Numbered from the stretch's first letter, positions 1 to 64,000 are shown. The stretch: 64,000 bases of DNA from Hemiscyllium ocellatum (GCF_020745735.1 NC_083409.1:8545534-8609533); one strand, 5' to 3'. A program made the numbers and translations. Notes: generated from the letters alone by a model not told the origin.

Positions 1-99
1 TAATTTTCCAGTCTACCTGCATATTGTAGTCCCTCAAGACTATTGTAGCAGAGCCTTCTCTATCACCTGTCCAAACATTTCCATGTGATCTGTCAGCTT

Positions 100-1575
100 C
101 CTTCAACTCTTCCCATTTCCTCCAAATCCAGTGGGTGGCCATGGGTCCCAGCTATGTCTGCTTGTTGTCGGCTACATCAAACAACACCTTAGCAGTACAT
201 GCACAGGCACCGTTCCCCAAATCTTCTGCCATTACATCAGTGACTGCATCAGTGCTGCATCCTCCACCCACGCTGAACTGCAGCAGTTCGTCGACTTTGC
301 TAACAACTTCCAATCGGCCCTTAAATTCACGGAGTCTATCTTGGACAAATCCTTCTCCTTTCTTGACTGCCCCATTTCCATCTCCGGTGACAGTGCATGA
401 GCAGACATTTACTGTAAACCCACAGACTCACACAACTATCTGGTCAACACCTCCTCCTAACCAGTATCCTGCAAGAATACCGTCCCGTTTTCCCAATTCT
501 TCCATCTCCGTCACATCTGCTCGAACAAGGAGACGCTCCACTCCCAAGTGTCCCAGATGTCCACCCATTTTTAACAATATACTTTTCCCACCTCTGCCAT
601 CCAGAAAGCGCTCCACCGCACCTCTTCCATTCTCTGCTCTCCAAATCTAAACACCCCTCTCCAAAATTCAAGAAAGCAGGGTCCCCTTTGTCTTCATCTT
701 ACACTCCACCAATCTCCACATCCAATGTGTCAGCCTCAAAAAGTTCTGCCAACTGCAGCTAGACCCCACCACCAAGAACACCTTACCCTCCCCACCCCTC
801 TCTGCCTTCCACAAGGACTGTTCCCTTTGACAATCCTTGGTTTTCACCACTCTTCACATCTACCCCCTCCCCACCAACACAACTCTTATACCTTCCCCTG
901 CAACCGTAAAAGATGCAAAACCTGCCGACAAACCACCCCTGTCATTTCCAGCCAGGGTCCCAGTCTTCCAGGTCAGACAGAGGTTCACCTGCCTCTCCTC
1001 GAAACTAGTTTATTGTATCCGGTGCACCCATTGTGGTCTTCTCTACATCGGTGAGACCAAACATAGGCCGACCTGGCCTCCCAGTCACTGTCTATTTCAA
1101 TTCTCCTTCCTATTTCCTCTCTGACATGACCATCCTCTGCCTCCTCCATTGCCACAAGCAATCCGTCTGCAAGTTGGAGGAACAAATAATGATCTTTTGT
1201 CTGGGAAGCTTACAACCCAGAGGAATCAACGTTGAATTTTCCAGTTTCAAAAAGCCTCCCTTTCCCAACTTTCGATTCCCTTGCCAGTCCCCCTCCTCTA
1301 TTCTATTCCACTTACGGACGCTCCCTTTCTTCCACCAAATGGATTAATTCCTCCCATCAACCAACCACTTCAAACCCTCTACTTGTGTTCATCCATCAAT
1401 ACCTACCACTCCACCATTCCCCCCACCTGCCCAAACAACCGATCCCACCTTGATGTGTAGTTCCCCCTACCCCCACCTGCAGTTCTGAAGAAGGGTTATA
1501 CCCGAAAGGTTGACTGCTCCACCTCCAGATTCTGCCTGGCTTGCTGTGTTCTTCCAACCTCCTGTAAGCTTCCAT
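100..1575 (+). mobile_element. Penelope-like retroelement, 5'-truncated and frameshifted (RT C-terminus + GIY-YIG endonuclease + 3' terminus)
   Basis: RT motif VAMGPSY at ~133; GIY-YIG motif QVRQRFTCLSSKLVYCIRCTHCGLLYIGETK in ORF 837-1124; terminal block homologous to other Penelope ends in the window (10300-10430, 46575-46665). Confidence 0.85.
1481..1514 (+). ncRNA. Minimal hammerhead-ribozyme-like motif in the Penelope terminus (one stem III mutation)
   Basis: AGTT-CTGAAGA-A-GGGT(TAT)ACCC-GAAA-GGTT-GACT: CUGANGA core, stem II, GAAA, stem I AGTT/GACT. The palindromic ACGT stem III seen in other copies reads AGGT here. Confidence 0.55.
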
Positions 1576-1789
1576 TCCAGCCTGATAACCATCTCAGACA
1601 CTGGAAAGAAATGCTCAGGGCGCAGGTTAACATGGTTCAAAAAGTCTTTTCAGCTGAAGCTTCAGTGTTTGCCTTCAGTGTGGATTTTCAGTTACTGAAT
1701 TGCTTCCCTGTAATGTGACAGGAAGAAAGAACACTTGTTGGTGCAGTGTTTTTTTTTAATCGTCCCAGGATATTTAAAGCTGCGTGCAT

Positions 1790-2120
1790 ATTGCAATCAC
1801 CTTCACAAGACAAAATGCTGAGGTCCCAAAATCAGCAAACGAATGATGAGATAAATCTTTTTGGAGGCATTAGTTGAATATTGAGCAGGATACCTGAGGG
1901 ACTCTCTTCAGAACGGGATCTTGTCGAGCCCCCTGAGGTGGCGGGATTGGGGTCTGGGTGGTGCTGGTGGGGCTTTAAATGAACATCCCATACATAACAT
2001 TGTGCCAGAGTTCACTGCAGTCTCAACCTGGATTCTGTGTTCTCATTTCTTAGGTGGCTTTCAATCCAACGACCATTTGACTCTGAAGCAGGAGCATTGC
2101 CCATGGAGTCACCATCAGTA
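1790..2120 (+). mobile_element. Degenerate DeuSINE/L2-tailed SINE remnant
   Basis: Resembles the shark DeuSINE body and tail as I recall it (ttttggaggcattagttga...gggatcttg...gactctgaagcaggagcattgcc); highly diverged. Confidence 0.35.
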
Positions 2121-2506
2121 ACAATGTAAACTGTGTAGCTCTGAAAGCCTCAGTCTGTATTTCAGCTCAGAAGGATATCATCTCATTCATTAAATCTGTT
2201 TCTGCCCCTCTGCAGGCTGACCAGGCTGCCGGTGCCTTTCCAATACACCCAGGTTTTCCCATGTGCCACAGCTCATTCTCCTGAGGGATAGTTTACTTGG
2301 AGTCGTAAAGTGTAGCGCGGGAAAAGCACAGCAGGTTAGGCAGTTGTGCTCAGGGCGAGGACATGACCTTGTCCCTCTGTCAGACCCTCTTCGAGAAACT
2401 CATGGCTCACCACCGCCCTCTCCAGGACAGTTAGGGAAGGGCAACAAGCAAGGATGGAGATAGGGACGCACAGCTGCAAGTGCTGTACTCTGCAGTTTGG
2501 TGACCA

Positions 2507-4225
2507 TTTTTTCTTATTTCGAAAATATACTTTTTTCATAAAATAATTTAATGTCTGTACAGTTGGTCATGCCATCAATATGTAAACATTTACATACAGA
2601 GATCAGAATTGATCATTTTCGTACATGTCTTTACATTTTTCAATCATATGCCAGCTGAGGCGTCAGCAGAGTCCAATTGACTGCATGGACCCCCTGTTCT
2701 TCTTTAGGTAGGCAGATGTTGCACTTTGGCCTTTCCCCTCTGCGCTTTGGTGGCAGCTGCCTGAAGCTTCAGCGCGTCCCTCAACATGTAGTCCTGGACC
2801 TTGGAATGTGCCAGTCTGCAACACTCAGTCGGGGTCAACTTCTTCAGCTGGAAGAGCAACAGGTTTCGGACCACCCAGAGAGCGTCCTTCACCGAGTTGA
2901 TGATCCTCTAGGTGCAGTTGATGTTCGTCTCGGTGTGCGTCCCGGGGAACAGGCCGTAGAGCATGGAGTCCCACGTGACAGCGCTGCTCGGGACGAATCT
3001 CGACAAACACCACTACATTCCTCTCCAGACTTCCTCTGCGTAGGCACATTCCAGAAGGAGGGCAGCGTGCGGTGCAGCTGAGAGTCCGGGCATGCATAAA
3101 GGATCTCACAGGCAGAGCGCTTCTTACCACCAGCCAAGCCATGTCTTGTTGCTTGTTGGAAAGTTCTGGCGATGAGGCATTCTGCCAAATGGAACCCCTC
3201 AATAGGATCCTCCCTCTCCTTTTCCTGAATGGTCTCGAGGACACTACGTGCTGACCACTTCCTGATGAACGTGTGGTCGAAGGTGTTTTTCTTCATAAAC
3301 TTTTCCACGAAGGACAGGTGATACAGAACGGTCGAACTAGTCGGAGTGTTCCGCAGCAGCGAGGCCAGGCCCATCCTTCGCAACACTAGGGACAGGTAGA
3401 ACTTCAGTACGTAGTGACACTTGGTGTTTGCATACCGGGGATCTACGCACAGGTTGATGCAGCCACTCACAAAGGTGGCCATCAGGGTGAGGGTGGCATT
3501 GGGTTTGTTTTTCCCCCATTGCCCAGATCTTTGTACAGCGAGTCTCTTCGGACCCGGTCCATCTTTGAACTCCATATAAACTGGAAGATGGCCCGGGTGA
3601 CTGCAGTGGCACAGGTTCTGGGAATAGGCCAGACCTGTGCCACGTATAATAGCAATGACAGTGCCTCAAACCTGATGATCAGGCTTTTTTTCCCCGCGAT
3701 GGGGAGCGACCGTAGCTTCCATCTGCCCAGTTTCTCTCTCACTTTACTGATACGCTCCTCCCAAGACTTGACGCACGCCCCAGCACCCCCACCCCTGGAA
3801 CCAAATACCCAGCACATTCAGGTGGTCGGTCCTGACGGTGAAGGGGATTGAGGATTGGTCGGCCCAGTTCCCGAAGAGCATGGCCTCGCTCTTGCCTTGG
3901 TTTACCTTGGCCCCCGAGGTCCGTTCGAACTGGTCACAAATACACATCAGTCTGCGCACGGACAGGAGATCCGAGCAGAAAACGGCGACGTCATCCATGT
4001 ACAGGGAGGCATTAACCTGCAGGCCCCCGCTGCGAGGAGTAGTCACCTCTCTCAGGCTCGCATCCTTTCTGATGTACTCGGCAAATGGTTCTATGCAGCA
4101 CACAAACAAGGCAGGAGAGAGATGGCAGCCCTGCCTGACTCCAGATCTGACTGGGAAGCTATCTGATTCCCACCCATTGATTGAGACTGCACTGACAATG
4201 TTGATGTAGAGCAGTCTGTTCCACT
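2507..4225 (-). mobile_element. Tx1-like (L1 clade) LINE, 5'-truncated ORF2 with 3' UTR and A-tail
   Basis: RT motif YMDDVAVF (ORF 3744-4109); C-terminal region with HACPDS/CPPS..C; T-run at 2507; clearly homologous to 59930-61670. Confidence 0.9.
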
Positions 4226-4942
4226 TGCCGTTCTCGTCTGCCTGATAACAGGATCCACCTCTCAGTATCCAGCCTGTGATGTCACCTTCAGATCAGAAAC
4301 TGTTAATGAGAGAGAACAGGTTACATCAGCGAGACTTTTCCCCAGAGATGATGAACAATGTTGATGTAAATTGCTTTCTCCAGTGCCAGAGTCGAGAACA
4401 AGAGGGTTGTTAAAATTGCAATTCAGGCGATTTCAGGAAAATTTCTTTCCGACAGAGTGATGAAAATCTGGAACGTTCAATCCAAAATTAAAAGCTGTTG
4501 AGATTGGGTTTCAATATCCATTTACTCAGGGCAGTACGGTTTACAGGACAAAGGGAGAATGTATTCCAGGTCAGCCATGGCCTGATTAACTGGGGAACTA
4601 GGTCAAAGCAACCGATTGGTCATCCCTACTGGAATCCACTGGAATGACTACTGATGTGTTTGCGGCTAACGGAAGGAGTCATTACCCATAGTCTTCAGCA
4701 GCTGTGCAAGTCGTCCATAGTAACTAGAAAGCAGCTGTTTCACTGTGCCTGAACAATACAAAGTCAGAGGAAACACTACACCAGGTTCTAGCCCAACTGA
4801 TTCATTTGAAATCACAAGCTTCCGAAGCGCTGCTCCTTCATCAGGTGTATCTCAGTCCAGCATCGATATTTCCACATTACTAAGCAGTCCAAATAAACTG
4901 GGGCTCTGTGAGGATCTATCCAGCTCGACCTGTACAAACGAG

Positions 4943-4944
<2 letters not shown>

Positions 4945-5030
<86 letters not shown>
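4945..5030. repeat. (GA)43 microsatellite
   Basis: Direct read of a perfect dinucleotide run. Confidence 0.97.
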
Positions 5031-5034
<4 letters not shown>

Positions 5035-5039
5035 ATCTT

Positions 5040-5525
5040 TTGAACCAGGATACCTAATTGCACCACAATGAAAATGCTCTGAATGCTATGATATATCAAA
5101 GAGAAGTACTTTGGTGTAACTTTTGATTGTCCCCGTAGTGTGCTATTTTATTCATGATGTGATACACGGAGACTATGTCAGCGTTGGGTGGCAAAAAGTA
5201 TATTTTCTCCACTAACCCGTTTCCATCACACTCTCTCCATCTTGCTTTAATCCTTATTGACTTTTCTACAATTGCCTCTACTTCCTCACTCCATTCCGGT
5301 CCCAAAGGAACTTATGGACAGACTTCATGACCCCACTCTGTCTTAAATTTCATGTGTAGTGTGTTGGAGCTTGGGCCCCTCCCTCAGGCCCAGGTGAATG
5401 GGGCCTTTTAACAATCTGCACATTGTCTTTTGTCTCTTTCTGAGTGAACCGGATCAAGTTGCCGTAACGAGCTGGCAACAAGGTGTCTTGTCTAGAATGT
5501 TCCCAGCATTGGGCACAGAACTGGC
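5040..5525 (-). repeat. Low-copy segment X, copy 1 (inverted relative to the copies at 8546-8950 and 49030-49510)
   Basis: Reverse complement aligns to gaaagagaaaaagcacaatgtgcag...ctgggcctgagg...ccaagctccaacacac...aagagtcaataagg in the other two copies. Confidence 0.8.
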
Positions 5526-6615
5526 TGTGTCAGAGAAAACAGAGCGTAGTGATGAAAGGATGGATACCAGAATGGAGGGCTGTGTCTTGTGGAGTTTCAC
5601 AGGGATCAATGATGGGAGCTTTGCTGTTCATGGTCTCCACCAGGGTGTTGGACGGAAAAAATGGCAAGGCTAATTGATGAGTTTGTGGATGTCACAAAGA
5701 TTGCTGGAGTTGCAGTTAATGATCAGATTACCAGAGGATACAGCAGGACACAGTTCAATTGGATGCATGGATAGAAAATAGGAGATGACATTTAATCCAG
5801 ATAAATGTGAAATGAGGCATTTTGAAAGATGAAATACAGGTGGTAGAATACCTGCATAGTGAATGGCAAAATCCATTGGAGTATTGAAATGCAGAGGGAT
5901 CTGGATGTACATGTTCACAGATCACTGATGGTGGCAGCACCTAAGGTAGTAAAAAAGGCCAATGGCAGACTTGGCTACATTGGGAGGAGCACTGAGTATT
6001 AGGATAGAAAGTTATACTGCAGCTTTACTGAACTTTAGTTTGGCCACGCTTGGAATATTGCATATAGTTCTGGTCACCATGACCAGAAGGATGTGGATGC
6101 TTTGGAGAGGGTACAGAAAAAAAAACACAAGAATGTTGCTGATATGGAGCGTTTTAGTGATGAAGGAAATCTGGATAGACTGGATTTCTTTTCATTGGAA
6201 TCAGGAGGTTAAAGGGCAACCTAATGGAAATTGATGAAATTGTGAATAGCATGGAGAGAGTGGGAAATATGAGAATTTTTCCCAGGGTAGACGGGTCAGT
6301 TACTAGGGGACACAGGTTCAAGGTGTGTGTGTGGGGGGGGGGAGGGGGGTGCGGTGGGGATTTAAAACAGATGTGTGAGGTAAGTATTTCACACAAACGG
6401 TCGTGAGGGGCTGGAACACGCTGCCAGAAGAGGGGGTGGAAGCAGACACAATAGCAGCATTCAAGAAACAGCAGGATGAATACATGGATAGGAAGGGAAT
6501 AGAGGGATATGAATCCTGGAGGTGAATACAGTTTCAGTGAGGAAGGGTAAAATGTGTCAGCACAGCTGGGAGGGCCAACGGACCTGTTCCTGTGCTGTAT
6601 TGTTCCTTGTTCTTT
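5526..6615 (+). mobile_element. CR1 LINE, 5'-truncated RT end and 3' tail
   Basis: NWL..RKQSVV, GVSQGSMMG, RGHRFKV motifs; 3' tail gacctgttcctgtgctgtattgttc. Confidence 0.85.
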
Positions 6616-7719
6616 GATCCCCGCTGTTGAAGTCGATTCTAGGGAGCCTGTTCTCATTCTTTTGTTGGAGTTCAAGGGCAGCTGCTGCTTCCTTGCTACG
6701 TCACTGATCAAACCAACAATGCGGGAAGACTCATGATGGATTGGGTGGTTGTTTGATTTCTCACTTGTGTTAATACAGTTTTAAATGAGTCTGTGTACTT
6801 TCCCCTCTTTCTGTGGAGGGTGTCACTGTCACTGTCCCCACCTGACCTATCCACTCTCATAGTGATAGCATTTTTGTCATTCCTTCTATTTGGCGATGCT
6901 GTCATTCCCCCCTACCACCTCCCCGCCCCCCTCCCCTCATTACAATAATGACTAGACTTTGGAAGTATTCCATTAGCTGTAAAACAGCTTTGAACATCCT
7001 GAGCTCATTAAGGGTGTAACAGAAGTGCAATTCTCTCTCCTTTTTGTTTCCTCTCCAAGCCTTCCCATGTGTCTCCCCACAACATCCCTCCCTTGCTTAA
7101 AAACTAGAATGAATTATGAGTCTCTGGGATAACTTAATCTGTGGCAACATTGAGACTAACAACAAGCACCTCCTTGGTGGGCTTTGAGTGTGAAGGTCAA
7201 TAACAGTCTCACTGGGACTTGATCTGGGTTGTCTCCAGTCAGTCAGTGTTATTGGTTTGGAGCCAAATGTTACTGACCAACCTTAGACCCTGTGATCTGA
7301 TTGAGATGACGGATGACCTGCGCTCGGCTTTAACACACTGTTACCACAGCACAGAGTGAAATTGTGTAGTGCTGGAAAAGCACAGCCAGTCAGGCAGTAT
7401 CCCTGGAGCAGGAGAGTCGATATTATGAGCATAAGCTCTCCATCAGGCATGGGGAGGAGGGAGTGAGGAGTCGGAGAGATAAATGGGAGGGAATTGGGGC
7501 TGGGGAAAAGGTAATGAAGATTGCAATAGGTACGTGGAGGTGGGGGGTGACAAAGATAAGCCAGAGTGAAGGTTGGAGTGGATAGGTGGGAAGGAAGATG
7601 GACAGGTAGGACAGTTCAAGACGGTGGTGCCAAGTCGAAGGGTTGGATCTGCGATAAGCTGGTGGAGTGAAGGTAATTTGAGTGAAATACTTGGTTTGTA
7701 TATCTCTTTACAATTAATT

Positions 7720-8545
7720 CCCCCCAAACACCTGCACCTTGAACCTGTGTCCCTTAGTATTTGACCCCTCCACCCTGGGAAAAAGCCTCATATTTTCCAC
7801 TCTGCCTATCCCATTGACAACTCTGTAAACTCCTATCAGGACGCACCTCATTTTCCTGCATTCCATTGAAAACAAACTCAGTCACTCCAATCTTTCTTCG
7901 GAACTACAATCCCCCCATACCAGACAATATCCTGGTAAACATTTTCTGCACCGTCTTCAAAACATCCACACCCTTCTTTTTGGACTGTATGCAGTTACAT
8001 GCAACCAGAACAGTATGCCATAGTCCAAGTGTGGCCGAAATAAAGTTCTTTAAAGTTGCAGCACAACTTGTCTATCCTTACACTCAATGCTCCTTCCAAT
8101 GAAGTCAAGCGGGCCATAAGCCTTTTTTACTGCCTTACCTCCCTGTGCTGGCACCATCACTGATCTGTGAACATGCACACCCAGATCCCTCTGCATATCA
8201 ATACTCCAAAGGATTCTGCAATTCACTGTATAATTCCCACCTGTACGTCACCTTTCAAAATGGATTACCTCACATTTGTCTGGATTAAACTACCTCCGTC
8301 ATTTTTCTGTCCAAGCATCCAACTCATCTCTATCCTGCAATATCCTAGATAATCCTTCGCATTATCTGCAATTCAACCAACCTTTTTATCAATTGTAAAC
8401 TTACTAATTAGACCAGCCACGCTTTCCTCCAAATCATTTATGTAGACCATATACAGCAGAGTTCCCTGTGGAACCCCACGAGTCACAGCCCTCCATTCTG
8501 AAAACCATCCTCCCACCACTGCCCTCTGTCTCCTCCTACACAGCC
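7720..8545 (-). mobile_element. CR1 LINE fragment sharing its 5' junction with the 5526-6615 copy
   Basis: NWLCRRRQRAVV..GVPQG..YINDLEE (ORF 8373-8585); same join to segment X (cacagaactggctgtgt). Confidence 0.85.
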
Positions 8546-8950
8546 AGTTCTGTGCCCAATTCTGGGAACAATTTAGACAAGACACCTTGTCACCCGCTCA
8601 TTACTGCAACTTGATCCATTTCATGCAGAAAGAGAAAAAGCACAATGTGCAGAATGTTGAACAGACCCCTACACCTGGGCCTGAGGCAGGAGCCCAAGCT
8701 CCAACACACTGGCCTCACTTCACACCAACCTTCACACAGTGCAGGGGCATGAACTCCGGCCATCAATCCCTCCGGGACTGGGACGGAGTGAGGGAGCAGG
8801 GACAACTGTAGAAGAGTCAATAAGGAATAAATCAAGATGGAGAGAGTGTGTTGGAAAGTGTTTAATGGAGGGAACATACGTTGTGATACCCAATACTGAC
8901 ATAGTCTCCGTGAATCACAGAATGAACAAAACAGCACTCCAGCAATGTGA
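8546..8950 (+). repeat. Low-copy segment X, copy 2
   Basis: About 85-90% identical by hand to 49110-49330 over the core. Confidence 0.8.
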
Positions 8951-11947
8951 CTGACACTTAACTGCCATTTGAAAGGCTAAACAAGTCACTCAGTTTCGGG
9001 GCAGGTAGGGATGGAGAACAAATGATGGTCTTGCTAGTGACTCCCACATACCAGAAAAGAATAGTTGGATTCATTGATAACACCGTCACCTGAACCTGCA
9101 GTCTTCAAGCCCCATTCCAGACACTGGAGCACTATCCTGAGGCTGGCAAAGGCAAAGACGCCATCTGCTGGATGATCGGTTAAACCACTGCCCTCTCAGG
9201 TCAATGTGAACATAAGGGCTTTGTGTCCATCTCACGGAAAATCTCCGTAGTGTCCTGACTAATGCTTATCTTATAACCAATGGCATTAAAACAGATACAA
9301 AAACAAAATACTGCAACTCTCAAATAGAAGTGCGATGCTGGAGAAAGGGAACAGGTGCAGTCTCTGTGGGAAGAGGAGGATTAAGTTTTTGGGTTCAGTG
9401 ATGTTTTATCTAAAAGGCAGCAATTTTTTATTTTTATTTAATTTTATGCTGCTTTATATTATTTTATTTCAATATTGTTGAAAACAAGTTTACCCACTTG
9501 ATTGGAACCACATTCACACACATGCATTCCCCCCACACCGATGCTCAGTAACAGCTCTGTTACAAGATGCACTGCAGAGATTCACCAAAGATCCTGAGAC
9601 AACAGCTTCCAAACCCATGACCACTTATATTTGGACAAGGGCAGCAGATACACGGGACCATCACCCCAGCAATTCCTCTCCAAGTCATTCACAAGTTTGA
9701 CTTGGAAATATGAAGCTGTTCCTACATTATCACTGGGGGAGAATCCTGGAATTCCCTTCCTAAGGACATTGTGGGTCTACCAACAGCACACGGACTGCAG
9801 GGGTTCAAGAAGGCAGCTAATCACCACCAGGTACAGGGGAATTAGAGATGGACAGTAAAAAGGCTGGTACAAGTAAGAGTAGGCATGCTTAAGGACCAGA
9901 AAGTGAGACTGTGATGTTTCAGTTATTCCTGGATATTGGTGTGACCACATCTCAAATATTGAGGGTAGTTTTGGTCTCCCTATTGAAGAAAGAATATAAA
10001 TGCATCGGAGGTGGTTCACAGGAATTTTATCCGATTGATCCCTGGAATGAGTGGGCTGTGATCAGGAAAGATTAGAAAAGGGGATAAAGGGAATGAGGTG
10101 GAGCAGGGTGTTGAGGTCGGGATGGGTTGAGAATGGTAGAGAGTATGAGCTGATTAGTCGATGGGAGAGATTAATTTGTATTCATCCCTCCCATCAACCA
10201 ATCAGGTAGTACCCTCTACCTATCTTCACCTATCCCCATCCCACCACCCTGCCCCCAGCAATCCTTTTATCTGCAGCTCCCCCATCAATCCCCCACCCCC
10301 AACCCACCCCCATTCCTGAAGAAGGGTTGCAGCCAAAACGTTGACTTCTCCACCTCCTGAGGCTGCCTGGCTTGCTGTTTTCTCCGAGCCTCCTGCTTGT
10401 CAACGTTGGATTACAGCATTTGCAGTTTGTTTTGTCTCTAATCTCTTCAGGGGCCTGGATGACAGTGAGGAAATTGGGTTTTGATGGAGCTACCCACAGA
10501 CCCAAGTCAAAAGAAGCAAAGCAAGAAAGGCAAGTGGATCTTATCCAAGAGAGCAAATTGTGATGGAAAACCAATTATTACCAGTTTGGCAATTGTGAAG
10601 GAGAGAGTCAAAACATTGAATTGCTTCTGGTGTCATCATCTGTGCCCTAACATTTCACAGTGCCAGCTCCACATCCTTACACCGTCTTTGCCATTGAGAG
10701 TCAATAGTTCCCTTACTACAGCCCTTTTTAAAATGTCCTGTTCCAGGGAATAACTGATGCAGAAAATATATCCCCATTTCTGCGAAGGTTCGAGAAATAT
10801 TAGATGTCAACGAGCTGTTTCTCAGCCTTCAGGGTCTGACAGAATGATGGGTGTAGGCTGTGGATTGTGGAGCCAGATCACTGAGATATTCCTCACTCCC
10901 ATCAAAACCTGACTTTATTCAGACATCAGTTTCTATTCTTCATTATAAAGTACCCCCACCAGTTTTAGACTAGACCTTTCACAGCCAGCCCCCATTTCCC
11001 CACATTGGAATCAAAACCCAAACTTGCCCCATCTCAGGATTGCCCTCTGAATGTGGTGTCAGTGTGCTGATGCTTTGTTTGAATGAAAGAGCCACGGTGG
11101 AATCTGGAAATGAGTCCAAGGGGTTTCCGATCCACCAGCAGCCTCCCCGCTGTGTGAGGGTCTGTTTAGATAAGATTTCAGCCCCTGGGTTCCCACTGAT
11201 ACGAGAACCATGGAGTGAGATTGATGGAGCCACGTGTGGACTGAGGAATACAACTGTCAGGACAATGAGCTGCTCTGCAATCCACCCTGAGCCCTGGATG
11301 GTTGTTACTGAGATGGCCCAGGGTCTACAGAATATGACAAAAGAAAGTGGAAAAAGTTCATCATTGACTGTCCTCCCTAGCCATGACTCCCAGACTCCCG
11401 CGTACTGAACATCCTCAATCTGACTGCAGGGACACACTGGGTAATTCCATCTCATTTGAAGAGTAAAGAAAACCCAGGACAAATTTATGGAATATTTATT
11501 TTCCAAATTGTTATTGTGCAATTGTTATTCTGAGTAACACGGTCCTGCTGGTCATATTCATCAATATAGGGTTCCCAGTGACTCTGGCTCCCAAACAGTT
11601 GATTTGAATTTCTTGGCTTGTGACCTTGCTGTGCCTAAGGGATGAGTGAGCATTGATGGGGAATTTGCATCAGATTATTGTGTTCCCCATTGTCCCTTCC
11701 TGCCTTCCTTCTTTTCCCATTTATTGGGAAAGATTTCCTTGGAGTTGTGTATTCCTGCTGATAGTGCCCCTTCTGGACACAATGGTACCATTGCCCTCCT
11801 GCTCCAGGGACCCCATTGCCCCCTCTATTCTCCCCCTCATTCTCCAGGCCTAGAGGGTGAAGGTTAACACTTCACACAGCTTTCCTGAGGCTTCAGATCT
11901 GGCCATTTCCAAAGCACACACGAGACAGAGGTTGAATCTTCTTCATC

Positions 11948-11953
11948 TTTATT
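11948..11953 (-). terminator. Probable polyadenylation signal of the Ig kappa transcript
   Basis: AATAAA on the minus strand ~530 nt after the C stop; the same context (aagggaataaagatgaag) is conserved in the paralog at 40906. Confidence 0.65.
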
Positions 11954-12479
11954 CCCTTTTCCAGATTGACATTGACAGAAAACAGACTGAAATTAACAGC
12001 CCAGACAGAGGAAGCTGCACAAATTCACAGCCACAATGGAGCTTGAGGAAAGCACTTGTGGAGATTTTCTCAATAACATAAGAATCCTGTACCTTTTAAC
12101 AATGACAGAAGCTTCTATTGGAACTGGCGGCTGAGCAGGTAGGAGGTCTACTTTACTGAGGCAGAGGTTTCTGAGGTTCACACTGTTTTTGTACAGCTGA
12201 CAGTCTTCAGTATCATCAATAGGTTTTACTTGACATCACAGGTCATCACTGTCCCAAATAAACACTCCCAGAACAGGGTCATCATGGGGTTTAATGCAGA
12301 GTAAAGTTTGTTTTTGATGATCCCAATGGTCTGCCTTAACCCCTGAACCTCAGAAGTGTCTCTGAACCAATACCAAGAAGGAAGAGAGTTGAAATTTATG
12401 CTGACAATGACCTTTGTCCTGCCAGCTCAGCGCTGTTCTATTTAAAGTTGTGTCTCCTCTGTGGACTGTCTCCAACACT

Positions 12480-12808
12480 CTACACACATTCTGACCTCCT
12501 GATGCTCTTGCTGAGGGGAGAGGGGAGGGTCACATGGGTGAGAGCACAGGAGAAGCGAGCGTTGGACTCCCAGTCAGACCCAGAGAGGGTCAGCAGGCTG
12601 CTGACACTGTAGGTGCTGTCCGAATCTCGCAGGTAGTTGCTGGTCTGAACCCCGTCCGAAATGACTGCACCATCCTTCTTCCACTGCACCTCCAGCTCAT
12701 CGGGATAGAAGTGATTGGCAAGGCACACCAGGGTGGCAGTGCCTTTGGCATTGACCTGCTCCAAGGAGGGGGGCAGCAGGATCAGCTTGGGCTGAGAGTT
12801 TTGATCAT
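12480..12808 (-). CDS. IGKC: Immunoglobulin kappa (type III/NS4-like) light-chain constant exon, intact
   Basis: Acceptor ttttcAG at 12810-12809, phase 1; (N)DQNSQPKLILLPPSLEQVNAKGTATLVCLANHFYPDELEVQWKKDG...FSCALTHVTLPSPLSKSIRRSECV-stop; both C1-set cysteines, the Trp, and the terminal interchain Cys are present. Confidence 0.96.
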
Positions 12809-23879: not shown

Positions 23880-25800
23880 CCTTGCTCCATCCTCCTTACT
23901 GACATCTGGGGGCTAGTGCCAAATTCAGGAGAGCTGTCTTACAGATGACTCAAGCAACAGCCTGACACAGTCATACTCACAGAATCATACCTTACAGACA
24001 ATGTCTCAGACACCACCATCACTGTCCCTGCATGTGTCCTGTCCCAACAGAAAGGCAGACCCAGCAGCGATGGCAGCACAGTGGTGTACAATCAGGAGAG
24101 AGTTACCTTGGGAGTCCTCTCCGCTGACTCCAGACCCCATGGAGTCTCATGACACCAGGTTAAACATGGGTGAGGAAATCCCCTGTTGATCACATACCAC
24201 CCTCCCTCGGCTGATGAATCAGTCTCTCCTCCATGTTGAACAGCACGTGGCGGAAGCACTGAGGGTGGTGACAGCACAGAATGTACTCTGGGTTGGGGGC
24301 GGGGTGGTGTTTCAATGCCAACCACTGAGAGTGGCTCGGCAGCAGTATTACTGATTGAGCTGTTCGGGTCCTAAAGGACAAAGCTGCTAGACTGGGCCTG
24401 CAGCTGGTAGTGAAGGAAACAACAAGAAGGAAAAATCTACTTGCCCTCATCCTCATCAATCTTGCGACTGTAGTTGCATCTGTCCTCTATGTGTAAGAGA
24501 GACTATCACAGAGTCCTTGTGGAAACAAAGTCTGACCGTCACATTGAGAATACCCTCCATTGTGCTGTGTGGTACTATCACTATGCTAAATAGGACAGAC
24601 TTTGAACAGATAGAGCATCTCAAGGCAAGCTCAGGAGTGGCGATGATTGCCAATGGTTCCATAATGTTCAGCATCATTCACAACTCCTCAAAAACTGAAG
24701 CAGTCCATGATCAGATGCACCAATATGTGGACAATATCCAGGTTTCGTCTGAAAAGCGACATTTCACATTGGTTCCATGCAAGTGCCAGGCAATGATCAT
24801 CACCAATAAGAGACAATCCAACCATCACCCCTTGACAGTGAATAGCATTACTATCACTGAATCTCCATTGTCAACATCCAGAAATTCAATTGGCTGACCA
24901 CAGAAACACAATGGTTACAAGAGCAGGCTCGAGGCTAGCTATTCTGCATCTAGTAACCCACCTCCTGATTCCCCTAAAGCCTGTCGATCATCAACAAGAC
25001 ACAAGTCAGAATTGTGATTGAATATCCCCCATTGTCTGGATGGGTGCAGCTCCAACAACATTCACAGAGTGATGGTGTCACAAAATCACAGACCCTACAG
25101 CTAAACATGTCCATGCCGACCACATTTCCAAACCTTAACGAGTCCCATTGGCCTGTGTTTGGCCCATATCTCTCTAACCTTTCCTATCCATGTCAATCAT
25201 ATCTATGTCTTCCTAACCCTAACGCTCCACTCAAAAAGCTTGATACTGTTCAGAGCAAAGCAGCCTGCTTGATTGACATCACATCCACAAAGCATCCATC
25301 TTACCACCATTGATACTTAGTCGCAGCAGTGTGTATTATCTATCAGATACACTGCAGAGATTCACCAAAGATCGTCATACAACACCTTCCAAAACCAAAA
25401 ATAGAAATTGTTGGAAAAGCTCAAGTATGAAGGGGCACGTGCCCCAAAATTTAACTCTGATTTCTCTTCACAGATGCTGCCAGACCTGCTGAGCCTTCCA
25501 GCAATTTCTGTTTTTGTCTCATATTTACAGCAGCTGCAGTTCTGTTGGTACCTTCCAAACACATGAACAGCTCCAGTTAGAAGGACAAGAGCAGCAGATA
25601 TATGGGAACAGCATGTCTTCAAATTCACCTCCAAGGAACATAACATCCTGACTTGGAAATATATCGTTGTTCCATCACTGTAAGTGGGTCAAAATCCTAA
25701 AATTGCCTCCCTAAGGACATTATGTGTCAACATATTGTATGCGATTTATCGCAGTTAACTAAGGCAGCACCTTCTCAAGGGATGGTCAGCAAATGCTGAC
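23880..25800 (+). mobile_element. Fragmented APE/RT LINE (CR1/L2 group, family not assigned)
   Basis: Endonuclease-like start at 23900-24300; RT end YVDNIQV..CKCQAMIITNKRQSNHHPLTVNSITITESP (24517-24897); related pieces at 9540-9860 and 30610-31140. Confidence 0.65.
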
Positions 25801-26114
25801 CCAGCCAATGACGCTCACATCCAATGAATTAATATATGAAAACAAATGAAGTGTCCCTCAGGAGAGGAGACGGAATGTTCGGGTCCTGAGCTCCATCCCC
25901 CAGCCCAGGCACTTTGCTTGCCAATGAATGAATGAGATGAAAGATTAGGGACAGTCACATGCTGTGGACCCAGGTATATAAGAGGGAATTAGAGATCAAG
26001 CTGAAAAGGAACGTGTTCCTGGGTTATGGGGAGAGAGAGGGTCATTGAGATTAATTGGGTCACTCACAGGCACAATGGGCTGAATGGCTTCCCACTGTGC
26101 TGTCAGATTTCAGC

Positions 26115-26371
26115 TGCAGACAGTTCACAGTTTTGTCCCGTCTCAGGAACAAATGTCCAGCTGCTCCGAGCTCCTTCTTTCACTTCCTCTCTTGGTGAAG
26201 TTTCAACCTTGCGATATGACAGTCTTTGCAGTTATTTTTTACACTGGGGCTTTCTGCTGTAATCAGAATCTCTAATAATAAGTGTCCGATCAGTGACAAT
26301 CAGAGCAGCTAAGAACAGTCAGGACTGAGGAGCCAGACTTACTGGGAAACATATTGGGAAGATCAAAGCCA
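26115..26371. promoter_or_regulatory. Candidate B-cell enhancer, copy A (Ets-IRF composite site + E-box)
   Basis: TTTCACTTCC at 26178-26187 (= GGAAGTGAAA), CAGCTG at 26158-26163, two TGGGAA; ~92% identical by hand to 30178-30434. Confidence 0.55.
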
Positions 26372-26780
26372 CTCTCCCAGCTCCCAGCTCCACTTCTCTC
26401 CCCGAACACTGTCTGCTGCTCAACCAGACTCTTTACAAACTTGGCTTCATCTCTGAGAATGATCTGAGCCTTGTATCTTCCATATCACAATGATCAGCCA
26501 CTGAAAATCTCAGCCATGTCTTTTGGACTCAAAACGTTACCATTCCAATGTTATCCAAACCCATATCAAAGCCAGTGCTCTGCATAAACTTCAGCTCATC
26601 GCAAACGGTGCTGCCTATATCTGAGCTCACACCAAGTCCCATTCTCCCATCCCACACCGTGCTCACTGACCGACATTGGCTCCCAATCCAGCAACATCTG
26701 GTTTGAAAATTCTCACCCTTGTTCTCCAGCCTCTCCTTGTCCTGCATTCTCCCGATGTCTGCAACCTCCTCCAAGCACCC
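26372..26780 (+). mobile_element. L2 LINE RT C-terminal fragment shared by both arms (paralog 29770-30177)
   Basis: Decayed LQLI.N.AA.I...KS.SPI...HWLP..FKIL motif region. Confidence 0.6.
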
Positions 26781-27099
26781 TCAGTCAGTGTGATCAGCAA
26801 CTTTAGATATATGGCTCTCGATTAGTTTATCCAAGTCATTGAGAAATATCATAAAAAGCTGAGGTCCCAGCAAAGATCCCCGGGAATACCACTATTCACA
26901 TCTTGCTCATTGGAGGAATCATACATCCCGGATTGGTCTCATCTCCCTCTTTCTCCCTATAACCAAGCTAACCTTTCCTTTCCAGCTCAATCTCCAGTTC
27001 CCTATTGAAGACCTGGGTTCACAGCATGAGCCTGCCCCTACCTTGCTCTCCAATTTGGCATCTTATTCAATCATTGGGAGACAAGCTGCCTAGGCTTGG

Positions 27100-28560
27100 G
27101 GTGTAGAACAGAGAAAATAGAATATAGAACATAGAACAGTACATCACAGTATAGGCCCTTTAGCCCTTGATGTTGTGCCAACATTTTGTCCCACTCTAAG
27201 ATCAAACTAACCTACATACCCTTCCTTTTTAGTATCATTCCTGTGCCTATCCAAGAGTCACTTAAATGTCTCTAATGTCTCTGACTCTACTATTACTCTA
27301 CATTCCATGCACCCACCACAGCGTTAAGAACCAACCTCGAACATCTCCCCTAAACCTTCCTCCAATCACCTAAATATTATGCCCCCTTGTGATAGCCATT
27401 TCTGCCCTGGGAAAAAAGTTTCTGTTATCAACTCTATCTATGCCTCTCATCACCTTGTTTGCCTCAATCAAGTTACCTCTCATCCTTCTTCACTTCAGTG
27501 AGAAAAGTCCTAGCTCCTTCAACCTTTCTTCATAAGATATGCCCTCCAGTCCAGGCAGCATCCTGGTAAATCTCCATTGCACCCTCTCTAAAGCTTCCAC
27601 GTGCTTCCGTTAGTGAGGCAACCAGAACTGAACACAATATTCCTAGTGTGGTTTAACCAAGGCTTTATTGGACTGCAGCGTAACCTCGCAGCTCTTAAAT
27701 GCAATTCCCCCCAGCTATTGAAACACACCATGTATCTTCTTAAGAACCCTATCAGCTTGGGTGGTAACTTTGAGGGATCTCTGAATGTGGACCCCAAGAT
27801 CCCACTGTTCCTCCAAACTGCCAAGAATTCTACCTTTAACCCTGTCATCTGCATTCAAATTCAATCTTCCAAAATGAATCACTTCACACTTTACAGTATG
27901 AACTCCATCCGTCACTTCTCAGCCCAACCCCACCTCCTATCAATGTCCCATCTTCACAAATGTGTTTTGTCACACCCTCAAATAATTCAATAAGGCTTGT
28001 GAGACATGACCTGCCCCTCACAAGGCCATGTTGAGTATTTCTAATCAAGCTTTGTTTTTCCAAATAATCATAAGTCCTGTCTCTCAGAATCTTCTCCAAT
28101 AATTTGCCCACTACTGATGTAAGACTGACCGGTCTGTAATTCCCAGGGTTTTCCCAAATCCCTTTCTTGAACAAGGGAATAACATTTGCCACAGTCTAAT
28201 CATCTGTTACTACTCCACTGGACAGATTGAAAAAATCATCACCAAAGGCACAGCAATCTCTTCCCTCATTTTCCATAGTAACATTGGGTATTTCCAGTCT
28301 GGCACAGGGGACTTATATATTCTCATGTTTTTCAAAATTATCAGCACATCCTCCTTCTTGACATCTGTTTGAGTGCATCAGCGTGTGTCACGCTGTTCTC
28401 ACAATTGACGAGTGACTACTGAAACAACATATTCATTAAGGATTTAATGTACATCATCCAACATGGCACAAGCTCCCTCCACTATCCCTGATCGGCCCTA
28501 TCCTCACTCTGACTATCACGTTTTTCCTCACATAAGTATAGAATGTCTGAGGGTTTTCCT
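27100..28560 (-). mobile_element. CR1 fragment in the palindrome spacer
   Basis: MANVIPLFKKG..NPGNYRPVSLTSVVGKLLEKILRD (27884-28192). Confidence 0.85.
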
Positions 28561-28599
28561 TAATCTTACCCGCCAAGGCTTTCTCATGCTTTCCCCCGC

Positions 28600-29425
28600 A
28601 TGACAGCTCTGGATCTGAAGATGGACTCACTTTGGAGTATCCATGAGGCTGAGGAGATAGTGGATAGCACGTTTAGTGAATTGGTCACACCGGGGATTAG
28701 GTTTGCTGACTAAGGGAGGGAATGGGTGACCAAAAGGCAGAGAAAGAGGAGGAAGAAAGTTCAAGTGTGCTCTGCGGTCATCTCCCTCCAAAACAGGTAT
28801 ACCATTTTGGACACTTTTGGGGGACGTGGCTCACCGGGGGAAGGCAGCAGGAGTCAGGTTCATGTCACCATGGCTGGCTCTACTGTACAGAAGGGTGGGA
28901 AAACGAGTGGAAGGCGAATAGTTATTGGGGATTCACTTGTAAGGGGAGTAGATAGGTGATTCTGTGTTAGAGAACGACATTCCCAAATGCCATGTTGCCT
29001 CCTAAGTGCACGGGTCAGAGATGTCTCAGATTTGCTGCAGGACATTCTGAAGGGGGAGGGTGAACTAGGTGGGTGTCGTGGTGCACATCGGTAGCAGTGA
29101 TATTGGCAATAAACAGAATGAGGTCCTACAAGCAGAATTTAAGGAGTTAGGAGTCAAGTTAAAAAGTATAGCCTCAGAGGTAGTAATCTCAGGATTGCTA
29201 CCAGTACCACGTGCTAGTCGGAGTAGAAATGAAAAAATAGGGTGGATTACCAAGTGGCTTGAGAGATGGTGCGGTAGGGAGGGTTTCAGAATTTTGGGAC
29301 ATTGGAACCGGTTCTGGGGGAGGTGGGACTATTACAAATCAGACAGTGTACACCTGGGTAAGCCGAGAACCAATGTCCTTGGGGGTGCTTTTGTTAATGT
29401 TGTTGGGGAGGGTTTAAACTAATAT
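28600..29425 (+). mobile_element. CR1 ORF1 (SGNH esterase) fragment in the palindrome spacer
   Basis: IVIGDSLVRGVDR; VVVHIGSSDIG; VVISGLLPVPRAS; REGFRILGHW.RFWGR (28726-29422). Confidence 0.85.
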
Positions 29426-30177
29426 GGCAGGCATTGATATAGATAACAAACAGTAATAGGCCCAGCACCGAGCCCCAGGACACTCCACAAGTCTCAGGAC
29501 TCCAGTCTGAGCAGCATCCTTCCACTATTACCCTCTGCTTCCTACCATCAAGCCAATTAGAGAAAAGTATTTGTCTTCGGTCAGGAATTAGTTTGGAGGT
29601 AGGGGACTGAGAAGAGGATGATGCGTGTGCTCTCGAATGAGCAAGATGTGAACAGTGACACCAGTGATCGGTGCTGGGACTTCAGCATCTCATGATAGTT
29701 CTCAATGACTTGGATGAAGGAATAGAGAGGAAATTAACCAAGATTTTTGATCACACTGACTGAGGCAGCTTGGAGGAGGTTACAGAGACAGGGAGAGCGG
29801 AGAATAGGGAGGGATTTCTTTTCAAGGATGAGAATTTGAAAATTGAGGTGTTGTTCGTCCAGGAGCCAATGTAGGCTTCATGATGCAGGAGTTGGGGAAA
29901 TGGGACTTGGTGCAAGTTTGGATACGGGCAGCAGAATTTGGGATGAGCTGAAGGATACGGAGGGCAATTGCTGTGAAGTGTGCAAATACAGCATCAGAAT
30001 GGTCATGTTTGGATTCCCATAGACACGGCTGAGATTTTCAGTGGCTGATCTTTGTGAAATGGAGGATATGGGGCTCAAATAATTCTCAAAGATGAGATCC
30101 AGTTTGTAAAGAGTCCGGTTGAGCAGCAGACAGTTCTCAGGGAGAGGGATGGAGTTTGCACCGGGAGCTGAAGAGGA

Positions 30178-30434
30178 TGGCTTTGATCTTCCCAATGTGT
30201 TTCCCAGTGAGCCTGTTTCCTCAGTCCTGACTGCTCTTAGCTGCTGTGATTGTCACTGATTGGGCACTTATTATTAGAGATTCTGACCACAGCAGAAAGC
30301 CCCAGTGTAAAAAATAACTGTAAAGACTGTCAGATCGCAAGGTTGAAACTTCACCAAGAGAGGAAGTGAAAGAAGTAGCTCGGAGCAGCTGGATGTTTGT
30401 TACTGAGATGGGAGAAAACTGTGAACTGTCTGCA
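30178..30434. promoter_or_regulatory. Candidate B-cell enhancer, copy B
   Basis: GGAAGTGAAA at 30362-30371 and CAGCTG at 30386-30391, both unchanged from copy A. Confidence 0.55.
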
Positions 30435-32269
30435 CTCCCTGGAATCTAACAACACAGGAGGCTGGTTCTGGGATTTTTTTCTGCAGAAACAGCACAGTGA
30501 TGGAAGAAGTGTCAGTCACTCTCTCACAAACACACACGCCTGCACTCGGAGATCAGAAACAGAATCCAGCAGCAGTTCTGTCTCCAAGCTGTGAAACCTG
30601 CACAGAATTGTTCCCTCATTCAGTTTATAACTGGCAGGATAGACCAAGCAGGGGAGGCAACACAGTGGTGTGTACGGTCAGAAGGTTGTTGCCCTGGGAG
30701 TCCTTACCATTTACTATGGAACCCATGAAGCCTCATGACAGCAGGTCAAACATGGGGAAGGAAACCTCCTGCTGATTACCACATAGCTCCGCCCTCCCCT
30801 CCAACTTCAACTGAGCAGTCAGTCTTCCTCCATGTTGAACAACACTTGGAGGGAGCACGGAGAATGGGAATGATGCAGGATGTACTCTGAGTAAGGGACT
30901 TCAAATTCCACCATCAAGAGCTGCTCAGAAACATCACTACTGAGCAACCTGGTCAGGTTCCACCTGCTAGACTGGACCTGGGGCAGGTGGTGAGGGAACC
31001 AACAAGAGGGAAAAACGTACTCACCATCACCCTCACCAACCTGCCTGCTGCTGGTGTATCTGTCCATGACAGGATCAGTAAGGGTGACCACCGCACAGTC
31101 CGTGTGGAGACAAAATCCTGTCGTCCCATTGAGATTACCTTACACTTTGTTGGGCAAGAGATATGGGATATCAGGAAGAGTTTTTTTCGCAGCAATTGGT
31201 AATGACTTGGAAATTAGTGCCCATTCAGGTGAGGCAAGTGAAGACAGTCAGCTATTGCAATGGCAGATTGGATGGGCTCTTGATGGAAAAAACCTGAAAG
31301 GCTCTGGGGGTCGAGTAGTGGAGGTGGTAGGACTGACTGGATTGCTTCATGAAATGACAGCATTTGCCTGACAGGATGAATGTTCTCCCCCTGTGCTGGA
31401 AATAGGTCTCACTCAATGTGGGGTTCACAATTAGAGAGTTTTGATGCAGTAAATACAAGACAAATTGTTTCTCCAGGCAGGAGGGCCAGTAACCAGAGGG
31501 CACACATTTCAGAAGAGTCTGAAGGACAAGAGAGAAGATAAGAACATTTTTATCCGGCGAGTTCATGATGAGTGTCTGCAAGGTGAGTGGAAGTGGATTC
31601 AACAGCAACGTTCAAAAGGCATTTGGAGAAATAGCTGAAAAGGAAACAATTGCAGGGCTATACAGGAAAGGCTGGGTAAATGGGACTCATTGGACTCATT
31701 TGATCAACAATCACATTCGGCCCAGCGAACCAAATGCGACGGGGTTGAACAGTATATTCAATAGCACAACCACTGAGAGAAGGATGGATGAAGGGCAGGG
31801 GGTGTGAGAGTATGCTCGAGGGATCTGAAGGCTCTGCTGTCAATGGTGGGATAGCAGTAATGGGCAGGAGACCAGAGACAGATGATGGAAGGGGGAGGGA
31901 GAGAATGTAAGTCTGCAGCAGGACACAGAGTGAGGGAGGAGGGAGGTCGTGGAGGTAATTGGTTGGCAGTGAGGTCATGGTGTCATTCTGGAATGACAGA
32001 CGGGTAAGACAGGGAAGGGCCCACTCCATATCAGACAATGTTGGAGTTTATGGAATGTGGATTCAGGAATCTGGAGAATACATTGGAATCGTAGAGTTAG
32101 GAGGCGGGACGAGCAGGAATTAGGGTCTTTGTGGTCAAGGAGCTGAGTTAGTACAGAGACAGACAATGTCGTTGAGATTGAAACAAGAGACTAACGTGAC
32201 GGAGAGGATGTGGGGGTTGTAGCTCAGGTATGGATAGTCCAGTGGGAAGGAGGCCCATGTATACATCAT

Positions 32270-33480
32270 CATAGAGACATAGAGGTTTACAGCTTGAAAA
32301 TAGACCCTTAGGTTCAACTCATCCATGCCGACCAAGTTTCCAAAACTGAACTAGTCCGATCTGCCTGTGTTTGGCCCAATCCTCTCTAAATCCTACCTAT
32401 CCATGTTCCTGTAAAAATGTCCTTGGAATGTAGTAACTTTACTCCCCTCTACCACTTCCTGTGGCAGCTCATTACACATACACACCAACCTCTGCATGAA
32501 AAAGTTGTCTCTCAGGTCCCTTCTAATTCTTTCCCCTTCAACTTAAACCCATCCCTTCTAGTACTGGACTCTTCTACCATGGGGAAATGACTTTGGCTAT
32601 CCAACTTGTCTACAACTCTCATGATTCTATAAACCTCTATAATATCAACCCTCAATCTCCTGCACTCCCTCGAAAAACATCCTCGGCCTATCCATCCTCG
32701 CTTGATAATTCAGACTCTCCAATCTTGGTAACATCCCTGTTAATCTTTGTTTTATCCAAACCAGTGTAATAACTTCCTTTCTGTAGAAGGGTGAGCAGAA
32801 ATATATACAGTGTCCAAGTGTGGCCTTCCCAATGCCTTGTACAGCTGTAACATGATGTCCCAGCTCCTGTACTCCCTGCTTTGATCAGTGAAGGTGCGCG
32901 TGCCAAATAGCTTCTTCACCACCCTGTCTACCTGTGACACGACTTCCAAGGAACTATGTGTCTGTACCCCTCACTCTCTCTGTTCAACAACACTTTCCAT
33001 GGCTCTACCACTAATTTATAATTCCTGCCTTGGTTTGTCTAACCAAAATCTAACTCCTTCTATTTATCGAAATTAAACTCCATCTGGATTTGTTGACCCA
33101 CTGGCCCAGTTGATCAAGATGACATTGCACTCTTGGATAACTTTCTTCCTTGTCCACGATGCCATCAATTTTCATGTCAGCCACAAACCTCCTGACCCAT
33201 TCCTCCTATTTTCTCATCCAAATTGTTCATACAATTGATGAACAACAGTGGATCCAGGATTGATTCTTGTGGGAGACGGCTGGTCACTGGCTTCCAGTCT
33301 GAAGAACAACCCTATCTCACCAACCTCTGCCTCCTCTCGTCAGGCCAATTTCATATCCAATTGGTTAGGTCTTCCTGGATTGTATGTGATATGATCTTCC
33401 CAAGCAGTCTACATGGGGTAACTTGCCTAAGGCCTTGCTAAAATCCATGTAGACGGAGTGTACTGCTCTAACTGTATCTA
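32270..33480 (-). mobile_element. CR1 3' fragment
   Basis: VSQVDRVVKKLFG..IMLQLYKALGRPHL (32752-32949) and a CR1-type tail near 32300. Confidence 0.8.
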
Positions 33481-33499
33481 TCTTCTTGATTTATCCTTC

Positions 33500-34044
33500 A
33501 AACTCTCAGTCATCTACTGGTCTCTATTGGAGGTCCAATGAACAGGAGGCCTATGTGTACTTGTCTGTCTTGGAGGATCTAGGCAGAAGAAAGTCCATGT
33601 TTACTGGTCTCATTTGGAGAGTCCAGCAGGAAGGAGGCCCATGTTTACTGGTCTCTATTGGGAGGTTCAGTGGGAAGGAGGCCCATGTCTCTCTATAGGG
33701 CAGCCCCGTGAATTGAATTCCATGTTTATTGGACTCTATTGGAGAGTCCTGTGCATTGTGGACACCATGGTGGGAGTGGGGTTTAGTACCTTTCTGTTTT
33801 AACTGTGTGATGGTCCAACATTCACCCCAGTGAAACAGCCTTACTCAGACACTCTTCATGGAAGGGGAAGGAGAGGTGTAGGAGAGGGGAAGGGATTGGA
33901 ACATGTTGTGAATGGACAGGATGGGTCAGTGGGTCAGGACCTGCCCTGTCCCTCCAGCTCACAGCGATGGCCTGAGGATCTCTTCTCTCTGCTGGGCCTT
34001 CATGGAATGAGGTTTGTGTCCAAACCAGTCCCCAGTGAGAATAG
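33500..34044. repeat. Paralogous minisatellite (33500-33755) and conserved island (33856-34044)
   Basis: Reverse complement of 22404-23105; TGTTTAC at 33598 and 33642. Confidence 0.8.
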
Positions 34045-34989
34045 ACCAACAGCACAGAACTGCCCTTCATTTGACAAGAATCTGTCTGTCTGTCTTCCTG
34101 AGTGATACTAAATCCTGGTCAACGTGAAAATGAGGCCTTACTCCAGAAAAAGATATGCTTCTGGGGTCATGGGTTAACATCCATTCGTGGGGCAGAGTAG
34201 AGGGTGATTTATCCTTCATTCAACTGTCACCACCTGGGAATCTGTCATAAAGAGAGAGAAGCAGACAGAGAAATTGACATAGAGGGAGAGAAAGAGAGAG
34301 ACAGATCATGTGTGTGTGAGAGAGAGATAGAGAGACAAAGACATGAGTATGGGTAAGGACAGAATGACAGAGAGGGAGGGAGAGAGACTATAGATTGGGA
34401 TACAGAGAGGAAAGGAGAGAGACTGTAGATTGGGATACAGAGAGGGAGAGAGAGAGAAAGAGGGAGGAATAGAGAGGGGTAAATAATAGTTGGAGACTTT
34501 TGCTTGAAGCGAGTGTTTGGGACAGTGAGAGATGGAGAAATAGAGATTATGAGATGGAGTGAGGAATGGTGAGTGAATTGGAGAGAGTTGTTATGAGACA
34601 GAGTGAGAGAGAGAAAATAGAAGAGAGATTAACAGTGGGAGAGAGAGGTAGAGAGAAAGACATGGCAGATGTGAGACAGAAAGATGGGTGGGGAGAGAGA
34701 GAGAGGTGCTGCTCACCACATTCTGGGAAGATTGTGTACTTGAGAAAGGGTACAGAGGAGATTTACCAAAATCGGCTGTGGGGAAAGATTGGAAAGGTGG
34801 GGATTGTTTTCCTTGGGGCAATGAAGGTTGAGAAGGGACCTGATAGAGGGGTATAAGATTATTTGGGGCAATCTTAGGGTAGATAGGTAGGCACTTTTTA
34901 CATGAGTGAAGAACTCAACAACCAGAGACAGAGATTGAAGGTAACACAGACAGAGAAACATAGAAACTGCAGCAGTAGTAAACAATTCG

Positions 34990-36960
34990 GCCCTTTGAGT
35001 CTGCTCTGTCATTCAGTATGATCATGGCTGATCCTCTCTCTCAATGCCATATTCTGCTTTCTCCCCAATCACTGATGCTGGTAAAATGCAAAACAATTAT
35101 CTGTCTCTTCTTCTTAAATATCTTCAACCTGCCAGTCTTCAGTCCATGCCAGTACCTCACCCCTACACAATAGACTCGTACCTTATGTCAAATACCTTCT
35201 GGAAATCCACTTTGTCTGACTGGCTCATTGTCTCCTCAAAGATTTCTAACGGATTTTCCAGGCATGACCTCCCCTTGATAAAGCCGTGTTCACTCAGCCC
35301 TATTTTCCCATTGGACTTCGAAGTCCTCTGTAATTTCACCCTAAAATTTAAATCTAAAACCTTACCAAAAACTGAGTCCAGGCTAACTGGCCTATAATTT
35401 CCATCTTCTCCCTTCTTAAATAGGGGCGTTATGTGAGCCATTTTCCAGTTCCTTGCCCCCATCAAATCCCTCCTCACACCACCTTTACCCGCCGACTCCA
35501 TTGATTCCTGAAAGACCAATGCCTCCATAATCTCCTCAGTGATCTCCTTCAGAACACACTGGGGTAGTTCATCTAGTTTGGGTGATTTATCCACACTCAG
35601 ACCTTCCAGCTTCCCCAGTGCCTCCTCCTTAGTGATGGTTACTACACTACCCTCTGCCCCCTGACAGTCTTGAAGTCCTGGTATGTTGCTGGTATTTTCA
35701 ATAGTGCAGACTGATGCAAAGTATCTATTCAATTCCTCGGATGTTCCTTTGTTTCCTATTATTCTTTCTCCAACCTAATTTTCCGACAATCCAATGTCTA
35801 TTTTTGCTTCCCTCTTCCTTTGTATATATCTGACAAAACTCTTGCAATCTTCTTTTATATTACTGGCTCACCTTACCCTGTATTTCACCTTCTGGATCCT
35901 GAATTGCTTTTTAGTTATTATCTTCAGATTTTTAAAAACTTCCTAATCCACTGGCTTCCCACTATTCTCCGCCACATTGGATGCTTTATCTTTTGCTTGT
36001 ATGCTGTCCTTGACCTCCCACATCAGCCATGGTTGCCTTGTCCTCCCCTTGGTACGTTTCTTCTTTTTTTAGGATGAATTCCTACTCTGCTTCCTTAATT
36101 ACCCCAAGAAACTCTGCTGTTTGCTGTCCCAACCTCTTAACTGCTCGGCTCCCCTTCCAACCAACTCTGGCCAGTTCCTTCCTCATGTTCCTTCATGTCA
36201 AACTACAGGGGGATTTCGATCATATTATGGTCACTTATCCACAGGGATACTTTCACTTTCAGCTCACTAATCAAGTTTGCCTCATTACACGTCACTGAAT
36301 CCAGAACTGCCTGTTACATCATGGCTCAACCACAATCTGCTCCAAAAACCATCTCGTAGACATTCCATGAAATCCTTTCCTTAAGATACACTACCCAGCC
36401 CACCTATCCAGTTAAGTCTGCCCTGACATTTTGTATACAGCTTTTCTGGCTCCTGATTGATTTTCTTCCCCACACCCTGATTACTGCTTAGAGACCTGGA
36501 CATAACTTGCGTCAGATTCTTTATTTCCTGCGGTTCCTCAACTCTACCCACACAGATTCTACACCTGCTGAATCTATATCATTTCTTGTTATTGATTTAA
36601 TTTCATTTCTTACTAACAAGGCAACTCTTGACCTTCTGCCATCTGCCTGTCCTTTTGTTAGGATATGTATCCTTGGATATTTAGTTTCCAGCACGGATCT
36701 CCTTACAGCCTTGTCTCTGTGATACCGACAACATTGTACCTGCCAGTTTCAATCTGCACTGTAAGCTGATTGTGTATACTGTGTGCATTTAAGTACAACA
36801 CCCTCAGTCCTGCTTTGACTGCCCTCCTTCTCATCATTGTCCCCTTATCTCTTGTATTTGATGTTCAACTCTTGATCCTTTCCATATTCTCTGGCCTATT
36901 ACATCTTCTAGAAACCTGAATAACTTCTCCTGAGCCCTCCTCCACTTTAACTAGTTAAAA
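34990..36960 (-). mobile_element. Chimeric CR1: intronic CR1 body fused at ~35130 to the CR1 tail that lies upstream of the promoter in the other arm
   Basis: RT ORF 35163-35732 stops after VDFQKVFD..gtactggcatggactgaagactggc and jumps to 3'-tail sequence matching 20905-21060. Confidence 0.75.
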
Positions 36961-37429
36961 CACCTTGGAAACTCAATTTACCTCAATTTGTGACATCACT
37001 TTGTCTCCCTTACTCGGAATGGTTCACGCATTTAGATAAAAACTCTTTACTTTTTTTCTATTATTGATTTTCCCTGCACTTCCATGGTTCCTTTGATATT
37101 CAAAAATTCTGCCCCTTCCTTTTATTTTCTGGTAACAATCAATCCCATCACTAACCACCAACCTACCTGCTCCTTTCCACTCTATTTCCTCATTTTCCAT
37201 CCAACGGAACCCAACTGTTGGGTCTTTGGCTTGAGTTCAGGACAATATTTATCTTTGAACCATCATCATTAACAGTAGTCTTTGATCTCAATGCTTTTCA
37301 TGGGATCTTGCTTGGTAGAAACTGGCTGCCACTTTCGCGACATTGTAACAGTGACTGGTTTTCAAACAAAACTGTCTATAAATGTCTTTGGGAGAGCTTG
37401 AGGTGTTGAGGGTTTGATTGAATTCAGTT

Positions 37430-38130
37430 AGAGTCAGAGATTTGTACAGCACGGAAACCAACACTTCAATCCAACTCATCAATGCTGACCAGATACCCTA
37501 AATTAATCTAGTCCCCTTTGCCAGCATTTAGCCCATATTCATCTGAACTCTTCCTATTCATATACCCATCCAGATGGTTTTAAATGCTGTAATTCTACCA
37601 GCCTCCACCACTTCCTCTGGCAGCTCATTCGATACATACACCACCCTCCACATGAAAAGGTTGGCTCTTAGGTCCCTTTTAAATCTTTCCATTGTCACTT
37701 TCAACCTGTGCCTTCTAGTTTTCAACTGCCCCACACTGGAGAAAATATTTTCTCTATTCGTCCTATCTACGCCCCTCATGATTTTATGAACCATTATATT
37801 GTCACCCCTCAGCCTCCAAAATTGCAGGGAAAATAGCCTCAGCCTATTCAGCCTCTCCAGATAACTCAAAACCTCCGAACCTGGCAACATCATTGTGAAT
37901 CTTTTCTGAAGCATTTTAAGATTCACAACATTTTTCCTGTAACAGGGAGACCAGAACTGCACACAGTATTCCAAAGTGCCCAAACCAATGGGCTGTACAG
38001 TCGCAACCGCTCTCAACTCCAATACTCAATGCACTGCCCAATTAAGGAAAGCATACCGAATAACATCTTCACCACACTATCGACCTGCAACTCCACTTTG
38101 AAGGAACTATATTTTTTTGGGGGGATGAAC
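37430..38130 (-). mobile_element. CR1 3' fragment
   Basis: LEYCVQFWSPCYRK..LERLNRLRLFSL..RRHRLKV (37558-38022). Confidence 0.85.
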
Positions 38131-40058
38131 TGGGAATCTTTCAGTTGTGAAAAATGCCATTCCATGACACCATTGGAGGAAGAGCAGGCAGTTCCCCCAG
38201 TACCCTGGTCAATACTTATACCCCAATCAAAATTAATAAAAATCTATTTCCCTGCTAATTATCATAATGTGTTTGGAATCTTACTGTGCACAGTGATCTG
38301 GAAAGAGCCACGGGGGCATCCTGAGTTACGGACAGGTGCTACACAAATGCAAATCTTCATTTAAGGTTGGAGCTTCCTGATCCTGACCCTCATCCAATCT
38401 CCGTGCACTCTCACCTTCCTGGGGTCATTGAGTCATTAAGAGAAGTGACCTTGGTTGACCCTGGGGCAGTGAGACTCTTTGTAGCAGCACCCTTGACCTA
38501 GGCCCATTGGTGTGCAGCAAGGTTTGAAATGTAATCTGGAACCTTCCACATGTACACCCAATGAAGTGAGTGGATCCAAGTCTGCTCCAATGATCTCGGA
38601 TAAAGTTCTCCTGATCTGTGGGTGATAGCAGGTTTGTTAAAGATATATCGAGCTCCATCCACCGTTCCAGCTTTTGCTCCGCAGCCCTGGAGGTTTCGCT
38701 GTTTCAAGTGAATATCCAAGTGTTTTTTCAATGTGATGATGGTTTTGGTCTCTCCCACCCTTTCAATCAGTGAGTCCCAGATCTCACCAGCCTCTGGGTG
38801 GAAACAGTTACTCCTCAACTCCCCTAACACTCTGCACCAATTCATTTCAATCTCTCTGCTGATGGAAATCAGTCCTTCCTACCCACTCTGTCCAGGGCCA
38901 TCATCATTTTACAAACCTCGAATGCTCCACCATTCAATATGATCATGGCTGATCATTCAACACAATCCCCTGTTCCTGCTTTCTCCCCACATTCTTTGAT
39001 CCTTTTTATCCTAAGAACAATATCTAATTCATTCTTGACACATACCACATCTAATTCCCTCATGCTGGAGGAATGGATGAGAAGTATTGGGTTGTTATTT
39101 TTTGACCAGTATGGACACAATGGGCGGTTGGGCATTTGGGGTCTCTATGATTCTATGATTGTATATTACGAATAATTAGGTATCAAGAACTGACCCCAGT
39201 AGTGAGACAATTGGTATCGACCTGCCATTCAGAAAAAAAGGCCTTGTTGTTTCTGGCTATCTGCCAACAAGTTCCCAATCCACGTCAGTACATGACCCCC
39301 AATCCTCTCGTTCGTTGGGATTTCACTGATTCAGTTGGACATATTTAATCCTGTCAGCTCTTGCTTTAATCATTTCCTGTTCAATGTCTCCCCTGCATTT
39401 TCTATCCTCCTCTCAGCTTTCTGCAGGTTTGATCTCCAGATAACCAACATCACTATCCCTGTTTGGGCTTCCCTACTCTGCTGCCTTTTGACATCCCAGG
39501 CTGAGGAGTCTATATTTGGCAGTCCCACACTTACTCATTGTGGGAACAGATTCTGAACAATCTCTGTCTCATCCTTCGAGGCCTCCCACTGCCCTGACAC
39601 TAATTTTCCATCAAGTACTTGGTTTCATTCCACTTTTGCTAAATCACTGCACAGTTTTGTAAAATAGTTCATTCCCAAAAAGAAAACTTTTGCACTTGCT
39701 CCATTGTTCTCCATTTGCATCCCTACTCTGAATCTCACTGAGTTCTGATCACTGTCACAGAAATGCTCCCCCATTGGTAGCCCTTACAGCTGCCCATATT
39801 CATTCCCTAAACGATGGTCTAAAACTGTCCCTTCTCTTTCAACCTCACGCTCTCAGGGGCAATTAGGAATGGGCAATAAATGCTGATCCTGGCAGTTACT
39901 CTCATATCCCAAGAAGCAATTTAAACAATACCTGTTCTTTTGTCGGGATTATTCTGTATTGACTACAAATGTTCAATAAGATTGTACTGCCAGTGAATAT
40001 ACTGAGTCAAAATCCATTTGTTTGACAGGGATTTAAATTGTTACTCTTGTCTTTCAAG

Positions 40059-40385
40059 CCGTGAAAACTCTCAACTCAAGCTGACCCTGCTGCCCCCCTC
40101 CCCGGAGCACGCCAATGCCAAGGGCACTGCAACCCTGGTGTGACTTGCCCATCACTTCTATCCCGATGAGCTGGAGGTGCAGTGGAAGAAGGACGGTGCA
40201 GTGATTTCGGACGGGGTTCAGACCAGCAACTACCTGCGAGCTTCGGATAGCACCTACAGTGTCAGCAGCTTGCTGACACTCTCTTGGACTGACTGGGAGT
40301 CCAACGCTCGCTCGCCCTGTGCCCTCACCCACGTGACCCTCCCGTCTCCCTCAGAAATAGCATCAGGAGATCAGAATTTGTGTAG
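40059..40385 (+). pseudogene. IGKC: Ig kappa constant-exon pseudogene (orphan C)
   Basis: ~90% identical to 12480-12808; first Ig Cys TGC>TGA at 40141-40143; acceptor reads tttcaAG, shifting the exon start out of phase; 1-bp deletion near 40350; no V or J upstream. Confidence 0.93.
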
Positions 40386-40905
40386 AGTGTTGGAGACAGT
40401 CCACAGAGGAGGCACAACTTTACTTAGAACAGGGCTGAGCTGACAAGACAAAGGTCAATGTTAGCACTGAATTTCAACTCACTTCCTTGTCAGGACTGCT
40501 CAGAGATACGTCTGAGGTTTGGATGTTGAAGTAGGTCACTGCAACAGTGTCAAGAGACTTAACGCTATGTCAAAGTTCATGCTGTCCTCGTCTGGGTAGT
40601 GTTTGATGGGGAAGTGTTGACTGTATGCCAAGTAAAATCTCTTGAAGTTGCTGAAGACGGTCAGCTGTACAAAACAATGTGAACCTCAGAAGTCTCTGCT
40701 TCAGTAAACCAGATCTTCTTCCTGCTTAGCTATAAGTTCCAATTTAAGGTTTTGTCACTGTTTAAAGGGACAGAATTCTTATGTTATTTCGCAAATCTCC
40801 ACAAGTGATTTCCTTAAGCTCAATTGTGGCTGTGATTTTGAGCAGGTTTCTCTGTCTGGGCTGTTAAGTGCAGTTTCTTTCTGTCAATGTGAATCTGAAA
40901 AAGGG

Positions 40906-40911
40906 AATAAA
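40906..40911 (+). terminator. Paralogous AATAAA of the pseudogene 3' UTR
   Basis: Same context as 11948-11953; 3' UTR homology 40386-40950 vs 12479-11890. Confidence 0.5.
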
Positions 40912-42193
40912 GATGAAGATTCAGTCTCTGTCTCTGTGTGCTTTGGAAATACCGCCTTCTCCCCACCCCACCCCCCGCCCCCCACCCCCCGACTCCAGAT
41001 GATTGGCTGTATTTCAGCAGGTCATTGTCACAATTGGCTACTTGACCTGTCAATCAATTACAATCATCTTTCCTTCATCATTTTCAACTGATCCATTTGG
41101 TCAGGACTTTATGCAGGTTCAAAGATTCCAAAAAGAACAGAAACTGAAAGTTGTTAGGACTCAATAAGTACAATCTGACTCATTCCCTCCAGGACCAGCT
41201 AACGGGATTGCACTTTGCAATCTCTGCGGCATGTTGGGTAGCCCCTGAAACAATCTTCAGTCATTCCCAGACATTGACGGCTGTGTCTCTCACAGTTTAC
41301 TTTATGCTGCCTGTCAGAGTCTCTCTCAGTGCGAGTGTGTTACTCTGTGCTGCCTGTAGGTGTCTCTCTGAGGTCTGTGTCTCCGAGCGATGGATTGAGA
41401 AGGGGCTTTGTGCTGGGGATTGAAGATAAGGCTTTAATGTTCTCAAATCATGAATGAAAAACAGCTCAGCTGATTCAGTCTAAGAGGCAGTTCATTCAGA
41501 TGGCCAAAGTTAAAAATCACACAATACCAGGTTTGAGACTAACAGGTTTATTTGGAAGTAGAAGTACTCGGTGCGCTGTTCCTTCATCAGGTAGCTGGAG
41601 GGGCAGTATCACAGGACAGAGTTTATAGTAAATTCAGATAGCAGCTGAGAGTGTATTCTCGGTAAAGGAGGGATTTCAGAGGCAGTGGGCACTGTGCTTC
41701 CTAATGTGTTGCCCAATTACAAGGGGATTTTCTGGATACAGTTTCAGAGCAGTAATGGCTGCCTGCCCAGCCAATGCTGGCTCACCATAGTTGTATTTCA
41801 TTTGTCAAGTAGCCCGAAATTAGGAGCAGCAATATTACCTTCCAGGGAGGGGAGCTGTCTGAGGGAGGGAGGTTGAACTCTTACAGCCCCAAGACAGGAT
41901 TAGTGCAGTGGATTAATGACATTTATGACCGCCATGAAGGAGCCAAGTTCTCTCCCCCTGTCCCAGCTGTGATGCCCCTCAGGTTAAAAACGTGACTGTG
42001 CTCCTTTAGGATGATGACCATGTTCCTGTTGAGGTAGGGAGGGAAGGTCAGCCTCTCCCAAAAGCAGTACAAGCTGGATCGAAGGAGCATCAAGAGTAAG
42101 CATGGGGAGATTGAGGGTGACAGAAGGAGGGGGGGTTGGTTCGCAGGTTGTTATTCAGAGTCAGGTCCCAGAGTATCAGTACTTCTGACATTC

Positions 42194-43325
42194 TTTTTTT
42201 TTAGAACCTCTGACACTCCTGTTTATTTTTTTCCTATTACTGCCACCTAACTGCGGTAGTGCTTATTTTTTTTCCCAAGCACCCATGTTGTGTGTGTGCA
42301 GGTGTGAGACATAGTGAGAGACAGAAGGTGTACGAATCTTTATTAAGTTTCCACCACCAGGAAGAAGTGAACACCCGAGTGGCCTGTGGCAAGCAGTGCC
42401 CTTCGCATCAAAGGGTAATGCTGTGTGATCAAACAGTGAAGGGGAGGGCAGGATTAAATCAAAATAGAGTTAGAGGAGGAGATAATGCACTCCATTTCTT
42501 GTGCAACCTCCTCTCCCTGAACAACTCCAGGGTGTTGGTGGAGACTGTGTGCTCCTTCTCCAAGGACACCCGGACTCTAACGTAACCACGGAAGAGGGGC
42601 AGGCAGTCGGCCCTAACGACCACCTCCACGGCCCGCTGTCTGGACCTGTTTATGGCCAGTTTGGCAAGGTCCAGGAGCAGAGCCACGAGGAGGTCTTCAG
42701 ACCTGCCCTCCTTCCTCCGCACCGGGTGCCCGAAGATCAAGAGTGTGGGACTGAAGTGCAACCAAAAGCAGAAGAGGAGGTTTTTAAGAAAATCAAAAAG
42801 GGATTGCCAACGCCCACACCCAATATATACATGGTCCATGGACTCCACAGCACCAGAGTAGAAGCAGTTGGGTTGGGAGTCCGTGAACCACCACAATCTG
42901 CGGTTGCAGGGGGCCGCTGTGCACAACACCTTCCACCCCTAATCCCCGAGAGAAAGGGGGAGGGCTCCCATATAGAGAGCCCTCCACTGGGGATCCCCAC
43001 CGCCCAGTGGCAAATGGGCCCGCCAAGGCGTGTCCAGATGGTGGATGAGGGAGAAAAGGTGGACGGTGTGCAGCAGCAGTCGATACAGGGCCCGTCTTCT
43101 TACATCCTTAAAAAGGACAAAATTAAAATTTCGGAGGTGGCTCTGGTTGTGGGGCACAGGCTCCCGCGGGAAGTACAGGACCTTGGGGCCAAAGTGAAAA
43201 TCCGTACGGGCTGGGTTGAGCGCGGACGGGATCCCACCACACACCTGAGCATCCTCCAACTGGAGCACTACGTCGGGTCCATGCACCGCCATTTGACAGT
43301 CCCCTTTTCATCTGTCAGCCAAGAC
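42194..43325 (-). mobile_element. Tx1-like LINE 3' end, a different family from the 2.5 kb and 58-64 kb copies
   Basis: C-terminal C..CGAVESMDHVYIGC-like motif and LLLDLAKLAINRSR (42459-42929); T-run at 42194; 3' UTR differs from the other Tx1 copies. Confidence 0.75.
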
Positions 43326-43539
43326 TCCCTGATTGGACAAGGTTAACTGTCCCTGTCAGGGAACTCATATTATATATAAAAGAATAAAACATTTATCGAA
43401 CAAGGATCTCAAGAGCTAAATGGCACGAGACAAAATGAATGGTTTGAAAGGTTTCATTATGGACACCGCAAATGAGATTTGATGAACTACTTTTTCACTC
43501 ATCAGGTGGTGGGAATCTGGAATGGACTGTCATAGAGTC

Positions 43540-43835
43540 TCTACTGTGCGGAAACAGGTTATTTGGTCCAACAAGTCTACACTGACCCTTGGAAGAGTAA
43601 GCCAGCCAAGGCCCAATCCCCTATCCCATTACTCTACTTTCTCCATGACTAATGAACCTAACCTAAATATCCCTGACCACTATGGGCAATTTAGCACAGC
43701 CAATTCACCTCACCTGCACGTCTTTAGATTGTGGGAGGAAACCAGAGTACCCAAAGGAAATCTATGCAGACAGGGGGAGAATGTGCAAACTCCACACAGA
43801 CAGTTGCCTGAGGCTGGAATTGAACCCAGGTCGAA
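43540..43835 (-). mobile_element. HE1-like V-SINE with its head truncated by the adjacent Penelope element
   Basis: gggagaatgtgcaaactccacacagacag..ggaattgaaccc core on the plus strand. Confidence 0.8.
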
Positions 43836-46665
43836 ATATTCGGACCGGCCTTGACTTCGCTCCAGCTTTTGCATCCACCTCTGTCCCTACCCACTCTGCA
43901 ACCAAGACTCCGACTACATTTCCCAGAGTCACCCTGAGTCCAACTGCCTACCCGGAGGCAGCCAGCACACACGCACTCCCTCCTCACCCATACACCCCCA
44001 CAGTGTACCCTATCCCTCCACTTCTCCCTCTTCACCTCATCCCCACCTTCCCACTCCCCCACCTCACTCCACAACCCACCTCCGTCCCAAACTCCTTTCT
44101 CTCCCACACCCATTCCACCGTGTTACATCCCAATCAACCCACACCAACCACATGCCATCACCCTCCCCCCCATCCTTCAGCCACCTTGGGCCCTTCCCAA
44201 AAACATCACCCCCCAGCCTTGCCCCATATTTACTATCCCCCCCGACTTCAAACTCTCTGAGGCCAAAAAGTCCATCCTCAGGAAAGGGCTCACGGACATT
44301 CCTGCCCGACCCCATCTCAACGAAACCTGCACCCACCATGACATGGAGCTCTTCTTCCACCGCCTCTACCTCCATGTCTTCTTCTTTAATAAAACATCTC
44401 AACCTCTCTCTGAAGACCCCCCTCCCACCTCCAACTTTCCTCCTCCAGTTGGTCACCCTGCGTCCCCCACCATCAGCTGAGTACACATCCTAGACCTCTT
44501 CAGTGCTCACCACTGACCTGATATCATCCCCCTCAATTTCTCCTCCTCCCCCCACCCCCGTCACCCTCTCCAACCACCCCTCTCTGATTGAGGACTCCAC
44601 TCTCTCTGCACCAACCCCTGGTTCACTATCAAACCCACTGACAAAGTTGGGGTGGTGGTAGTCTGGAGCACAGACCTAAATGTCACATAGGCCGAACGCC
44701 AAATCTCTGACACCATGCCCTACTTCCCCCTTGCCCATGACTCTGCGATGACCCATCAGGCCAAAATCACTCGCACTATCATCATTGCCTTCAGTGACCT
44801 CCCCTCCATTGCCTCCAATCTTATAGTCCACCAGCCCCACAATGCCCAGTTCTATCTGCTCCTCATGATCCACAAGTCCAACTACCCCGGCTAACCCATT
44901 GTCTCAGCATGCTCCTGCTCTACCGAACTCCTCTCATCCTACCTCAACTCTCCTCCTTGGTTCAGGCACTTCCCACCTCCATCCGCTACACCAACCACAC
45001 CCTCCATCTCTTCAGTAACGTCCAGATCCACAGCCTTGAATGCTTTGTCTCCACTATGGATGTGCAGTCCTTATATCTATCCATACCCGATATGGATGGC
45101 CTCCAGGCCCTCCACCTGTTCCTCTGCAACAGACCCATCCAGTCCCCCTCCACCAATACCCACTTCCGCCTTGCTGAACGAGTCCTCACCCTCAACAATG
45201 TTTACTTTAACTCCTCCCATTTCCTCCATATCCAGGGGGTGGCCATGGGCACCCAGATGGGCCCCAACTACGCCAGCTTCTTTATCGTCTCTGTTGTACA
45301 GTCCCCCTTCAGTACCTACACAGGCACTGTGCCCCAACTCTTCCGCCATTACATTAATGATTGCATGAGTGCAGTGACCTGCACCCAGGCTGAACTGCAG
45401 CAGGTCATTGGCTTTGCCCACTACTTCCACCCCGTCCTCAAATTCCCTTGATCCATCTCGGACAACTCTCTCCCCTGTTTTGACCTGTCCATTTCCAATT
45501 CTGGTGATAATCTGCAGACAGACATTTACTACAAACCCACACATTCCCATATCTAACTGGACGACACCTTCTCCCACCCAGTATCCTGTAAGAACCCCGT
45601 CTCATTCTTCCAATTCGTCTGCCTCCGCCCCATCTGCTCAGATGAGGAGATATTCCACTGATCATAGATATCCAACTGTCACGAACAATGTGCTTTCTCC
45701 TTCTGACATCCACTGCTCCACGTCTATTTCCTGTTCCACTGCTCTAAACCCCCCCCCCATACAATAAAGGCAGAATCCCTATTGTCGTCACTTATCACCC
45801 CACCAATCTCTGAGTCCAACATAACATTCTTAAAAATTTCCATCAACTCTAACTAAACCACACTACCAAATGCATCTTCCTCTCCCCACTCCTGGCTGCC
45901 TTCCACAAGGACCATTCCCTTCGATAATTCTTGATCTGTGCCACTCACACTGCAACCATCCTGAACCCCTCGGTACCTTCCCCTGCAACCTGAAAACATG
46001 CAAAGCCTGCTGGTACACCAATCCCACACCTCTATCCAGGGCCCCAAACAGTCCTTCCAGGTGAGACAGAGGTTCACCTGCTTCTCCTCCAACCTAGTTT
46101 ACTGCATCAGGTGTTCCACATGTGGTCTTCTGTACATCGGGAAGAGCAAACATAAACTGAGGAACATTTCACTGAACATCTCAGCCGGACCCGCAGGGGC
46201 TGAGCAGTCCTACCAGTCAGCACCCATTTTAATTCCCCTTCCCACTCCATTTTTGACATGACCATCATTGGCCTCCTCCATTGCCACAATGAAACAAACC
46301 ATGTATTGGAGGAACAACATCTCATCTTCCTTCTGGCAGCATACAGACCAGATGACTCAACATTGAGTTCTGCAATTTCAAATAACCTCCCTTCCCATTC
46401 CCTGACTCCCTTCCCAGCACTTCTCCCTCCCTTCCACTACTCCATTACACCTACCAGATTCATTCTTGCCACTGACCAACCTGGTCATACCCTCCCCCTG
46501 TCATCACCTATCCCCTCGTCATCATCCTGTCCCCGCCATCTCGTTATCTGCAGCTCTCCCTACACCCACCTCCATTCCTGAAGAAGGGTTCCACCTGAAA
46601 CATCAGCTTCTCCACCGCCTGATGCTGCCTGACTTGCTGTGTTCTTCCAGCCTCCTGCCTGTCAT
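43836..46665 (+). mobile_element. Penelope-like retroelement, long decayed copy
   Basis: RT MDVQSLYLSIP..LTLNNVYFN..QGVAMGTQMGPNYA (44909-45451); GIY-YIG LVYCIRCSTCGLLYIGKSK (45998-46261); hammerhead-like end at 46572-46610. Confidence 0.88.
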
Positions 46666-47749
46666 TGAATGGAACCAGCAGGAAAGTGTTAGACAATCAA
46701 GGGTCAGGCTCACAAACAAATGGGAATGGGAGGTGCCACAGACAGATGCATGGAGCCAGTCAATCACAAAGAGAAGACCAAATTGGAAATGAAACACTAA
46801 TACAATGTGGATGGAATTTAATATAAGAAAGTGTATGACCATGAACTTGGGTCAGAATAATCTGAAGGCCGACTATTATTTAAATAGTGCAAGATTCCAA
46901 CAAAGTGCAATACAGAGTGATTTGGGTAGTATTGTGCATGAAACACTGAAAGTTAGTGCAAGCACAACAAGTAATTGAGAAGGCAAATGGAATTTTCACC
47001 TTTATTGCTGGGGGTTGGAATTAAAAAGTAGAGAAGTCTTGTTAAAACTGTACGGGGTGTTAGTGAGGCAGCATCTGGGGTATTGTGTGCAATTTTGGTC
47101 TCTATATTTAAGAAAGGATGGACAGCCTCTTCCTCCAACTCCTATTTCCCATGTCCTTGTGTGCTCCAATGTCCTTCCATCAGAGAGGAGTTGGTTTGCA
47201 GGAGCAGCCTCCAGTCTCTGTGTGGTGCTACCAAAAGATCTGCATTGCCCAGGCTGTTACAGTTCCCACATTACAATAATGTTTGATTTTTGGAAGCATT
47301 TAATTGGCTGTAAAATATTTTCGAACATCCTAAGTTCACGAATGCCGATTTTCATAAAAATACTTAACAAAAATAAAGTCCTCTCTCCTTTCATATTTTA
47401 TCTCTATGCTTTTCCACCTATGTCCTAACAACATCACAGACTTGTGTAAAATCTAGACTGAATCTTGAATCTCTGGGAGAGCTTCCTCTGTGACAACACA
47501 GGGATTAATGACTACCTCCTCAGTGGGCTTTGAGGGTGAAGGTCAATAGCACTATCATTGGGACTTGATCTGAGTTGTCTCCAGTTAGTCAGTGTTATTA
47601 TTCTGGGTCCAGACAGTGCTGACCAAACCTGTGTGCTGATTGAGATGAAGGGTGAGCTGTGCTGGGCTTTCACACGTGGCTTACACACACAGAGTGAAGC
47701 AGAGATTACCCATTTCATGAGAGTAAATTTAACTAACAAAATGGGTGGA

Positions 47750-48020
47750 TGTGACACCCCCAAACACCCCCTAAGGCAGTGGGGACAGGAACAGTAATAT
47801 TCTCAGATAGAAAGGATGACAGAAATGGTACCCCGCAGATAGAGGTGGGACAGGAAAAGCGACGCTCCTGAAAGACAGGGGACAGAAACTGTATGTTCCC
47901 TACTTTCTTGATGTGACATATGTCGTTGGGAAATTGGTTTGTTTTATATTTTCTCAGTTGCATTTAGGTTTTATGAGGTGATTCAGTAACAAGGATTCCA
48001 ATTCCATATTTCCTGTCACA
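47750..48020. mobile_element. Possible solo LTR (271 bp)
   Basis: TGTGACA...TGTCACA inverted termini; flanks gtgga/gcaga match only 3 of 5; no PBS seen. Confidence 0.3.
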
Positions 48021-49029
48021 GCAGATCCGTTGAAGGCCATCCTTTCATTTGGAGCTTGCCCACAGGTTACTGTCCAGGCTGATACAGCATGATCTACCAA
48101 TGCTGCTCCTATTGGGCTCAAACATCACATACGAGGGCACCTGACGAACACTTTCTGTTTGTGCTGGCAAATGGAGAGATTTGCTTTTGCTGCAGTGGCG
48201 GCCAAAGAAATGAGTCAGTGGATGTATTTCTAGCTGAGCACAATGTTCTGATGTTCATGATGGGATTAACCTCGACAGTTCCCATTTGCCTTTACACCGA
48301 CAGTGGAACAGGAAGTCACCACGCAGTGGTCTCTTGGCTCACACTGAGAAACCAAGTTGATGGTATAACTGCAGAGAGCAAGACAATGGCTTGGATTCAC
48401 AGAACAACCAGAGGCATCAGGCAACAACTGGGTCACAGGCAAATGGAGTGTTGTGTAAACTCTCAGTATCTCAGGGAACAAACACAACTACTGAGGTACA
48501 AAAACCGAACAGGATATTTTTATGAAAATCGGCATTCCAAAAATGAAATCCAAACACAATATGTATAAAACCTGGGTACGATTTAAGTTCAGAGATTACA
48601 GCGTTTTCTTTGAAAGCTGGACACAAATGAGACAGGAATTCAGCCACCCACTCTGTCACACGGTGTTGAAGTTGCACTGTCCTCAGCATAACACGGTTCA
48701 AAGCCTTTTAATAACATGAAAGGGGAGAGGAACATTGCAAACTGTATTACCACGAGTGAGGATCCATTAAAAACTAAGAACATGATATTAAATGCTCCCA
48801 GCCATAAACAAAACTGATGCATTCCCATCATTAGATGGTTAAATGATGTCAAAAGTCTGCCGAACACTTTCAGAAGACAGAGTATTTTAAATCTCAAGAG
48901 GGATTGATGTTTTATTTTCAGTACCATAGCAAGAAAGCAGCAGCTGACATATAAACTCTAACAAACCAATGATAACTAGTATTTAGGACAGAGCTGGCTC
49001 CTGAGAGAAAACAATCAACAGCAGAGATC

Positions 49030-49510
49030 TGTCCAGTGCTGGGAACATTTTAGTCAAGACAGTTTATTGCCAGCAAGTTACTGCAGCTTGAAAACTCCAG
49101 TACAGTCAGAAAGAGAAAAAGAACAATGTGCAGATTGTTGAACAGGCCCTTACATCTGGGCCTGAGGCAGGACCCCAAGCTCCAACACACTGGCCTCACT
49201 TCACACCAGTGCGGGGTCATGAAATCCGGCCATCAATCCCTCTGGGACCGGGACGGAGTGAGGGAACAGGACAAGTGTAGAAGAGTCAATAAGGAGTAAA
49301 GCAAGATGGAGACAGCGTGTTGGAAAGGGGTTAGAGGAGGAAATATACTTTGTGCCTCTCGATCCTGATATTTCCATTTGTATCATAGAACGAACAAAAC
49401 AGCACACTGTGAAGACAATCACAAATTACACCAAAGTACTCTTCTTATCACAGGGGACATTTTCGTTGTGTTACGATAAGTACCCTGCTTCTGAAGCTGG
49501 ACACTTTCTC
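49030..49510 (+). repeat. Low-copy segment X, copy 3 (no CR1 insertion)
   Basis: Homologous to 8546-8950 and to the reverse complement of 5040-5525; upstream 48925-48985 matches 6715-6640, i.e. the pre-insertion state. Confidence 0.8.
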
Positions 49511-51461
49511 TGCATCTTTGCAGTTTGTGTTTCACTGATCAGGGACAGTGAAGCAGCTGCCCTCTAGTGACGAGAGACCGCTTGCCCTGCTGCAGAGGAT
49601 TATGGGTAAAGTCCCATTCCATTTGCGCCCACACAAACCAGCAGCCATTTCAGCTGCTTTATTGAAACTCACAAGCTTTCAAGGGGCTGCTCTTTCAACG
49701 GTATAACTGGACTTAATACATCAGTTGAGGCCAAACCCACTTGTCATATAGCTGAGCATCTCTTCCTGGCTTTTAAGGGACACCCAAAAATACGAATTCG
49801 GGACAGTTGAAGGAGATTCATCATCTTGATCCTGTTCCACATGGCGGATCTGATTATTCCACATTCTTGCGTAACTCTGATAGATTACTGATAAGCAAGG
49901 GATGAAAGGCTGTCTAACTCTTCATTACAAATATTCATAGATTTCAGTTGACCTTTTGAACGAGAGTTTCAAAGACCTATGACTGTATGTAAGACAAAGA
50001 ATTCTGCTTTTCTTATTCTTAAATGAGGGAACTTAGTTTTGTATTACCCCCGAAAACGTAACATGTTATCACATCCAGACTGTATTCTATGCTAATGTTG
50101 ATATGGCATCTGCTTTATCAGCTGTTCTGTCATGAAAACAGCTGTCTGTGCTAATACGTTCCGTGACTACTGCACATAATCATCCAGGTCCTACTGCCCC
50201 TACAGCTATCTATATTTGTATCCTTTAATTTGATTTGTCTCACCACATTTTCCTTAAAAAATGAATCACCAACATCTCTTTCCATTAAATTGTATCCGCA
50301 ATCATCTCCTCATTCCATTAACCTCTCTGCATCCTTTATGAAGTTCGACACTATCTGCTTCATAAGCCATAATAATTCAAAGTTTTATATCATCAGAAAA
50401 CTTTGAAATTATGCCTTGTGCAATCAGGTTAACATAGATTTATTGCTAACATTTATTTTAAATAAATTATCATCTGTTTTGACCAAATTGCCCGGTCAGT
50501 TAGGCCATGGCTAACCTGGAACACATTCCCCCTTAGTTGTGTAAACCTTTCTGTCTTGAGCGAACAAACATCGAACCCCGGCCTTGACAGCTTTTCCAAA
50601 TGCGAGTACCGGATTTTCACACTTTTTCAGAAGGAGTTCTTCCTGAAATCTTCCTAATTTTAATTTTAACAACCCTCTTGTTCTGAACTCTGGCACGAGA
50701 GAAAACAGTTTACATCAACATTGTTAATCATTTCCAGAGGAAAAGCCTCACTTATGCAACCTGTTTGCTCTCATTAAAAGTTTCAGGTCTTAAGGTGACA
50801 TGACAGTCTGCATACTGAGAGGATGGTTCCTGTTGTATGTCACACAAGAACTAGAGGGTCAATTTAACACAAAGCAGTCTCCCGTTTAAAACCAGGAGGT
50901 TTTGTTTTGATGGCTGAGGGTCGACAGTCTGGGGAATTCTCTTCCCTACATGGGAATGGAGGTTGGGTCATTGAGTTTACTCAAGGTTGAGGTATACAGA
51001 TTTTTGATGAACATGGCAGTTAAGTATAATGGATGAATTGGGGGAAGCAGAAAGCGCAGCTGAGACCACACCCAGATGAGCAGTGATCTTCTTCATTGGC
51101 ACAGCAGCTCCCAAAAGGCCTGCTCCTGCTCCTGGGTCCTATGTTCTGGCAGTGGCTGCAGCAATCCTGGACCCCCATCTTTCCTTTTTCACTCACTTAC
51201 AAAAATATCATTTCAAAACAAACATTATTTTCTTTAACAAACACAACTCAACTCTTGTTACATTATTTTTCTCAGCTGTCTTCTTATCTCCACAGGTTTT
51301 TGGAAACATACGTTTTGTCTTCAGTTGGAAGGGAGGCAGACAGAGACAGAATGAGGTCTCAGAGAACACAGAGAGCTCTCACTCTGCACAGCAAAGCTTT
51401 TTTGGGTGGGGCCGAAGAGGACAGAATCACGGGGAAAAGAGAACTCAGAACCTAATGATGA

Positions 51462-52137
51462 TGTAGACCCCCTTGCAGGACCCCTCGGTCTCATGATCTG
51501 TTAAAATAATCACTAGGAGGACTGTCTGGTTAAAGCAATGTTACCAGTTGAATAAATTAAGGCAGCCTGGCGCAGATTTGTTCAGCATCACGGAGGTTGA
51601 AAGCTTCTGTGTTCCATGGAGAAATGGCACAATTATATTCAAAAATTACACATTATTTATATGATTTTTAAGAGATAGGACAGCCTTCATTACAAGAAAA
51701 GAACAATCACACATAACAAGTTGACATGATTTACAGCAGGTTAATCCAATGATATTTCCTGGGAAAGTGTTCTTAATTACAAGAAAAGTTCGATCAACCA
51801 TAATAAAGTGATATGATTGCCAACAGGCCAGTCCAATGATATTCCCTGGAAAACAGATTGTTATACGCACAGAATCACCCCAGGTTTGCTGGTTCAGGAT
51901 TAGTTCAAATACCAAATCACTGTCTTATAATTCCTATTCTGAAAAATCCATTGTAATCTCTGAAATTGCATTTCCCTTAACCCAGCAAAGCAGCAGCATA
52001 AGTTCACAAGAGTCAAATCATTACTTTCAGCCATGTTGTTGTGTTACTTTAAATTGAAAATCCATTTTGTGGTTAATAAAAATCTACATTTCCTTGTTGC
52101 TTCTGACAACAACCCAAATTCAAATTTTAGATCCTCA
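51462..52137 (-). mobile_element. Probable ERV 3' LTR
   Basis: Polypurine tract AAAGGGGGGAA (52148-52138) directly followed by TG; internal ~87-bp imperfect tandem units; TATAAAT near 51660; end uncertain (TTAACA at 51499 or GGGGTCTACA at 51462). Confidence 0.55.
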
Positions 52138-52154
52138 TTCCCCCCTTTGTCATT

Positions 52155-54050
52155 CTATGACCACACCATAAAGGCATGGATCAAATTAACCCAATCCAAT
52201 GGCAGCGAAAGACAGCAACATTTTCTCTTCCTCCGAAGATAAATCAGGGGCAGGCGATGATGCTTCTCATCATCATCTAAGTGGAGAAGAAACATTCTCT
52301 GGGTGGAGCCAATGTTGTCAATAGAAATTAATATTTTAGCAATAATACTCTTAACAATAGCAATACCAATAAAAAGACCAACTAAAACAATAGCAGCATA
52401 CATAGCCATATTGATAAGCCAGTTGTACCTTGAGCCAAAACCCCAATCTCCCAATCCTGCACCTTCATTCATTTGGTTGACAAAAGTGTGGATGCTACCT
52501 ATATGCCTAGTAATGTTTTCGATGAAATTAGTGACCCCCATGATACTCTTTCCTTTGACTATAGTGCAAAGTCCACCTTCCTTCACAAGTATGTAATCAA
52601 GAGCATAGCTGTTTTGTTGGGTAAAGAGGCACAATTCTGAAAGCATGTCCCTAATTTCTATTCGGCCAGCAGTTGTCTCATTTCATGAAATCGTGAGTCC
52701 ACAAATGAGATAATTTGATGACTCATAACTCCTGAAGACGCTCCTACAGAAAGAACACTAAGAGCTGCATATGCCAATGAGTGTGTTTTTTTTGATAGAA
52801 CCCTTGCATTCTTCCATTCTGCACAAAAGTCGGGAGGAATTTGAATCTTGTTGCCAGGTAATTAGGCAGGGAACAGTAGTTGGACATAATGTTCCTACAG
52901 CGATATCATGATATGTACCTGCTCTATTCAGGTCAAGGTAGGTATATGTCTTATTGTAACTGAAAAAAATAATATCCAGGTTTAGTATAGATAATGGAGG
53001 GATCTTCCCAATAAGAATCGAGCCTATCTTTGTAACTTACTGGAGTACCTGTGTAATTCATGATTACATAATTTGGCCCCGAACGTGAAGGCTGAAAATG
53101 ATTTAGTCGAATGAGGTGGGTTTCTTGATAAGGGACGTGGTTGACATCCCAGAATAGTTCGACCCATCCAATAATTGGGAAAATATTAGTGCCATTTGTG
53201 GTATCATAACGAAGGTGGGTGTTGTTATCCACCTTACAAAGGGTTTGAATACCAGTGGTAATAGAGACACATTTCTCCTTAAGACATACACATGAGATGC
53301 AATTTCCTTCAAGGAAGCAGTGATGACTGATGCATTTAATCATAGTACAGGGGATAATTTTAGGCACTTTTATATAAGTGCATCCTCCTCATCTCTTACC
53401 ATTGTAGCAATTTGGACAGCATATTGCGGATTTATTGGAGGAAGTCCATAATCCTGTAAATGCTTTAGAACTATTGTATACCCCCATGTTAGGAGTTGGA
53501 AGAATAAAAGGGGTCAGGGAGTCTTTGCTGAAGTAAGAGCATAACAAACTACTTCATCCTCTCCAAATATTTTATTATGGGCTTTTAGAAACATATTGCT
53601 AGTGAAGGATAACATCCCCCTTTGTCTATTTTAACATGATCTATCTGAAAGGGGGCAAGTCTTACCAGGGATGCCCATTGTACAAATGTAATCAACTGGC
53701 ACACAACACCTTTACAGGGTAAAGACCATTTAGACTTGTTCTGTAAATTAACTGTTCAATCTTTTTGAAGCAGTTGATCACTGCAATGGTCATTCTTGGT
53801 AACATTCAGCTTCTCGGCACACAAGAACATCTTCCTGGCGTAGTTGTTACGCAATCTCTGTTTGCTCAGGATCGCACAGGTAAACTATTCCTTCTTATGC
53901 ACCAATGCTGCCAATGGCAAGTCCACACAGCAGGTCAAGTTCGATCTTTATCATCTCCCTCTTGCAAGGTAGGCAGCCGCGGAGTGTCCATTGTAATAAA
54001 ATATAAACCGTTTCCTCATTTTATATACAATATACACATAATCAATTAAA
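52155..54050 (-). pseudogene. env: ERV env pseudogene (gamma-type Env); TM part still open 52646-52155
   Basis: Immunosuppressive-domain-like QNSYALDYILVKEGGLC, then a hydrophobic membrane span (YAAIVLVGLFIGIAIV); upstream frameshifted PGYYFF.YNKTYTYL.LN.AGT and AEKLNVT SU-like motifs; 5' boundary approximate. Confidence 0.85.
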
Positions 54051-54299
54051 ATAGACAGCAGCAAAGAAGGAACACAAACTCATCTCGTAAGAGTCACCCA
54101 TATTCTGGTTTGAGTATTGAGGGAGTACCCTATTTGAGGCCATAATTTGTGCTCTTCAGCAAGCTAAGAGCAATTTTGAAATAAATAATTCTCAACTTAA
54201 TCAAGTTCAAACAGCCCAATTGAGTAAATATATTGCCCACACTGGCAAAAGGCTGGTTCATTTTAAACTCTGTACTCGAGATTCCTTTCCTACCCATTA

Positions 54300-56450
54300 T
54301 TTTCTTACTTTATACAGAGGAGCTTAGGCATGGGTGAATTAAGCAAACCTAGTTTTTATAAATCCAGCTTTGCTAAGTTTAATACTTCTTGAAGTTTTGC
54401 TACTAAAAATATCAATATTATCTAAAATTTAGATTAGTTCTGCAATATATTGTAATCTCGAAAAAAAAATACATTAACCTTTAGCCCAATCAAATGACCT
54501 GAGCTGCAGCTGTAGTTGACAGTATTTAGAATTAAGTGTAGTAACCGGATGGTGATTTTGAGCAGAGAAATTGGTCATGAATATTGCATGGAGCGCAATG
54601 CTGCCCCCAAATTATGGTAACATGACACAAAGCTTTCAATCCACACTGAAATTTTCAAATATTGAGGTAACCCTAGAATTTAGACAATGGTACTGTCTTA
54701 AAATTATAAACCATCACTGTTCAGTATCAAATATTTTATTGAAGATAATAGCTCAGCCAGACACTCCTTCTTCGATCTAACAGTCCAATCCAAAATAAAT
54801 CAAATCAACCAGTGTGCATTTTTATAAACTCCATACACAAAGCAAAGACATTTAGGCTTAGCGTCTATGTATGAAACCAAATCACTTGGTAATTCAGTCA
54901 GGGGTACATTTTAATATAAAGTAATTATTGCAGAAATGGAAATTTGCAAATTACTTCCAAATTTCTAAACAATATGGAAAGCAATCCAAACACTAAACCT
55001 GTATGATTACAGTCAGTAAGCAATACAGAAATCAACCTCTACATTGTGAATTGGCACTGAACAGACAGTCTCATTCCTCCATGATTTCTGCACCTCACCT
55101 AGGTCTGGTAAACACGTCCTTATACTGTGTCTAACCGGCTTTGCGAGGAACTCAATGCGATCAGAAGTTTGGGGAGTAAGGCTGCCTACTTGGCAGCTGC
55201 ATCTACTTGCCTGCTACTTCAGAAACAGTCTCAGTTTCTTCAGCATGAGCCGAACATATTGATAATTGTCAGATTGATTGGACAAAGTAACATTACTGTA
55301 ACACTGCCCCCTTGAGGTTAAAAGTCTTCAATGTTCCCACAAGGCTCCAAAATCGTGGATCATATTAAAAGTACAACGAAGATTCAGTGCATGTTAGTAC
55401 AGTTTCCTTTTGATAGCATTAAAACATGTCTACTCCCAACGTCAGCATCGGGGTACATTACTCCCCATTGCCACATTTCAACAGTTAAAGCAAGAGCCAG
55501 GCATTTGTCCCTGGATGATTTTGCTGCCTTGTTGCCAGTCTCAAAGGTGAAATACTGGGGCCTGCCTGTCCCCATTTCCAGGATCCGTTCGGGAAAAGAT
55601 TGTACAGCCGTGCTCGTCGGGTGGGCACATGAGATAGTTCCACCCCCAGTGGGTATCCTGGTTCCAATCAACCCTATCAGGGCTGGAATATGACATTTGG
55701 GATCACGTGGGCGCTGGATACAATTCGTTTTCCCTGTAACTTGCATCATGGTTCAGTCCGGTTCTGGCCATCCCTATAGAAAACCACCACTCACCTCATT
55801 TGTGACTAGAAATTCCTGGACTGTTTCGTAATGTTGGTCTGGGTCCTGTCAGTGACTCCAGGTAGAAAACATTGCAAAAACATCAGACAGATCGGCAAAT
55901 CTTACAGTCTTGTAACACAAGCCATTCATATTCAGGTTACTCCCAGAATTTTACTGCATTTACATTTGTATCACCCTTAGACATATTGATTAAATTTGGC
56001 CAGTTTGGTCTTGCAGTCAGGGGCATGGCTCATTAACATAACTCTCGTTCCTGGGATGGGACCTGGTTTAGGATGGCGCAGGCCACTTATCACCATGATA
56101 TTGGCTATGAAGACTGAATGCTTCATTTCCAAAAGAAGGAAAGGTTTGCAACAAGTGGGTGGTTTAAAATTAAAGCTGGGGACAATCAGGAGATGTTAGG
56201 TGCTCTGTGGGTATACAAGAACAAAATCCCAATCCTCAAAAAGGGTCGGTATGTCAGACATAGGCTCGGGATTCCGAGTAGAATCTAAGTTCTTTATTTT
56301 GTGGTATTGTTGCTTTAAGCTTGTTTATATATTCCTTAACCTTAGTGGCCTTAAACTCTTTTCTCATGTCCCGTCTTTTTATATACCCATTTACAGTCAC
56401 CTCCCCAGCTTTTGGGAGTCCCATCTGCTATATCTCTATCCTCCAATCAC
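54300..56450 (-). pseudogene. pol: ERV pol pseudogene, epsilon-like (RT thumb/connection, RNase H, integrase core)
   Basis: After correcting frameshifts by eye: SPAL..KPFLL and Q.HGDKWP (~56170-56080); LFPNGS (~55590); IHDFGALWEH*RLLTSRG (~55360-55310); II(K)CSAH..SEG.RQVDAAAK*AAL (~55260-55180); VEVDF and VI..RFSVWI.AF (~55040-54975). Confidence 0.7.
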
Positions 56451-58279
56451 ATGCAAAATTTCTTCAACTAGTCAGTAAGGTAGCTTTCTTTTCTTTAATT
56501 AACAATGAATTAATGCAGCCATGTTTTAAATTAACCATGAGGCAATGGGACAGGTGACTGACAATGTGTAAAGGGATAAAAACAAGCGTCCCCGCCAAAT
56601 AATTTTGGTTTGGGCTAAAATAATTGATCATTATAAATATTAGAACATATTATTATAAAATAATAAATAAAATAATCATTATCTGTAATTCATGGTGGAA
56701 ACCCAACAAGTGACTAAGACATTTTAAAAACTGTACTCTGCTGCTTTATTCTTCTTATTGCATCATTCTATTCCCTTTGTATTTGATCTCATTGCCTGTA
56801 TTTTCATTTTAAACTTATTTAACCAATTTATGTTTGTCTAACTTTAAAGCCTGTTCCTAGCAATACATTTCGGAATCTTGATTGTCATAATCTGAAAGTT
56901 AGTTTTAGGATTTGAATTTCCAGCTAATCAAAAATTGCAAGAGGAGAATAACTAAATAGGTGATTTGTCTCATTCACTTGTCCTGGTCACTGTATCATAT
57001 GGCTGTCACATTATGGAGCCTGCTAACTCCATGGCAACGTGCAGTGATGCTACAAAAGAAACAGTGTTTGATTTACCACCCAGTTCCTCTATATGTTTGG
57101 CTATCGTTATTGTGCAAAAGGTGCAATGCTGGGTGTCAGCAGTGCCTGCTCAAGTCAGCAGGCGTCCTTTTTTATTTGTTAGGGACACCTAATGATATGG
57201 ATAGAATTCAGTTTGGATTTTGTTTTTGGTGAGAGCACTGAGTGGCGTGGTACCAAGCATACTTTACGCATTACTGAGTGGGGATCCAGCTGAAGAAGCG
57301 TCCAGAAAAGAAGTTTTCATTTATTTTGTGGACATTGGAGGATCAGCAGAGGTTAGTTCTCTTTGTCTTGTTTTGAGAGCAGATCTCCTCTGTGGTGATG
57401 GTCATTATTTTTACAATATATATCTGAATAACATGCAACATTTTATTTTGGAAATTCATTTATTCAGTGTTTAATATTGAAAATGCAAAATGTAAACGGT
57501 TCCCAACTTTGAAATCCACTATATTTATCTGGTTTTAGTCCCTTAATTTAAATCCAAGATGAGGATTCTTAAGTGGTCCTGACCAGTCATTGCCCATTTG
57601 CAATGTAAAGGTCGTGAAATAACTGGAGCTGCCTTAAGATGTCTTGTAAATTCAAATGAAAAAAAAAACTCCTAATGCACGAATAATGGCCAAATCCAAA
57701 GACACAGATATTAACCACAGTATATTAATTTTGTTAGATGATTTATCACAACCTAATGTTGAACTGAAACTTCAATTGTCATTGAGGGAGGGGACTCCCT
57801 GAATAAGACTACAACTGTCCTTACGAATAATCACCATTAAAACACAGCAGTCTTAGAATTAAGAGGAAACAAACGAGTCCAAAACAAATAAAAGCTTATA
57901 ATGTTCTTTTCCTCCATATTAGACTGATCTGAAATTGAATAAGGTTGGCTTTCATGTAAGGTTAAAAGAGATTGGTTAGAAACTAACAGTAGGGCAGTCA
58001 TGACATGCAAAAAGAACAGGAGTTAATATTTTATTTCACAACAACTGAAGGGTCCTTCACCTTAATAGAAATCGTGTTAAATTTCCAAAATGCAAATCAG
58101 ATTCAAAACAGTCCTGGATCTTGAACTCCAGGGAAAAAAGGACAAACTTTCAATCGCCAACAAACAAATGTGTATTCAAACCGAATCACAAAGGGTTAAT
58201 CTTTGTACGCGTTTTAGGGCTTTCTCTGCCTCTCTCTCTACCTCTGTCTCTCACATAGACACATATACCATATATTAGT

Positions 58280-58714
58280 CTGGATCACTTCTCGGCCTTT
58301 TGGCTCGGAATATGTGTACTTCCTGAGGAGCAGAGAAAGAGATTCTGCTCGAGAGCTGCGGGTTCGACGCTGCGGACGTGCGCTGGCGGGGTAGAAACCA
58401 CGGGGATCGTGTTGCGAGTCGTCGGAACTGCTGGAGACCATCGCTGGAACGTGATTGGACACTGGAGGATCGTTTGGTTGTGCTGGCCTGCTCTTGGTAG
58501 ATCTTTATTCTGGCTTCGGCCTAACGCCAATTCAGTACCAGCCAACCTCAGAGCTATGGCCTCAGCAGCCGCTCGCAGTCCTGGCCAGGGCATTCACAAC
58601 ACAGTCAGGGTAACTGTGAAGAAGGTGGAGGAGCACACACCAGTCAATCAGAGGGCGTTTGTGAAGAAGGTTTTGCTGGAGACCTGTGGGTTTGCAGTAG
58701 TGGATGAGGGCTGC
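58280..58714 (+). mobile_element. Tx1-like LINE, outer element: 5' UTR and ORF1 start
   Basis: CpG-rich leader; ATG 58556 MASAAARSPGQGIHNTVRVTVKK...CGFAV, continuing in frame at 61671. Confidence 0.8.
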
Positions 58715-61670
58715 TCTCTTGACCACTGCCTCCTGCTGGCTGACTGTCACCTCCAGGACGAGCCGTGGGCAGGTAAGGGAATGTGGAAGCTGAACACTAA
58801 GCTGTTGACCATGGAAAACATTGAGGAGCTCAAGAGGAACTAGGCAGGTTAGAGAACTGTGAAGCCCCTCTTTGAGTCCCCAGTGGACTGGTGGGAAACA
58901 GTAAAAGGGAACATTAAGATGTTCTTCATCCTCAAAGGTGTTCAGGAGGCGGGGAAAACTGTCCCAGCTCCAGGAAAGTATGCAGAAAATGCACCTGCTG
59001 CAGATGATCGGGGTCGATGTCACGGAGGACCTCAAGGAAGTGAGGGGCCAGCAAGCATCGCTCTTAGCATCAGAGGCTTCCAAGATAATCTTCCGGTCCA
59101 GGGTCCGCTCGGTGGAACAGGACGAGACGTGCTCACGTTTCTTCTTCCAGAACGTGCACAAAGAGAGCTCTGTGCTCAGCAGCCTGAAGGAAGAAGACGG
59201 CTCGATAACGTCATCTCAGGCTGACGTCATGAGGATCAGTAAATCCTTCTATGCCAGTCTGTATGACGCGACGCCGACCAACAGCGCGGCCTCCCAGTCA
59301 TTCCTGTCGTCTGTCACGGAGGTCTTAGATGACAGTACACGCGAGAGGCTGGACCAGCCACTATCTCTGGACGAGCTGACCAAGACCCTCAAGTCCTTCG
59401 AAAAGAATAAAACTCCCGGAAGCGACGGCTTACCGGTCGAGCTCTATTCCGCTCTGTGGGACTTGTTCGGACAGGACCTGCTGGAGGTGTATGTCAGTAT
59501 GCTTCGGGCAGGTACCATGAGCGAATCCATGAGGAAAGGCATCATCACCCTCATCTACAAGCGGAAGGGGGAGAGGGAGGAACTCAAAAATTGGAGCCCA
59601 ATCACACTGTTGAATGCGGATTACAAAATCCTGTCAAAGGTAATCGCCAACTTGGTCAGGCCTGCTCTGGGGTCGGAGATTCACCCCGACCAAACCTGTG
59701 CTGTGCCGGGCAGGAAGATCGCTGAGAGTCTCGCACTCCTCAGGGATACGATCGCCTACGTGCAGGACAGAGGGTTGGACGCCTGCCTGATGAAGCTGGA
59801 CCAGGAGAAAGCCTTTGACAGGATATTACACAGGTATATGAGAGATGTTCTCTCCAAAATGGCTTTGAGGAGGGAATCTGCAATTGGATCAGACTGCTAT
59901 ACACGAACATCATCAGTGCACTCTCAATCAATGGGTGGTAATCAGATAGCTTCCCAGTCAGATCTGGAGTCAGGCAGGGCTGCCCTCTTTCTCCTGCCTT
60001 GTTTGTGTGCTGCATAGAGCCATTTGCCGAGTCCATCAGGAAGGATACGAGCCTGAGAGGGGTGACTTTTCCTGGCAGCGGGGGCCTGCAGGTGAAAGCC
60101 TCCCTGTACATTGATGACGTCGCCGTTTTCTGCTCGGATCCGCTGTCCGTGCGCACACTTGTGTGCATTTGTGACCAGTTCGAACGGGCCTCAGGGGCCA
60201 AGGTAAACCGAGGCAAGAGCGAGGCCATGCTCTTCGGGAACTGGGCCGACCAATCCTCGATCCCCTTCACCGTCAGGACCGACCACCTGAAGGTGCTGGG
60301 TATTTGGTTCGGGGGGGCTGGGGTGTGCGCCAAGTCTTGGGAGGAGCGTATCAGTAAAGTGAGAGAGAAACTGGGCAGATGGAAGCTACGGTCGCTCTCC
60401 ATAACGGGAAAAAACCTGGTCATCAGGTGTGAGGCACTGTCATTGCTGTTGTACGTGGCACATGTCTGACCTATTCCCAGAACCTGCGGCGCTGCAGTCA
60501 CTCGGGCCATCTTCCAGTTTGTATGGAGTTCAAAGATGGACCGGGTCTGAAGGGACTCGCTAGACAAAGATCTGGGCAACGGGGGATAAAATACACCCAA
60601 TGCCACCCTCACCCTGATGGCCACCTTTGTGTGTGACTGCATCAAGCTGTGCATGGATCCCCGGTACGCAAAGACCATGTGTCACTACGTACTGAGGTTC
60701 TACCTGTCCCCAGTGTTGTGAAGGATGGGCCTGGCGTCACTGCCGCGGAACGCTCTGAGTAGTTGGACCGTTCCGTATCACCTGTCCTTCGTGGAGAAGT
60801 TTATGAATTAACACCTTTGACCACAAGTCCATCAGGAAGTCGTCAGCATGTAGTGTCCTCGAGACACTTCGGGAAAAGGAGAGGGTGGATCCTATCGAGC
60901 GGTTCCCTGAGCAGACTGTCAAAGCCATTTGGCAGAATGCCTCATCAGCAGAACTGTCCAACATGCACCAAGACATGGCTTGGCTGGTGGTGAGAAGGGC
61001 TCTGCCTGTGAGATCCTTTATGCACACCCGGACTCTCAGCCGCACCGCACGCTGCCCTCGAAGCGTCTGCGGAGAGGAAGAGACTGTCACACACCTCCTT
61101 CTGGAATGTGCCTATGCAGAGGAAGTCTGGAGAGGAATGCAATGGTGTTTGTTGAGGTACGTCCCGATCAGCGCCGTGACGCGGGACTCCGTGGTCTACG
61201 GCCTGTTCCTCGGCACGCACACTGAAACGAACATCAACTGTGCCTGGAGGATCATCAACTCGGTGAAGGACGCTCTCTGGGTGGTCCGAAACCTGTTGAT
61301 CTTCCAGCTGAAGAAGTTGACCCCGACTGAGTGTTGAAGACTGGCACATTCCAAGGTCCAGGACTAAGTGTTGAGGGACGCTCTGAAGCTTGGGGCAGCT
61401 GCCACCAAGGCGCGGTGGGGAAAGACCACCATTTAACATCTGCCTACCTAAAGAAGAACAGGGGGCCCATGCAGTCGTTTGGGCTCTGCTGACGCCTCAG
61501 ATAAATATATGGGCATATGAATGAGAAATGCACAGACCTGTATGTAACAATGATAATTTCTGATGTTTATATGTAAATGTTGACATAGGTATGGCATGAC
61601 CAAATGTACAGACCATAAAATTATTTTATGATTATTTTACGAATAAAGTATATTTTTGAAATAAAAAAAA
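58715..61670 (+). mobile_element. Tx1-like LINE, inner 5'-truncated copy nested in ORF1 of the outer element
   Basis: Starts at the endonuclease end (DHCLLLADC); RT KNKTPGSDGLP, LDQEKAFD, YIDDVAVF; several stops; 3' UTR with AATAAA and A-tail ending 61670. Confidence 0.9.
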
Positions 61671-64000
61671 CGGACGTGTACTGCCTGCAGGATTTCCCTG
61701 CGGCAGGCTGTTTTGACGTGACCTTCAGGAGTGTGAAGAATTGTGTGCAGCAGCTGAAGGTCTTCAAGGAGAAGGAAGAGGAACCTCTGTTCTCCATCTT
61801 GTCGGCGGTCCTGTTCTGTGTGCTACCTGCGCAGAGGAGTTGTGTTGTCACGATCCAGATGTACAACCCTTACGTCCCAGCAGCAGATGCCCTGACCTTC
61901 TTGAAGAGATACGTCCAGGTCGAAGGAGAGAGTACTGATATCGTCGATCCTTTCGGGATCTGGACTAGCAAACGACAGGTCAGGGTAAACCTGAGGGTCG
62001 TCGCCAGTGGGAATATCCTCCACCCACCCTCCAGCTTTGCCATCGCAGGAAGCAGAGATCACCTGACATACACAGAGCAGCCGAAGGTGTGCCGAACCTG
62101 CAGAAGGTCAGGCCACATGGTGACTGATTGTAAGGTGACCGTCTGCCGAAACTGCAAGCAGGAAGGCCACCCAACCAAGAAATGTAAGGAGGCCAAGAAC
62201 TGTGATCTTTGTGGAGAGGCGGGCCACATGTACAAGGCCTGCCCTAGATGAGGAGCCTCCACCTATGCAGAGATGTTCGGAGGTGGCAACACGAGCCTTG
62301 GACCGACTAAGACCAGCAATGTACCACAAAATAGCACGGAAACGGTGTCTGGAGGCACGCAGAAGGAAGGGCAGGTTGTAACAGAGCAGAGGGCAGACAG
62401 CGGGGAGATGCAGCAGCCGATCCACACTCCTTCAAAACAGACGGAGGAAATGGAAAAGGAGGGATCAAAGGAGGCAGAGGATTGGAATACGGTCCAAAAC
62501 AGGAAGAGGAAACCTCTCTGGGGCCCTAAAGCCACCCAGAGAAGGGGGAAGCGACACCTGCAAGTCGAGGACACAGGCAGCTCTTCCAATGGTGAGGACG
62601 GGCGCAAAGAGGGTCATCACCAGAGGAAGAGACAGAGAGCCGTGGGGAGAAAGGAGGGCAGCACCGCCCACGAAGTGAAAGACGATCCCTCTGAGGGGAT
62701 GGGTAAAGGCCTCCCCCTACCCGGTGAGAACCAAAAGGTACCCACCGGCCCACAGCTCCAGGTAACTGGGAGCAGCGTTCCTGTGACAGCTCGGCTGTCA
62801 GATGGAGAACTGGATGGTGCGGACCCTGGGCTCGACACGAAGACACCAGAGTGGGGAAATGGCTCCAGCGTGGATCCGTACAGCTACCTCAGCCCTGGGG
62901 AGGTCCAGCAATTCGCCGTCACCATGGGGATGCACACCGCTACCCCAGAGGAGCAAGAGCAGCAGCAAATGGACTCTGTTAACCTTGTAAACTGTTAAAA
63001 TGGGGTATAAAATTGCAAGCATCAATGTGCGTAGCATCAAATCAGCTACGCAATGTGTTTCAATGATGGCCTTACTGGCCAGCGTTAAAGCCGACCTCCT
63101 GTTTCTGCCGGAGTGTGGGATACAGCACCTCAGCAGGTACAGGAGATGGCCGAGCTTGTGGGCCCATGGGCAGTCAGTTTGGTCGGGTGTTAATGATAGC
63201 CGCACCTCCGGCCTGGGTATCCTGTTGCGAGGAGGCAACTTCACCATCTCCAAGGTTAAGGAGGTGGTGGGAGGGCGCGTCCTCATCGCCGACGTTATGT
63301 ACAGGAATGCTCCCCTGAGACTGATTAATGTGTATGCTCCACTGGGTAAGAGTGAACGGTTGGCCGTCCTGCAGCAGCTTCCACTGTTGCTGGCTAAGTT
63401 GCTGGCTAACTGCCTGTGTCCTCGACTTGCACGTGTCATTCTGGCCGGAGACGTCAACTGTATCATTGATGCAGATGGACGATCCGGCGGGGTGGACAGT
63501 AAACTAGACGCCACGTCCAGAGCCCTGATGGACACGGTAAAAAACGCCAAGCTGCACGACGTCTTCAGCTCCCCTGCTGACGGAGCGCAGCGTAGATACA
63601 CCTGGTCACGGGCAGACGGGTCTATCTGCTCACGATAGATTAACTGTTTGTGTCCCGAACGCTCTCGGTCAGATCCACCGACGTCAAGCCGGTGTTCTTC
63701 TCTGACCACTGCCTCCTGCTGGCCGACTGTCTCCTACAGGACGAGCAGCGGACGGATAAGGGAACGTGGAAGTTGAACACTAAACTGTTGACCCCGGGAA
63801 ACATTGAGGAACTCAAGAGGGACTACGCAGGTTGGACAACCATGAAGCCCCTTTTTGAGTCCCCAGCGGATTGGTGGGAAACAGTAACAGGGAATATCAA
63901 GAGGTTCTTCATCCTCAAAGATGTTCAGGAGCCGAGAGAGAGGTGGGGAAAACTGCCCCAGCTCCAGTAAAGTATGCAGAACATGCTCCTGCTGCAGACC
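61671..64000 (+). mobile_element. Tx1-like LINE, outer element continued: ORF1 with three CCHC knuckles and ORF2 endonuclease (runs off the window)
   Basis: CRTCRRSGHMVTDC, CRNCKQEGHPTKKC, CDLCGEAGHMYKAC; premature TGA at 62249-62251; ORF2 from 63000 MGYKIASINVRS..LINVYAP..LAGDVNC..YTW..SDH with a frameshift near 63640. Confidence 0.92.

What the first reader, a model, noticed from the sequence alone, without database searches (positions are those of the whole stretch)
26115..30434. Paired candidate B-cell enhancers with a perfect PU.1-IRF composite site upstream of the V gene
A 257-bp non-coding block (26115-26371 and 30178-30434) is ~92% identical between arms, at least as conserved as the C exon (~90%) and above the adjoining L2 remnant. 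It has an invariant AGAGGAAGTGAAAG. GGAAnnGAAA is the EICE bound by PU.1/Spi-B with IRF4/8 in the mammalian kappa 3' and lambda enhancers (established). An invariant CAGCTG E-box lies 15 bp away, and two TGGGAA (Ikaros/RBPJ-like) sites are also kept. Inference: this is a shark light-chain enhancer placed 5' of V, unlike the mammalian position. The dead cluster's copy may be retained because it serves the live gene as a second enhancer.
Basis: partly seen in the sequence, partly recalled or inferred. Interest (0 to 1): 0.75.

Follow-up and report, generated by a model that had tools for sequence, protein, structure and literature searches.

The report
Conserved upstream enhancer-like block of shark kappa genes
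A roughly 340-base non-coding block sits a few kilobases upstream of antibody kappa light-chain genes in three shark species, changes about half as fast as its surroundings, and keeps the same protein-binding motifs as mammalian and chicken light-chain enhancers, so it is probably each mini-gene's own B-cell switch, though its activity has never been measured.

Summary
Window 26115-26376 and 30173-30434 are inverted copies, 92.0% identical. The adjoining non-coding DNA is 73-80% identical (Fisher p=4e-9) and the C exon 90.6%.

The real element is longer, about 340-350 nt: 26096-26434 (-) and 30109-30461 (+). The window is Hemiscyllium ocellatum. It holds one intact germline-joined kappa gene and a head-to-head dead partner.

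I fetched other kappa clusters. The same element lies 2.4-6.4 kb 5' of the leader, in V orientation, in Chiloscyllium punctatum (two clusters plus one inverted copy) and in Stegostoma tigrinum. In a comparison that does not involve the window (L001 against L004) it is an 88-91% peak on a collinear 75-81% background.

GGAAGTGAAA, a 14-nt spacer and CAGCTG are kept in 5 of 6 copies. This composite occurs nowhere else in about 180 kb.

The element is not coding, not a structured RNA and not a high-copy repeat.

Best reading: a per-cluster B-cell enhancer placed 5' of V (confidence 0.6). Its activity is untested.

Unexpectedly, the dead arm's copy is the better kept: 6 derived changes in the core against 17 in the live arm. 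The C exon shows the opposite, 19 against 9.

This scan had already noted the same element about 20 times elsewhere in this genome, and two follow-ups reached the same conclusion.

The parts
26096..26434 (-). Element copy of the live kappa cluster, about 5.7 kb 5' of the leader ATG and in the same orientation as the gene
   Evidence: Homology to L001 3268-3615 and L004 7295 onward starts and ends here. nhmmer with the 6-copy profile matches 26446-26086, E 2.7e-118.
30109..30461 (+). Element copy of the dead, head-to-head cluster; closest to the family consensus
   Evidence: Identity is 94.6% to L001 and 87% to L004 over about 350 nt. nhmmer matches 30096-30464, E 2.5e-132. An organism B contig matches 30124-30461 and its homology ends at 30461 (record 16).
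26158..26187 (-). ETS-IRF composite GGAAGTGAAA, a 14-nt spacer and the E-box CAGCTG, live copy
   Evidence: The same 30-nt arrangement is in L001, L002b and L004.
30362..30391 (+). ETS-IRF composite GGAAGTGAAA, a 14-nt spacer and the E-box CAGCTG, dead copy
30268..30277 (+). MEF2-consensus match TTATTATTAG (the live copy has it at 26272-26281); kept in 3 of 6 copies
30286..30291 (+). RUNX-type ACCACA, kept in 4 of 6 copies; lost in the live copy (ATTACA, derived changes at 26261-26262)
26435..30108 (.). Spacer between the two copies: diverged inner flanks (73-80% identical), then high-copy transposable-element DNA at 27073-29633
   Evidence: Summed contig depth is 10^3-10^5 against about 10^2 over the element.
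20347..20397 (-). Leader exon of the live kappa gene. The proximal promoter has an octamer variant ATTTACAT at 20504-20511 and a TATA-like box.
   Evidence: tblastn gives a 17/17 match to P0001.
19819..20166 (-). Germline-joined VJ exon of the live gene
   Evidence: Pfam V-set, E 3.7e-18. The ORF runs through the FGKG J motif.
12483..12803 (-). C-kappa exon of the live gene
   Evidence: Pfam C1-set, E 4.7e-22. It is 96% identical to C. punctatum kappa chains.
40057..40350 (+). C exon of the dead cluster. It has a stop at the first conserved Cys codon and a 1-nt deletion. The leader, VJ exon and 5' part of the J-C intron are missing from this arm.
   Evidence: The arm has no counterpart of the leader-VJ region and most of the J-C intron, roughly live 14600-20900. 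Against L004, homology resumes at 36220.

Best explanation
The two blocks are two copies of one cis-regulatory module of about 340 nt that belongs to each kappa light-chain mini-locus of orectolobiform sharks. It lies 2.4-6.4 kb upstream of the leader exon, in a fixed orientation, and is separate from the proximal V promoter.

Most likely it is a B-lineage enhancer. A PU.1/Spi-B-type ETS factor and IRF4/8 would bind the composite GGAAGTGAAA. An E-protein would bind the CAGCTG 14 nt downstream. RUNX- and MEF2-type sites further 5' would help. Together they would activate transcription of the adjoining cluster.

Shown here:
- position and orientation relative to V;
- conservation above the flanks, both between paralogues and between species;
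- motif and spacing conservation;
- non-coding nature;
- moderate copy number.

Inferred: factor binding, enhancer activity and the target gene.

In this window the head-to-head duplication gave two copies 3.7 kb apart. The copy beside the dead cluster has stayed near the family consensus. The live gene's own copy has drifted more and has lost the RUNX-type site.
For: 1. Identity peak inside the window: 92.0% against 73-80% in the flanks, p=4e-9. This equals the C exon's 90.6%.

2. The same element lies upstream of V, in V orientation, in C. punctatum L001 (3268-3615; leader at 10001), in L002 (4943-5284; leader expected at about 10001, the start of the called gene, VJ exon at 10232) and in S. 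tigrinum L004 (7295-7634; leader at 10001).

3. An independent species pair, L001 against L004, gives 87.9% by blastn and 91.4% over ungapped MAFFT columns for the element. The collinear flanks on both sides are 75-81% and the V region 85.5%.

4. GGAAGTGAAA, a 14-nt spacer and CAGCTG are kept in 5 of 6 copies. This composite, and the element itself by profile search, occurs nowhere else in the window plus five loci, about 180 kb.

5. The 11-nt core AGGAAGTGAAA equals the lambdaB PU.1 site of the mouse Ig-lambda2-4 enhancer (PMC4872103). PU.1 or Spi-B together with Pip activates that enhancer (PMC2192671 abstract). Ig-lambda enhancers of human, mouse and chicken share MEF2, PU.1-IRF4 and E-box motifs (PMC3972084).

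6. Contigs of four organisms cover the element at moderate summed depth. In organism A this is about 110-135 single-copy equivalents, against 10^4 for adjacent transposable elements. In organisms B and C the element bins are 3-7 times deeper than neighbouring bins of the same repeat unit.

7. Stops occur in all six frames, there is no 3-base periodicity and no RNA covariation. There is no Rfam hit.
Against: - There is no functional datum of any kind: no accessibility, histone marks, reporter assay or binding assay.
- No RNA run could be shown to cover the element. X25's label as RNA is a guess, and its depth profile mirrors genomic copy number.
- Constraint is moderate, at about half the flank rate, and not ultraconserved.
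- The motifs were picked after the block was seen. GGAANNGAAA alone occurs 9 times in the window.
- No NF-kB or octamer motif is present. The MEF2 match is kept in only 3 of 6 copies and the RUNX match in 4 of 6.
- One C. punctatum cluster (L005) shows no copy in the readable 10 kb upstream of its V. An 884-nt assembly gap lies there, and I did not fill it.
- Concerted evolution in a multigene array of roughly 100-200 copies can inflate similarity between paralogues.
Confidence: 0.6

Rival explanations
1. The similarity has no function behind it. Gene conversion, or concerted evolution among the many kappa clusters, homogenised this stretch, and the motifs are incidental.
For: The element sits at the edge of an 820-nt homology segment between inverted arms only 3.7 kb apart, which favours conversion. 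The dead arm's copy is closer to a C. punctatum copy (95.4%) than to its own partner (92.0%), as expected if it was overwritten from another family member. The dead C exon is also 90.6% identical despite being a pseudogene.
Against: Conversion alone does not give an identity peak with shared edges in three species while both collinear flanks sit at 75-81%. It also does not keep a 30-nt motif pair with fixed spacing in a kappa subfamily whose element is only 74-79% identical overall. Conversion and selection are not exclusive: conversion may be the means by which constraint is kept.
Confidence: 0.12
2. It is regulatory but not a classical enhancer. It could be the promoter and start of an upstream non-coding (sterile) transcript, or a silencer or boundary element that isolates neighbouring clusters.
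For: A reverse CCAAT box (ATTGG) and an invariant A-rich box (GTAAAAAATAAC) lie about 100 and about 50 nt 5' of the composite site, a promoter-like layout. A 319-nt contig of run X25, possibly RNA, covers 30021-30336. The copies lie between head-to-head clusters, where a boundary would make sense.
Against: The X25 contig runs across the putative TATA position and into the poorly conserved flank, so it does not start where a promoter would predict. X25's depth profile follows genomic copy number. NCBI gene models for these genes start at the leader, not at the element. The reverse CCAAT box is kept in only 3 of 6 copies. I saw no CTCF-type motif by eye; I did not run a scan for one.
Confidence: 0.2
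3. It is a fragment of a dispersed repeat (transposable element) that happens to lie near these genes.
For: The region is full of transposable elements. The DNA just beyond the element's outer edge in the live arm, L001, L002b and L004 looks repeat-like and is shared. Roughly 100 copy-equivalents exist in the genome.
Against: Summed depth over the element is 100 to 1000 times lower than over the true high-copy elements at 25300-25890 and 27073-29633 in all four runs. The number fits the size of the kappa array noted elsewhere in this scan. All six copies found lie in kappa clusters, and the four with a V in reach have the same orientation to it. No copy lies elsewhere in 180 kb.
Confidence: 0.03
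4. The dead cluster's copy is kept by selection because it now acts on the live gene, 9.7 kb away, as a second or even the main enhancer.
For: Changes were polarised with three or four outgroup copies. In the 285-nt core the dead copy has 6 derived changes against 17 in the live copy. Over the whole element the counts are 14 against 28. The C exon shows the opposite, dead 19 against live 9; Fisher p=0.007 for the contrast. Non-coding reference stretches are balanced, 124 against 101. The dead core's rate is far below the reference (p=3.6e-5). The live core's polarised rate is not distinguishable from it (p=0.61), though it is about half the unpolarised flank rate. The live copy lost the RUNX-type site that 4 other copies keep. 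Family contigs pile up more on the dead arm.
Against: The counts are small (binomial p=0.035-0.044). The cluster may have died recently: one stop, one frameshift and one deletion. Conversion from functional clusters would give the same picture. Nothing shows that either copy acts on the live gene.
Confidence: 0.2

Closest known systems
Tetrapod Ig-lambda enhancers (mouse E-lambda2-4 / E-lambda3-1, human and chicken Ig-lambda enhancers)
   Same: The ETS-IRF composite has an identical 11-nt core, AGGAAGTGAAA: lambdaB is AATAAAAGGAAGTGAAACC (PMC4872103). A MEF2-type A/T-rich site lies 5' of it and an E-box 3' of it. That motif set is reported as conserved from chicken to human (PMC3972084).
   Different: The shark element lies 5' of V instead of 3' of C. 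No NF-kB motif is present and no upstream E-box was recognised. The downstream E-box is 14 nt from the composite, against about 50 bp in mammals. There is no detectable sequence homology outside the motifs, and I made no alignment to tetrapod sequences. Function is untested.
Mammalian Ig-kappa 3' enhancer (PU.1 / NF-EM5 = IRF4 site plus E2A site)
   Same: It belongs to a kappa-type light-chain gene. A PU.1-IRF composite and a nearby E-box are its conserved motifs (PMC3972084, legend of Fig. S5).
   Different: Position differs (5' of V against 3' of C). The composite's spacer letters differ: GT here, and CT in the mouse site from my memory, which I could not verify. I could not check that, because no paper held in the library gave the sequence.
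Chicken Ig-lambda DIVAC elements (cIg-lambdaE and 3'Core), which target somatic hypermutation
   Same: The motif vocabulary overlaps: E-boxes of the CASSTG type, PU.1-IRF4, MEF2, and a putative CBF/RUNX site in 3'Core. The adjoining shark gene is germline-joined, so it can diversify only by hypermutation (this last point is from established knowledge of cartilaginous-fish light chains).
   Different: DIVAC is defined by a functional GFP-loss assay, and nothing of that kind exists for the shark element.
The same element noted elsewhere in this genome by this scan (s1-203484, s1-228462 and about 18 further first-reader notes)
   Same: A block of about 280-350 nt lying 5-6 kb 5' of kappa V, with the PU.1/IRF composite and an E-box at fixed spacing.
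   Different: Here one partner cluster is dead. That allowed a polarised comparison of decay in the element against decay in the exon.

Membership tests
Ig light-chain transcriptional enhancer (E-lambda / E-kappa-3' type) | Raises transcription of a linked promoter in B-lineage cells, independent of orientation and position | not testable with these tools
   No reporter or knockout data are available. No usable RNA or chromatin runs were found for this species.
Ig light-chain transcriptional enhancer (E-lambda / E-kappa-3' type) | ETS-IRF composite element GGAANNGAAA | tested here: met
   GGAAGTGAAA is in 5 of 6 copies from three species. Its core is identical to mouse lambdaB. Only the sequence was tested; binding was not.
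Ig light-chain transcriptional enhancer (E-lambda / E-kappa-3' type) | E-protein E-box (CASSTG) close to the composite site | tested here: met
   CAGCTG is invariant in 6 of 6 copies and lies exactly 14 nt after GAAA in the 5 copies that keep the composite.
Ig light-chain transcriptional enhancer (E-lambda / E-kappa-3' type) | NF-kB and MEF2 motifs (Ig-lambda enhancer set) | tested here: inconclusive
   No GGGRNWYYCC match in any copy. YTAWWWWTAR matches in 3 of 6 copies. An invariant A-rich box fits 9 of the 10 consensus positions.
Ig light-chain transcriptional enhancer (E-lambda / E-kappa-3' type) | Location 3' of the C exon or in the J-C intron | tested here: not met
   The element lies 2.4-6.4 kb 5' of the leader in all four clusters that have a V in reach. 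In head-to-head pairs it cannot be the 3' element of a preceding cluster.
Conserved non-coding element under purifying selection | Substitution rate below that of the collinear flanks, in paralogues and across species | tested here: met
   92% against 73-80% inside the window, p=4e-9. 88-91% against 75-81% between C. punctatum and S. tigrinum.
Conserved non-coding element under purifying selection | Not protein-coding and not a structured RNA | tested here: met
   Stops in all frames; indels of 1, 2, 7 and 8 nt between copies; variable columns by position mod 3 are 19/27/25. The covariation term is +3.4, which is unfavourable. No Rfam hit.
Dispersed repeat / transposable element | High copy number, with copies scattered without regard to one gene family | tested here: not met
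   Summed contig depth is about 10^2 against 10^4-10^5 for neighbouring transposable elements. All six copies found lie in kappa clusters. A whole-genome census was not possible.
DIVAC (hypermutation-targeting element) | Raises AID-dependent mutation of a linked reporter | not testable with these tools
   There is only motif overlap with the published elements.

The most novel reading that the evidence does not exclude
In head-to-head kappa pairs the two upstream elements would work as one shared control region. After the right-hand cluster died, its element would have been kept under selection: 2% derived changes against about 11% in neutral flanks. The live gene's own copy would have drifted and lost its RUNX-type site. 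A pseudogene's enhancer would then have been adopted by the neighbouring gene. Because that gene is germline-joined and can diversify only by hypermutation, the element may also be the shark counterpart of a DIVAC, which would place hypermutation-targeting enhancers at the base of jawed vertebrates.
Probability: 0.15. Interest if true: 0.75.

Novelty: new variant of a known kind. Interest (0 to 1): 0.6.

Why it matters
How cartilaginous fish control hundreds of separate antibody mini-genes is an old open question: which ones are switched on in a B cell, and how hypermutation is aimed at them. My searches of the held library found no described shark light-chain enhancer.

This element is short and sharply bounded, and it occurs about once per cluster. 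Its motif pair matches the one that drives tetrapod light-chain enhancers. That gives a concrete object for ATAC-seq, reporter, EMSA and DIVAC assays.

If it is active, the ETS-IRF plus E-box logic of light-chain enhancers would predate the split of cartilaginous and bony vertebrates, while the enhancer's position (5' of V) would not be conserved.

The live/dead pair in this window also offers a natural test of whether a neighbouring gene can take over an enhancer.

Tried and rejected
- Rfam on the whole window gave no family.
- An RSS pattern search found none, which fits a germline-joined VJ.
- Coding exon or leader-like ORF in the block: rejected. The ATG in the dead arm is GTG in the live arm, stops occur in all frames, and there is no periodicity.
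- Structured RNA: rejected, with an unfavourable covariation term.
- Terminal inverted repeats of a DNA transposon spanning 26095-30457: rejected. Homology between the arms continues further out (21385-22946 with 33515-34861 and beyond). The interior is a mosaic of unrelated high-copy repeats. The same element stands alone upstream of V in other loci.
- Solo LTR: rejected. The copies are inverted and tied to V.
- Fetching DNA for clusters of H. ocellatum, Heterodontus francisci, Cetorhinus maximus, Scyliorhinus torazame and the newer C. punctatum assembly failed because the files were too large. Conservation beyond Orectolobiformes is therefore untested.
- Exact-pattern scans of metagenome and prokaryote genome collections for the motif pair found nothing, as expected.
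- A second GGAAGTGAAA in L002 (21513-21522) is an isolated chance site, not an element copy.
- RNA evidence: no run on record as RNA holds the block. X25 cannot be shown to be RNA.
- The published sequence of the mouse kappa 3' enhancer could not be retrieved, so its spacing was not compared.
Full report
**Setting**

The window comes from the epaulette shark, Hemiscyllium ocellatum. The NCBI model P0001, 'immunoglobulin kappa light chain-like', matches the leader 17/17 and the VJ exon of this very gene.

The live gene is on the minus strand:
- leader exon 20397-20347;
- germline-joined VJ exon 20166-19819 (Pfam V-set, E 3.7e-18);
- C exon 12803-12483 (C1-set, E 4.7e-22).

A proximal promoter with an octamer variant (ATTTACAT, 20504-20511) and a TATA-like box lies within about 115 nt of the ATG. 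The block under study is therefore not the V promoter.

The region is a large inverted duplication centred near 28.3 kb and broken up by transposable elements. The right arm is dead:
- its C exon (40057-40350) has TGA at the first conserved cysteine codon and a 1-nt deletion;
- the leader, VJ exon and 5' part of the J-C intron are missing.

**The observation**

It is correct.
- Arms 26115-26376 and 30173-30434 are 262 nt and 92.0% identical.
- The adjoining inner flank is 73-80% identical, the intron 5' of C 78% and the 3' side of C 80%.
- Core against pooled references: 21/262 against 332/1458 differences, Fisher p = 4e-9.
- The C exon is 90.6% identical between the arms.
- AGAGGAAGTGAAAG is identical in both arms, and CAGCTG follows 14 nt after GAAA.

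**What it is not**

- *Not coding.* All six frames carry stops in every copy. Copies differ by indels of 1, 2, 7 and 8 nt. Variable columns show no 3-base periodicity (19/27/25).
- *Not a structured RNA.* RNAalifold gives an unfavourable covariation term, and Rfam finds nothing.
- *Not a high-copy repeat.* I laid contigs of four organisms on 25300-31200 at 80% likeness or more. Summed depth over the element is about 140-760 in the same species, where exact single-copy contigs have depth 5-8. Depth is 10^4-10^5 over the real transposable elements at 25300-25890 and 27073-29633. The tool warns that this is not a copy number. As a rough figure it means on the order of 100 copies, which fits the kappa array size noted elsewhere in this scan.
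- In organisms B and C the element's bins are 3-7 times deeper than neighbouring bins of the same repeat unit. So more copies of the element than of its flanks stay above 80% likeness across species.

**Other clusters and species**

Through V- and C-region protein hits I obtained DNA for four Chiloscyllium punctatum scaffolds (L001, L002, L003, L005) and one Stegostoma tigrinum locus (L004).

The element is present, in the orientation of V, at these places:

| Locus | Element | Distance 5' of the leader | Identity to the dead-arm copy |
|---|---|---|---|
| L001 | 3268-3615 | 6.4 kb | 94.6% |
| L002 (a kappa subfamily) | 4943-5284 | 4.7 kb | 79% |
| L002, second copy | 991-1359, inverted | 3.6 kb from the first copy, the same head-to-head layout as here | 74% |
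| L004 | 7295-7634 | 2.4 kb | 87% |

Homology to L001 and L004 begins at window 26434 / 30109 and ends at 26096 / 30461. This sets the element's true length at about 340-350 nt.

A profile of the six copies finds no further copy in the window or the five loci, about 180 kb in all.
- L003 has only 2.3 kb of upstream sequence.
- L005 shows no copy in the readable 10 kb upstream of a poorly matching V. An 884-nt assembly gap lies there, and I left it alone.

**An independent test of constraint**

Comparing L001 with L004, without the window, gives collinear homology of 75-81% over about 2.5 kb on both sides of the element. The element itself is 87.9% by blastn, or 91.4% over ungapped MAFFT columns. 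The whole leader-V region is 85.5%.

So the element evolves at roughly half the rate of its surroundings. It is the best-conserved non-coding piece upstream of V. A local conversion tract in this window cannot explain that.

**Motif content**

Across the six copies:
- the E-box CAGCTG is invariant;
- GGAAGTGAAA is kept in five (the sixth, the inverted L002 copy, has two changes);
- the spacing between them is exactly 14 nt in all five.

This composite occurs only inside element copies in the 180 kb examined.

The single motif GGAANNGAAA occurs nine times in the window against 3.9 expected. Presence alone means little.

The 11-nt core AGGAAGTGAAA is identical to the lambdaB PU.1 site of the mouse Ig-lambda2-4 enhancer (PMC4872103). 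PU.1 or Spi-B together with Pip (IRF4) activates that enhancer (PMC2192671 abstract). Ig-lambda enhancers of human, mouse and chicken share E-box, NF-kB, MEF2 and PU.1-IRF4 motifs. These same sites are needed for their hypermutation-targeting (DIVAC) activity. Chicken 3'Core has E-boxes plus putative CBF, C/EBP and PU.1 sites (PMC3972084).

In the shark element:
- a MEF2-consensus match (TTATTATTAG) is kept in 3 of 6 copies;
- a RUNX/CBF-type ACCACA is kept in 4 of 6;
- an invariant A-rich box lies between them and the composite site;
- no NF-kB or octamer motif is present.

The whole 3' half (alignment columns about 186-345) is conserved, not only the named motifs.

**Mechanism**

The best-supported reading is a per-cluster B-lineage enhancer. 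An ETS-IRF pair and an E-protein would bind it, helped by RUNX- and MEF2-type factors, and it would act on the V promoter a few kilobases downstream.

Shown: position, orientation, conservation, motif grammar, and its non-coding, non-repeat nature.

Inferred: every step that involves proteins or transcription.

The location 5' of V differs from all tetrapod light-chain enhancers. In head-to-head pairs it cannot be read as the 3' enhancer of a preceding cluster.

**The two copies are not equal**

I polarised the differences between the arms with the other copies as outgroups.

| Stretch | Derived in live arm | Derived in dead arm | Source |
|---|---|---|---|
| Element core, 285 nt | 17 | 6 | |
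| Whole element | 28 | 14 | |
| C exon | 9 | 19 | |
| Three non-coding reference stretches | 101 | 124 | |

- Element against C exon: Fisher p = 0.007.
- Element against references: Fisher p = 0.011.
- The dead core's derived rate (2.1%) is far below the reference (p = 3.6e-5).
- The live core's rate (6.0%) is not distinguishable from the polarised reference rate (p = 0.61). It is about half the unpolarised per-lineage flank divergence of about 11%.
- The live copy has lost the ACCACA site through two changes at columns that are otherwise nearly invariant. It also has a 7-nt deletion at its 5' edge.
- In line with this, more family contigs lie on the dead arm than on the live arm.

It fits a recent death of that cluster, or conversion from functional clusters, equally well. 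The counts are small. I give the adoption reading about 0.2.

**Rivals**

- *Concerted evolution without function (0.12).* This is weakened by the cross-species peak with shared edges and the fixed motif spacing in a diverged subfamily.
- *A promoter of an upstream non-coding transcript, or a boundary or silencer (0.2).* I cannot exclude this. There is a reverse CCAAT box and an A-rich box, but no start-site evidence. The one possibly-RNA contig (X25, 30021-30336) crosses the putative start region and the poorly conserved flank.
- *A transposable-element fragment (0.03).* The depth and distribution data do not support it.

**Novelty and earlier work**

Full-text searches found no paper describing a shark or other cartilaginous-fish light-chain enhancer. 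Subscription-journal literature is largely outside that library.

Within this scan the same element had already been noted about 20 times on other DNA of this genome. Two follow-ups reached the same conclusion. My fetching of C. punctatum and S. tigrinum loci and my alignments were made independently of those notes.

What this window adds:
- the live/dead contrast;
- the L001-L004 background comparison;
- the link to the lambdaB core.

I class it as a new variant of a known kind: an Ig light-chain enhancer-type module in a new position. Function is still to be shown.

**Limits**

- Only one read-laying run was allowed, and all runs laid were contigs, so nothing can be said about transcription.
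- DNA of more distant sharks could not be fetched.
- Assembly gaps in L003 and L005 were left as they are.

Noticed in passing
window 19142-19861 (- strand, 5' part of the J-C intron): A second strongly conserved non-coding stretch. It is 87.3% identical to Stegostoma L004 11009-11723 over 723 nt and 84% to C. punctatum L001. That is as high as the upstream element and higher than the V region (84.7%). It is deleted in the dead arm. It could be an intronic enhancer or matrix-attachment analogue.
   Followed up: partly
window 22300-22750 and 33698-34102: A third conserved upstream block, about 1.9-2.3 kb 5' of the leader. It is 86% identical to L001 8359-8651, and the two arms are 83% identical over 405 nt. 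It was not found in Stegostoma L004.
   Followed up: partly
window 155-628, 4681-4749, 12693-12809, 19819-20397 (- strand): The NCBI gene model P0001 (272 aa) looks chimeric. It joins the leader, the VJ exon and the first third of the C-kappa exon to unrelated downstream exons at 4681-4749 and 155-628, and it lacks a complete C1-set domain.
   Followed up: partly
window 21181-21359: A near-perfect hairpin: 87-nt arms, 94% complementary, separated by only 5 nt. It lies about 0.8 kb upstream of the leader. A related piece occurs in L003 at 7124-7242.
   Followed up: no
window 22734-22995 and 33515-33688: A tandem array with a 44/87-nt period upstream of V, present in both arms and in L001 and L002.
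   Followed up: no
window 21800-22200; 34250-34700; L004 20830-21040; L001 10930-11180: A short-period repeat family recurs at several places in kappa clusters of all three species. In L001 it lies in the J-C intron and in L004 it lies downstream of the C exon.
   Followed up: no
window 25300-25890, 27073-29633, 30619-31200: Very high-copy transposable elements shared by all four organisms laid, with summed contig depth up to 10^5. The ORF at 27718-27918 (-) looked like a reverse-transcriptase tail by eye but had no Pfam hit.
   Followed up: partly
L005 (C. punctatum BEZZ01001156.1), V at 14295-14826: This kappa-like cluster has a poorly matching V (60% identity). It has no copy of the element in the readable 10 kb upstream. 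An 884-nt assembly gap lies at 3286-4169.
   Followed up: partly
protein hits P0070, P0113, P0123, P0126: Immunoglobulin light-chain fragments are filed under bacterial names (Helicobacter pylori, Enterococcus casseliflavus, Aeromonas veronii, Salmonella enterica) on contigs of 0.5-2.4 kb. This is almost certainly host-DNA contamination of bacterial assemblies. The last two are 79-84% identical to the shark C-kappa region.
   Followed up: no
window 98-1564 / 45202-46657; 2508-4228 / 59880-61670: Further large direct and inverted duplications (68-86% identity) link the ends of the window. The segmental duplication therefore extends well beyond the kappa pair.
   Followed up: no
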